39,434 nucleotides of DNA, taken from IMG/VR virus record IMGVR_UViG_2541047689_000010. One strand, given 5' to 3'. This stretch comes from a virus (taxonomy: Duplodnaviria > Heunggongvirae > Uroviricota > Caudoviricetes). Each line of letters starts with the position of its first letter. The stretch's first letter is position 1. The notes beneath the pieces were generated by a model, which had not been told where the DNA came from, searched no databases, and saw only the letters and a list, made by a program, of their open reading frames with translations. Below are positions 1 through 39,434 of this stretch, in pieces. A program made the translations under genes and the position numbers.

Positions 1-516
1 ATGAAATTTAAAAAATGTCTTCTGCCTGTGGCAATGTTAGCGTCATTCACTCTGGCAGGATGCCAGTCAAATGCTGATGATCATGCCGCCGATGTTTATC
101 AAACCGATCAACTGAATACCAAACAAGAAACTAAAACCGTTAATATTATTTCCATTCTTCCCGCAAAAGTTGCCGTAGACAACGCCCAAAATAAACGGAA
201 CGCACAAGCCTTCGGCGCGCTTATTGGCGCTGTCGCTGGCGGTGTTATCGGCCACAACGTCGGGTCTGGCAGCAATTCCGGAACGACGGCAGGTGCAGTT
301 GGCGGCGGAGCTGTAGGCGCGGCAGCGGGTTCTATGGTGAATGATAAAACCTTAGTGGAAGGTGTTTCTTTAACATATAAGGAAGGCACCAAAGTGTATA
401 CCTCCACCCAAGTGGGTAAAGAGTGCCAGTTTACGACAGGTTTAGCCGTTGTTATTACCACGACGTATAACGAAACGCGTATTCAGCCAAATACCAAATG
501 TCCTGAAAAGAGCTAA
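1..516 (+). CDS. Putative exported lipoprotein with Gly/Ala-rich (glycine-zipper-like) segment; host flank or phage moron
   Basis: ATG at position 1; N-terminal signal peptide ending in lipobox LAGC; Gly/Ala-rich stretch GALIGAVAGGVIGHNVG...AVGGGAVGAAAG typical of small outer-membrane lipoproteins. Family assignment is by composition only. Confidence 0.55.
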   Translation: MKFKKCLLPVAMLASFTLAGCQSNADDHAADVYQTDQLNTKQETKTVNIISILPAKVAVDNAQNKRNAQAFGALIGAVAGGVIGHNVGSGSNSGTTAGAVGGGAVGAAAGSMVNDKTLVEGVSLTYKEGTKVYTSTQVGKECQFTTGLAVVITTTYNETRIQPNTKCPEKS

Positions 517-531
517 TAATCAGGAGGAGTC

Positions 532-1071
532 ATGAAGAAAGTTTTTCTTTGCGCCATCTTAGCCTCCTTAAGCTATCCGGCTATCGCCTCATCATTGCAG
601 GATCAACTCTCGGCTGTCGCAGAAGCGGAACAGCAAGGTAAAAATGAAGAGCAAAGGCAGCATGACGAATGGGTCGCGGAGCGCAACAGGGAAATCCAGC
701 AAGAGAAGCAACGTCGCGCAAACGCCCAGGCCGCGGCTAATAAAAGAGCGGCAACGGCAGCAGCGAATAAGAAAGCTCGTCAGGATAAACTGGACGCCGA
801 AGCCACTGCGGACAAAAAACGCGATCAAAGTTATGAAGATGAGCTACGTAGCTTAGAGATTCAGAAACAAAAACTGGCGCTGGCGAAAGAAGAAGCCCGC
901 GTTAAGCGCGAAAACGAATTTATCGATCAGGAACTGAAGCACAAAGCTGCGCAAACCGATGTGGTGCAATCTGAAGCTGACGCAAACAGAAATATGACTG
1001 AAGGCGGTCGCGATCTGATGAAAAGCGTGGGTAAAGCAGAAGAGAATAAATCAGATAGCTGGTTTAACTAA
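532..1071 (+). CDS. Exported charged coiled-coil-like protein of unknown function
   Basis: SD AGGAGGAG 5 nt upstream of ATG; signal-peptide-like N-terminus MKKVFLCAILASLSYPAIA; remainder highly K/E/A/Q/R-rich. Confidence 0.5.
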   Translation: MKKVFLCAILASLSYPAIASSLQDQLSAVAEAEQQGKNEEQRQHDEWVAERNREIQQEKQRRANAQAAANKRAATAAANKKARQDKLDAEATADKKRDQSYEDELRSLEIQKQKLALAKEEARVKRENEFIDQELKHKAAQTDVVQSEADANRNMTEGGRDLMKSVGKAEENKSDSWFN

Positions 1072-1110
1072 ACGATGTTAGTAACTTCAAACCTATAATT
1101 CTTTAGGATA

Positions 1111-1142
1111 AAAAACCCTCTGTAGTAACAGAGGGTTTTGTT
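1111..1142. terminator. Bidirectional intrinsic terminator
   Basis: AAAAA-CCCTCTG-tagtaa-CAGAGGG-TTTTGTT: 7-bp GC-rich stem flanked by an A-run on one side and a T-run on the other, so it is U-tailed on both strands. Confidence 0.6.
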
Positions 1143-1288
1143 CATTCATAGTGCAGGGTCAAATCATTCCCACTCAATTATTTACGGATACCATAACCAA
1201 TTGAGTGATAACATTTTTCCAAAGATGAATTTTTCTCGTACCGTTTTATATACCGTCACCGGAAATCAGTACCATGAAAAATGCCATG

Positions 1289-1771
1289 CTATCTGGTCAG
1301 GGTGTCGTACTGTTTTTCGCAGACTCTTCCGGCTTCGGCTGCCCGGTCAGCATACTCTGCCAGTTGTCTATTTCTCTCGAGAGATTTGCTGAACACGTCG
1401 GCAAGCAAAACTCCGGTGTCTGCGGCTGACGACCCAGCGCCGACAATGGCGTTATAGTGCCTGAGCTGCTCACGGATGGCAACGAGCTGTTGCTGCAACC
1501 GGCCAGCGCGAGCGGCAGCATCAAGAGCATCATTGCGCGCCTGGTCGATCCTCTGCTGAGCTTCACGTTCATTGGTCACTTTCTCCTGTTCGTAGTACTG
1601 ACGAACTTTTTCTTCTTCGGCTTTGCAGTCTTCTTTCGCCTGCGCATACCCGGCGTCGTACTGACGGCTACCGTGTACATTCCAGGCAACAACTCCTGAT
1701 ATGACCAGAACAGCAAGCACTGCCACGATAATCAACTGTTTCCAGTATGCTTTTACGAATGCCCAGATCAT
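1289..1771 (-). CDS. Rz-like inner-membrane spanin (i-spanin)
   Basis: N-terminal TM segment then charged coiled-coil region; immediately downstream of the endolysin; contains an embedded lipoprotein ORF in another frame. Confidence 0.7.
1297..1572 (-). CDS. Rz1-like outer-membrane lipoprotein spanin (o-spanin), fully embedded in the Rz frame
   Basis: ORF nested within 1289-1771 in a different frame; signal peptide with lipobox LAGC followed by Pro/Ser-rich short mature region. Exact start (M1 vs internal Met) uncertain. Confidence 0.5.
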   Translation of the reverse strand: MNVKLSRGSTRRAMMLLMLPLALAGCSNSSLPSVSSSGTITPLSALGRQPQTPEFCLPTCSANLSREIDNWQSMLTGQPKPEESAKNSTTP

Positions 1772-2397
1772 ACCGCCAGCACCTTACTGGCAGTGACGTA
1801 CCGCGCGCGCCGGTCGTCGATGCCATTCCTGCCACCATTGATAATCAGAGTTACACGTGCAATATCGCCGGTATACTTCATGCAACCTTTGCTGGAGAAG
1901 AACCACGCCGCGCTACGAGCCGCGTATTCGTCCTGCGCCAACAGTTCAGGATTCTCCAGCAGGTCCACTTTCAGGCCGTTTCCGCAATCACGATAGTTAT
2001 TCAAACCGGTAATCTGGATAAGTCCGCGGCCACGGTAATTCCAGCCATCGCCGGGGGCATTGTTCCCCATGCGTTTGCTGTACACCAGATTGGCAATCGC
2101 TCGCTGGCGCTCGAGTGGCAATGGTGGTTCACCAGCATGGCGACCCAGTGCATTAGCCTGCCCCTGAGTGAGACGCCCAGCCCGAACGAAGTTAGCCAGT
2201 CCGCTGACACTGTAGTTGAAATTCTCCTGCAACCTGGTGAAGCCCCCAGACTCATGCCCGACTTGAGCAATAAACATTGCCTGATCTTCTGCTTTGCTGA
2301 TACCAAACTCTTTCATCGCAGAAGTTATATGCGAGAACCAGCGTGCGGCCAGCGCCTCGCTAATACCAGCAGCTCGCTGGAATTGTTTAATCTCCAT
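1768..2397 (-). CDS. Endolysin, glycoside hydrolase family 19 (chitinase-like lysozyme)
   Basis: Start taken at internal ATG (MEIKQF...) rather than the longer track ORF; contains GHESGGF and the GH19 signature [12 protein letters not shown]; sits between holin-like genes and Rz. Confidence 0.8.
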
Positions 2398-2695
2398 GTT
2401 TAGACCTCGATATTTTGAAAATCTGAACAACGTTACCGCGTGTTTTAATAACCGCGGCAAGCATGACAGCGTTGATAATGACCTCAGATAAATCCACAGC
2501 CATTGGCGTGCGTAACCAGATTGAATAGACGACACGAACAGGAATACTGGCCGCAGCAACAATAAGGAAATAAGCAAGCCACCCTCCCCATCTTCGATGT
2601 TGAGAGCCGTTACGCCGGAATGTGACAACGCGAATTGCTATGCCAGTACAAATAACTGCATTGGTGATAAGCAAAAAAAACTCATGCGTTACCAT
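2387..2695 (-). CDS. Holin/antiholin-like small membrane protein
   Basis: 102 aa with about three hydrophobic helices; overlaps the endolysin start and the upstream membrane-protein stop (translational coupling). Confidence 0.5.
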
Positions 2696-3086
2696 CGTCT
2701 TTTCTCCCCGGAATTAAATCGCGTGGATTGTCTGAACGGTGGTAGAGCCATATACCAATACGCACAGCGACAATTGCTGACACGAATGCGCCAGCAGAGA
2801 AAACAATCCCTTTTTCAAAAGAGTCCTGCGTGATGGTAGGGATCAGGCTGGCTATGCCGATAAGAATTGATGCTGCTGGTTTGTAGAAAAGAAGTCCACA
2901 GAGAAAGCTAAGCATCGATAAGAGTACGCGACGATGAATTGGGTACTCTACCGCAGAGGTAACAAAAATTACCGCACCAGCAAGAGCACCGAGCGCCACC
3001 TCTGGCGGAACGCCTACGATAACTGCAGCAAGAGAGCTCACACTAAGCCATTGATTTAAAGAATCAGTAGTTAGATGGGCTGACAT
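2682..3086 (-). CDS. Holin-like membrane protein (about 4 predicted TM helices)
   Basis: Start taken at ATG (MSAHLTTDSL...), 9 nt inside the track ORF; several hydrophobic helices; first gene of the lysis cassette. Confidence 0.5.
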   Translation of the reverse strand: MSAHLTTDSLNQWLSVSSLAAVIVGVPPEVALGALAGAVIFVTSAVEYPIHRRVLLSMLSFLCGLLFYKPAASILIGIASLIPTITQDSFEKGIVFSAGAFVSAIVAVRIGIWLYHRSDNPRDLIPGRKDDGNA

Positions 3087-3315
3087 AATGAACACCGTTT
3101 ATTACGCATAACAATCTCCTTACTATTGAAGATTCACACATAATAAACCATTTAAGGATAATAGTTACCTCAAAACGCTGTATTTCTACCTTCTACGGCA
3201 ATGAAAATTTCGTTCAGAAAATGGTCTAGTGTACCTCTCAGTCACAATTAAAGAAGAAAGAAGCCGAACTTACTTCGTAATAAGCAAGCCGGCTACTAAG
3301 ATTAATCCTCAATAT

Positions 3316-6072
3316 TTAGCTACTTTCAAGCATTGCAAGACGTGATTCTATTTTTTCGATTCTTCTACGCAAATAAGCTGACTCAAGCCATAAACACTGG
3401 TCAGTACGGATACCCCACCTATTTCCAGCCTTGCAAACCAGAGTTCGCTCTTCTGTTTCGTATTCTTCTTCCATCTCAATTTCGACGCCATCCACAACTT
3501 TAGTGATCATCCTTACCGCCATCACTGGCGCGTATTTATCATCCCATTCATCGTAACAGAGAAGGCCAAATCTGGTTCCATCAATCCCATGCGCGAGGAA
3601 AGTGTCTCTCACTTGTTGTGCTATAACACCAAAATGCCAGCGGGCACCATCTCCCTTTTCCCTGACGGCATCAAGCCAGCGAAAAGCTACAATCCTGATA
3701 TCTCCCCATGCATCCAGAATTGCATCACCTTCATAACCACGAGACATATACAAGCTGAGCTCACTTGTACTAATCGGTTCACTTTTTTCTCTACCATCTG
3801 ATGTGTTTATCGAACCGTTCGCAGAATAAACCTGTGCCCATCTAAATGATGGTGCACCAAGAGATTTGCTGTTATCAATAATTGGTGAAAAATTACCTTT
3901 AATGGCAATATTTCCAGAGTCGCCGAATATATTAATAACTGCAGAGTCATCACCATGGTTTTTTACGCTTAAGTTTCTTGATGAAATATTTATATCTTTG
4001 TTATATCCACTAACATTAATCCATCTTTTACCATCAATGTGATACCCGTAAATATTTCCGTCTGATTGTTCGTCAGGTGACTCTCTAAGAACAATAGCAT
4101 CTGCTCCAGACGACCATTGTATTTTTGTATCTGTAGGCCTCCAGTTCTTTATAATGAACGAACCATCAGTAAACTCCGTTTTTATTTGTCTATTGTCTAC
4201 AAATGCGTCTCTTGGTTTAAACTCACTTGTGTTAACGCTGCTCTGAAGATCAGAAGCAAAAAATCTAAGATTTCCTGTATAACCCTGAGTCTCGGTCTGG
4301 TTATACGCAATCATAATTCCATTTTCAAACTCAGATGATGTTATTTTAACATCACGGCAATCACCAAAAATGCAATTTCCTTTATCAAATGTTGTTTGAG
4401 CTTTGAATTTATCAAACCTTAAATTACGAACAGGGAAACCATCAACCTCTAATGCAAAGGATGCAGGAAGGCCAAAGTATTCTGATGGCTTACCTGATGT
4501 ATGATCAAGAGTAGTGGCTACTGTATTCTCAAAAACAGTCCCGCTAAAATTATTACCAATTGACGGAAACCTGATTACACTTATTGTACCTTGTATTTCA
4601 GGAGAAATACCAGATAGTGTGATGTTAGCTCCATCAAATGATGCATCTGAATACGTATATACTGATTCACTGCCAGCAATTTTAAACTGTTTAACTGAAG
4701 TTATTCTCATCGACTTTTTATGTTTAAATGTCACTGAGCTTTCAGTATTACTTACAAGATCAATCTGAGGGCTATTCCTTATCGCGATCCCTGACTGGAC
4801 ATAAACGTTATTAAAGTGCGTTTTTTCAGGATTTCCCTTCATTGAAAGGCTCCCGTCATTTTCTGTCAGTAGTAGTCCTTTTACCCTCCAATAGCCGACA
4901 ATCTGTACGTTATCAATAACTGAATCACAGCTATCGTATACATGCAACCCTATATCCCAGTCATCACCCAATGAATAAGAATCAGGGTTATTGTATCCTT
5001 CAATACCATTTTTACTTACCATTATTCTCAGGTTGCGTAACTGTGATGCCCTGTTGATACTAACAGCTACGCTCATGGCTTTTGGTGTAGCAGGAGTAAC
5101 ACCTACAGAATCTTCATTTGTAAACTCAGTGAACTTACAAGATATCCCTTCAACAATTTTAACTGGTCTTTCATTAGAGATGTTAAAAAAATATTTGTTT
5201 TTTTCTCCATCACCAGTAAATACAAGATGGGTTCCTTTACTCCAACTTTTTAATAATCTTTCAGGCGCTGGTCTATATGTATCCCAATAATCAATGCCAT
5301 CACCAATTAAAGACACTCCAGGAGGCACATCTATGTTCTTAGAAATCATCCATTTACCTGCAGGTATTCTAACGACACTTGCACCAGAATTTATCGCATT
5401 AATTAACCATTCAGACGCATCAACTTCAAAATTTAATGCAGCATATCTTTGCTCAAACGGAACAAAATCAAGAGCGTTAACGTTATCCCGCATCTTATCC
5501 TGGAACGTTCGGTATACTGCTCCAGAACCATACTGAATAAACCAACCAAAACCACCAACAACTCCGGCGATTGCAGCATCAACATAATTGCGCATTGATC
5601 GATTATTTACAGCATCCTGCTCAAGTGATGGATCTGCAAGGTTAGAAATTTTGTTTTGCTTTGCATCGTAATATTTTGCAAGCAAAGATGGTTTCATCAA
5701 TGCACGTCTGAACCATCCAAAACATTGCTGGATCAGCATCGTCAGATAGTCAAAGGCATCTTCATGCACCTCGGGGAAAAATTTTCCCTGATTACGAAGA
5801 TCAGTCTCCTGCACCACATCAAGCACACGATCTATCGTAATTCGCCATCCAGCAGCAAGCGGCGACGGAAGAACAACAGAACCGCCACTATAAGTGCCCG
5901 CCCCTGTTACCGTATAACCGGTATCCAGAACCAATTCTGTTACGTTCCCGTTCAGGTCAGACACCTGAACAACCAGGTCGGATTTTTTGAAAATACGGAA
6001 GGTATACGGAAATGATGTCGTAGCTCCGTTACCTGTGTATTCGTTGTGGTCAACTTCGGTTGAGACCGTCAT
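3316..6072 (-). CDS. Tailspike / tail fibre protein with C-terminal intramolecular-chaperone (peptidase S74-like) domain
   Basis: 918 aa; long central Ser/Asn/Gly-rich region consistent with a beta-helical receptor-binding domain; C-terminal ...DGREKSEPISTSELSLYMS...WHFGVIAQQV... resembles self-cleaving chaperone domains of tailspikes/endosialidases. Confidence 0.8.
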   Translation of the reverse strand: MTVSTEVDHNEYTGNGATTSFPYTFRIFKKSDLVVQVSDLNGNVTELVLDTGYTVTGAGTYSGGSVVLPSPLAAGWRITIDRVLDVVQETDLRNQGKFFPEVHEDAFDYLTMLIQQCFGWFRRALMKPSLLAKYYDAKQNKISNLADPSLEQDAVNNRSMRNYVDAAIAGVVGGFGWFIQYGSGAVYRTFQDKMRDNVNALDFVPFEQRYAALNFEVDASEWLINAINSGASVVRIPAGKWMISKNIDVPPGVSLIGDGIDYWDTYRPAPERLLKSWSKGTHLVFTGDGEKNKYFFNISNERPVKIVEGISCKFTEFTNEDSVGVTPATPKAMSVAVSINRASQLRNLRIMVSKNGIEGYNNPDSYSLGDDWDIGLHVYDSCDSVIDNVQIVGYWRVKGLLLTENDGSLSMKGNPEKTHFNNVYVQSGIAIRNSPQIDLVSNTESSVTFKHKKSMRITSVKQFKIAGSESVYTYSDASFDGANITLSGISPEIQGTISVIRFPSIGNNFSGTVFENTVATTLDHTSGKPSEYFGLPASFALEVDGFPVRNLRFDKFKAQTTFDKGNCIFGDCRDVKITSSEFENGIMIAYNQTETQGYTGNLRFFASDLQSSVNTSEFKPRDAFVDNRQIKTEFTDGSFIIKNWRPTDTKIQWSSGADAIVLRESPDEQSDGNIYGYHIDGKRWINVSGYNKDINISSRNLSVKNHGDDSAVINIFGDSGNIAIKGNFSPIIDNSKSLGAPSFRWAQVYSANGSINTSDGREKSEPISTSELSLYMSRGYEGDAILDAWGDIRIVAFRWLDAVREKGDGARWHFGVIAQQVRDTFLAHGIDGTRFGLLCYDEWDDKYAPVMAVRMITKVVDGVEIEMEEEYETEERTLVCKAGNRWGIRTDQCLWLESAYLRRRIEKIESRLAMLESS

Positions 6073-6175
6073 GTTAAATCTCCAGATAGTCGCAGCACCC
6101 GTTGCGCCGCATATCTGGTTATTCTATTACCTGAAAAACCACATATGGATAGAAAGACTGTAAATACGAATAGAT

Positions 6176-6192
6176 ATTACCTTTCAGGTAAT
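6176..6192. promoter_or_regulatory. Operator-like dyad ATTACC-N5-GGTAAT (family copy)
   Basis: Perfect inverted repeat read directly; lies just upstream of a candidate promoter for gene 6268-6525. Confidence 0.5.
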
Positions 6193-6228
6193 TTGCAAAA
6201 CGTGCTGGATAGCAAACAAATTATTTGC

Positions 6229-6248
6229 TACTGTATAAATATACAGTT
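6229..6248. promoter_or_regulatory. LexA (SOS) box
   Basis: TACTGTATAAATATACAGTT matches the E. coli LexA consensus CTGT-N8-ACAG with AT-rich spacer; ends 20 nt upstream of the ATG at 6268. Confidence 0.65.
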
Positions 6249-6267
6249 ATTGCATGGAGAAGATAAG

Positions 6268-6525
6268 ATGCAGCAGTATCACTATCCACTGGAAGACGGA
6301 TTTACCGAAAGGATTCACACGCCGGGAGGCGTCAGGTCACTGGTGGAGGGATCGCACTTGATGAAATTACTCCGGGATCTCGATAAGGATGGATTTAATG
6401 TCGATGGCCCACTTGCCGAACTGACTGCACTGATTAACTACGTCACCAGCTCACAGATGTCTATGCAGGATCTGCAAACACATCTCGACTATTGTGCCGA
6501 ACAATTACGAAAGCAAACCAGATAA
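6268..6525 (+). CDS. Small SOS-controlled protein homologous to the C-terminal domain of the adjacent Bro-N antirepressor (putative antirepressor)
   Basis: ATG with GGAG upstream, in frame with track ORF 6145-6525; about 85 aa; alignable with residues about 160-230 of the 6839-7531 product. Confidence 0.55.
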   Translation: MQQYHYPLEDGFTERIHTPGGVRSLVEGSHLMKLLRDLDKDGFNVDGPLAELTALINYVTSSQMSMQDLQTHLDYCAEQLRKQTR

Positions 6526-6555
6526 GGTTTGCAATTACCAAGTGGAGTGCTTATA

Positions 6556-6572
6556 TTTACCTTTGCGGTAAA
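6556..6572. promoter_or_regulatory. Operator-like dyad TTTACC-N5-GGTAAA embedded in a longer imperfect inverted repeat
   Basis: Read directly; flanked by GGAGTGC ... GCACTCC. Confidence 0.45.
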
Positions 6573-6838
6573 TTTACATCGCACTCCTCTTGTGCCATAG
6601 TAATCGGGCACTGGCAAAATCCAGTGCCGGGATTGGTCTCCCGGATTACTACAGAGGCACATATGCCGCATAAGCGGTTTTTTTATGTGTAAAGCGCACC
6701 TATTCTATGGTGGGCTGTGTGGGGGCACCGAAAGGTGCGCCGGGTTCCTTTGTAGCCGGTAAGACCAACTCTGCACAGTTCACCACCATCTGATTGGTCT
6801 CAGCGGTGGTGATTAACCTAACTACAAAGGTGATCGCC

Positions 6839-7531
6839 ATGAATACCAAACCTTCCATCTTTTCCTTTGAGTCATCCTGCCAGATCCGTATGTTCATGAT
6901 TGACGGAGAACCTTGGTTTGTCACCAAAGATGTGTGCAATGCTTTGAATATTGATGTTACACAAGCGAGAAAACTTGATAAAAAAGGCTGGAACAAAAAG
7001 GGGCTGTATTCAATACAGACCCCTGGTGGAATACAAGAACTATCCATCGTTTCAGAATCAGGTCTCTACATCCTTATTCTGCGTTGCAAAGAGGCAATGA
7101 CAGAGGGAACGAGAGCATTCAGATTTCTTGAATGGGTTACAGGTGAGGTTCTTCCTCAGATCCGCCGCACCGGAAGTTACATTAAAAACTCGCTCCCGCA
7201 GGAAGAACGCATAAAGATGGTTGCCGACCAGGTAGCCAACGCCACGGCGTCAGCAGTAATGCAGGCGATGAAGATAGAGAACAAAACCTACAGTGCCCCG
7301 CTGAAGCCCGGCTACCGCAGCCTGATTCACTCGCCGTCTGGTGTTCTCGGCCTGACGGAGAACTCACTGCTGATGAATCTGCTGAACCAGTTACAGGAAG
7401 ACGGGCACGACGTATCGGGCGCGGCGGCGGAGCTGACCACCATGTTCTGCTACATCGTCGGTGTGAGTAAATGCCTGCGTGATATCCAGACGCACGCGGA
7501 GTACATCAACGACAAGGCTGGGTTCTTCTGA
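6839..7531 (+). CDS. Antirepressor with N-terminal Bro-N domain
   Basis: Start at ATG (MNTKPSIF...) with SD AAGGTGA; N-terminus FESSCQIRMFMIDGEPWFVTKDVCNALNI is typical of Bro-N/phage antirepressor domains; followed by hairpin GGCACATGGATGTGCC plus T-rich tail. Confidence 0.75.
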   Translation: MNTKPSIFSFESSCQIRMFMIDGEPWFVTKDVCNALNIDVTQARKLDKKGWNKKGLYSIQTPGGIQELSIVSESGLYILILRCKEAMTEGTRAFRFLEWVTGEVLPQIRRTGSYIKNSLPQEERIKMVADQVANATASAVMQAMKIENKTYSAPLKPGYRSLIHSPSGVLGLTENSLLMNLLNQLQEDGHDVSGAAAELTTMFCYIVGVSKCLRDIQTHAEYINDKAGFF

Positions 7532-7596
7532 CGGGCGGCGGCACATGGATGTGCCTTTAAAATAATCATTGGCGATGTGATGTAGATTCGCGTAAT

Positions 7597-7613
7597 ATTA
7601 CCTTAAAGGTAAA
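7597..7613. promoter_or_regulatory. Operator-like dyad ATTACC-N5-GGTAAA overlapping a candidate -10 element
   Basis: Read directly; 25 nt upstream of the 7639 ATG. Confidence 0.5.
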
Positions 7614-7638
7614 CCATGTGTTTACATGAGGAGGAGAT

Positions 7639-7848
7639 ATGGGATTTTGGTTCGCTCGTACAAAAACGAGGGATAATGCACCCAGCCCTCAGGCAAAAAA
7701 TGCAGAAGTTCCGGCGTCAGCGCAGGTTAACAAGCGTGGTGGAGTATATATCTCATCACAGCAAATTTCTGAGCTTCCTGAGGTTAAGGAGATGCGTCGT
7801 CTCGCTGCTGCAATTGTTAAACAGGATCTTGCCACTGTAAGGAAGTAG
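7639..7848 (+). CDS. Small hydrophilic protein (69 aa), unknown function, translationally coupled to the downstream membrane protein
   Basis: SD GAGGAGGAG before ATG; stop TAG overlaps the GTG start of the next gene (TAGTG). Confidence 0.5.
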   Translation: MGFWFARTKTRDNAPSPQAKNAEVPASAQVNKRGGVYISSQQISELPEVKEMRRLAAAIVKQDLATVRK

Positions 7849-8714
7849 TGTTGCTAGCTCTTCTAATTATCCCAATCCTGGTTAGCGGTTATATTATGAT
7901 AACCGCTAACCAGTATCATTATTTCCGTTTATACCGACACGAAGGCCAGCTTCTTTATATGAAAGTAGCGGCACTAGGTACATATTGCCTTGTTGCATCA
8001 GTAATAATTGCAGCCGCTATAAAATATAAATGGCCTGATTTTCACCTAGTTCACGATATGGTGGAAACTTTTAATGTAACATCAAAACCAGAAACAGATA
8101 GAATTTACATGTGGCTGCTTCTTCTCTCAGCCACATCCATTTGCTTCTCTTTGTGTTATGTGTCTGTTGTGTGGGTGAAAGATTTTCTTCTTGGTTGTTT
8201 TTATAAACGTGATATTTACGAGCAAAAAACAGAGGCAATGAAGGCCAGAGTACTGCGAAAAACTTACTCGCAAGGTTCTTTAGACTTACTATTGCTTGAT
8301 GCTATTGAATCGGATCCTAAACGACCAATGCTGATTACTTTATCATCAAACAAAGTGTATGTTGGAATAATAAATGGTTCTGGTGAACCAACGGAAAATC
8401 AGGGTCCGCATCAGCACATATCTTTTGTTCCTTTAATGTCAGGATACAGGAACAAAGAAAACTTATCTGTCACATTCACTAATGCTTATCCAGGAGAAAT
8501 ACAGGTCAAGCGGACTGCAGCAATAAGAGGAATTAGCAGAAAGAAAGTGCCAGGACTTGAGATCATGGTGTCTATTGACGAAATAAGTTATATATCATGG
8601 TTTGATTTTGAAGTATATAAAGCAACAAATAACAAAGTAGAATCCAGGGGGCACGTTATTCGTGTTACCAAAAATGGAAGAAATATATATCAAAGAAATA
8701 GCAAAAAAGAATAG
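7848..8714 (+). CDS. Membrane protein with three N-terminal TM helices and a roughly 170-aa C-terminal soluble domain; unknown function (candidate exclusion/abortive-infection effector)
   Basis: GTG start with AAGGAAG SD; hydrophobic segments LLALLIIPILVSGYIMI, VAALGTYCLVASVIIAAAI, YMWLLLLSATSICFSLCYVSVVW; gene is visibly AT-rich compared with flanking phage genes; intrinsic terminator directly after the stop. Confidence 0.55.
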   Translation: MLLALLIIPILVSGYIMITANQYHYFRLYRHEGQLLYMKVAALGTYCLVASVIIAAAIKYKWPDFHLVHDMVETFNVTSKPETDRIYMWLLLLSATSICFSLCYVSVVWVKDFLLGCFYKRDIYEQKTEAMKARVLRKTYSQGSLDLLLLDAIESDPKRPMLITLSSNKVYVGIINGSGEPTENQGPHQHISFVPLMSGYRNKENLSVTFTNAYPGEIQVKRTAAIRGISRKKVPGLEIMVSIDEISYISWFDFEVYKATNNKVESRGHVIRVTKNGRNIYQRNSKKE

Positions 8715-8736
8715 CCCGCGCTGCGGGCTTTTTTGT
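8714..8736 (+). terminator. Intrinsic terminator
   Basis: GCCCGC-gct-GCGGGC followed by TTTTTTGT, starting at the stop codon of 7848-8714. Confidence 0.6.
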
Positions 8737-8770
8737 GTCTGCGGATTCCCGCCCGGGCGGCGGTGGCATT

Positions 8771-8798
8771 CGTTAAAAACAAGGCCGCGAAAGCGGCC
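8771..8798 (-). terminator. Intrinsic terminator (minus strand)
   Basis: Minus-strand GGCCGC-TTTC-GCGGCC followed by TTGTTTTTAACG; directly downstream of palindrome copy 1. Confidence 0.55.
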
Positions 8799-8799
8799 T

Positions 8800-8811
8800 G
8801 TGACATGTCAC
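8800..8811. repeat. Perfect 12-bp palindrome GTGACATGTCAC, copy 1 of 3
   Basis: Read directly; one nt from the stop codon of 8813-9263 and immediately before the terminator hairpin. Confidence 0.8.
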
Positions 8812-8812
8812 G

Positions 8813-9263
8813 CTACTTGCGAAATCTTTCTTTACCCTTCCAGCCAGTAGATGTTAGTTCAGGATGAATGGTTCCCAATATAAAGCCAACCATAGCGGAG
8901 CGAGGATCTTCTATTTTATCCGTTAATTCTTCGGCATAACTCACAGGCAACCAAGCAACAAGATCACCAATCCTCAGCTTTGGTCCTTTGCTGTAAGATG
9001 AATCGGCAATAACAAAAAATCCACCATCAGCTGAGCACACCTTCAGCATTGCCCTTTGTCTTCCAGAATCTAGCAAAACTGGCTGTTCCCCACTTGGACC
9101 AGGTATGATGATGGCTGGCATTGGTTTATTGGCTGAAAGGCTTGTGTCAAGATACTTACACGCATACTCAAAAGCTGAAAAGTTATCCTTAAAGATAAGA
9201 GGTTGAATTTTATTGCTAACCTCCTTACCACCGATTAATCTGTTGATCATCTTCTTGAACATA
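8813..9263 (-). CDS. Hypothetical protein (about 149 aa), unknown function
   Basis: Start taken at ATG (MFKKMINR...) with SD AGGTGA 5 nt upstream; lies in the AT-rich accessory block. Confidence 0.5.
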
Positions 9264-9274
9264 AAGGTCACCTA

Positions 9275-9715
9275 ATGATTAAGCCGATGCACGCTATTAC
9301 AGCTACCGTTTTGTTTATCCTACCAATTTTTTCGTTTGCAAACGACATATGTTTTAAGAATTTAATAAATGAGGATATGTGTGCACATGCAAACAAAATT
9401 GCATCAGAAGCAGGAAAGTCACTTCCCATAAAATTGAATGATAATATGTCTATTGTTTCAATAAATGCAATACTAAACAAACTTTTAGTTGTAGCGCATC
9501 TTAATTACAACAACAGCTATTTATCAAAAGTTTATAACGGTGATGTAACCTTAGAAAATAAATTAAAGAGTGTAATGCGAAATTATTCAAAATCGAGCAT
9601 TTGCTCCAACAGGCAAATGAAAGCATTTATTCACCTTGGCGGAGAGATTGAATATAGGTATGTATTTAGTGATGGCAATATATTTGATACATACGCCATC
9701 ACTAATTGTGAATAG
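9275..9715 (+). CDS. Secreted/periplasmic small protein with cleavable signal peptide and four Cys; unknown function
   Basis: N-terminus MIKPMHAITATVLFILPIFSFA then NDICF...; AT-rich; stop abuts the stop of the convergent tail gene. Confidence 0.5.
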   Translation: MIKPMHAITATVLFILPIFSFANDICFKNLINEDMCAHANKIASEAGKSLPIKLNDNMSIVSINAILNKLLVVAHLNYNNSYLSKVYNGDVTLENKLKSVMRNYSKSSICSNRQMKAFIHLGGEIEYRYVFSDGNIFDTYAITNCE

Positions 9716-12700
9716 CTATTTCATCTGCTCTTCAACTTTATTTAGTAACGGTGATATCGCCCACAGGTTCTGAAAAGGTAGCATTTTACGGACCGCGTGG
9801 GTTTGCTGGCTGTCAAATTCTCCGTTAAGTACACCATTCGCAACCGTCGCGGCATCACCGCCAAGATCAAAGGTAGGACCAAGTAAAGCACCAATAGCAT
9901 TACGACTCTGAAACCTTGATACCGGAGGCGCACCAAACATCGCGCCAAGACCAAACCTACCGCCGCTTATGTTCTCAACGGTATTCAGCGGCTCAGAGAG
10001 CCAGCCAAGCATTCCGCCCCGGTCGATCCCCTCTTTCACAAGGTTATTCCAGCTGTAGTCGATATCGCGACCGCTTAACTTCTGTTTCATCATATAGACC
10101 ATTGAGCCAAGCGCAATCGTGCCAAGCGCACCAAGATAGAATGCAGCATCGCCCTGCTGGATACCAGATACTAGCACCCTGTTATGCTGTGCGAAGATAA
10201 ACGTTTTGAACTGCGTGATCATCTTCCAGCCTTCTTTACTAAAAAACAGCGGTGTATCACCTACGCCAGGCGTTACAATCACTGAGTCTACATCTTTCAG
10301 CACTGCAGACTGGAAAATCTCTCTAGCGAAACGGTCATCCCACAGATGACTATGCCCGGTTAACAGCCCGTCCATATCCTCTCCGTGCTTCCCGAATTGC
10401 TCCCCGATTCGGCGCAGAACATCTTCATTGATGCCGACCTGTGCCATCTTCCGCATTTCACTTTTGGAGAGCGTGCCACCAGCAGAAACTTGGCGAGCCG
10501 CGTCAAGTATCCTCGACTGCACTATCATCCCGGACCATGATTTAAGTGCGCTGTTCCACTGATTCATCAGCGTCCAGTTACCGAATTTCTGCGTCATCCA
10601 GTTCAGACCTCGCTCAGCGGCGCTTCTCCGGCTATAGGGGTCAGTAAGATCCGCTATAGCCTTTGTACGCGTAGACAGGACATAATCAAGCCCAACGGCC
10701 ATTTCTCGCAAATCCCTGGTTGCAATTTTCACTGAGTCCATATTTTTAAGCATGCTTACCATTGGTCCGAGAGATTTTCTCAGGCCATGCTGCATCATCG
10801 GTCGCATCAGATCAGTTGCAGCGGAGACAGTCATTCCACCAAGCAAACGGAGGAAGTTAATATTCCTAGCAACTCGCCCGGCACGAACAAAGAAACTGCG
10901 TGGATCTTGAGGTGCACCGTAAGTACCAAGCAGTCGATCACGCATAGCCGTAATATCCCTAATATCAGCCTCCCGTTGCTTCTCAAGAACTGCACGTCGT
11001 TTAGGTGTTTTAGCCTCTTTTATTAGCCGGGTATATTCCTCACTAACCTGACGGATTTGCTCCCCCATATCTTTACGGCCAAACTGCGCAGTCAGCTCAA
11101 TTTCTGGTGCCACCTGCCGGAGATAACTTTCCATGATGTAGTTAACATCTGATTCAAGAAAATCTTCTATACGCTCATCAGGAATAAGCAGCGTTCTGCT
11201 TTTAGTGAAACCAGCCCGACCAACGAGTCTCTCTGGGATAATATCGGCTGGTACAAGCCCGGAAGGTGCGCCTATTATTTTATTCACGATCTCGTCAGCA
11301 GCGTCCTCTGCTTCCTCTCGGGATAGAGGCTCCATCTGCTTCAGTGCTCGTTCGCGGCTTGCATTCAGCCTTGTGGTTGAATTTGCCCGTTTTTGCAGTC
11401 GGCGAAGCTCAGAACGATATTTCCGTGGATTATCCAGCAACTCCATATGGCGCTGATAGACAGGAAGCTCACTCTTTGCCTGCGCTATATCATCAAGGCG
11501 TGTTTTAAGGTCAGAGCTTTCTTTCATCATTCTTGCCTGAAGTTTTTCTGATGAAGTCTCGGCCAACTCTTTTTCTATTCTTGTAAGACGCGCCTGTGTG
11601 TCAGTCTCCTGAGATATAAGCTTATTTCGTTTATCCAGTTCTTCCATGAGTAGAATTTTTTTACCAGACCATTTCTCCGCTTCAGCGATTTCACTAGCGA
11701 GAGCATCAGCGCGCGGTGCCGATTCCTCTGCAGTTTTTAGCAATGAATTTATCCTTTCAATTCGCTGACCTGCTTTGTCAGCACCTTTGGCACTAATCCC
11801 TTGTATCCAGTTGGCAATTCGCCCTCTGAATTCAGTGCGGTCGGAAAGTATCTTATCGAACTTATAAATGCGGGGAAGATAACTTTTCGCCGTCACGACA
11901 TCGATATCCTCAGGAAGGATCCCCAGTTCCTGCATACGGGCTTTTGTGGTCTCGAAAATGGGGCGGATTCTGGCGGCTGCTTGTGAAACCTCAGGAATAT
12001 CACTCTGATCACCACGGCGCATAGCCATGCCAACAGCTTCATTGAAATCAATAAAGTTCATCCTCTTCACGCCGCGGGCGCTAACAGATTTGCTGTACTG
12101 CTGGTAAGCATCACGAGTGGCTTCCATCTGCTTATAAAGCATGGCGTCGTATTGCTTAATCTTAGTCTCGACTGCCGTAAACGTAGCCAACCCCTCATCA
12201 TTTTTGGCGAAGAAATAGTTATTTTCGGCAAGCTGCTGGTTAATCTGACGGGAGACAAGAGATGGTGATTGAGCCAAGCGGCCAGCAGGAGTGACACTCA
12301 ACGTTTTGTTAGCAAGTCCAAGTCCAGCGAGCTGTTCCTGATCGAGTGTGGTATTGAAAACCTGAGCTGCACCAATGCTTTGAGGAGAATCCATACCTCG
12401 CAAATGATTACCTACTGAGTTAACCACTGCCTCGCGCGCGCTAGGTCCAGCAAGTAGCTGTGCACCAGCACCAAGGATCCCACCAACGAGAGCATCAACA
12501 ACAACGTTCGATACGCTCTCCATCGGTGAGCGAGCTTCCTGAGTGGCCTGTAATGCGGCTTCTGATACTCCCCCACCAGCAGCATTCGCCAGGGCAAAAC
12601 GCCCTGCCGTCTCAGCAATACTTCCTCCACGCGCTACCGCCCCTACAGGGATAAACATTGCAGCCACATTAACCGGGTCTATCATTCCCATTGCTAAGCT

Positions 12701-13105
12701 TGAAATAGTACCAGCACCACCCATTTCAGATAGATATTCTCTATCTGTTCTTTGCTTATCGATTCGATGTTTAATTGCCATTGTTTCTTCATGCGAACCG
12801 GAGTTGATAAACGAATCTGCAAAATCTTCATAGCCTTTAATATCTGCTGCATCGTTATCAAATGGGTTATATCCTTCAACCCTGTCAAACTGACTGAAAG
12901 GAGCACTGGCAATAAAGCTACCCAGCGTGTTATCTATACGAAATGCTGCTTGTCTAGACCTTTGAACGCGTTGATCACTGGTAAATGGGTTCACAGCAGA
13001 AAGCAAAGAAGGTGTTTCCATATAGAAATTACTGTCATCAGGTGCTGCTATTTGCTGAATATCCTCGCCAAGCAACTCTTTAGGATCCTGTTCATATATC
13101 GGCAT
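9716..13105 (-). CDS. Large virion internal/ejection or tail protein (1129 aa) with extended coiled-coil region
   Basis: Size, position in the structural block, long charged helical segment; no tape-measure/sheath/tube set elsewhere, consistent with a podovirus internal core protein. Confidence 0.65.
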   Translation of the reverse strand: MPIYEQDPKELLGEDIQQIAAPDDSNFYMETPSLLSAVNPFTSDQRVQRSRQAAFRIDNTLGSFIASAPFSQFDRVEGYNPFDNDAADIKGYEDFADSFINSGSHEETMAIKHRIDKQRTDREYLSEMGGAGTISSLAMGMIDPVNVAAMFIPVGAVARGGSIAETAGRFALANAAGGGVSEAALQATQEARSPMESVSNVVVDALVGGILGAGAQLLAGPSAREAVVNSVGNHLRGMDSPQSIGAAQVFNTTLDQEQLAGLGLANKTLSVTPAGRLAQSPSLVSRQINQQLAENNYFFAKNDEGLATFTAVETKIKQYDAMLYKQMEATRDAYQQYSKSVSARGVKRMNFIDFNEAVGMAMRRGDQSDIPEVSQAAARIRPIFETTKARMQELGILPEDIDVVTAKSYLPRIYKFDKILSDRTEFRGRIANWIQGISAKGADKAGQRIERINSLLKTAEESAPRADALASEIAEAEKWSGKKILLMEELDKRNKLISQETDTQARLTRIEKELAETSSEKLQARMMKESSDLKTRLDDIAQAKSELPVYQRHMELLDNPRKYRSELRRLQKRANSTTRLNASRERALKQMEPLSREEAEDAADEIVNKIIGAPSGLVPADIIPERLVGRAGFTKSRTLLIPDERIEDFLESDVNYIMESYLRQVAPEIELTAQFGRKDMGEQIRQVSEEYTRLIKEAKTPKRRAVLEKQREADIRDITAMRDRLLGTYGAPQDPRSFFVRAGRVARNINFLRLLGGMTVSAATDLMRPMMQHGLRKSLGPMVSMLKNMDSVKIATRDLREMAVGLDYVLSTRTKAIADLTDPYSRRSAAERGLNWMTQKFGNWTLMNQWNSALKSWSGMIVQSRILDAARQVSAGGTLSKSEMRKMAQVGINEDVLRRIGEQFGKHGEDMDGLLTGHSHLWDDRFAREIFQSAVLKDVDSVIVTPGVGDTPLFFSKEGWKMITQFKTFIFAQHNRVLVSGIQQGDAAFYLGALGTIALGSMVYMMKQKLSGRDIDYSWNNLVKEGIDRGGMLGWLSEPLNTVENISGGRFGLGAMFGAPPVSRFQSRNAIGALLGPTFDLGGDAATVANGVLNGEFDSQQTHAVRKMLPFQNLWAISPLLNKVEEQMK

Positions 13106-15852
13106 TATTTGCCCCCTGCGTATATATTGCTCGGAAGGTAATTGGCTGAACCATAACCGAATGGTTTGGTCAGATCTGGAGGAGTATATCCATCTTTATT
13201 GCTGAACTGCGGCAGCGGATTGCCTTCTCTCCGCACTCTAGCCTCATCAACACGTTGTTGCTGGAACTGAATGGTTTGCCTGTACATTGGAGATGTCAGC
13301 TGATCCGGCTTGAAACGAACAGGGAGACCATTTTCTCCAATATAATTTCTCGGTTCTATCGCTCCGTTTGCGTCAGGCTGTAAAACCATAACAGCATAAC
13401 TCCTATCCCTTGCCGTAAGGCCATCAGAAACAAGTATTAAGTCCGTATCACTGCGAGGACCGCCAAAGGATTTTGATTTAAGCTCGCGTTTTTCCTGCTC
13501 CCACTGCCCCTGTATCCAGTTACCAGCACCATTATTTACTCCGTACAATGCCTCAGGTGCATACTTCATAACCTCTGCTTTGCCATTAACCGTAGAAACT
13601 CCCCAGGTGGTTCTGATCATGGCATTGGTCATTTTCTCAGCCTGTTCTGCATCGCCACCTGTCTGTACAAAGTTAGCATCGTAAATTGTCTGGTAATCTC
13701 GCTGATAGGCCGCATTTGATTTTCCTGGATCGGTAATATCCGGAGACCACGAACCAAAGGAAGTCAGACTGCTGGCGTTATTTTGTGCAGCAGTTGCCCT
13801 CGCCGCGACATATTTTTTGTCTCGCATGGCAGTGGAAAGCATCTGTTTCATTCGGTCATCCTGTTGGAACACCTGGCTGTAAGCCATATCAACAGCCTTA
13901 TCCTCCGGCACGCCAGCGCGGGAATAATCGTAAACCTTGCCGTAAAATGCCATCGTACTTTTATCAAGTGTTGCCGCTGCCGCCGGATTATTATCGAATA
14001 ACTGACCGTAGAATTTTGCCATCGGGACAACCAGCGCAGGATCTCTTGATGTTGCTCCACTGTTAAGCATTGTTTTAACCTGAGTTGGTATCATGCCGCT
14101 TTTAGTTGTGACGGTGACCAGTGTATTGATGCTCTGCGGATCAGATATGGAAAACGAAGGCGCGATATCCTGCGCGAAATAACGGTCTACCGCTGCCTGA
14201 TTGTTTTTGTCGTTCGGGTCCAGCGGGAAGTTATTTTGCATTGAAGACACGAACCTGTTTCTTCCCTGCTGAATCTCCCACTCCCTATCCATCTCTTTAA
14301 ATTTGGCCTGCATTTTCTCCCAGCGTTGCTGGTTAGCTGCAAATCCAGGAGCGTTTGGATCCTGTGGACGTAAACGTTCAAGAATGTCTTGTCGTCCTTC
14401 TGGAGTGAGGTCTTTAGCGGCACCAATGACACCTCCATATTGTATCTGCGCCTGCATATCCTTCCACTTCATAGCGCCAATGCGCGGACCATTGGCCCGG
14501 ATAAAATCGTCCTCAGAAGGTAACTTCTCAGGTTTCAATCCTTCATCAAGGGCTGAATATGCATCTTTAACTACGGTGCTAAGCTGGTCCGCATACTGCT
14601 GGCGGTACTGATTTCTCAGCTCATTAGCCTGCCTCAATGCCTGTATTTGCATTTGAGGGCTCATAGCATCAAATGCCGCATTGCCCGTATAACGCTTAGG
14701 TGAATCAAGGTTAGTTAGACCAAGGGCTGCCGAGATACCAGTTTCAAGCTGTTCGGTGCTATAAGGCATACTGCCATTTTCGTGTTTAATAATCCCAGCA
14801 CATAAAGCAGCTAGTGTCTTTGGGTTAGAGATATCAAGCTGATCATTCTCCCCAACACCAAGCTCACCACACAATTCCCTAATATAAGCATCAGTATTAT
14901 TACCATCACTAGCCGGAGCATAGCGATTAACAATCTCGCTAACGGTGTCATAGCCTTGACGCTGGTAAGACAACATATTTTTACCCAACGCGCGGATTCC
15001 ATGCTCAGGGGTAGCAAACGTTGCAAAACGTCCATCGCTACCGATCTGACCTTCCCACGGGTTAGATTTGCTCGCTTCAATATTACCAGGGTTATTATTA
15101 CGTAAACCACGAGCATCCAATGAATTACCATGTGATATTGCACGACTCACACCATCAAGATCCCCTGGCTCTCCATTAACCTGAAGAAACTCGTTGTATT
15201 TTTGAGCGATATTTCCTATCCATGCTTGCTGCCCCATTTGTTCCTTGAGCTGAGTTTTCTGCTGAACACGCCACTCATCAGGAAGCCCATGCGCATCAGC
15301 GTATTGATCAATAGATTCAAATCGCTGCTTGGCTAAATCGACAAATGCTTGGTTATCGCTATATAGCCCCGCAGACTGAGTGACAGCCAATGCATTTCCT
15401 GACAAATACGTTTGATCTTGGAATTGCTGAAACTGCCCAACTTCATATCGACGTGCCTGATTGTAATAAGACTGCATAGACTGCTGGAGTTGAAAGGATA
15501 ATTTATTCCTTTCCTCACTTTCAGGAATTGAGCCTAATAATGCCTGAGCCCTTTCCTGCATATTTTTCATAACAGCGTCACTCTGACCAAGAGCGTTTTT
15601 ACCCTGTTTAGAAATCAGCCCACTTTCAGGGTTGTTAATCTGGTCATCTGCAAATTGGTTAAATTGCAGTAACGCCTCCTGGGCCATAGCAACATTCGCT
15701 TTCTGCCTGGCTTCACCATATGCCACCGCATACTGATCTGCGACATTCGCCAGCACCTGACCTGCTTGAGGAACATCGAAGATCTGAAAACCACCGGTTT
15801 GCACACCACGACTTTGCACCTGGCGTCCGGATGTAGTAGGAACAACAGGCAT
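13105..15852 (-). CDS. Large virion internal/ejection protein (915 aa)
   Basis: Position and size; Q/N-rich; tightly packed with neighbours (shared boundary nucleotide). Confidence 0.65.
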   Translation of the reverse strand: MPVVPTTSGRQVQSRGVQTGGFQIFDVPQAGQVLANVADQYAVAYGEARQKANVAMAQEALLQFNQFADDQINNPESGLISKQGKNALGQSDAVMKNMQERAQALLGSIPESEERNKLSFQLQQSMQSYYNQARRYEVGQFQQFQDQTYLSGNALAVTQSAGLYSDNQAFVDLAKQRFESIDQYADAHGLPDEWRVQQKTQLKEQMGQQAWIGNIAQKYNEFLQVNGEPGDLDGVSRAISHGNSLDARGLRNNNPGNIEASKSNPWEGQIGSDGRFATFATPEHGIRALGKNMLSYQRQGYDTVSEIVNRYAPASDGNNTDAYIRELCGELGVGENDQLDISNPKTLAALCAGIIKHENGSMPYSTEQLETGISAALGLTNLDSPKRYTGNAAFDAMSPQMQIQALRQANELRNQYRQQYADQLSTVVKDAYSALDEGLKPEKLPSEDDFIRANGPRIGAMKWKDMQAQIQYGGVIGAAKDLTPEGRQDILERLRPQDPNAPGFAANQQRWEKMQAKFKEMDREWEIQQGRNRFVSSMQNNFPLDPNDKNNQAAVDRYFAQDIAPSFSISDPQSINTLVTVTTKSGMIPTQVKTMLNSGATSRDPALVVPMAKFYGQLFDNNPAAAATLDKSTMAFYGKVYDYSRAGVPEDKAVDMAYSQVFQQDDRMKQMLSTAMRDKKYVAARATAAQNNASSLTSFGSWSPDITDPGKSNAAYQRDYQTIYDANFVQTGGDAEQAEKMTNAMIRTTWGVSTVNGKAEVMKYAPEALYGVNNGAGNWIQGQWEQEKRELKSKSFGGPRSDTDLILVSDGLTARDRSYAVMVLQPDANGAIEPRNYIGENGLPVRFKPDQLTSPMYRQTIQFQQQRVDEARVRREGNPLPQFSNKDGYTPPDLTKPFGYGSANYLPSNIYAGGK

Positions 15853-16427
15853 CAGTAACCTCCTATTTTGAATCGGGAGTCAGAATTCATAAAACCTGAG
15901 TTAGATAACATTGGCGTCCCACCACTAGATGTACTTCCTTTAGAGAACGGACTCCACGTCCCACCAAACATCTGGTACGCACCGTATGCCTTCAGAGGCG
16001 CAGTGAGCAATGTTGTTGCTGCTCCCACATTCCCCTGTTTACGGGCTGAACTGGCTTCTGCTTTATAGTTGGCAGCCTGAACCTGATAACCGTAAGCCTC
16101 GCGTTGCGCGTTATTCACCGTCGTCAGCGAATCAAGAGCGCCAAACTGGGCAGTGTCGCCAAATATATCCAGCGCGTTACCTGTAGATAAATCAGCGCCG
16201 GTAGCCCCCATTGTCGCCGCCTGTGTACCAAGCCGCTGTCGGGTCTCTCTGCGTCGTTGCTCAGCTTCAGCGTTACCTCTGTTTATTGCATCATTTGCCT
16301 GAGCTGTGGCTATATCTGCGTTCGCTTCTGCAACCTTCGAGGCATACTTTCCCTGTTGGTACTGGGTGTATGCCTGAATGCCACTCATGGCGAGCATTGC
16401 GCCACCAGCAATAACCGGATCGCACAT
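15852..16427 (-). CDS. Virion structural protein (Ala/Gly/Gln-rich, 191 aa)
   Basis: Position within the structural operon; tight gene packing. Confidence 0.55.
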   Translation of the reverse strand: MCDPVIAGGAMLAMSGIQAYTQYQQGKYASKVAEANADIATAQANDAINRGNAEAEQRRRETRQRLGTQAATMGATGADLSTGNALDIFGDTAQFGALDSLTTVNNAQREAYGYQVQAANYKAEASSARKQGNVGAATTLLTAPLKAYGAYQMFGGTWSPFSKGSTSSGGTPMLSNSGFMNSDSRFKIGGY

Positions 16428-16891
16428 TATTTTCTCTCCATGTGAAATCTGTGGAAATTAAGACCAAGAGCACCATAAGGCGCGGCTTCTTCAAGCCTGA
16501 ATCCAAGCCAGTGCAGCCATGCTTTGGCAACATGGTTTCGCTCGTCGACGTAGTTTTCCAGGCGCGGATAAACTGCCAGCATCTGCTGCAATACAGGGCG
16601 GCAGTGGCGCAGAAATGTCTTCTGATATTTTTCAATACGGCTGGTTCCTACCAGCCATGGCGTACCATTGCCACCGATCATTGACGCCGGAGATACACCA
16701 AACATGGTTACCAGTTCTCCGTTCGCGAACCCTGACCAGGCCATAGTCGCAGTGCGAAGACCAACGCGCAGCGCATCTTCGGTAGTCATCAGCGATACCG
16801 CATACAGTTCGTCAATATCAGCCTGACGAACATCCGGCAAAATCATCTGAAGATGCTCTTCGGTAGCGGGAATAATTTGAACATCGATCAT
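16427..16891 (-). CDS. Virion-associated protein (154 aa), unknown function
   Basis: Position within the structural operon. Confidence 0.5.
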   Translation of the reverse strand: MIDVQIIPATEEHLQMILPDVRQADIDELYAVSLMTTEDALRVGLRTATMAWSGFANGELVTMFGVSPASMIGGNGTPWLVGTSRIEKYQKTFLRHCRPVLQQMLAVYPRLENYVDERNHVAKAWLHWLGFRLEEAAPYGALGLNFHRFHMERK

Positions 16892-19362
16892 CAGAATCCC
16901 CCAACAGTAAGGCGAGGAATAACGGCAAGAACAGACAGCGGCAACGGGTCAAGCTGACGGATTCTTACACGTCCGTTTTTGCCCCAGTTACTGTCCAGTT
17001 TCACTTCTACTTTTCCGGTAGCGTCATCAACAGGATCATCGTAGAACTCGAATTCACGCTGTGGATATTCGTACCATTTACCGCCGGGCGTAGTCGCCCA
17101 GATGCCGCGACTGGCATTCACAACCAGAGTAACGGACGGGATCACCAGTTTTTTGTCCAGCAGCGTTTCCTGTCCGTTAATGTTGATATCCAGTGTTTCG
17201 AATTCAGCAGTTATTGGCAGGCCGATGTGCACTACAGCCCCCGGAGATTCCAGCGTGACGGCACCTCCGGAAACCACTTTCTGTGGTTCCACGTTCGCAT
17301 CAGAGAGAATGTTTACGGCCTGGCCTTCAAGATGAGACAGGCCTCCAAATGTCCGGCGCGCCATCTGCCAGTTCGTGGTGGCCACACTCCTGAGGGATGG
17401 CGGGACGTTCCTGTTAGCACGAACCACTACAGCGGTATTGCTGGTTACAGAAATAATGTCGCAACGTAATTCTTTTGACACTTCATCGCCAGTATCAGGA
17501 TCAGTTCCGGTATAAGGGAACTGTAGTTGCGCGCCGACATCACTACTGGTGAAGTACGCACCACCAGAAACACTGATTGTATATTCCGCACGGTAATCCC
17601 ATTCACCAGAACCACCAGTGATGGTCATCGTTCTGTCAGACGTATTTCTTCCATCATAGCTAAGGCCAGAATCAACAAAGAAAGCATCTTCATCGCTGAT
17701 AAATAAACGGCTGGACAGCCGCTCGATGTATCTCACTGTTTGCCCGTTAACGGTTCGGTTAACGACGAAATACACCGCATCTTCATTTCCTTCGCTGATA
17801 CTGCATGTGCTTTCATATTTTCCGGTACTGGACTGTGGTGCCCATGCAAAAACCTGTTGATCACGCAAATAGGTCATCACCAGTAATTTACCGTCATCAC
17901 GAATGCAGAAGGCGCTGGAGTAAGGGACAATAGAGAAGCACCAGTCAACGATGCTGTGCTTCTGAAAAAGATGATTAGCAAGGATGGTCAGGTCGTTCCC
18001 CTGATAGCCGTCAACATCGAATGAGTAGGCCAGATCACGGACAACACTGCCTTTCTCCTGGACGAACAGAGCAATATTCGCCACAGCAATTGGTGGGACG
18101 TTGCTTGAGCCATTTGATCCCTGAGAGCTGAATGCAAATGATGATGGGGTTAACACTTTGTTCTGGTCGCCGGTGATGACGTACTCACCTCCGGAAGTCA
18201 GCGCCACCAGAGAGCCAACATCAATCAGGTGACGGATCTCATTAACCTGACGCCCGGCATAGGTGTAGATAATTCTGTCGTCATCCTGCGTAGGATTGCT
18301 TTTGCCAAAATCCTTATAATCCCCGGTACGGCTGGCCCAGATAGTCTGAGGGAACGCAGTCGATGCGGCGAAGTAAAGACGTTGTTGATAATAAACAACA
18401 GTGCCAGGATAACCATTAACACTGTTCCAGGCATATTTAGCCCATTTATAGCTGGCATTATCCTCGCCAACGACCTGCGAAGGGATATAGGAAATCACCT
18501 CGGCAGTTGCAGTAGTTCCATTTGCAGCAGTGATACGGGCAATGCCAAAACCACTGTGCAGATATTCCCACTCAATGCCAGTATCATCATCACCGGATCC
18601 GCCCCAGCCATCCCATGATGTGCCTTCTGTATGCGAAGGGCGCAAAGTGCCTGTTTTGCCTGCTGTAACGGCGCGATAGTAGTTACTGTCTGCACGGCGA
18701 ATATCGCCAATCGACGTACTCTTACTGGTTTCCCATACCGGCACTGAATCCACTGCAGGCTGTTCCAGATAGAACAATTTGCCTACCTGCTCCGCGCCAA
18801 AAATAGAGGCGCTTGCCGTTAACGTAATTGTCCCGGTGCTGGCGCTGGCATAAACCGTCACTGACTCGTCAATATTGATATCTTCAAATGGCCCGTTCTT
18901 CGTTACCACATCAACCAGTTGCCAGTTGTCATGCGCGTAGCGGCGCAACTCTTTCGGCGGGTATGCCGGGTGAACCAGCGTAAGCACGTCGGCGCTTTGC
19001 GTGAATTTAATTCGGAACAGATCGGCTTCAGTATATGGCGTGGCAATTTCATAAATAACATTGCTGCTGTTCAGCACCAACGCACCATCTTTGATAACGC
19101 GCATGTACTGGTGCCCGAACTCCAGAGCATAGGTCTGAACCGTCGAGAACTGGAACGGGATCAGGCGGCATTTCCGATTTGGGTATTTGGCGGCACCAAC
19201 AAAACGCGTACCAGGTCGATTCTCAACGCCGCCATACTGCCGCACGATAAAGTTATCGCACTTGCGCAATGCCACCTGGTACTTCGCCATGTCGATACGA
19301 CCGTACAACGACGGTCCAATCTCACCACCGGCAAAGCTGGGCTGGATCCAACTGATAGCCAT
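16891..19362 (-). CDS. Tail hub/tail tubular-like structural protein (823 aa)
   Basis: Size and position downstream of head genes; Gly/Thr/Ser-rich beta-type composition. Confidence 0.6.
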   Translation of the reverse strand: MAISWIQPSFAGGEIGPSLYGRIDMAKYQVALRKCDNFIVRQYGGVENRPGTRFVGAAKYPNRKCRLIPFQFSTVQTYALEFGHQYMRVIKDGALVLNSSNVIYEIATPYTEADLFRIKFTQSADVLTLVHPAYPPKELRRYAHDNWQLVDVVTKNGPFEDINIDESVTVYASASTGTITLTASASIFGAEQVGKLFYLEQPAVDSVPVWETSKSTSIGDIRRADSNYYRAVTAGKTGTLRPSHTEGTSWDGWGGSGDDDTGIEWEYLHSGFGIARITAANGTTATAEVISYIPSQVVGEDNASYKWAKYAWNSVNGYPGTVVYYQQRLYFAASTAFPQTIWASRTGDYKDFGKSNPTQDDDRIIYTYAGRQVNEIRHLIDVGSLVALTSGGEYVITGDQNKVLTPSSFAFSSQGSNGSSNVPPIAVANIALFVQEKGSVVRDLAYSFDVDGYQGNDLTILANHLFQKHSIVDWCFSIVPYSSAFCIRDDGKLLVMTYLRDQQVFAWAPQSSTGKYESTCSISEGNEDAVYFVVNRTVNGQTVRYIERLSSRLFISDEDAFFVDSGLSYDGRNTSDRTMTITGGSGEWDYRAEYTISVSGGAYFTSSDVGAQLQFPYTGTDPDTGDEVSKELRCDIISVTSNTAVVVRANRNVPPSLRSVATTNWQMARRTFGGLSHLEGQAVNILSDANVEPQKVVSGGAVTLESPGAVVHIGLPITAEFETLDININGQETLLDKKLVIPSVTLVVNASRGIWATTPGGKWYEYPQREFEFYDDPVDDATGKVEVKLDSNWGKNGRVRIRQLDPLPLSVLAVIPRLTVGGF

Positions 19363-19967
19363 CAGGACAACCTCGCAATGGTAAACTCGTCAACCGGTGG
19401 CTGTGGTTCCTGTGATTCATTCTGGCTATGCGAGCCAGCACTAAGAATCACGCGATTGTACATATTGAGGGCAAACGTACCGAGGTCTGCATTCCCAGTC
19501 AGCGCCATGTTAATAGCTGCCGCAAGACGCCAAGCCAACGCCTCCATAAAAATGGCATCAAACATGTTCACATCTGTAACGCGAGAGACATACTTGAGCC
19601 ATGCCTGCGGCTGGTCTGTGTAGATCAATTTTCCTGTTCCGTTGGTGTCTGCACCAACTTCGTACTGAACACGCATTGCTGCTGTTGGATTGCGTACACC
19701 AGGAAGCATAATTTCAGTAATGCGCAGACAATCGGACGGGTACTGATACGCATATTCCCAGTCAGGCGGTGGATTGCTCGTATCTGCAAGCGCCACGCGT
19801 TTGGTAGCAAAGTTCCAGTCAAAATCAGAAAGCACAGCATCACGGCAGGCCTCAAAGTGCAGCGAACATTCCCCCGCTTCCTTGCTGGCTTCCGTCAGGC
19901 TGTTAATGCTGCGGCTGTTGCCAATATTGGACAGCGCACGATTACAGATCTCTACTACAGAGGCCAT
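19362..19967 (-). CDS. Head-tail adaptor / tail tubular-like protein (201 aa)
   Basis: Position between head genes and large tail protein. Confidence 0.5.
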   Translation of the reverse strand: MASVVEICNRALSNIGNSRSINSLTEASKEAGECSLHFEACRDAVLSDFDWNFATKRVALADTSNPPPDWEYAYQYPSDCLRITEIMLPGVRNPTAAMRVQYEVGADTNGTGKLIYTDQPQAWLKYVSRVTDVNMFDAIFMEALAWRLAAAINMALTGNADLGTFALNMYNRVILSAGSHSQNESQEPQPPVDEFTIARLS

Positions 19968-20296
19968 TACTCACCCCCATTGCCGTACAGAGTTTCAGCC
20001 GCTGATTTTTCTACATCCCCGGAAACAGGAGCGATCGCCATATCAGTGATCTGCAGATCGGCGCTGCGATTAACACCATCGTCAGTTTCTCTGGCAGACA
20101 GGCCTCGAATAACAGCCTTTGCAGTTATCATCACTTCTGTTCCGACGCCCTGAGGTTGCGCCTTCAGCTTATTCAATGTGTCGTTATTAAGAGTGATGCA
20201 CAGCCCCCACGGGTATTCATCGCGAGTTCTGGTTTCTCCGCTCTCATCCTGGTAGCTGTCAGTGCCGGTTTTGAGGTTTACGAGTTCCATATACAC
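19967..20296 (-). CDS. Small virion protein (109 aa)
   Basis: Position; compact packing. Confidence 0.5.
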   Translation of the reverse strand: MYMELVNLKTGTDSYQDESGETRTRDEYPWGLCITLNNDTLNKLKAQPQGVGTEVMITAKAVIRGLSARETDDGVNRSADLQITDMAIAPVSGDVEKSAAETLYGNGGE

Positions 20297-20340
20297 TCCT
20301 GCAATAAAGGGGCCGAAGCCCCTTGTCGGATTCGCGAGGC

Positions 20341-20685
20341 TTACACGCCCAGTTCTTTACGCTTATCTGCGATCTTCTCGCGGAGCGTTTCGGCTTTGGC
20401 GTTATGGTGTGGCTTCTCGTTAAAGAGCAATTCGTACTCTTCACGGAGCTTATCCAGTTCACCATCATCTGACACATCGTTGATGATTTTGGTGCTGGTT
20501 GCTGCCATAGACACCTTTCCTGCTACCTTTGCTTTTGCCTGTCTGGCTGCATCGTTAACAGGTTCCAGTGCGCTACCAGGCTCACCTTCGTATTCGATTT
20601 CTGCCCCCTCCGGCCACAGTGTGTTATGGATATGAGAGAGGCGCAGAACGCGGTATCTTGGTTTCTCACCTGACATCGATATCAC
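20341..20685 (-). CDS. Small virion-associated protein (114 aa)
   Basis: Position; compact packing. Confidence 0.5.
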   Translation of the reverse strand: MISMSGEKPRYRVLRLSHIHNTLWPEGAEIEYEGEPGSALEPVNDAARQAKAKVAGKVSMAATSTKIINDVSDDGELDKLREEYELLFNEKPHHNAKAETLREKIADKRKELGV

Positions 20686-20686
20686 C

Positions 20687-21124
20687 TTAACCAGTTACTT
20701 TTGAGCGGATCGGATACGGCGTATTGGCATCAACATCAAGACTGATACCAGCAGTGAATTCGCCAGCCGTTAGTGGGCCAGTTGCGACGGAGTAGTTAAC
20801 ACGCAGATATCGCTGAACACCGGCAGGCACCTTTGCAGAAACAACTCGTTTACCTGCTGTCATGGCGGTCTTTGCCAGTGCGCCACTATCATAAATAGTG
20901 GTCCATGAGCTGTTATTCTCACTCGTCTGCAACTGGATGTTTACAGTTGCATCACCGCTTGCCGCGGCGGCTGTGTTAACCAGCGCCCAAAACTCAAGCG
21001 GGTAACCCACGCCGATATCACGACGTTTTCCGTCAATTGGACCGAGATCGATTACGTCAGTAGAAGCCGCGGTATTCGTAACCGCCTGAGCTTCGGAGAA
21101 CATCAACAGTTTGTCGGTGATCAT
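20687..21124 (-). CDS. Putative capsid decoration/accessory protein (145 aa)
   Basis: Immediately downstream of major capsid gene; Ala/Thr/Val-rich beta-type composition. Confidence 0.5.
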   Translation of the reverse strand: MITDKLLMFSEAQAVTNTAASTDVIDLGPIDGKRRDIGVGYPLEFWALVNTAAAASGDATVNIQLQTSENNSSWTTIYDSGALAKTAMTAGKRVVSAKVPAGVQRYLRVNYSVATGPLTAGEFTAGISLDVDANTPYPIRSKVTG

Positions 21125-21175
21125 CTTCTTTCTCCATTAGTGGGTCTGTTACGATCCACAGGTTAATAACAGGCG

Positions 21176-22168
21176 TTACACCACGCGGGCTTCTGTTTCC
21201 AGAAGCGCATCAGTTTCACGGATTGGTACACCACGGAATGAAGTCCACCACTCGCCTTCTGTCTCTTTTACGCTGATCGCCAGAGATGTTTTCTCCAGAG
21301 ATTGCAGATCAAGAGCCTGGCCTACAGTGCGGTTCATGTAGAACACCGGGCGACCCATGCCACGATTTGGAATGCGATGCAGTGCTTTAACCATCAACTT
21401 CGCAATATTTGCGGCAGAGGAAGGTTCTGAAAGATTGCTGACATCGATGTTTGCAATGCGAACAACATAACGCCAGTCACGCAGAGCAAGTCCGTTGTCC
21501 CATTTGTAATGGGTACGGTAGCCTTCGTACTTGCCGCCATTCGCATCTTCCAGTGTCACCTGGCCTTTATCTTCCATCTGGATGCCAGCCTTCTGCCCTT
21601 TCGGGAAGATGCCATGCACGGTGTTTTCGCCCCACACCACTAACCAGATTGAGGTGTTATCTGTACCCGTGCCACCAGCATCAATGATGTTCTGAGCATT
21701 ACCCGCAGACAGGCTGGAATAGCGGGAGGACAGTCCCATAAACTGCTGAGGGTTAACGCTGGAATCACCATAAAACAACGTCTGCGCCATCTGCTGATTC
21801 ATCGCTTCAATAAATGCGCGGTCTTCAGACAGGCGGAATTCGGCGGTATTACCGTTCAGATCAGCCAGTGACTTATCGACTTCAGCATAGGTTTCCAGCA
21901 TTCCAACGGAATCGGTGACCTGCACTGTGGTTGATTTGCTTGGCTGTACGCCATAGTTCAGCAAACGCCAGGTGGCCGAAGGTAAACCAGAACGAATGGT
22001 GGTTCGGTGTCCGGTAGGAAGGTTCCCTTCGACAAAAGGCATATCCTGAAGGATCGGGTTAGTTTGACCGAGAAGCTCGATAATCTTATCGACTTTCCCG
22101 TTTGGATCGACGCGCTTACCCCAGTCAGCCAGCGTTAGCGCAGTTAAGCCTTTAACAGCCATTGTCAT
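21176..22168 (-). CDS. Major capsid protein
   Basis: 330 aa, directly after scaffold gene and before decoration-like gene; size and order typical of HK97-fold capsid proteins. Confidence 0.7.
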   Translation of the reverse strand: MTMAVKGLTALTLADWGKRVDPNGKVDKIIELLGQTNPILQDMPFVEGNLPTGHRTTIRSGLPSATWRLLNYGVQPSKSTTVQVTDSVGMLETYAEVDKSLADLNGNTAEFRLSEDRAFIEAMNQQMAQTLFYGDSSVNPQQFMGLSSRYSSLSAGNAQNIIDAGGTGTDNTSIWLVVWGENTVHGIFPKGQKAGIQMEDKGQVTLEDANGGKYEGYRTHYKWDNGLALRDWRYVVRIANIDVSNLSEPSSAANIAKLMVKALHRIPNRGMGRPVFYMNRTVGQALDLQSLEKTSLAISVKETEGEWWTSFRGVPIRETDALLETEARVV

Positions 22169-22176
22169 TTCCTCTC

Positions 22177-22872
22177 TTATTTGCCATAGAGCACTTCGGC
22201 CGCACTACGCTGGCCTTCATTACCACCGGTGACCATGCCATCTTCAGACATCGCCTTTCCGATTTTCACGAACGTTTTGACCAGATCAGGGTGATTACCC
22301 AGCCCGGTGGTGTTCAGATATTCTTTGAGCTCAGGTGTCCCGAACTGGTCAAGCGCACGCTGTGCGGCGCTAAGGTTAGAAATCAACTTGTCGCCACCGA
22401 TTTCTTTGTCAGCTTTTACATCCGCAGCCCACTGCTCGGTTGTTTTCTGCCAGGCTTCTGCCTGGCGCTGCTGAACACCTGCCAGAATCTTCGGATAAGC
22501 ATCAACCAGCTTTTGCGCTTGCTCGTTGGTCAGGTTAAGTCCTCGCGCCACAGGCTCGAATTCCTTCAACGCTTCTGTATCCAGCTCTACGCCTTCGGCA
22601 GCCTGAAACTCGTACTTCTCAGGCGCACCCTCTGGTTTATTGCCGTCCTTTTTTTCATCCTGCTTATCGTTTTCAGGCTTTTTGTCATCAGCAGGTTTAT
22701 CGCCATCAGCAACAGGTTGTGGCTTATCACCTTCCTGTTGTGATGGATCACCAACTGGAGCATGGTTATCACCTGCAGGCGCTGATGGTTCTGACGCAGC
22801 CGGAGCTGCTCCACCATCGACTGGTTGCTCATTGCAAAGACGGCGATACAGCAAACGCTCAAATAAATTCAT
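22177..22872 (-). CDS. Scaffolding protein
   Basis: Start at ATG (MNLFERL...) with AGGAG SD; acidic, Pro/Ala/Lys/Asp-rich low-complexity N-terminal region and helical C-terminus; between portal and capsid. Confidence 0.6.
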   Translation of the reverse strand: MNLFERLLYRRLCNEQPVDGGAAPAASEPSAPAGDNHAPVGDPSQQEGDKPQPVADGDKPADDKKPENDKQDEKKDGNKPEGAPEKYEFQAAEGVELDTEALKEFEPVARGLNLTNEQAQKLVDAYPKILAGVQQRQAEAWQKTTEQWAADVKADKEIGGDKLISNLSAAQRALDQFGTPELKEYLNTTGLGNHPDLVKTFVKIGKAMSEDGMVTGGNEGQRSAAEVLYGK

Positions 22873-22874
22873 GA

Positions 22875-23171
22875 TCACTCCTGTTCACTGGCCTCTTTGG
22901 CCATCTTCAAATACTGTTCAGGGCAATGCGCCATAACGCGCTGAAACAGTTCCAGCGCCAGATTGCGTTGCCCCTCATTAAATGCCATTGCCATAGCGTC
23001 CATCGGTGAGATAGCGGAAAACACACGGCCTTTCTCCAGCACCGACCAGACAACGCGACGCCCCTGTTCACTGCTCATGACAAAGCGAATGTCATCAATT
23101 TCACGCTGCGCCATGTCACGTTGCTTACGGGCGTTTTCTTCTTTCAGTTGATCGTCTTCGTAATCTGTCAT
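22875..23171 (-). CDS. Small head-associated protein (98 aa)
   Basis: Overlaps portal stop by 4 nt; charged helical. Confidence 0.5.
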   Translation of the reverse strand: MTDYEDDQLKEENARKQRDMAQREIDDIRFVMSSEQGRRVVWSVLEKGRVFSAISPMDAMAMAFNEGQRNLALELFQRVMAHCPEQYLKMAKEASEQE

Positions 23172-24847
23172 TGTGATTGCCCACCCTGACCACTAACTGC
23201 ATTCGCCATAGCTGACAAAACACTCGGATCCGAAGTTTTAGCTTCGCTTAGCGTCTTGGCACCCTGTGCCGCCGCCATCCCCATCGCCATCATTTGTTGC
23301 TGCTGTTGCTGCTGTGCCCGTTGCTGGCGAGCCTGCTCAACCTGTTCCTGCGGAACAATGACGGTTGGAGACACTCCGGACATATCAGCGAATGCATCGA
23401 TCGCCTGATCAACGTTGAGTTTGTCGAGAGCTTCTGGTTTCGCTTGCGCAAGTTGACCAATGAAGTTAACCGTGGACGCCAGACTGGACAGGCCGATAGA
23501 CTTCTGCGCCTGAGCCATGACGGAAATGTATTCGACCTTCAGGGGCATACCTTCCATCGCGTCAGGCGGTGGCGGCAGCATGTTTTTACGCACCATCATC
23601 GAGAAAGCGCGGTCAATGAGAGGGTTAAGACATTCGTCGTTCAGACGCTCCAGAACCGGCCCCAACATCAGAAGTTTTTCTTCTTTCATTTCGATCACCG
23701 CTTCAACAGGCATCGAGCGGGTATTGATGTTCTGCAACATCATGAACAGATCGACAAAGTAGGCGCTGTTAATGATTTGACGAGTGTCCTGAATGTCTGC
23801 TACCAGATCTGCTGTACTGGGGTTAACCAGATAAGCAGGCCTGAAACCATCCTGACCAGTAATCTGATCGATATACGTGATGTCGCCAGGAAGAAGGGAG
23901 GCGCGCTGATTCTTGAGGGAAGTCGGAGCAACCATCGGCGGATTGGTGGCTTTATCAATCAACTGCGACTTGCGCTTCTGGAGAAGCTGCAATGCCTTAA
24001 CAGGTCCAAGCGCCAGCATACCCGGGCATGATGATCCATAAACATCTTCGCCATTAACTTCCCAGCGCGGAGCCATAATTGGAAACTCATCAAATCCGGA
24101 CTCACGCAACAACTTGTCGTTATCGCCACCAACCTCGTAATAAACCGATTTGAATGGCTTGTTCTTGCTATCCAGCTTCGATGTATCGCGGTCAATGTTC
24201 GGGTAAACCGAATGCATCACGTCAATCCACTTCTCGTAGGTGCCGCTTTCCCACATGCTTTTTACGGATTCGCTGACGTTATTTAGCCCGAACTCCTGAA
24301 CAAGCTGACGAACAGTCATAGAGAACTTGCGAAAACAGGTGTCCACACTGCCACGAGGTGAGTTAGCCAGGTAGTAACTGCCTATCGGGAATGGCATTGT
24401 GCGAATGATGTCCTCGTCATCCTCCAGCACCGCCATTGCACCAGTGCTGTATGTGCCGAGGCTTCCGTATAACTGCGGAAGAGACTGGTAGAGATTCGAC
24501 TTATTGAACATATCGTTCATGCGGTTCTGCACCGCCTCAAGCCACAACTTAACAGGGCCATAATCCATCATTTCAGGATCTGGCGTAGCCAGGCGAAACC
24601 ACGGACGCGCGGGGCTTGTGATGCCTGACATCATGCCGCTGGCGAGAGTGCGCGCCGCCATAGTCCCGGTCGAATCAATAATGCGTGTATTGCGTCGATC
24701 GTTACGGTTGACCTCAGAAGTCAGAAAGCGGGAACCACGCGGGTTGATGTAATCACTCAACTCGCGCCAGTGCGGCTCGAACGACTGACGCTCGCTTTCA
24801 AGTTGTGCGAACTGTTTGTTCAATCGCTCTTTAGTTGTTTCCGCCAT
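23168..24847 (-). CDS. Portal (head-tail connector) protein
   Basis: 559 aa; position after terminase; Gln-rich C-terminal tail (QQRAQQQQQQQMMAMGMAAAQGAK) typical of podovirus portals. Confidence 0.8.
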   Translation of the reverse strand: MAETTKERLNKQFAQLESERQSFEPHWRELSDYINPRGSRFLTSEVNRNDRRNTRIIDSTGTMAARTLASGMMSGITSPARPWFRLATPDPEMMDYGPVKLWLEAVQNRMNDMFNKSNLYQSLPQLYGSLGTYSTGAMAVLEDDEDIIRTMPFPIGSYYLANSPRGSVDTCFRKFSMTVRQLVQEFGLNNVSESVKSMWESGTYEKWIDVMHSVYPNIDRDTSKLDSKNKPFKSVYYEVGGDNDKLLRESGFDEFPIMAPRWEVNGEDVYGSSCPGMLALGPVKALQLLQKRKSQLIDKATNPPMVAPTSLKNQRASLLPGDITYIDQITGQDGFRPAYLVNPSTADLVADIQDTRQIINSAYFVDLFMMLQNINTRSMPVEAVIEMKEEKLLMLGPVLERLNDECLNPLIDRAFSMMVRKNMLPPPPDAMEGMPLKVEYISVMAQAQKSIGLSSLASTVNFIGQLAQAKPEALDKLNVDQAIDAFADMSGVSPTVIVPQEQVEQARQQRAQQQQQQQMMAMGMAAAQGAKTLSEAKTSDPSVLSAMANAVSGQGGQSQ

Positions 24848-24861
24848 TTCAATGACTCCGG

Positions 24862-25068
24862 TTACTGACCAAGCAGCGTTTTACCGCTGGTATTAGCGGT
24901 TGATGTGTCGCCCTGAGAACCGGTAAGCAGCGTAGAACTACGACCAGCAGCAGCGCGACGGCGACGAGTTTCTTCGTCTCGGGCATCAACAACGGCGGAA
25001 TCCTGCTCCTGTGGTGCTGCCTGAACTTCTGGTGTTGCAGGCACTGATGGTGAGCTACCCATGCACAT
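24862..25068 (-). CDS. Possible small protein upstream of portal (frame uncertain)
   Basis: Two overlapping short ORFs in the track; chosen frame has a more protein-like hydrophilic composition. Weak. Confidence 0.3.
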   Translation of the reverse strand: MCMGSSPSVPATPEVQAAPQEQDSAVVDARDEETRRRRAAAGRSSTLLTGSQGDTSTANTSGKTLLGQ

Positions 25069-25157
25069 ATCAATGACTCCGTACGCAATTAAATTATTAC
25101 CAATTTAACCACATATGATTTATTTATCGTAGGCAGTTGACATTTAACGCGCGAATT

Positions 25158-25174
25158 ATTACCCTTCGGGTAAC
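25158..25174. promoter_or_regulatory. Operator-like dyad ATTACC-N5-GGTAAC next to a TTGACA hexamer (25137-25142)
   Basis: Read directly; upstream of tRNA/moron module. Confidence 0.5.
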
Positions 25175-25495
25175 AAAAAAGTTCATTCCGGTTACTAACC
25201 TGACTGGCTTGTCGTTAAATTGAACAGGTGGAGTGAGCTTTTATTTTGAGCAGTACGGCGTATGGCACATGCGACGATAGCGGTCTGGATACGTTTAAGG
25301 GGCACCCTACCTTGCTCGGGCAAACGAACCAGGTAGCCGGAATGTGCAAGTCGAGCGGTTTTATTCCGCGCACGGGGATTCACCATCCCGGCGATTCGGT
25401 GTGACGCCTCGGAAGAGACGAGGGTACAACGATGAGAGCATTTATGGAGCCGCGACAAAGTGTGGCGCCTTAACAGGCTAAGTGCTCTCAGCGTT

Positions 25496-25572
25496 GTGGC
25501 ATTAGCTCAGTTGGACAGAGCAACCGCCTTCTAAGCGGTTGGTCGCAGGTTCGAATCCTGCATGCCACACCA
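25496..25572 (+). tRNA. tRNA-Arg (anticodon UCU, reads AGA)
   Basis: Manual cloverleaf: acceptor GTGGCAT/ATGCCAC, D-arm GCTC...GAGC, anticodon stem ACCGC/GCGGT with loop CTTCTAA, T-arm GCAGG-TTCGAAT-CCTGC, discriminator A and encoded CCA. Confidence 0.8.
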
Positions 25573-25770
25573 GAATCACGCCTAAGGACCGTGATGCCAG
25601 AAGTTCCAGGGGCTTGGCGGTGATGGTTTCCCTTGAAGGACTATCACCGCCCTTTTTACAGCAGGACGCCATTGCGATGACTTCATGCTGTAAACCCGTA
25701 CAGCCACGGAAGGCATAACTCATTGCTTCCAGTTCGCCCGGTTCGCCGGGCATTTTTTTAAGGTGAGATT

Positions 25771-26127
25771 ATGAACGACCAGCAAATCGAAAAAGAAATC
25801 GTTGAGAAAGGCAAAACCGCTCCGCGAGTTACGCCTCAATATATCGAAAGCATCATTCTTGAAGAGCATTTCTTTACTGCTTATGACGGCATTCGTGCTG
25901 CCAATATGGGCGTTGGCGATTCATGGACAGCGCATAAATCTACAGACCTCCTGACTTTCTGCGTATTGGTACTGAAGAATGGCTTCACCGTCACCGGAGA
26001 GAGTGCCTGTGCAAGTCCGGAAAATTTTGATGCAGAAATTGGTCGGAAGATTGCCCGGCAGAATGCTGTAAACAAAATCTGGATGCTCGAAGGTTACTTG
26101 CTGAAGCAGAAGTTAAGCGAGCAATAA
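25771..26127 (+). CDS. Small conserved prophage protein (118 aa), unknown function; moron co-oriented with the tRNA
   Basis: ATG with SD AAGGTGAG; followed by palindrome copy 2 and an intrinsic terminator. Confidence 0.55.
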   Translation: MNDQQIEKEIVEKGKTAPRVTPQYIESIILEEHFFTAYDGIRAANMGVGDSWTAHKSTDLLTFCVLVLKNGFTVTGESACASPENFDAEIGRKIARQNAVNKIWMLEGYLLKQKLSEQ

Positions 26128-26131
26128 CACC

Positions 26132-26143
26132 GTGACATGTCAC
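26132..26143. repeat. Perfect 12-bp palindrome GTGACATGTCAC, copy 2 of 3
   Basis: Read directly; 4 nt after the stop of 25771-26127 and 4 nt before the terminator stem. Confidence 0.8.
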
Positions 26144-26147
26144 AAAC

Positions 26148-26174
26148 AGCCAGCCGATGAGCTGGCTTTGTTTT
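26148..26174 (+). terminator. Intrinsic terminator
   Basis: AGCCAGC-cgatga-GCTGGCT followed by TTGTTTT. Confidence 0.65.
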
Positions 26175-26217
26175 ATCCTCACCAGAGGATATCAACGACA
26201 TTATCCCCACCAGCGGA

Positions 26218-27693
26218 TTAAGCATAGGGATCGTAATCTGTGATGGCCTTGCCTTGCTGGTTCTGCTGACCGGGAATTCGCAGACGCTTCGACACAGGGA
26301 ACGCAAACGTCAGCAGTAGCGCATCGCCTTTACCAGGAGAACGCCCAAGCCGCTCTTTGATATCTTCCTTCGGTTCGATAACGATTTTACCGTCCACTCG
26401 AACTTTGTACTCTGCCGCCGACAGGTCGTCCGCTGTTTCATGGTCATCCAGCATGCCGCCAAGCCTCAGCCATGTCTTGCATGAGTTGAACATCTCCCCA
26501 CGCTTGTTGAGCATCTGCGGGTCAGTAGACGCGCCACCGAACGGAACAAGTTGCCATGTACGACCCCAGCCGTCACCGATTGACTTCAAACCGGTTCCGT
26601 AACCAAAGTCGATGAACACCGCGTCAGCCTGATACTGGTCTTCAAAGTCAGCGATACGCTTCGCCATAATCAGATCGTCGGTAGTCTTGTTTCCAGTCCA
26701 CAGCACCTTACTGTGTAGCCCCTGCCGCAGGTATATCACAGCGTCATCAACGCCGGAGTATGCCGGGTCAACGCCGATTATCACCGGAGCATGTGCAACC
26801 TGCGCAGCGGTTACCACCCGTTTTATTGCCTCGTCAGTAAGACCGGTAGGGATAAACTGCAATTCAGATGCATCAGGGAATATGCCACGCACACGGATTT
26901 TAACGAAGTCGCTGTCTTCCCCGTAGTCATCAACCCATTTCTGCAACTGCTGTTTGTTGGTACCTTCCACCGTCCGACTGTCAATCTGCGCAGTTTTCCA
27001 GCGGTGTTTATACTTGCGGAAACATTCACGGAAACGTCCGGTATTACGCGTCGGGTTTCCGAACGCCACCCAGATAATCTCAGTGTCTTCGTCCGTTAGC
27101 GCACCCTCGGCAACTTCCCACACCAGATCCGCAATGTTCGACGCTTCATCGAATACCACGATGATGCGTTTGCGCTCATTGTGTAATCCGGCGAATGCCT
27201 CAGTGTTGTGCTCAGACCAGGGGATTGCGTCAGCTCGCCACCGCTTGTCGTGCCCAGGGTCATTGCTGTACATCGCGGTAGCGGTACAGGTAAACCAGTC
27301 TTTCGTGATAGCAAGGTTCGACCACTTGATAATTTCCGGCCAAGTCTTCGTTCGTAGCTGGTTGTCGGTGTTGGCGGTCACCACGACCTTACAATCCTCG
27401 CAAGTGGACATGCCCCAGTTGATCAGCATTGAGATGAATGCGGATTTACCAATACCGTGACCAGAAGCGCGTGCCAGCATAAGCGGCTGATAGCGCGTCT
27501 CTGGATTCTGCAGGTGATCACGTATCTCTCGGAACGCATCAGCCTGCCACTGACGTGGGCCGGTGGCATGTGCCAGTTCAGTCCCCTCTTCCCCCCACGG
27601 GAACGCATAGAGGGCATAGCCAAGCGGATCGTGAGTGAACCCTGCAATATCTTCGATTAACTGCTCTTCAGGAGATAACACTGCATCTGTCAC
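26218..27693 (-). CDS. Terminase large subunit
   Basis: 491 aa; Walker A-like GHGIGKS; acidic Walker B-like IIVVFDEASN; nuclease-type C-terminal half; overlaps small-subunit gene. Confidence 0.85.
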   Translation of the reverse strand: MTDAVLSPEEQLIEDIAGFTHDPLGYALYAFPWGEEGTELAHATGPRQWQADAFREIRDHLQNPETRYQPLMLARASGHGIGKSAFISMLINWGMSTCEDCKVVVTANTDNQLRTKTWPEIIKWSNLAITKDWFTCTATAMYSNDPGHDKRWRADAIPWSEHNTEAFAGLHNERKRIIVVFDEASNIADLVWEVAEGALTDEDTEIIWVAFGNPTRNTGRFRECFRKYKHRWKTAQIDSRTVEGTNKQQLQKWVDDYGEDSDFVKIRVRGIFPDASELQFIPTGLTDEAIKRVVTAAQVAHAPVIIGVDPAYSGVDDAVIYLRQGLHSKVLWTGNKTTDDLIMAKRIADFEDQYQADAVFIDFGYGTGLKSIGDGWGRTWQLVPFGGASTDPQMLNKRGEMFNSCKTWLRLGGMLDDHETADDLSAAEYKVRVDGKIVIEPKEDIKERLGRSPGKGDALLLTFAFPVSKRLRIPGQQNQQGKAITDYDPYA

Positions 27694-28286
27694 TGATTAC
27701 CATCCTGACGTTCTTTGAGTCGCTTCCTGGCTGCCGCTATGCGATCAGCAATTGTCACATTCACATTAACATCCAGGCGCTCTTTGAACGCGTTGACGTC
27801 GACGTGCTTACCGATAAGCTCGAGGTTCTTCACCTTGTCAGGCCATTTAATTTTTTTGAGGATTGTCTCTATCGAATCCTCGTTCATGTTCATGATGGTC
27901 GATGACAGATCAAAGCCGCTAAGCGTAGTGCGCCAGATTTTCGGCCACTCGCGGATTGGCTTAAGGCTCCCATCGTCGTTGAGGATGTCGATCACGTCCA
28001 TCTGGTCGATCTCCACCAGGCGCATGAGAACGTAATCAGCACTGACGCGCATTCGTTTGTTGCGCTCCTCCATCAGCTCGGCAATCCGTTTTTGAATGCG
28101 TTCATCGCGCATCATGACACTGGCTTTAACTGCCGCTGTATTTGGGGAGAATCCTGCGTTAATCGCTGCCTGAGTCTGGTTTTCAGGCGTTTTGATGTAT
28201 GACTGGCAATAAGCCTCCTGCATTGCTGTTAGTGGCTTAAATTGCGTTGATTTGCGTTTATAGGTTTTAGGTTCAGCAGGCATCAT
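27690..28286 (-). CDS. Putative terminase small subunit
   Basis: Directly upstream of and overlapping the large terminase; start set at internal ATG because the longer track ORF would include an intrinsic terminator hairpin. Confidence 0.5.
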   Translation of the reverse strand: MMPAEPKTYKRKSTQFKPLTAMQEAYCQSYIKTPENQTQAAINAGFSPNTAAVKASVMMRDERIQKRIAELMEERNKRMRVSADYVLMRLVEIDQMDVIDILNDDGSLKPIREWPKIWRTTLSGFDLSSTIMNMNEDSIETILKKIKWPDKVKNLELIGKHVDVNAFKERLDVNVNVTIADRIAAARKRLKERQDGNQ

Positions 28287-28328
28287 AACCACCGTGGTAA
28301 TAGTTACCGTTGTGGTAATAGTACCATG

Positions 28329-28355
28329 CAAAATAAAGCCGCCATAGTTGGCGGC
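28329..28355 (-). terminator. Intrinsic terminator (minus strand) separating the early cluster from the packaging/late genes
   Basis: Minus-strand GCCGCC-AACTAT-GGCGGC followed by TTTATTTTG. Confidence 0.55.
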
Positions 28356-28396
28356 AGTATTCAAAACCCATCAAATTCATCATGCATAATCTACTC

Positions 28397-28408
28397 GTGA
28401 CATGTCAC
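28397..28408. repeat. Perfect 12-bp palindrome GTGACATGTCAC, copy 3 of 3
   Basis: Read directly; overlaps the TGA stop of 28405-28743. Confidence 0.8.
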
Positions 28409-28743
28409 ACTATTAATTTCGTTTCATGCCAGCCTTTAGTCACCCAGCATTGCGAGTCACCATTACACGGGCATGAATTAACGGGAACTCTCTCGCCGCA
28501 CTTACCGCAAAGTTTTCTGCTGATCGATTTTATACGCCCGCGCACACGTGCATCATCCTGGCGGATCAGCAGCGCGATGTACTCGGCCATTTCATAGGGA
28601 TCGCGACTAGGGCGCCGGGCGGCGCAGTTCCGCGCCAGCATTTCAATTTCCTGAGCATCAAGCACAATTTCCAGCTTACACACACCAGATGCAGCTTGTC
28701 TGGCTCTCTGAGCGGCTTTGCGCTCTGCTGCTGATTTAGCCAT
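28405..28743 (-). CDS. Cys-rich small protein (possible zinc-binding regulator; candidate late-gene regulator)
   Basis: Start at ATG (MAKSAAERK...); basic N-terminus; Cys cluster CGKCGERVPVNSCPCNGDSQC; last gene before the terminator and terminase genes. Function inferred from position only. Confidence 0.45.
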   Translation of the reverse strand: MAKSAAERKAAQRARQAASGVCKLEIVLDAQEIEMLARNCAARRPSRDPYEMAEYIALLIRQDDARVRGRIKSISRKLCGKCGERVPVNSCPCNGDSQCWVTKGWHETKLIV

Positions 28744-29017
28744 CAATATTTACCTTTATCGCGAACACCTTTACCGGTTTATCACCGAAGTGGGGATGTG
28801 TGATTGTCTTGATTTCATATCCGTCATACTGGACGTTAATTCTGCGGCTGGAGTCGTCGCGCTTCGGATATCCCTTTGTGATAATCAGGCGGTCATACTC
28901 CCGGAACATAATTCGCTTATTCCAGTAGTCATTACACAGGCGATACTCTTCCGTTTTCTCTCCGCGAATCATGGCATCGAAGTATTCACCTTTAACGGCA
29001 AGTTGCAGGTTAGCCAC
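28736..29017 (-). CDS. Hypothetical early protein (about 94 aa)
   Basis: GTG start preceded by AAGGAG at 6-nt spacing; longer TTG-initiated track ORF would overlap the upstream gene by 92 nt. Confidence 0.5.
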   Translation of the reverse strand: MANLQLAVKGEYFDAMIRGEKTEEYRLCNDYWNKRIMFREYDRLIITKGYPKRDDSSRRINVQYDGYEIKTITHPHFGDKPVKVFAIKVNIDG

Positions 29018-29489
29018 GGTTAACTCCTTGCTGTGTGGCGTCGAGTAATAAATCCCACAACCGCTGAGAGCAATTTCCGCATGTACAGCGTTGACCCACA
29101 ACGTTTATCGCGTTGCTGATTTCCGGCGTTACCTGTTTAGGAACCATAACCCAGCCATCCGGAGTTACCGGAGAGTTGCCATTTACATCGAAGTTTGGCT
29201 CTGCGTCCTGAACCAGGAGGATGTAACCATTCTTGGCTGTATCAAGTTCTAACGCCTCGGTGACGGTGCCGAAATAGCGATTACCTAAATCAGCATCACA
29301 AGTGCTTACATCAATGGAAACTTCCATGCCTTCGATTAATTCTGGTAAGTTGTAAGTTTGGTTTACAGGCTCTGCTTCCAGCGATGCCAGAGCAATTCGT
29401 GCCAGTTCCATTTGTTCGCCACGGGTAAGCCCGTTATCAAGCGGATTTTTAATGAATAATTCGATACGTTCTTTGGTAATAGTGGTCAT
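29010..29489 (-). CDS. Hypothetical early protein (159 aa)
   Basis: ATG start; compactly coupled with neighbours. Confidence 0.5.
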   Translation of the reverse strand: MTTITKERIELFIKNPLDNGLTRGEQMELARIALASLEAEPVNQTYNLPELIEGMEVSIDVSTCDADLGNRYFGTVTEALELDTAKNGYILLVQDAEPNFDVNGNSPVTPDGWVMVPKQVTPEISNAINVVGQRCTCGNCSQRLWDLLLDATQQGVNRG

Positions 29490-29695
29490 TTGTTAATCCT
29501 CAAAACTTTATGCCCGGGCGCAAAAGCACGTGTTTTGTCTTTACTTATTCGCCACCCGTCTTTACGGGCCTCTTTTGCACAACCAGACCATGACGTACCG
29601 ATATACTCACCGAAGTCTGGCACTGGATATACACCTTCCGTACACTGGCGGCAGTCACAATAGAGATGCATGGTGTAACTTGCAGCGATAGCCAT
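29486..29695 (-). CDS. Small Cys-rich protein (possible zinc ribbon; Lar-like restriction-alleviation protein is one speculative possibility)
   Basis: Start at ATG coupled to the upstream stop (TGATATG); motif YCDCRQC...SGC; identity not established. Confidence 0.4.
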   Translation of the reverse strand: MAIAASYTMHLYCDCRQCTEGVYPVPDFGEYIGTSWSGCAKEARKDGWRISKDKTRAFAPGHKVLRINK

Positions 29696-29696
29696 A

Positions 29697-30140
29697 TCAC
29701 TCTCCTTTGATGCGAATGCCTGTTGCAATGCTGTTTATGATGCTGTCAGTGCATGGGGTAGAAAGCTGGGCATCTCCAGCAATTTTCATGACATCAACAT
29801 CTGCATATCGAATACCGAGGTGTATCAGACCGGCTATACCTGACTTAAGCCGAGCATTTTCCATAAACAGATCCTTTGCCCGCTGTTTTTCTGCCTCAAG
29901 CTCAACGCGCAACTTCCCTACCGTTAGCGCAATATCCTCGTTCTCCTGGTCGCGGGATTTGATGTATTGCTGGTTTCTTTCCCGTTCATCCAACAATACC
30001 AGCGCGATATCTGGCGAAAAGTGCTTCATAAAATCGTTAAGCGCATTAATTCGCTGATCGAAAGGCATTACAGGTGCTTCACCAGCAATTTTTGTTTTTT
30101 CAGCGATTTCACGAAGCTTTTGATAATCAATCTTGCTCAC
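29697..30140 (-). CDS. Hypothetical early protein (147 aa)
   Basis: ORF with coupled boundaries; charged helical composition. Confidence 0.5.
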   Translation of the reverse strand: MSKIDYQKLREIAEKTKIAGEAPVMPFDQRINALNDFMKHFSPDIALVLLDERERNQQYIKSRDQENEDIALTVGKLRVELEAEKQRAKDLFMENARLKSGIAGLIHLGIRYADVDVMKIAGDAQLSTPCTDSIINSIATGIRIKGE

Positions 30141-30670
30141 TGGTTGCCTCCTTTGCGAAGCTTCGCCGCAAAATCAGCCGCAACCTCTTTGACCATATTG
30201 GATAGCGGAGTGCCACCTCCGAATTTTTCTGAGAACATCTCTACCCCCTGCGCCCGTACTTCAGCCAGGAAAGCATCGGTGGCTGGGGTTTCGATATCGT
30301 TAATTTCAGGAAGAATCTCTTCCCATGTAGCGATATCGCCATTCAAATGCCATCCGGCAATTCCACTGGAGTTATCCGCAACACTCCGAACGGCTTCAAT
30401 AGCTTCATGCATTGCCGCATTCTCCGCCGCCAGCGCCGAAAACTTCTCGTGTGCCAACTTAACAGCCGAATCAGCCTGCTTAATTGACTCAATCGCTTTC
30501 TGCTGGTCTTCGGCCATCGCATTAGCACGCACCAGTTGCACTTCCAGTTGCGTTGCCAAATCGCTGATCAGCTTTGCCACACTGCGCATATCAACGGCAC
30601 CACATTCTGCTTTCAGTTCCGAAGCCATCTCATGCCCGGCGGCAACTAACCCTTTGATATTACTTTCCAT
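30137..30670 (-). CDS. Hypothetical early protein (177 aa), acidic/helical
   Basis: ORF with coupled boundaries. Confidence 0.5.
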   Translation of the reverse strand: MESNIKGLVAAGHEMASELKAECGAVDMRSVAKLISDLATQLEVQLVRANAMAEDQQKAIESIKQADSAVKLAHEKFSALAAENAAMHEAIEAVRSVADNSSGIAGWHLNGDIATWEEILPEINDIETPATDAFLAEVRAQGVEMFSEKFGGGTPLSNMVKEVAADFAAKLRKGGNQ

Positions 30671-30731
30671 CTTTACCCTCGCTTATCCACATAACTTATT
30701 GATTACATTGATAACTAAAAAGATCGTCGAT

Positions 30732-31076
30732 TCAGAACTCTTCGATGTTCCAGCCACCACCTGCTTTCTTTGGTTTAACCGTTACCCCGATGATTCGGAA
30801 CGGATACTGATCTGCGGCGACTTTGGTTTTCACCCTGGCGTCGTCGGTCCAGAAACCTTTCACTTCGTGCAGTTCCATCTCGCCGGTGGCGAGCATCACA
30901 GCAAAATCTGGCGTATAGAACGTGTTGTCAGCTAACCGCAGCTTGATACCCTCAAATCGATACCAGACGATTTCTCCTGCACGTTTACGCAACTCAAGGT
31001 GCTGGCAATACGCAGATTCTGTTTTGTTCATCTGGCCTGTTTTGAGTCGACCAAGAGCCTGTATCTGTTTTCTCAT
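30732..31076 (-). CDS. Putative PD-(D/E)XK-type nuclease (114 aa)
   Basis: Motif ...YTPDFAV...MELHEVKG... fits PD-x(n)-(D/E)-x-K; first gene after an operator-flanked promoter. Confidence 0.5.
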   Translation of the reverse strand: MRKQIQALGRLKTGQMNKTESAYCQHLELRKRAGEIVWYRFEGIKLRLADNTFYTPDFAVMLATGEMELHEVKGFWTDDARVKTKVAADQYPFRIIGVTVKPKKAGGGWNIEEF

Positions 31077-31078
31077 AA

Positions 31079-31157
31079 TTTACCCCTGAGGTAATTAAAA
31101 ACCACATAAGACACGAAATCAATAGAGTTTAGAATACTTTGTTACCCAGAAGGTAAC
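31079..31157 (-). promoter_or_regulatory. Candidate regulated promoter: -35 TTGATT and -10 TTTAAT (minus strand) bracketed by two operator-like dyads (31079-31095 and 31141-31157)
   Basis: Dyads TTTACC-N5-GGTAAT and GTTACC-N5-GGTAAC read directly; hexamers 17 nt apart; proximal dyad overlaps the SD of gene 30732-31076. A weak hairpin plus A7/T7 run at 31169-31188 precedes it. Confidence 0.5.
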
Positions 31158-31193
31158 TATCAAGGCGTAAAAAAATGCGCTATCGCGCTGGTA

Positions 31194-31994
31194 TTACTTG
31201 ATAAATCCTGCCGCCTTTCCCCGCCTGTATTCCTCCATCAGCCACTGTGCCGGTGTTATTCCCCCCAATGTGGCGGCGTTAGGCATACACCCGAAACTTC
31301 GCCCTGGTGGATGGTAAACGTCTCTCCCTGTGTCCGGAGGCGTACTCATGGGTTCTGGCTTTGCCTGTATGCTGATCACCGGATCGGGTATCTGCTGTCC
31401 GGAAGCTACCTTTTTCGCCCAATCATCGAGCAGCCTGCGCGCGTGTTTCTCAACCTCAATCTCGCTAAGCTGGCGCTGATACATTGCACGGCGGGTATCA
31501 CATACGACCCTGTACATAACCGGATGTCGCCACGGGAATCTTTCGGGACCACCAGGATATAAACTTTTTTCCTTGCTGTACCGGTGAAACTCCGCCATCA
31601 CATCGTCAATGGTGACGCCAAGAACCATCTTGCTGTCTTTACACCACTTGATGAATTGCCCTGGCGACGGCCAGAACGGAGATTCACTGGCGCGGGCGTG
31701 GCGCATACCAGCAGAAACCTGTTCACGGGTTCGGATCCCCCCTTCGGCAAACGCAGCAATCCACTGCTGTTTTGCAGCAACTTCCTGCTCTGGAGTCTTC
31801 AGGTTGGTTACTACTGCCGCCGGAAACAGTTGTTTCAGCTGTTTGAAAAGGGCATCAACAAGCCTCTCTGCTGACATGTTCACCACATTGTCATTGTTGA
31901 CGTACTGATGCTCATAACCTGACATGCGAGAAAGGGCTTCTCCGTCACGGTTTTGTATCGCGGTAAAAACGTTGTTCACAAGAAATCCTCCCAC
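31194..31994 (-). CDS. Lambda P-like replication protein (DnaB helicase loader)
   Basis: Segment QLFPAAVVTNLKTPEQEVAAKQQWIAAFAEGGIRTREQVSAGMRHARASESPFWPSPGQFIKWCKD aligns with the conserved core of lambda P; true start may be the internal ATG at 31925. Confidence 0.8.
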   Translation of the reverse strand: MGGFLVNNVFTAIQNRDGEALSRMSGYEHQYVNNDNVVNMSAERLVDALFKQLKQLFPAAVVTNLKTPEQEVAAKQQWIAAFAEGGIRTREQVSAGMRHARASESPFWPSPGQFIKWCKDSKMVLGVTIDDVMAEFHRYSKEKSLYPGGPERFPWRHPVMYRVVCDTRRAMYQRQLSEIEVEKHARRLLDDWAKKVASGQQIPDPVISIQAKPEPMSTPPDTGRDVYHPPGRSFGCMPNAATLGGITPAQWLMEEYRRGKAAGFIK

Positions 31995-32767
31995 GCTTCA
32001 GGGCTGTTCCAGTGCGGAACGTTGTTATCAGGTAATGTTGATTGCTTCTGTCTGCTAATCTGCAGCCGCCTTGCCAGCTTCTGCTCCCACTGTGCCTGAT
32101 GGTATGCCTTACCCTCAGCCATCCAGTAAATTCTGAACTCTGCAAGCTCCTGTGCCGTTGGCAGACTGTCCAGGTAGATCCCCTGCAATGAGCTTTTCCG
32201 AAGAAAGTCATCTGATGGCTGCCATTGTTCATGCATGACAAATTTGCCTAATTGCCCTGGCCCACCAGGAGGAACAAAGTTATTCATCACGGCGTTGTTT
32301 GCGCCGGGGTCATGAGGCACAGAATCCCCGCTTTTTGTCCTGCTCTCCCTCTCTTGGTTAAATGACTGGTTATATGACTGGTTCTGGATCCCGTTTTTGG
32401 GATCATTCAACATCCCGTTTTTGGGTATATTCCCGTTTTCGGTAACATTACCGTTTTCGGGTTCATTACCCCCTTCCCGGTTGCCTTTAATGTTCCCGTT
32501 TTTGGTTATATTAAGAGAGAAAACCCGCACTCTTTTCGTCGCACCCTTTCTCTCTCCGGTATCTGAAATAAGCCCCATTTTCATGAGCGATATAAGCCCG
32601 GCCTGCACGGTTTTTTTATTCAGGCAAGTGTCTTTAACGAGGCGTTCTATGCTGGGGTAGCAGAGGTTATATTCATCGGCTCTGTCAGCCATCGAGAGCA
32701 GTATGAGCTTTAATGACGAGCTACCTGGATCTGTCTCCCAGGCCCAATCTGTTGCATGTCTGCTCAT
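31976..32767 (-). CDS. Lambda O-like replication initiator with internal iteron-encoded repeat region
   Basis: HTH-type N-terminal domain, central Asn/Gly-rich repeats (GNREGGNEPENGNVTENGNIPKNG) encoded by DNA iterons, position directly upstream of the P-like gene. Confidence 0.75.
   Translation of the reverse strand: MSRHATDWAWETDPGSSSLKLILLSMADRADEYNLCYPSIERLVKDTCLNKKTVQAGLISLMKMGLISDTGERKGATKRVRVFSLNITKNGNIKGNREGGNEPENGNVTENGNIPKNGMLNDPKNGIQNQSYNQSFNQERESRTKSGDSVPHDPGANNAVMNNFVPPGGPGQLGKFVMHEQWQPSDDFLRKSSLQGIYLDSLPTAQELAEFRIYWMAEGKAYHQAQWEQKLARRLQISRQKQSTLPDNNVPHWNSPEAWEDFL
32385..32512. repeat. Origin-of-replication iterons (about six copies of TCCCGTTTT(T/C)GG at roughly 19-20 bp periodicity) inside the O-like gene
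   Basis: Direct repeats read from the sequence; preceded by tandem ATGACTGGTT x2 (32361-32383). Confidence 0.6.
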
Positions 32768-32782
32768 GATTAATCTCCGCTA

Positions 32783-32983
32783 TCAGCTTGAATGTTGTGG
32801 GGAGGAATTAATCATGATCTGCTTAATCTCTGCCCTGATGCGACGGTTTGATTCCATAGTGCACTCAACACAGTGTCCGTTGTAAACCCAGCGTTCACTG
32901 TCATGTCCGTGCTTACATGGTTTTCCGGTGTAGTAGCGTTTAAGTCCGCGCTTTGCGGCATCAATACGTGTAATAATTTCCAT
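32783..32983 (-). CDS. Small Cys/His-containing protein at the cII-equivalent position; unknown function
   Basis: Start at internal ATG (MEIITRID...); motif CKHGHDSERWVYNGHCVEC. Confidence 0.4.
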   Translation of the reverse strand: MEIITRIDAAKRGLKRYYTGKPCKHGHDSERWVYNGHCVECTMESNRRIRAEIKQIMINSSPQHSS

Positions 32984-33133
32984 GGTAAGCCCTGTTATTA
33001 GTATTGGGATTACGGTCATTTTGTGCTGACACAAAAAAAAGATCAACCAGATTTGGTTTTTTATTACCTTTGAGGTACGAATAGATATGAAAAGACCGCC
33101 GGATGGCGGTCTACAGAGGGTTGTGGATGGATA

Positions 33134-33364
33134 TCATGAGTAGAAGAAGTATGCCAGTTCTGCTTTTGAGCGCAGCCATTGTCTTGTTTTACAGGCTTTA
33201 AAAAGCCCATTCATCAATACCTTACCTGGCATTTTGCGCTTACCTGTTAAGTGAGTCTGGATATAGTGACTCGTCGTTCCGGCTTCCTGTGCGAAGGCTT
33301 CACGCTCATCCGGAGTAAGTGCAAGCCAGTGCTTTTTGAAATCGAAATGTCCGTTATCGCTCAT
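33134..33364 (-). CDS. Cro-like HTH regulator (first gene of the replication-side early operon)
   Basis: 76 aa, divergent from the repressor gene across a 154-bp operator region; HTH-like segment EAFAQEAGTTSHYIQTHLTG. Confidence 0.55.
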   Translation of the reverse strand: MSDNGHFDFKKHWLALTPDEREAFAQEAGTTSHYIQTHLTGKRKMPGKVLMNGLFKACKTRQWLRSKAELAYFFYS

Positions 33365-33399
33365 AGCTATTGCCTGATATTTATTTCAGATAATAAATA

Positions 33400-33464
33400 T
33401 TCACCCATAAGGTAACAAAAATCAAGGATAGTTACCTATGAGGTGCATTTACCTGTTGGGTAAT
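33400..33464. promoter_or_regulatory. Immunity-region operators: three adjacent dyad sites (33400-33416, 33431-33447, 33448-33464) between the divergent cro-like and repressor genes
   Basis: TTCACC-cataa-GGTAAC, GTTACC-tatga-GGTGCA, TTTACC-tgttg-GGTAAT read directly. Confidence 0.55.
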
Positions 33465-33518
33465 ATTGCTTTAAATTGAATCATCTACTGATTCATATAT
33501 GAGGCGATTTTCCAGAAA

Positions 33519-34103
33519 ATGAAAAGTATCCAGGACGTCCGCAGGCAAAATCTCAACGACTTGATCGACCGTGAATTCAATGGTGTTCAGACGCGGATGG
33601 CAGAAAAACTTGGAACTCAGGCAAATCTGGTAAACCGCTGGGCTCTTGGCAAGAAGGTTATCGGCGACCAGGTTGCGCGAAAAATTGAAGCTGCCGCCAA
33701 TAAACCCCGTAACTGGCTTGATATCGATCGCTCGCTTTCTCAGGAAGGTTTTCAGCCTGTCGGCCCAAGCGACATTGGTCAGCTGGCGGCTCACAACCTG
33801 GAACGCTGGATGAGCGAAAGCCGCGACCTTTCAACGCAGGGAAAACTTCACCGCGCATCCGGCGTCGCCCAGGTGACAATCAGTCGCCTGTTAAACAATG
33901 AGGTCAGCGTTTCCATTTCCACCCTGGAGAATGTTGCATCCGCATTCGGGCGTCACGGATATGAACTACTGATTCACCCGCACGACCCTGCGACTATCAA
34001 CTATGACCGCTCGCGCTACGCATTGTTACCCGAAACCGAGAAAGCAAAGATCGAAAGTTACATTGAATTTGTCATCAACCAGAACGAAAAAAGCAAACAA
34101 TAA
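33519..34103 (+). CDS. Prophage repressor (CI-like) with two helix-turn-helix domains and no LexA-type (S24) autocleavage domain
   Basis: 194 aa; two HTH-like segments (...QTRMAEKLGTQANLVNRWALGKK... and ...LHRASGVAQVTISRLLNNEV...); no Ala-Gly/Ser-Lys peptidase motifs seen; divergent from cro-like gene; followed by a strong terminator. Confidence 0.65.
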   Translation: MKSIQDVRRQNLNDLIDREFNGVQTRMAEKLGTQANLVNRWALGKKVIGDQVARKIEAAANKPRNWLDIDRSLSQEGFQPVGPSDIGQLAAHNLERWMSESRDLSTQGKLHRASGVAQVTISRLLNNEVSVSISTLENVASAFGRHGYELLIHPHDPATINYDRSRYALLPETEKAKIESYIEFVINQNEKSKQ

Positions 34104-34124
34104 AAATATATTTTTCAGTAAGTA

Positions 34125-34150
34125 AGCCGCCTCATGGCGGCTTTTTTATT
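34125..34150 (+). terminator. Intrinsic terminator after the repressor gene
   Basis: AGCCGCC-tcat-GGCGGCT followed by TTTTTTATT. Confidence 0.7.
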
Positions 34151-34159
34151 GCCAGATAG

Positions 34160-34238
34160 ATTACCTTACGGGTAATTTTTTTAACTCATATCTATTGACA
34201 CCAAACCAAATAAGCATAATTATTACCTCAACGGTAAC
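34160..34238 (+). promoter_or_regulatory. Candidate regulated promoter of the recombination-side operon: dyads at 34160-34176 and 34222-34238 flanking a TTGACA hexamer (34195-34200); extra GGTAAC half-site at 34246-34251
   Basis: ATTACC-ttacg-GGTAAT and ATTACC-tcaac-GGTAAC read directly; -10 assignment ambiguous. Confidence 0.5.
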
Positions 34239-34256
34239 AGACCGAGGTAACAAGTT

Positions 34257-34409
34257 ATGCAGTGGAAAATCATCAACGGTTGGTACTGCGTTACTGCATG
34301 CGGATTCATGAGCTGGAAGTTCCGCACCTTACAGGAAGGCATTAAGTGGGCTTTCGTCAGCAAAGAAGCTCGCGATGTAGCCAACGATAATGAGATATGG
34401 GAGGGCTGA
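34257..34409 (+). CDS. Possible 50-aa leader ORF (MQWKIINGWYCVTACGF...)
   Basis: ATG 5 nt after GAGGTAAC; stop 2 nt before next gene's ATG; below the ORF-track size cut-off. Confidence 0.3.
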   Translation: MQWKIINGWYCVTACGFMSWKFRTLQEGIKWAFVSKEARDVANDNEIWEG

Positions 34410-34411
34410 TA

Positions 34412-34711
34412 ATGAACGTTAATCAGCAGAAAAATCTTCAAAAAATCATGCTGGCATTCGACAAGGACTACCGCCTGTCAGAACAGCTATATGACCGACA
34501 AGTTGAACTGATTGAGAGCATCCGACTTCATCAACTGTCCTCAACTTTCGACGTTGTAACAGGCAAAGGCGTTCGTCAGGAAGTGCTGGAGGCTGCTAAA
34601 GACAGCCCTGAGTTCGAAGAACTGATGGATGCCTACCGGCGCGAGGCAATGGCAATTATAGCGCGCTGGGATCTGGCGGATCAGCTTGATGGGCAGAGGG
34701 ACGCGGCATGA
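34412..34711 (+). CDS. Hypothetical early protein (99 aa) upstream of the recombination genes
   Basis: ATG in frame with track ORF 34397-34711; stop overlaps the exonuclease start. Confidence 0.5.
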   Translation: MNVNQQKNLQKIMLAFDKDYRLSEQLYDRQVELIESIRLHQLSSTFDVVTGKGVRQEVLEAAKDSPEFEELMDAYRREAMAIIARWDLADQLDGQRDAA

Positions 34712-35607
34712 TGCGGAACGCTGGAATCATGGATAGAACAAAATACATCGGAGGAAGCGATGTTGCAGGGATTCTTGGAATTAGCCCATGGCGCACCCCG
34801 CTTGAGGTTTATCTGGATAAGGTCCAGCCACGTGTCAAACCAGTAGACCAAAGCAAGCAGAAAGTTTTCACGCGTGGCCAGCGTATGGAGCCATACGTAA
34901 TAGACCTGCTTTCTGAGGAAACAGGGATGGAAATCGTTCATCGCGGAAACCGCTATATCCACCGTGATTACGATTTTATTGCAGCTGAGATCGATGCAGA
35001 AGCAGCGTCAGGCGAGAACATTGAGATCAAAACAGTTAGTCCGTTCAAGGCCAAAGAATGGGGAGAAATCCAGACAGATGCAATTCCTGTGCATTACACG
35101 GCCCAGGCCATGCACGGGTTGATGGTTACAAACAAACAGGTATGCGTTTTCGGTGTGCTTATCGGTGGCGACGACTTCCGAATCTATCGGGTTGAGCGTG
35201 ATGAAGAAACTATCCAGGCGATCTTAGAAAAAGAAATCGCTTTCTGGGACCGAGTGAAAAATCTTAACCCGCCGGAAGCTACCAGCGTAAGCGATGTATC
35301 GCTGATGTTTGAGAAAGATGCCGGGACAAGTATCGAGGCTGACGGAAAGGCACTCGCACTATTCAACGATCTACGAGACATGAAATCACGCAGAAAATCA
35401 CTGGAAGAAGAAATAGCTATATCAGAAGAGAAGCTGAAGATGTACATGCAAGAGCACTCAGTCCTGACCCTGGACGGAAAGCCGCTCTGCACATGGAAAT
35501 CTCAGATCAGCAACAGATTCGACCAGAAGCTATTCCAGTCAGTACACCCTGAGTTATTCGAAAAATTCAAAACAACAACGACACAACGCGTCTTCAGAAT
35601 GAAGTAA
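34708..35607 (+). CDS. YqaJ-like viral recombinase exonuclease (lambda Exo family)
   Basis: N-terminal signature GGSDVAGILGISPWRTPLEVY plus downstream acidic/Lys residues of the family; adjacent to RecT. Confidence 0.85.
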   Translation: MMRNAGIMDRTKYIGGSDVAGILGISPWRTPLEVYLDKVQPRVKPVDQSKQKVFTRGQRMEPYVIDLLSEETGMEIVHRGNRYIHRDYDFIAAEIDAEAASGENIEIKTVSPFKAKEWGEIQTDAIPVHYTAQAMHGLMVTNKQVCVFGVLIGGDDFRIYRVERDEETIQAILEKEIAFWDRVKNLNPPEATSVSDVSLMFEKDAGTSIEADGKALALFNDLRDMKSRRKSLEEEIAISEEKLKMYMQEHSVLTLDGKPLCTWKSQISNRFDQKLFQSVHPELFEKFKTTTTQRVFRMK

Positions 35608-35616
35608 GGAGAAAAA

Positions 35617-36639
35617 ATGTCTATCAATGCACTTAAGGCAGCGGCTACCGGTAACCAAGTTGCACATCATAATGAGAAACCAACAACTCTGGCCGGACTT
35701 CTGGCAGACCCAAAAATTAAAGCTCAGATGGCTTTGGCACTTCCAAAGCACATGACAGCAGACCGTCTGGCGCGCATAGCAACCACAGAGATCAGAAAGG
35801 TTCCAAAACTTGCATCATGCGACCAAGCCAGCTTCCTGGGGGCAATTATGCAATGTGCCCAATTGGGTCTTGAACCAGGCGGAGCTCTTGGACACGCTTA
35901 CCTGATACCGTTCGACAAACGCCAGAAAGTAAATGGAAGATGGGAAACCGTATCTACAGAAGCACAGCTGATTATCGGCTATCGCGGAATGATTGACCTT
36001 GCCCGCCGCTCTGGGCAGATCCTGAGTATCTCGGCTCGTACCGTACATACAAACGACAAATTCAGCTACTCATACGGCCTGGAAGAAACGCTCGAGCATT
36101 TACCTTGCGAAACAGGTGACCGCGGAGAATTAACGCACGTTTACGCCGTTGCACGACTGAAAGATGGCGGAGTCCAATTTGAAGTTATGAGCCGGGCAGA
36201 CGTTGAGAAAGTTCGTGCACTGAGCAAAGCCGGTAGCAGTGGCCCATGGGTTGATCACTTCGATGAGATGGCTAAAAAAACAGTAATTCGCCGACTGTTC
36301 AAATATCTTCCTGTTTCTATTGAAATGCAGAAGGCTGTTGTTATGGATGAGCGCGCTGAAGCTGGACTTAGCCAAGATAACGCAGCTGTTATCACTGGTG
36401 AATATTCCGTAGTTGACGATGAGCGTCAACACCTGTCGCCAATTTCAGATTCAGAACGAGAAGAAGCTCGAGAATATATCATCGCGATACTTAATAGCCT
36501 GGATCCATCTGCTGAAGATGCAAAAACGATGTTCAAGCGCGCTGAAAATGAAATTAACACCATGGCTGAAAAGCTCGGTGATGAATATCACCAAAAATTC
36601 ATGATGACGCTTAACGATATGCGTCCAGAATTCGAGTAA
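35617..36639 (+). CDS. recT: RecT-family single-strand annealing recombinase
   Basis: 340 aa; conserved core (...LIPFDKRQKVNG...IIGYRGMIDLARRSGQ...) typical of RecT/Red-beta; paired with the YqaJ exonuclease. Confidence 0.8.
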   Translation: MSINALKAAATGNQVAHHNEKPTTLAGLLADPKIKAQMALALPKHMTADRLARIATTEIRKVPKLASCDQASFLGAIMQCAQLGLEPGGALGHAYLIPFDKRQKVNGRWETVSTEAQLIIGYRGMIDLARRSGQILSISARTVHTNDKFSYSYGLEETLEHLPCETGDRGELTHVYAVARLKDGGVQFEVMSRADVEKVRALSKAGSSGPWVDHFDEMAKKTVIRRLFKYLPVSIEMQKAVVMDERAEAGLSQDNAAVITGEYSVVDDERQHLSPISDSEREEAREYIIAILNSLDPSAEDAKTMFKRAENEINTMAEKLGDEYHQKFMMTLNDMRPEFE

Positions 36640-36688
36640 CCACCACCGCGGCGCCACGTGCGCCGCACTGCAACCAAGAGAGGTATTC

Positions 36689-36937
36689 ATGAAAGGTGCA
36701 TTAGGTAAGAAAGAACTCCTGGCGGTGGTGCCACTGTCATGGAGCACTATCGACCGTATGGAGCGCGCAGGGGAATTTCCTAAACGCTGGTATATCACCG
36801 ATAAACGCTGCGCATGGAACCGTGATGAAGTTGAGCGTTGGCTTGATGAACGTCAGGCAGCAAGCCCGGCAGAGTTCCAGGGTAAAAAGCCTCCTGTTCA
36901 GCAACGTGTATATCGTCCCGTGAGCAACGCTGCATGA
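36689..36937 (+). CDS. AlpA-family DNA-binding protein (possible excisionase/regulator)
   Basis: 82 aa; motif LLAVVPLSWSTIDRMERAGEFPK; SD GAGAGG upstream. Confidence 0.55.
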   Translation: MKGALGKKELLAVVPLSWSTIDRMERAGEFPKRWYITDKRCAWNRDEVERWLDERQAASPAEFQGKKPPVQQRVYRPVSNAA

Positions 36938-37046
36938 GTGCGCTGCTAAGGCACTGGAGCAAATGGTCAGGATGGTACTTATTCCTGGCCTCTGTTTCAG
37001 CATGGCTTTATCTGCTGGCATTAATTTTCAGAGAGGGTTGGATTAA

Positions 37047-37346
37047 GTGAGAAAGTTAAGCCGACTTGAAAAATATCACATGAATAAGGTTTCAATGCGC
37101 AGTCCGTCAAAGATTGTCGCCGTTACTCCTGCGGCGATAGAGATCGAAAAACGCGCGATTGAAAGAGAGAAAAAAGGGCAATTCCGCATTGCCGCTCACC
37201 TTTGGCTTCAGTGTATGGATGTTGCTTCTGGTGATGTTGAACGTGCAAGGATCGCGGTTCGCAGGGACCAATGTATCACAAAAGGTAACGGCCTTCGCCG
37301 TGGCGACTATAGCGGCATAGGATGTTGTGGGGTGGTTTATGACTAA
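37047..37346 (+). CDS. PerC-like small transcriptional regulator (start uncertain; alternative ATG at 37080)
   Basis: Motif EKKGQFRIAAHLWLQC resembles the PerC-family signature from memory; weak. Confidence 0.4.
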   Translation: MRKLSRLEKYHMNKVSMRSPSKIVAVTPAAIEIEKRAIEREKKGQFRIAAHLWLQCMDVASGDVERARIAVRRDQCITKGNGLRRGDYSGIGCCGVVYD

Positions 37347-37989
37347 GAAATACACACTAATCTATGCAGATCCACCCTGGGTATACCGGGACAAAGCCGC
37401 AGATGGTAATCGCGGTGCCGGTTTTAAATATCCGGTTATGAGTGTGCTGGATATCTGCCGCCTTCCTGTGTGGGATTTGGCCGATGAAAACTGTCTGTTG
37501 GCCATGTGGTGGGTGCCAACACAACCACTCGAAGCACTAAAAGTTGTTGAAGCCTGGGGATTCCGTCTGATGACGATGAAGGGCTTCACGTGGATAAAAT
37601 GTGGTAGTCGACAACCAGATAAACTGGTTATGGGTATGGGACACATGACTCGCGCCAATAGTGAAGATTGCCTGTTTGCGGTAAAGGGAAAACTACCTAC
37701 GCGCATTAATGCAGGGATCGTTCAGTCATTTACCGCACCGCGGCTTGAGCATTCAAGAAAGCCAGATATCGTTCGTGAAAAACTTGTGCAATTATTAGGC
37801 GATGTTTCTCGCATTGAACTGTTCGCCCGCCAGACGTCTCATGGCTTCGATGTTTGGGGTAATCAGTGCGAAGACCCGGCAGTGCAACTACACCCTGGAT
37901 ACGCGTTGGATATTGGCGGATTAACAAATGCATTCAGCAATGCTCCGCTGTCACCAACAGACATCCAGGGGCGGGAGCGTGCTGCATGA
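37339..37989 (+). CDS. N6-adenine DNA methyltransferase, MT-A70-like
   Basis: Catalytic motif DPPW (YADPPWVY) near the N-terminus; start at ATG (MTKKYTL...). Confidence 0.8.
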   Translation: MTKKYTLIYADPPWVYRDKAADGNRGAGFKYPVMSVLDICRLPVWDLADENCLLAMWWVPTQPLEALKVVEAWGFRLMTMKGFTWIKCGSRQPDKLVMGMGHMTRANSEDCLFAVKGKLPTRINAGIVQSFTAPRLEHSRKPDIVREKLVQLLGDVSRIELFARQTSHGFDVWGNQCEDPAVQLHPGYALDIGGLTNAFSNAPLSPTDIQGRERAA

Positions 37990-38180
37990 ACAGGGCATCA
38001 CCAGCAGATTTAAGAAAATGCCTTGAAACTGCAAACATGCTTGCACACAGCGGGATCAGGTTTGTTCCAATTCCCGCTGTCACTGATGCTGAATTTGCAA
38101 CACTGTCAGCAATATTCGAAAACAAAATTGAATCACTGGCAGCAGAAGCAGAGATGGAAGAAAATCAGCAGAACTATTAA
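37986..38180 (+). CDS. Small protein (64 aa) translationally coupled to the methyltransferase
   Basis: ATG overlaps the methyltransferase stop (ATGA); unknown function. Confidence 0.4.
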   Translation: MNRASPADLRKCLETANMLAHSGIRFVPIPAVTDAEFATLSAIFENKIESLAAEAEMEENQQNY

Positions 38181-38183
38181 ACG

Positions 38184-39434
38184 TTATTCCCCCGCCATCC
38201 ACTTCTCAAACTTCGACGGGGAGAACGGAATCAGATCCGTATGCTCCCCGTCAATCCATGAATCAATCATATCGGCCCACTGCTGCAACATGTAGGCGCG
38301 CTGTCTGGCGTATTCCGCTTTGTTATATACGGCGCGCACACCTTTCTGCTCATGTGCCAGAGCCTTTTCAATCCAGTCTGAAGGATAACCAGCCTCATGC
38401 AACAACGTACTGGCTGTACGGCGCATATCATGTACAGTGAAGTCCTGAATATGCTCACCATCTTCATTTATTATTTTCACCGTTCTGTCGATCAGAGAGT
38501 TCAGCGCGGCATTAGATAATGGCTTCCGGATATTGTAACGACCAGGAACCAGATATTCACTTCCACCAGCGCACATCTGCAACCCGACCAATATATCCTG
38601 TGCCTGTTTAGGCAGGTAAATAACGTGCGCCCGGCTTCCCTTCATGCGGTCTGGAGGAATTGTCCATGTCCATTTTTTAAAATCTATTTCATCCCACGTT
38701 GCATTGGTGAATTCGCCCTTACGAACCATAGTGATAAGCACCAGTTTTAAAGCCATTTTCATAGTGCCCATAGCACCAATGGCATCCAGCGTGCGGAAGA
38801 ACAGGCCAATTTCTTCTGGTGTCAGTGTTCGCTCTCGTGGTTTAAATATGGCGATAGACGAAGGTTTAATGTCAGCCGCAGGATTAAACAAACCATGACC
38901 ACGGTCATTGGCGTGACGGTATACGCTACTGATGATCTCCCTGGCCTGCACTGCTGTTGCCCGGCCACCGCGTTCGACAATCCGGTCACACAAATCACGA
39001 ACCATCGATGTGGTAATTTCAGCCATCATTTTATTGCCAAGAACCGGAAGTATGTCACGGTCGATCACCGCCTGTTTCATTGCGCGGGTACTGTCAGCCA
39101 GGATGACGTGTTTCATATAACTGTCGGTATGTACCGCAAACGTCTCGGCACCACGAATCTTTTTGATACCGTCACGTTTAGCCGCAGCCGGTGACTGGCC
39201 TGCTTTAAGCAGCTTCTTTGCAGCAATCAGTTCTTCTCGCGCTTCTGCCAGGCTGATACCGTCACGCCCATACTGCCCGATTACCAGTGTTTCGCGGCGA
39301 CCGTTGATACGGTAGTCATAGCGAAACGAGACCGTGCCTGACGTAAGCACAGCTACATACAGCCCGTCACGATCGGAAACCTTGTACAGTTTGTCCTGCG
39401 GCTTGAGGTTTTTTAATTTTGTATCGGTAAGCAC
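38184..39434 (-). CDS. int: Tyrosine integrase (phage integrase family), N-terminus truncated by the window edge
   Basis: N-terminal ...LTDTKLKNLKPQDKLYKVSDRDGLYV... typical of phage integrases; C-terminal catalytic region with HDMRRT and the RAVYNKAEY tyrosine region; ORF runs to the last base of the window. Confidence 0.85.
   Translation of the reverse strand: MLTDTKLKNLKPQDKLYKVSDRDGLYVAVLTSGTVSFRYDYRINGRRETLVIGQYGRDGISLAEAREELIAAKKLLKAGQSPAAAKRDGIKKIRGAETFAVHTDSYMKHVILADSTRAMKQAVIDRDILPVLGNKMMAEITTSMVRDLCDRIVERGGRATAVQAREIISSVYRHANDRGHGLFNPAADIKPSSIAIFKPRERTLTPEEIGLFFRTLDAIGAMGTMKMALKLVLITMVRKGEFTNATWDEIDFKKWTWTIPPDRMKGSRAHVIYLPKQAQDILVGLQMCAGGSEYLVPGRYNIRKPLSNAALNSLIDRTVKIINEDGEHIQDFTVHDMRRTASTLLHEAGYPSDWIEKALAHEQKGVRAVYNKAEYARQRAYMLQQWADMIDSWIDGEHTDLIPFSPSKFEKWMAGE

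Follow-up and report, generated by a model that had tools for sequence, protein, structure and literature searches.

The C4 RNAs of phages P1 and P7 and the CI RNA of phage P4 are phage leader RNAs that are excised by RNase P from longer early transcripts. T4 species 1 and 2 RNAs, GOLLD, and ROOL are structured noncoding phage RNAs linked to tRNA genes; to our knowledge, no function has been established for them. The put RNAs are about 70 nt in length and contain two stem-loops (PMC9378689). Another RNA, sRNA-17 of Escherichia coli K1 RS218, is 193 nt in length, was mapped by RACE and detected by Northern blot (Sun et al., 2020, PMC7719688), and is linked to virulence in E. coli K1 (PMC7719688). 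The authors interpreted its 5' end as the start point of transcription from a separate, ArcA-regulated promoter rather than as a processing site (PMC7719688).

Here, a plus-strand unit was analyzed in a phiV10/epsilon15-like (Uetakevirus) E. coli prophage; the whole analyzed stretch of DNA, 39,434 nt, is referred to as the window. The unit includes, in this order, a promoter with an operator, about 320 nt of noncoding sequence, a tRNA-Arg(UCU), the terminators t1 and t2, a Gp49-family gene, and the terminator t3. The tRNA-Arg and the Gp49-family gene are ordinary and carry annotations in related phages, and the novelty of the locus is its leader, which contains a conserved structured RNA core followed by a long hairpin, P6. 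Literature searches on put, AgvB and the Pas sRNAs, lambdoid tRNA-like RNAs, and a genome-language-model survey of noncoding RNAs gave no description of this core. Among the published RNAs found, sRNA-17 alone touches the locus.

HK022 putL and putR and the putL-like RNA of HK639 are cis-encoded structured RNAs located after an early promoter and followed by terminators in lambdoid phages without N, and the lambdoid copies of the core share this logic. The layout fits the window only loosely and does not fit the copies in phage P1. The put RNAs also differ from the core in size, the HK639 RNA being annotated as 126 nt and the core having 150–180 nt and two pseudoknots. In contrast to them, the module described here has a conserved terminator of its own and is also found at positions that offer little to antiterminate. 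The covariance model of the core, R1, had no match in the HK022 immunity region, and its best match in the HK639 locus, 5.3 bits, was outside putL. The C4 and CI RNAs (Rfam clan CL00128) differ in being antisense RNAs of 70–90 nt with defined complementary targets; RF01695 and its relatives had no match at E up to 10 in 24850-26250. Elsewhere in the window, at 6703-6790, a C4 RNA was found by the Rfam scan. The GOLLD, ROOL, and T4 RNAs differ from the unit in size and host range, and in the unit the RNA gene encloses the tRNA, with P6 on one side and the trailer hairpin and terminator on the other. No match to the Rfam models of GOLLD and ROOL and no similarity at the sequence or model level was found. 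As for sRNA-17, it holds the same position as the tRNA-Arg, trailer, and t1 of the window, but its sequence is absent from the window, where its diagnostic strings were not found.

Organization of the Locus

The unit is located between the genes for the large terminase (26218-27693, from the ORF list) and the portal protein (23168-24847; Pfam Head-tail_con, E 1.8e-187), both on the minus strand, which also carries a 68-aa ORF at 24862-25068 (ORF list). The preliminary description of this DNA had presented a plus-strand unit lying antisense between these two late genes, and this arrangement, together with all of the elements listed there, was found at or near the described positions. Late transcripts probably cross the unit in antisense, as had been proposed, because the terminator scan found no minus-strand terminator-like site across it. 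The unit had also been described as one self-contained moron. It is instead a mosaic whose modules can be exchanged separately: conservation extends over the block 25089-25759, and the ORF downstream of this block varies among relatives. In epsilon15, most of the core is missing, as is the tRNA, and the promoter, t2, and the cargo gene are retained. The core and the tRNA are thus accessory, epsilon15 being a viable phage. With its own promoter and terminators, its position between conserved genes, and its variable presence among relatives, the unit resembles the classical morons; it differs from them in consisting of an RNA gene and then a separate cargo cassette rather than of a single protein-coding moron.

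A promoter-like site with a phage repressor operator was found on the plus strand at 25137-25173 by reading of the sequence, dyad counts, and comparison with the epsilon15 annotation. It includes the −35 hexamer TTGACA (25137-25142), a 17-nt spacer, and a weak −10 hexamer TACCCT (25160-25165). The operator dyad TTACCCTTCGGGTAA (25159-25173) overlaps the −10 hexamer; the hexamer TTGACA and an operator dyad had already been named in the preliminary description. Dyads of the form TTACC-N5-GGTAA occur 11 times in the window (0.69 expected), and the corresponding site in epsilon15 is a repressor binding site according to the annotation by the epsilon15 authors. The consensus promoter scan did not call a promoter at 25137-25165, since the −10 hexamer matches the consensus at only 3 of 6 positions.

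The promoter is followed by a lineage-specific 5' leader on the plus strand (25174-25253; inverted repeat and folds). Its segment CAUUCCGGUUAC (25184-25195) forms an inverted repeat with the invariant core segment GUAGCCGGAAUG (25333-25344), and this pairing is used in both the MFE and the centroid folds. The Salmonella and lambdoid copies do not conserve it. The leader also holds a piece, GGAGUGAGCUU, that is similar to the 3' arm of P6-type hairpins.

Structure of the Conserved RNA Core

The core occupies 25254-25426 on the plus strand and was delimited with R1. It is formed by four helices and two pseudoknots. Helix P1 pairs 25256-25263 with 25269-25276, and helix P2, with a variable apical part, pairs 25280-25287 with 25330-25337. 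A variable hairpin, P3, lies around 25352-25370. Helix P4 connects 25375-25378 with 25386-25389, and helix P5, with the loop GAAGAGA, connects 25407-25411 with 25419-25423. The pseudoknot PK2 is formed by 25381-25384 (CACC) and 25398-25401 (GGUG). For the 4-bp contact between 25265-25268 (GCAC) and 25344-25347 (GUGC), the name PK1 is used, and it is treated as a candidate pseudoknot because it is invariant. All of these elements are on the plus strand. A long-range GCACAU/AUGUGC pairing suggested by RNAalifold competes with the local P1 hairpin and was set aside; P1 was retained because its pair 7:19 covaries (G-C in 47 sequences, A-U in 28). The core also contains long invariant unpaired segments, GGUAGCCGGAAUGUGCAAG and GGCGAU..GGUGUGAC.

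R1 matches the window over the full model length with 138.8 bits (E 3e-40), and the window has P1, P2, P4, P5, PK2, and the invariant joining segments that characterize the family. Pairing statistics were obtained for 94 R1 hits and, for 77 distinct sequences, give 98% of cells as paired and compensatory changes in 12 pairs. In the 94 hits, 98.1% of cells pair, versus 24–45% when the 3' partners are slid. Changes on both sides were found in 12 pairs (208 cells), and none of 500 shuffles reached the observed covariation score. For example, the PK2 pair 142:162 appears as C-G in 53 sequences but as A-U in 17 others. G-U pairs are frequent in the core; therefore, the RNA is on the plus strand, as the opposite strand could not form such pairs. 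A search for a known RNA family had been proposed for the leader. Rfam gave no leader match in the window, in 24850-26250 at E up to 10, or in the mEp460 copy. The idea that the leader may be an unannotated small RNA was correct in spirit. The leader is more than the processed precursor suggested as the other possibility: its core belongs to an independent RNA family supported by covariation and is mostly without a tRNA in lambdoid prophages and phage P1.

Distribution of the Core

The core was found in 1839 of 5426 complete E. coli genomes, about a third, and is never annotated there. It occurs in three unrelated settings: Uetakeviruses, phage P1, and the pL leader of lambdoid prophages without an obvious N gene. 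Among the 139 distinct loci (R1 was searched only on loci fetched with exact-word patterns), 65 follow a cI-like repressor gene at a distance of 163 nt, about 34 are in the terminase-portal gap of Uetakeviruses, and 12 are upstream of P1 ban. Copies in lambdoid, P1-like, Klebsiella, and Stenotrophomonas phages are 65–85% identical, show compensatory changes, and mostly have no adjacent tRNA. The core is also present in Stx2a and Stx2c converting phages. Its orientation always matches that of the operon, and the genes downstream of it are unrelated across the three settings. Occurring at non-homologous positions in unrelated phages, the core behaves as expected of an autonomous module.

In phage P1, the core lies between a tRNA and ban. 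This tRNA, annotated as tRNA-Ile and having the anticodon CAT according to ARAGORN, ends 13 nt before the core. The P1-type copies consist of the core only, with P6, the trailer hairpin, and a nearby terminator all absent. In all three settings, the core or P6 adjoins a tRNA or a mapped RNA end.

Pattern matches in Acidovorax, Steroidobacteraceae, Pirellulaceae, and Clostridia scored at most 12 bits with R1 and apparently arose by chance in GC-rich DNA. A match of 164.7 bits was found on a 1.7-kb contig of a "Bacillota" metagenome-assembled genome, which is probably mis-binned.

Modules Downstream of the Core

The long hairpin P6 (25427-25497, plus strand) was identified by arm complementarity, folding, and compensatory variants. 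Its arms, 25426-25444 and 25479-25497, are 89% complementary, and a fold of 25427-25660 has z = −4.85. The base of P6 is conserved (CAACGAUGAGAGCAUU ... AGUGCUCUCAGCGUUG), with compensatory variants including GAGAGCA/UGCUCUC, GAGAGUA/UACUCUC, and AAGCGCA/UGCGCUC. The apical cassette is exchangeable, and cassette types are common to unrelated phages. Some P6 inserts carry T-loop-like hairpins (GGUUCGAUUCC). The 3' end of P6 adjoins and overlaps the first bases of the tRNA-Arg.

This tRNA has the anticodon UCU, reads AGA, and is located at 25496-25572 on the plus strand. The cloverleaf noticed in the preliminary description was called by ARAGORN (anticodon TCT) and matched the Rfam tRNA model RF00005 with 74.6 bits (E 1e-14; gathering score 29). 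The 3' CCA is encoded in the DNA. The same tRNA is already annotated at this position in typing phages 9 and 10, phiv142-3, SPN9TCW, SPC32H/N, and RefSeq E. coli prophages. The ORFs of the window contain 8.4 AGA per 1000 codons, which exceeds the E. coli average several times over. A role of the tRNA in compensating for this usage, as suggested earlier, is plausible. However, AGA is absent from the neighboring head, portal, and terminase genes and concentrated elsewhere, the ORF 3316-6072 having 20 such codons.

The slot held here by the tRNA-Arg corresponds in lambdoid copies to the position of a non-tRNA domain, sRNA-17, which maps to 2738-2930 of the mEp460 locus (L005). As mapped by RACE, sRNA-17 begins with the base that immediately follows P6 and has its 3' end at the terminator of the unit, which is the equivalent of t1 in the mEp460-type prophage (PMC7719688). 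Transcription of this strand, ending at the terminator, is therefore proven in a lambdoid homologue by the RACE and Northern blot data of others (PMC7719688). The sRNA-17 paper contains no description of the core and P6 upstream and treats the DNA there as a promoter region (PMC7719688). No tRNA was found in sRNA-17 by ARAGORN, and it has no Rfam match. In some lambdoid variants of the slot, a 7-bp acceptor-like stem and a GGUUCGAnUCC hairpin can be seen by eye. When the slot domain of five lambdoid loci was searched for sub-threshold tRNA matches (E up to 1), none was found, and ARAGORN found no tRNA in the mEp460 locus; a tRNA-likeness of this domain is a lead only.

The tRNA is followed by a small trailer hairpin, AUCACG-CCUAAGGAC-CGUGAU (25575-25595, plus strand; alignments and fold). 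This hairpin is conserved and also found after P6 or P7 in copies of lambdoid and Stenotrophomonas phages.

Terminators and the Gp49 Cargo Gene

Three plus-strand terminator-like hairpins were found by the terminator scan, in agreement with the terminator noted previously. The intrinsic terminator t1 (25616-25658) includes a hairpin at 25616-25651 with a 14-bp stem and then CUUUUU. It is conserved among relatives with compensatory stem changes, and the 3' end of the RNA unit is predicted to lie there. The second, t2 (25736-25751), is followed by seven T, and the third, t3 (26148-26167), by UUGUUUU. The Gp49 and large terminase genes converge on t3, which is situated between their ends; the phiV10 annotators assigned this terminator to the terminase strand. 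Downstream of the core, terminator-like hairpins occur at 1.30 per 900 nt versus a background of 0.41, and the unit contains a conserved hairpin and an intrinsic terminator in Uetakeviruses, several lambdoid lineages, and a Stenotrophomonas phage.

The plus-strand stretch between t1 and t2 (25659-25758) is conserved and contains hairpins at 25655-25694 and around 25711-25733. A RyhB-like Rfam match at 25705-25759 had 18.1 bits (E 2.4; gathering score 55). A RyhB mimic between t1 and t2 was rejected given this score and because the shared 12-mer, CAUUGCUUCCAG, is the arm of a hairpin that is replaced in relatives.

The 118-aa ORF noted in the preliminary description (25771-26127, plus strand) belongs to the Phage_gp49_66 family (PF13876, E 1.7e-34; 118.6 bits versus a cut-off of 27). 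The Shine-Dalgarno sequence AAGGUGAG opens this cargo module (25760-26127) immediately after t2, with no recognizable promoter in this E. coli lineage. In relatives, the junction after t2 is followed by different ORFs or by a new operator and promoter. By these comparisons, the Gp49 gene is exchangeable cargo. Between this gene and t3 lies the previously noted copy of the palindrome GTGACATGTCAC (26132-26143), for which three exact copies were counted in the window (0.12 expected).

Discussion

The interpretation we tentatively prefer, at somewhat less than an even chance, is that of a mobile RNA gene in which the core and P6 are followed by a slot that takes a tRNA or a tRNA-like module and then by a hairpin and a terminator, with processing at the tRNA. 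In the window, 25137-25658 would be a repressor-controlled, horizontally mobile RNA gene with a functional tRNA inserted. Transcription would start at about 25172, downstream of the operator-overlapped promoter, and the polymerase would pass the lineage-specific leader, the double-pseudoknot core, and P6, then the tRNA-Arg(UCU) and the small conserved hairpin, and stop at t1 (about 25658). The tRNA may be released by a predicted RNase P cut at 25496 and normal 3' trimming and may then supplement decoding of the many AGA codons of the phage. The remaining 5' RNA of about 320 nt, including the leader, core, and P6, would presumably be stable. The most likely role of the core is to bind a conserved macromolecule of the host or phage and not to pair with mRNAs, because its conservation lies in a tertiary-fold core and invariant unpaired stretches, with no linear seed. 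The stretch through t2, the Shine-Dalgarno sequence, and the Gp49 gene would form a separate, swappable cargo module. Not every copy can be described as an RNA gene with a terminator of its own, because the P1-type copies consist of the core only.

A broader form of this mobile RNA gene reading, possible but on balance unlikely, is that the leader is the first known member of a new class of phage RNAs with a complex fold, the core of which binds a host machine and reprograms it early in infection or in the lysogen. An RNA of this class would combine a double-pseudoknot core, a cassette hairpin, and a slot for tRNAs, tRNA-like domains, or sRNAs from which the slot module is cut out; this description of the class is equally unlikely. 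Candidate targets of such a core are the elongating RNA polymerase, RNase P, and a tRNA-directed defense nuclease. On this reading, the RNA would represent a new kind of phage effector made of RNA only, common in E. coli, Shiga-toxin phages, and P1.

The main alternative, a rather doubtful one, is that the core is a cis-acting, put-like antiterminator, which, after transcription from a repressor-controlled early promoter, would stay with RNA polymerase, possibly aided by Nus factors, and allow readthrough of the intrinsic terminators and Rho sites of the long untranslated leader, namely t1 and t2 ahead of Gp49 here and the terminators ahead of the early-left genes in lambdoid phages. In lambdoid prophages, the unit follows pL and precedes the early-left genes, no N-like gene is seen, and transcription must pass the terminator of the unit, which favors antitermination. 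In these phages, pL precedes the core (by about 50 nt in mEp460, where it shares the operator TTGC-N7-GCGCAA with the pR region), terminators precede the first early-left gene, and no N-like arginine-rich protein is visible downstream. This layout matches that of HK022 putL (PMC9378689) and the annotated HK639 putL-like RNA, and the constant orientation of the core relative to the operon is also consistent with it, as is the cargo Shine-Dalgarno sequence adjoining t2 without a promoter in this lineage. A canonical boxA (UGCUCUUUAACAA) directly follows P5 in two variants, a boxA-like AGCUCUUUAAUAA was found in a third, truncated copy (L031), and the 3' arm of P6 contains UGCUCU. However, a strict boxA was found in only 2 of 114 loci, and a lambda-type nut site is absent, P6 offering only UGCUCU and no arginine-rich N-like ORF being found downstream. 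Neither HK022 nor HK639 put is similar to the core in sequence or structure. Moreover, the module itself includes a conserved terminator, and the 3' end of sRNA-17 reflects termination there in vivo (PMC7719688). The Uetakevirus position leaves almost nothing to antiterminate, epsilon15 retains t2 and the cargo gene without most of the core, some relatives have a new operator and promoter after t2, and the P1 copies are in mid-operon with no terminators nearby.

The compact pseudoknotted fold, the long invariant unpaired segments, and the 5' leader position would also suit a riboswitch-like sensor of a metabolite, an ion, or a tRNA that tunes early transcription or downstream RNA processing, and the T-loop-like hairpins of some P6 inserts (GGUUCGAUUCC) could contact a tRNA elbow. 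Such a sensor is improbable, given that no expression platform overlaps the core, that the first terminator comes about 190 nt after P5, past the whole tRNA, that downstream genes are unrelated in the three settings, and that the P1 copies have nothing after P5. Still less credible is an ordinary leader or spacer of a tRNA precursor conserved through recent common descent only. The E. coli Uetakevirus block is 96–99% identical as a whole, which agrees with this reading and makes conservation within these phages little informative, but it is contradicted by the covariation and the tRNA-independent distribution of the core, which is 65–85% identical with compensatory changes in lambdoid, P1-like, Klebsiella, and Stenotrophomonas phages, mostly without an adjoining tRNA. 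Just as remote is the view that the stretch is a gene for a small protein, such as the 87-aa minus-strand ORF at 25195-25458, or a DNA-level protein binding site. Leader-region ORFs of 87, 52, and 45 aa were listed, one minus-strand frame is stop-free in 67 of 77 distinct cores, and the mEp460 and phiV10 annotators called ORFs here, although the phiV10p04 ORF is merely antisense to the tRNA. Against coding, the 77 homologues show no codon periodicity and no third-position excess (variability 0.241/0.277/0.242 by position), and their core lengths fall into all three residues modulo 3 (34/30/13). The coding reading of the antisense ORFs was rejected on these statistics, which bear out the earlier remark that the leader has no convincing ORF. 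The compensatory pair changes and many G-U pairs, in turn, indicate an RNA on the plus strand rather than a protein or a DNA site.

A structured RNA with two pseudoknots has thus remained without annotation in roughly one-third of the complete E. coli genomes, in P1, the textbook phage of transduction, and in Stx2a and Stx2c converting phages, and a common component of the early and immunity regions of temperate phages has been overlooked. Several "hypothetical protein" annotations prove to be spurious, and the model R1 could be submitted to Rfam. sRNA-17 may be reframed as one module of a larger processed transcript. If the core controls elongation, it would explain early-left expression in many lambdoid prophages without N; if it acts in trans, it would be a new RNA-only phage effector.

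Organization of the tRNA-Arg Unit and Its Annotation

The region is 96-99% identical to phiV10, O157 typing phages 9 and 10, vB_EcoP_ZX5, and many E. coli prophages; the Salmonella phages SPN1S, SPN9TCW, and epsilon15 are more distant matches. Because of these matches, the window was assigned to a Uetakevirus prophage. All the elements listed for the plus-strand unit in the preliminary description were found in the sequence. ARAGORN identified a sole tRNA in the window, tRNA-Arg with the anticodon TCT (25496-25572, plus strand; Rfam tRNA model, 74.6 bits). RefSeq annotations between the large terminase and portal genes contain only "tRNA-Arg" and "Gp49 family protein", and the hypothetical phiV10 ORF phiV10p04 is merely the antisense of the tRNA. 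The tRNA-Arg/Gp49 moron is real, and relatives already have it annotated.

The promoter of the unit has a TTGACA -35 box (25137-25142, +) and, after a 17-nt spacer, a weak -10 box, TACCCT (25160-25165, +), overlapped by the operator dyad TTACCCTTCGGGTAA (25159-25173, +). Dyads of this type, TTACC-N5-GGTAA, occur in 11 copies in the window versus 0.69 expected: at 6177, 6557, 7598, 25159, 28304, 31080, 31142, 33401, 33449, 34161, and 34223. The homologous site in epsilon15 was marked as a repressor binding site by the annotators of that phage. The operators form a dispersed system, and the promoter of the unit is very probably repressor-controlled; the 11 dyads look like a P1-like dispersed operator regulon. 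Some dyads are paired, 48-62 nt apart (31080/31142, 33401/33449, and 34161/34223), and two such pairs flank a 194-aa ORF (33519-34103) that may encode the phage repressor. Dyads 6177, 6557, and 7598 flank adjacent Rfam matches to isrK (74.7 bits) and C4 antisense RNA (78.6 bits) at 6608-6790 (+), a P1-type immI-like RNA pair found here in a Uetakevirus prophage.

Three terminator-like hairpins, t1 (25616-25651), t2 (25736-25751), and t3 (26148-26167), are located on the plus strand. No terminator-like sites were found on the minus strand across the unit, so the proposed antisense crossing of the unit by late transcription is reasonable. The palindrome GTGACATGTCAC has exactly three copies in the window (8800-8811, 26132-26143, and 28397-28408) versus 0.12 expected. 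All three fall in small gaps where a gene ends: two of these gaps separate convergent genes, and the third immediately precedes the small terminase gene. The palindrome may serve as a binding site for a regulator or belong to bidirectional terminators. Segment 25705-25759 (+), which ends at t2, has a weak Rfam match to RyhB (18.1 bits, E 2.4) and contains the RyhB sequence CAUUGCUUCCAG. A RyhB mimic is unlikely, since the hairpin sequence differs in relatives such as locus L024; its role is probably structural instead.

Relatives share the whole block 25089-25759 as a conserved unit, whereas after t2 they carry either of two Gp49 types, a different ORF, or a new promoter; in the window, the 118-aa ORF encodes a Pfam Phage_gp49_66 protein. 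Frequencies of AGA and AGG in the window ORFs are 8.4 and 6.7 per 1000 codons, several times the E. coli averages, which makes AGA codon supplementation by the phage tRNA plausible. The head, portal, and terminase genes adjoining the tRNA (20687-28364) contain no AGA codons, which are concentrated in the ORF 3316-6072 and among the large ORFs at 9716-15852. The former (minus strand, 918 aa) is by far the most AGA-rich gene of the window, having 20 AGA and 10 AGG among 49 arginine codons, and is the likeliest beneficiary of the tRNA.

Conserved RNA Core in the Leader

In a sensitive DNA search with 25089-25500 as the query, segment 25255-25499 was 77-83% identical to non-coding DNA of unrelated phages, including lambdoid phages (mEp460, cdtI, Stx2c, and Stx2a_WGPS2) and the P1 group (P1, P7, D6, RCS47, and SJ46). 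Shorter stretches were matched in Klebsiella phage SopranoGao (77% identity), Stenotrophomonas phages BUCT708/709 (75%), and mEp390 (76%). At least 120 IMG/VR contigs contain the invariant 17-mer GTAGCCGGAATGTGCAA. With a second pattern and then the covariance model, the element was located in 23 genome-assembly loci, mostly labeled as Kosakonia, Phytobacter, Citrobacter, Klebsiella, Enterobacter, Kluyvera, Erwinia, or Escherichia. Among complete E. coli genomes, 1839 of 5426 have the element, unannotated in every case. No Rfam family matched the window or mEp460 copies, even at E up to 10. A description of the core was not found in the literature searched; this coverage was incomplete, so an earlier description may exist elsewhere.

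The fold was derived from a 24-sequence alignment and was used to build the covariance model R1, to which the window scores 138.8 bits. Over 94 R1 hits (77 distinct), standard pairs occupy 98.1% of cells, versus only 24-45% when the 3' partners are slid by 1-3 columns, and both-side changes were found for 12 pairs (208 cells). The observed covariation score was reached by 0 of 500 shuffles. Fitting of the alignment to R1 favors structure; the same pairs were recovered by an independent column-pair scan. On the plus strand, the supported helices are P1 (25256-25263 with 25269-25276; pair 7:19 is G-C in 47 and A-U in 28 sequences), P2 (25280-25287 with 25330-25337; pair 33:88 is C-G in 41 and U-A in 35), P4 (25375-25378 with 25386-25389; covariation in all four pairs), and P5 (25407-25411 with 25419-25423). 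The pseudoknot PK2 connects CACC of the P4 loop (25381-25384) to GGUG (25398-25401), with one covarying pair (C-G in 53, A-U in 17). A candidate pseudoknot, PK1, between GCAC of the P1 loop and GUGC (25344-25347), is invariant and hence gains no covariation support. Because G-U pairs are frequent, the plus strand was identified as the RNA strand. Sense and antisense ORFs over the core were rejected as genes, since variability has no codon periodicity and core lengths fall in all three residues modulo 3.

The lineage-specific leader segment CAUUCCGGUUAC (25184-25195) is complementary at 11 of 12 positions to the invariant core segment GUAGCCGGAAUG (25333-25344). This pairing, used in the minimum free energy fold and absent from other lineages, could represent an alternative, core-disrupting structure.

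Genomic Settings and Modules

Clustering of neighboring ORFs in 139 distinct loci revealed several settings of the core. In the lambdoid mEp460 type (65 loci), it is located 163 nt downstream of a gene for a 230-aa cI-like repressor, on the same strand, and upstream of YfdQ/YfdR-like early-left genes. In mEp460, the operator TTGCATAATGCGCAA in the promoter preceding the core matches TTGCTTAACGCGCAA in the cro-cI intergenic region, and this promoter was therefore identified as pL/oL. No arginine-rich N-like protein was seen downstream. In about 34 Uetakevirus loci the core lies in the large terminase-portal gap, in 12 P1-like loci upstream of ban, and in several smaller groups of other lambdoid immunity types in the early-left leader. 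The core-bearing ban operon of P1 has an annotated dicF-like region (P1 record 68791-68892), and lambdoid contig L102 has a DicF-like match below threshold (4098-4150, +; 24.5 bits), about 450 nt downstream of its core; thus, the core tends to sit in RNA-gene clusters of early operons. A 47-nt match to positions 172-218 of the small-subunit rRNA model RF02542 (37-38 bits, E about 1e-7) was found near the element in L102 (3971-4017, +) and L098 (1953-1999, -).

Reading 3' of P5 in about 90 distinct loci gave a common order: core, P6, slot, small conserved hairpin, and intrinsic terminator, the last being t1 in the window. P6 is a long hairpin (25427-25497, +) with a conserved base, CAACGAUGAGAGCAUU ... 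AGUGCUCUCAGCGUUG, in which compensatory variants were found. Its apical insert belongs to cassette types common to unrelated phages, some with T-arm-like GGUUCGAUUCC hairpins; the cassette of the window also occurs in mEp460 and a Klebsiella prophage. In Uetakevirus, the slot holds a real tRNA-Arg, whose acceptor stem starts within the last P6 bases. Most lambdoid copies have here a domain that is not a tRNA and is closed by GUUGUGGUG ... CACCACAAC, and in the Stenotrophomonas phage the slot is empty. The small hairpin, AUCACG...CGUGAU (25575-25595, +), is missing from mEp460-type copies. Folding of 25427-25660 gave P6, the cloverleaf, the hairpin, and t1 (z = -4.85). Terminator-like hairpins are about 3-fold enriched downstream of the core (1.30 versus 0.41 per 900 nt), with at least one in 83 of 106 loci. 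P1-type copies consist of the core only, which begins 13 nt beyond trnI and is separated from ban by about 95 nt.

Two full cores about 650 nt apart were found on the minus strand of viral contig L025 (3997-4154 and 4804-4959), with an AT-rich insertion after the 5' arm of the P6 that follows the first. In L063, L073, L143, and L102, a second P5-like hairpin and then a P6 start recur downstream. This suggests that modules of the unit can be repeated.

Relation to sRNA-17 and Possible Functions

In E. coli K1 RS218, 5'/3' RACE and Northern blotting mapped the 193-nt sRNA-17 to an mEp460-type prophage, so the unit strand is transcribed and its terminator used in vivo (PMC7719688). Its sequence, absent from the window, equals 2738-2930 of the mEp460 locus L005, which places its 5' end at the base immediately following P6 and its 3' end at the terminator of the unit. 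Thus, sRNA-17 is the slot module plus terminator, the positional equivalent of tRNA-Arg, trailer, and t1 in the window. Its authors regard the upstream core DNA as promoter sequence and give no description of the structure (PMC7719688). Deletion of sRNA-17 increased expression of the downstream yfdP and yfdR (PMC7719688), which fits terminator loss and is explained equally well by readthrough from the inserted resistance cassette.

We tentatively prefer, at somewhat below even probability, an autonomous RNA gene with a processed product. The core occupies non-homologous positions in three phage types, the terminator belongs to the module in most lineages, and in every setting the core or P6 adjoins a tRNA end or the mapped 5' end of sRNA-17; such "tRNA punctuation" would release a discrete RNA. 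Some relatives have a new operator-controlled promoter directly after t2. The viable phage epsilon15 has lost most of the core and the tRNA by deletion while retaining the promoter, t2, and the cargo gene. Compared with SPN9TCW, this clean deletion (1794-1883 of the epsilon15 locus L008) fuses the P2 loop of the core with the t1 loop, each holding a copy of the loop motif UUCCCUUGAUGCU. It arose via the 13-nt motif TTCCCTTGATGCT, which both loops contain in the Salmonella lineage. This motif, found in two loops of one transcript, is pyrimidine-rich and anti-Shine-Dalgarno-like.

A put-like, cis-acting antiterminator is the competing reading and less likely, at roughly half the weight given to the RNA gene. 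It would account for the position of lambdoid copies in the pL leaders of N-less phages, where terminators precede the early genes, for the canonical boxA just after P5 in two variants, and for the cargo gene of this E. coli lineage, whose Shine-Dalgarno sequence adjoins t2 with no visible promoter. R1 has no matches in HK022 or HK639, so such a role would be convergent and would not reflect family membership. Sensor, plain spacer, coding, and DNA-site readings jointly share the remaining probability. For the RNA released from an autonomous gene, the pattern of conservation is more suggestive of a macromolecular partner than of a base-pairing seed. The new value of the locus is its leader, a common, unannotated, covariation-supported phage RNA family with a tRNA slot.

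Follow-up and report, generated by a model that had tools for sequence, protein, structure and literature searches.

A cysteine-rich protein gene and its predicted palindromic operator at the early/late boundary of an epsilon15-like phage: a candidate late switch

The early/late boundary and the cysteine-rich gene

The window, by which we mean the whole 39,434-nucleotide stretch of DNA analysed here (Caudoviricetes; IMG/VR record IMGVR_UViG_2541047689_000010), derives from a phage of the epsilon15/phiV10 type. Its early and late regions meet on the minus strand, where a small cysteine-rich gene (in the following, the family gene) is succeeded by a palindrome, a terminator and the two terminase genes; two further copies of the palindrome lie at other gene ends (Table 1).

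Table 1. Positions of the features discussed in the text, numbered along the window.
Feature	Position	Strand	Basis or remark
Cys-rich family gene	28405..28743	-	ORF 28746/28743-28405
Palindrome s3, GTGACATGTCAC	28397..28408		holds the TGA stop of the family gene (28407-28405)
Vestigial mini-ORF, MHDEFDGF-stop	28361..28387	-	comparison with loci L010 and L015
Terminator T1, GCCGCC-aactat-GGCGGC + TTTATTTT	28330..28355	-	terminator scan and folding
Direct repeat CTATTACCAC, two copies, period 18	28294..28321	-	read from sequence; between T1 and TerS start
Small terminase subunit TerS, first late gene	27690..28283	-	Pfam Terminase_2, 1e-29; annotation of TL-2011b and PAS61
Large terminase subunit TerL	26218..27693	-	annotation of the relatives TL-2011b and PAS61
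Terminator of reverse moron, AGCCAGC-cgatga-GCTGGCT + TTGTTTTA	26148..26175	+	terminator scan
Palindrome s2	26132..26143		between stop and terminator of the reverse moron, adjoining TerL end
Reverse-oriented moron, Phage_gp49_66 family	25771..26127	+	ends 4 nt before s2
Late-strand ORF, PHROG 9944	8813..9271	-	stop precedes s1
Palindrome s1	8800..8811		1 nt past stop of ORF 9271-8813, abuts terminator
Terminator T3, AGGCCGC-tttc-GCGGCCT + TGTTTTT	8775..8799	-	immediately past s1

A sequence-only reading of this DNA had proposed a Cys-rich gene at 28405-28743 whose product combines a basic N-terminus with a C-x2-C ... C-x-C-x5-C cluster, and the gene and both traits were recovered on the minus strand. 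Translation from the TTG at 28746 yields 113 aa and from the ATG at 28743 112 aa; almost all homologues have the latter length, and they start with MAKS. In the 112-aa protein, residues 5-19 constitute an Arg-rich N-terminal helix, and the cysteines are arranged as C79-x2-C82 ... C91-x-C93-x5-C99. The fold and metal-binding prediction suggested by the same reading gave no Q or Ogr fold; it gave a predicted ribbon-helix-helix (RHH) core at residues ~22-75, with the beta-strand, helix A and helix B of the dimeric RHH superfamily (Arc/MetJ/CopG), followed by a C-terminal Cys knuckle (C79, C82, C91/C93, C99) as the predicted zinc site and a short C-terminal helix. The protein models as an RHH DNA binder extended by the Arg-rich helix at its N-terminus and the zinc knuckle at its C-terminus, and is a plausible candidate for a DNA-binding regulator. 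We infer that it binds DNA and zinc and, further below, that it may contact RNA polymerase and in which direction it may affect transcription. Pfam, NCBIfam and PDB sequence searches returned no match to the protein, Q families were absent among the Pfam families listed for 55 aligned homologues, and no member of the Q, N, Ogr or Com families was detected in either early operon of the window.

The terminator that the earlier reading had seen just upstream of the terminase genes was found by a terminator scan and by folding, 41 nt past the palindrome. The hairpin of T1 (28355-28338) has a 7-bp stem with 6 G-C pairs and is followed by the T-tract TTTATTTT, which ends at 28330, as befits an intrinsic (Rho-independent) terminator; the 136-nt region around it folds at -40.9 kcal/mol (z = -3.1). 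As had likewise been claimed, the small terminase gene begins shortly afterward, its ATG (28286 or 28283) lying 44-47 nt past the T-tract. T1 is located directly 5' of TerS in every close relative retrieved, and the direct repeat CTATTACCAC between them is kept in relatives. The promoter/terminator scan revealed no promoter in the 45-nt gap from T1 to the TerS start. Transcription of TerS and TerL therefore needs read-through of T1.

The late promoter, which the sequence-only reading could not define, did not emerge here either: the window and its relatives lack a conserved promoter near the palindrome, the comparison of relatives gave none between s3 and T1, and no lambda-PR'-like -10 / -10-like repeat was found in the window. 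Three candidates between palindrome and T1 (GTGACA-18-CATGAT, TTAATA-17-TAGATT and an extended -10) were rejected because their bases are left over from a deleted 70-aa gene (PHROG 1541), of which they formed the ribosome-binding site and start, because locus L092 has just 23 unrelated nt at this place, and because promoters with the palindrome in their spacer are rare overall. The mini-ORF listed in Table 1 is the remnant of that deletion. In sibling phages the 70-aa gene still sits between palindrome and terminator, so that the family gene, described earlier as the last early gene, holds this rank in the window but is followed by a 70-codon gene in the siblings, and the closeness of s3 to T1 in the window is secondary. 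Among relatives the distance from palindrome to T1 ranges from 23 nt to ~340 nt, while T1 stays next to TerS throughout. A boxA-type nut signal was also considered and rejected, as GCTCTTTA occurs at chance level only and away from early promoters.

The palindrome and its linkage to the family gene

The palindrome had been noticed at the stop codon of the Cys-rich gene, and the TGA indeed falls within GTGACATGTCAC, but it is not restricted to that spot. The exact 12-mer is present three times in the 39-kb window (at 8800, 26132 and 28397), against 0.0023 copies expected from base composition. All three copies show the order gene stop, palindrome, terminator, and all three are kept in PAS61. 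The site equivalent to s1 also occurs in other IMG/VR contigs besides PAS61, and the s2 arrangement recurs in other prophages with at least five different morons. In the window, s1 marks the boundary between a late-strand gene end and a reverse-oriented c4/ant-type module, and beyond s2 the hairpin of the moron's terminator follows TerL on the opposite strand. Rather than a local feature of a late promoter, the palindrome is a repeated predicted operator that is found beside reverse-oriented morons as well; its coincidence with hot spots of moron exchange may aid the annotation of prophage mosaic boundaries. Across phages, 21 of 59 unique sites, which are phylogenetically non-independent, have a terminator-like hairpin within 60 nt (background: 4.7% per strand at random positions, 9.3% at ORF ends), an association that is strong in epsilon15-like phages and weak elsewhere. 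In five phages, the genes that immediately follow palindromes matched only PHROG families of unknown function.

Linkage between gene and site is statistically strong. The palindrome is present in 85 of the 86 family loci compared (L001-L086, comprising 80 IMG/VR loci and six stretches from phage records). In 27 loci from 27 bacterial species, 35 exact sites were counted in 507 kb where 0.5 would be expected, and in 21 of these loci a site lies -1 to +13 nt from the stop of the family gene. Related loci were sought with a profile made from a 10-sequence subset of the 55-homologue alignment. In phages of Enterobacterales and Vibrio, GTGAC-N2-GTCAC was found to accompany homologues with as little as ~35% protein identity. 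Phages that retain the site at 35-40% identity are phiKO2, ZF40, a P2-like phage of Yersinia, Vibrio K308 and metagenomic ones. The site also stays beside the family gene where it is separate from the stop codon (L044, ZF40) and where the downstream DNA differs. In the reverse test, 80 IMG/VR stretches were retrieved by the 14-mer alone; 20 of them encode the family gene, with the site at its stop in 12. The protein/site pair occurs in hundreds of sequence clusters from temperate phages and prophages of enterobacteria and vibrios, and gene and site constitute a portable two-part module of Enterobacterales and Vibrionales temperate phages. A literature search did not find the palindrome sequence.

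Among the sites compared, variation is confined to the two central bases; constant arms around a variable centre fit a DNA site bound by a dimer. On these sequence grounds, GTGAC-N2-GTCAC is predicted to be the operator of the family protein. The same pattern bears on the possibility that the protein works on RNA as Mu Com and lambda N do: with its zinc knuckle or Arg-rich helix it would bind a GUGAC-NN-GUCAC hairpin in the transcript and either control translation of the next gene or load onto polymerase as N does at nut. The site ends its own gene and often immediately precedes the Shine-Dalgarno sequence of the next, as with Com/mom. The 14-mer also recurs directly past a cro-like gene, reminiscent of lambda nutR, which lies after cro and before tR1, and an Arg-rich N-terminal helix would suit RNA binding. 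However, invariant arms with a variable centre and no compensatory changes are the reverse of what a recognised RNA hairpin should display, the stem could be 4 bp at most, the predicted fold is one that binds double-stranded DNA, and s1 and s2 are followed by terminators and not by genes. Regulation through RNA is thus highly improbable.

Genomic contexts and possible modes of action

In K308, L117, L118, L120, L126 and L134, the family gene is the last early gene before a cassette of promoter, -10-like repeat and terminator that is followed by a holin gene. Distant homologues from several phage groups are placed exactly where lambda has Q, directly upstream of a PR'-like cassette and of lysis or terminase genes, and the pair is often found in this position before lambda-like late promoters without a recognisable Q gene. 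The gene has other surroundings as well: it precedes NinB in lambdoid prophages and xis/int in Pantoea and Serratia prophages, lies mid-operon in further loci, and is found alongside a lambda-Q-like gene in phiKO2 and a regulator in the Ogr position in the Yersinia P2-like phage. Given this coexistence and the NinB and int contexts, late-gene control is not the universal role of the family.

In several phage groups the gene immediately precedes late operons, which might suggest that its product activates promoters as Ogr, Mu C or RinA do, with the palindrome as upstream activating site of late or moron promoters. The 14-mer also occurs in P4-like, satellite-looking elements (with integrase and alpha-type primase), which might exploit a helper's activator as P4 does with Ogr, and the weak TTAATA-17-TAGATT promoter in the window would hold the palindrome in its spacer. 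These hexamers past s3 are vestigial, however, and L092 is without them; overall, the palindrome falls into a promoter spacer in just 8 of 122 site-orientations, and no conserved promoter is found at a fixed distance. In PR'-type phages its distance upstream of the -35 varies, with ~48-76 bp at four loci and ~97 bp in K308, and it is otherwise absent nearby; in many loci just 9-19 nt separate it from the next start codon. We consider activation of this kind very unlikely.

Our preferred reading, which is tentative and stays somewhat short of probable, is that the site-bound protein regulates transcription across the early/late boundary in a Q-like manner without being homologous to Q. The 112-aa protein would be produced last from the rightward early operon, on the window's minus strand, and would then occupy the three identical sites, each placed where an intrinsic terminator closes a transcription unit, namely at the boundaries between early operon and terminase, terminase and reverse moron, and late-strand gene end and c4/ant-type module. 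From there it might act on passing RNA polymerase so that transcription runs on past T1 into the late genes. In the window phage the target of this action would be the elongating polymerase and not a late promoter, and the protein would correspond in function to lambda Q or Pseudomonas AlpA while having a different fold. What the sequences show is the elements themselves, the predicted fold, the statistical tie of gene to site and the need to pass T1; the function as a late switch is in this form an inference.

Several observations do not sit easily with the read-through model. At s2 the palindrome precedes a terminator in the moron's direction only, so that an antiterminator acting there would drive antisense transcription into TerL. 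Before PR'-like promoters the palindrome is far upstream, unlike a Q-binding element. The family shares genomes with a Q-like gene (phiKO2) and with an Ogr-position regulator, its association with terminators is weak outside epsilon15-like phages, and the proximity of s3 to T1 stems from a deletion.

The bound protein could instead be a roadblock or insulator that stops polymerase, or helps to terminate it, at unit boundaries, a negative regulator that reinforces the terminators and thereby shields the late genes from convergent moron transcription or delays their expression. RHH proteins are mostly repressors, as the list of structure matches illustrates; the sites are at the 3' ends of units right against terminator hairpins, polymerase coming from the opposite direction would read first the hairpin and then the protein site, as in a possible protein-assisted terminator, and two of the sites flank reverse-oriented modules. 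Yet the sole visible route by which transcription can reach essential late genes runs across s3, s2 and s1. In K308-type phages, moreover, the site is found within the late operon, 15-19 nt upstream of the TerS start, where a stable block would shut off the packaging genes, and a protein that builds up during infection has the wrong timing for a late-gene brake. A roadblock is unlikely.

If the read-through model holds, the candidate late switch of these phages comprises one small protein, a 12-bp predicted operator in three copies and one terminator to be passed. Among phages of the epsilon15/phiV10 type (Uetakevirus) are serotype converters as well as phages that infect pathogenic E. coli and Salmonella, and a literature search found nothing useful on late-gene control in epsilon15/Uetakevirus phages. 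Should the protein act as antiterminator in the phages that carry it in the Q position, it would solve the Q problem in yet another, structurally unrelated way.

Comparison with known systems

The motif CxxCG..(L/I)P...C past a long helix resembles that of DksA/TraR proteins, including lambda Orf73. TraR and YbiI were the top matches in a profile search of PDB sequences (E 0.035-0.055), and hhalign aligned the DksA/TraR zinc finger to the family profile with a probability of 58%. The Ogr, Delta and B proteins of P2, P4 and 186 are likewise small and contain cysteines, and one homologue sits past gene A in a P2-like phage, a position that carries B in phage 186. The Ogr_Delta motif is C-x2-C-x22-C-x4-C, whereas the family has the spacing C-x2-C-x8-C-x-C-x5-C and no Pfam Ogr_Delta match; TGT-N12-ACA sites at about -55 of late promoters are lacking, and the P2-like phage possesses a separate regulator in the Ogr position.

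The predicted fold is shared with Arc and Mnt of P22, omega, CopG and antitoxin RHH repressors, and the protein would be expected to bind a short symmetric operator as a dimer or dimer of dimers. The half-site centres of the palindrome are 7 bp apart, and 7 bp is also the spacing of the omega heptads. The family protein differs by its additional Arg-rich N-terminal helix and C-terminal Cys knuckle, and by an operator at the 3' end of its gene and at other unit ends and not over its own promoter. Gp53 of PhiPA1019, an RHH protein of the Arc/AmrZ kind, lacks the zinc part. The 'Gally' phage of LF82 has regulators of P22 type (C2, Mnt, Roi) and no bearing on the present case.

MatP and matS of E. 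coli have an RHH core, identical half-sites (GTGAC...GTCAC) and a matching host taxonomic range. The phage site measures 12 bp, one central base fewer than the 13-bp matS (GTGAC-RNY-GTCAC), which is missing from the window even with one mismatch allowed. A MatP-like binder might bridge or mark the phage chromosome for packaging, for segregation of a plasmid-like prophage or for evasion of host SMC complexes (MukBEF, Wadjet), and the shorter site would keep host and phage systems orthogonal. Homology to MatP was rejected, with a probability of only 0.2% in hhalign between the family profile and the E. coli sequence (verified against PDB 4D8J), so that just fold class and half-site are shared. 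The four-helix bundle and coiled coil of MatP are missing, 1-3 sites per genome are few for an organising system, and their steady placement at gene ends, by terminators, points to transcription; an architectural role is hence quite unlikely. There is a small but appreciable chance that the pair represents something new, either a class of elongation regulators in which an RHH dimer on a 12-bp site is handed to polymerase without promoter or sigma pause and terminators are passed, or a phage "matS minus one", a MatP-like organiser or protector of the chromosome, for instance against SMC-type complexes. In both cases helper-dependent satellites with the same palindrome could be listening, and half-sites as in the host's matS, spaced one base closer, raise the question of cross-talk with the Ter-organising system or insulation from it.

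The family gene resembles lambda Q (and Q21 and Q82) in closing the early region directly before a terminator that bars entry into the late genes, and in coding for a factor predicted to bind a DNA site beside its own gene. Other family phages share the layout Q-PR'-tR'-S, with a -10-like repeat 6 nt downstream of the promoter and then a terminator. In the window, by contrast with qut/PR', the site occurs in three copies per genome, is accompanied by neither a late promoter nor a sigma-pause element, and is not a Q-type binding element in or next to a late promoter with a sigma70-dependent pause element and a terminator behind it. The 112-aa protein, with its predicted RHH and zinc knuckle, has neither sequence similarity to Q nor a fold that resembles solved Q structures. 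The earlier suggestion of a Q-like or zinc-finger late activator therefore stands as regards the required read-through of T1 and the Q position in other phages, but not as regards kinship; that the protein is a diverged true member of the lambda Q or Ogr/Delta family is scarcely credible, as only its place upstream of late genes, the cysteines and the terminator speak for it. The protein/site pair is unrelated to the classical lambda Q switch. Pseudomonas AlpA is a small Q-like antiterminator with a MerR-like HTH that acts at a promoter-proximal pause, from which the family protein is set apart by its predicted RHH fold and the window phage by the absence of an adjacent promoter. AlpA nevertheless sets the precedent that a site-specific DNA binder of very small size and without kinship to Q can load onto polymerase and bypass terminators.

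Genome layout and the cysteine-rich protein

The 39.4-kb window represents essentially the whole genome of an epsilon15/phiV10-type temperate podovirus (Uetakevirus). The 2-kb stretch around the gene for the cysteine-rich protein (hereafter the family gene) shares ~96% identity with Escherichia phage vB_EcoP_PAS61; TL-2011b, phiV10 and the O157 typing phages are also close to this stretch. The minus strand carries the early-right plus the late genes: behind the terminator of a cro-like gene follow DnaT/HTH and Phage_lambda_P genes (lambda-type replication), Ea22-like and other small genes, the family gene, the small and large terminase genes (TerS and TerL), the structural genes, the tailspike and the lysis genes. 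All elements that the sequence-only reading had combined into a candidate late-gene switch, likened to a Q antiterminator or zinc-finger late activator, were found here, namely the gene, its cysteines, the palindrome at its stop codon, the terminator and the terminase genes.

Elsewhere in the window, a 66-aa ORF in the position of lambda cII has a CxH...CxxC pattern and belongs to PHROG 1081 (no assigned function). Two ORFs, one for a PerC-family transcriptional activator and the other for a TraT-like or glycine-zipper lipoprotein, probably represent morons or lysogenic-conversion genes, and ~600 nt around a tRNA-Arg gene are apparently non-coding.

Translation from the ATG at 28743 yields a protein of 112 aa, the length of nearly all homologues, with a basic N-terminus and cysteines at positions 22, 40, 79, 82, 91, 93 and 99. 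It has no match in Pfam, NCBIfam or PDB sequences and falls into PHROG 536, which bears the generic label "transcriptional regulator". The family comprises 772 clusters at 90% identity (148 representatives at 50%), nearly all of them named "hypothetical protein". In an alignment of 55 diverse members C79 and C82 are invariant, C99, P87, G95, R8 and R13 are near-invariant, and one further cysteine is mobile around position 91. AlphaFold2 produced a confident model from this alignment (pLDDT 91), with helices at 5-19, 30-42 and 52-75, an unassigned stretch at 22-29, and a small knuckle ahead of the final helix.

A palindrome linked to the family

The palindrome GTGACATGTCAC (28408-28397) includes the TGA stop of the family gene. 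Three exact copies of this 12-mer (s1, s2 and s3; see table) are present in the window, against 0.0023 expected, and the same three occur in PAS61. GTGAC-NN-GTCAC was found in 85 of 86 loci (80 IMG/VR loci from close relatives and six phage-record stretches), and the one locus without it extends no further than the stop codon. A set of 27 loci, each from a different bacterial species and including Citrobacter, Klebsiella, Pantoea, Erwinia, Xenorhabdus, Serratia and Yersinia, has 35 exact sites in 507 kb (~0.5 expected), and in 21 of these loci a site is found between -1 and +13 nt relative to the family gene stop. The palindrome is retained even if the family gene stops at a separate TAA (L044, ZF40) or has a wholly different gene downstream. 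It also persists where protein identity has fallen to 35-40%, as in phiKO2 (GTGACTGGTCAC), Vibrio phage K308 (three copies of GTGACACGTCAC), metagenomic phages and a Yersinia P2-like phage. Because the variation is confined to the two central bases, the palindrome would be a DNA site for a symmetric dimer and not an RNA hairpin; a Com- or N-like regulator acting at the RNA level is very unlikely. Alternatively, a pair of dimers would bind, with 7 bp between the centres of the half-sites. In the reverse test, with the 14-mer TGTGACATGTCACA as sole query, 20 of 80 IMG/VR stretches encoded the family protein, and in 12 of these 20 the site lies at the family gene stop. Based on copy number, gene linkage, the restriction of variation to the central bases and the reverse test, GTGAC-NN-GTCAC is very probably the operator of the family protein.

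Some phages carry tandem palindromes (L130/L131, ~7475-7509; L089, 11675-11719), one pair being two exact copies 23 bp apart and another an exact and a 1-mismatch copy 33 bp apart, which suggests cooperative binding at some targets. TGTGACATGTCACA also recurs in P4-type satellite-looking elements with integrase and alpha-type primase (L143, L150, L155, L160 and similar IMG/VR loci) that have no family gene within the fetched stretch and may be sensors of a helper's protein. In five further loci (L137, L138, L152, L156, L169) it lies directly 3' of a cro-like gene that neighbours a CI-like repressor, in a nutR-like position and preceded by TTGACTGT.

Transcription-unit boundaries and the terminator before TerS

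Coordinates of features in the window
Feature	Position	Strand	Arrangement or remark
TraT-like or glycine-zipper lipoprotein ORF	1-516	+	left end of window
isrK	6608-6684	+	Rfam; strand opposite late genes
C4 antisense RNA	6703-6790	+	Rfam; strand opposite late genes
Bidirectional terminator	8713-8729		end of c4-icd-ant module, beside s1
Palindrome s1	8800-8811		ORF 9271-8813, 1 nt, palindrome, 0 nt, terminator T3
tRNA-Arg (anticodon UCU)	25496-25572	+	reverse-oriented block between TerL and portal gene
Palindrome s2	26132-26143		reverse-oriented moron (Phage_gp49_66), 4 nt, palindrome, 4 nt, moron terminator
Direct repeat CTATTACCAC x2	28294-28321	-	period 18; between T1 and TerS start
Terminator T1	stem 28355-28338, T-tract to 28330	-	canonical intrinsic terminator, 41 nt after palindrome
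Palindrome s3	28397-28408		family gene, palindrome, 41 nt, T1, TerS
Family gene	28743-28405	-	
66-aa ORF	32783-32983	-	after post-cro terminator
Terminator after cro-like gene	33112-33093	-	
Promoter-like site	33418-33390	-	upstream of cro-like gene
PerC-family activator ORF	37047-37346	+	leftward early operon

All three sites share one polarity, from gene stop through palindrome to intrinsic terminator, and mark points where relatives differ in gene content. The moron terminator hairpin at s2 also adjoins the end of TerL, and the order TerL, hairpin, palindrome, 4 nt, moron stop is seen again in other prophages, where at least five unrelated morons take this place. Terminator-like hairpins lie within 60 nt of 21 of 59 unique sites (random positions give 4.7% per strand, ORF ends 9.3%), an enrichment that comes mainly from epsilon15-like elements. 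That the bound palindromes act as roadblocks or insulators at such boundaries is rather unlikely.

Opposite s1 lies a reverse-oriented block with isrK and C4 antisense RNA, a P1/P7-type c4-icd-ant (immI-like) antirepressor control module; in phiKO2 a palindrome is also located just upstream of the icd/antA/antB operon (L135, 32783). In L090, L091 and L095, morons with a LexA-box promoter (TACTGT-N8-ACAGTA) lie between the family gene and TerS, inserted immediately 3' of the palindrome; they are umuD-like in L091 and L095, and an 85-aa gene with no assigned function in L090.

TerS (Pfam Terminase_2) starts 44-47 nt past T1. Sibling phages have a 70-codon gene (PHROG 1541) between palindrome and T1, and the 41 nt of the window (ATGCATGATGAATTTGATGGGTTTTGA) are the start of this gene joined to its last six codons; promoter-like hexamers in this interval are therefore vestigial parts of it. 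In the Citrobacter braakii prophage L092 merely 23 unrelated bases separate palindrome and T1. Among relatives this distance varies from 23 to ~340 nt, and T1 is always directly 5' of TerS. As no promoter was detected in the 45 nt from T1 to the TerS start, expression of TerS and TerL requires a polymerase that comes from upstream and passes a good terminator. Pfam searches of the two early operons identified no Q, N, Ogr or Com family. That the family protein itself is a cryptic Q or Ogr homologue is extremely improbable. Relatives keep the direct repeat between T1 and TerS. The 10 bases immediately 5' of the TerS ATG (CACGGTGGTT) equal a motif just after the -10 of the PR'-like late promoter of L134; this may reflect either a common signal or a Shine-Dalgarno sequence together with chance.

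Late cassettes in other phages and relation to known regulators

The family gene is the last early gene in K308 and in the metagenomic L117, L118, L120, L126 and L134, where a gap of 170-290 nt precedes holin/lysozyme and terminase genes. In all of these except L126, the gap contains a promoter of the sigma70 type, then at 6 nt distance another -10-like hexamer with GGTG or GGTT behind it, and after these a leader hairpin and strong terminator (for example, TTGACG-17-TATCGT-6-TATCGTGGTG and TTGAAA-17-TATGTT-6-TATTGTGGTT); in L126 the TATCGTGG motif and the terminator were seen, but the -35/-10 register could not be fitted. This is the layout of lambda Q-PR'-tR'-S, with TTGACT-17-TAAATT-6-AACGATGGGTT followed by tR'. 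No Q family is recorded on contigs with these PR'-like cassettes, and the family protein readily suggests itself as candidate for the missing Q-type factor. In four PR'-like loci 48-76 bp separate the palindrome from the -35 downstream of it, in K308 ~97 bp do so, and in L134 the palindrome is not near the promoter; a role as classical promoter activator is quite unlikely. PR'-like late cassettes followed by holin, without a recognisable Q gene, occur in L088 (33336-33495), L117, L118, L120 and L134, and their -35/-10 spacers contain the subgroup-specific conserved motifs TGGCGGTT or AGGGTTTT, which could be a binding element for some factor.

Several contexts speak against a universal late role. 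PhiKO2 encodes a lambda-Q-like protein, gp38, and its annotated late promoter lies 1.9 kb away; in the Yersinia P2-like phage another regulator occupies the Ogr position. The family gene is followed by NinB in ZF40 and a Pantoea stewartii prophage and by xis-like and int genes in Pantoea and Serratia prophages, and it is located mid-operon in two further groups.

As the favoured reading among those considered, we tentatively propose that a site-specific ribbon-helix-helix (RHH) protein, produced late in the early operon, would bind palindromes at transcription-unit boundaries and thereby control RNA polymerase entry into the late genes, most plausibly via T1 read-through. This model explains the gene position, the need to pass T1, the lack of another candidate and the homologues in Q position, but neither the arrangement at s2, where the moron transcript and not the late transcript meets the palindrome before the terminator, nor the coexistence of the family with Q or Ogr elsewhere.

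The RHH protein MatP binds matS. The phage palindrome has the same half-sites as E. coli matS (GTGAC-RNY-GTCAC, 13 bp; PMC3116907), but is shorter by one central base. True matS is absent from the window, in agreement with its reported avoidance by prophages (PMC3603311). Profile-based comparison of the family with MatP gave no significant match, and a MatP-like role in DNA architecture is unlikely.

A literature search found the palindrome in no paper and no description of the family or of late-gene control in Uetakeviruses. Neither RHH regulators as a protein class nor the logic of a late operon gated by a terminator is new. The combination of a predicted RHH protein plus zinc knuckle, a probable matS-like 12-bp operator at its own stop and at other unit ends, and the Q position before PR'-like cassettes appears undescribed so far, and the chance that the mechanism is categorically new is modest. 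The proposed regulator would resemble lambda Q in action without being related to it, and Pseudomonas AlpA is a second, likewise unrelated, analogue.
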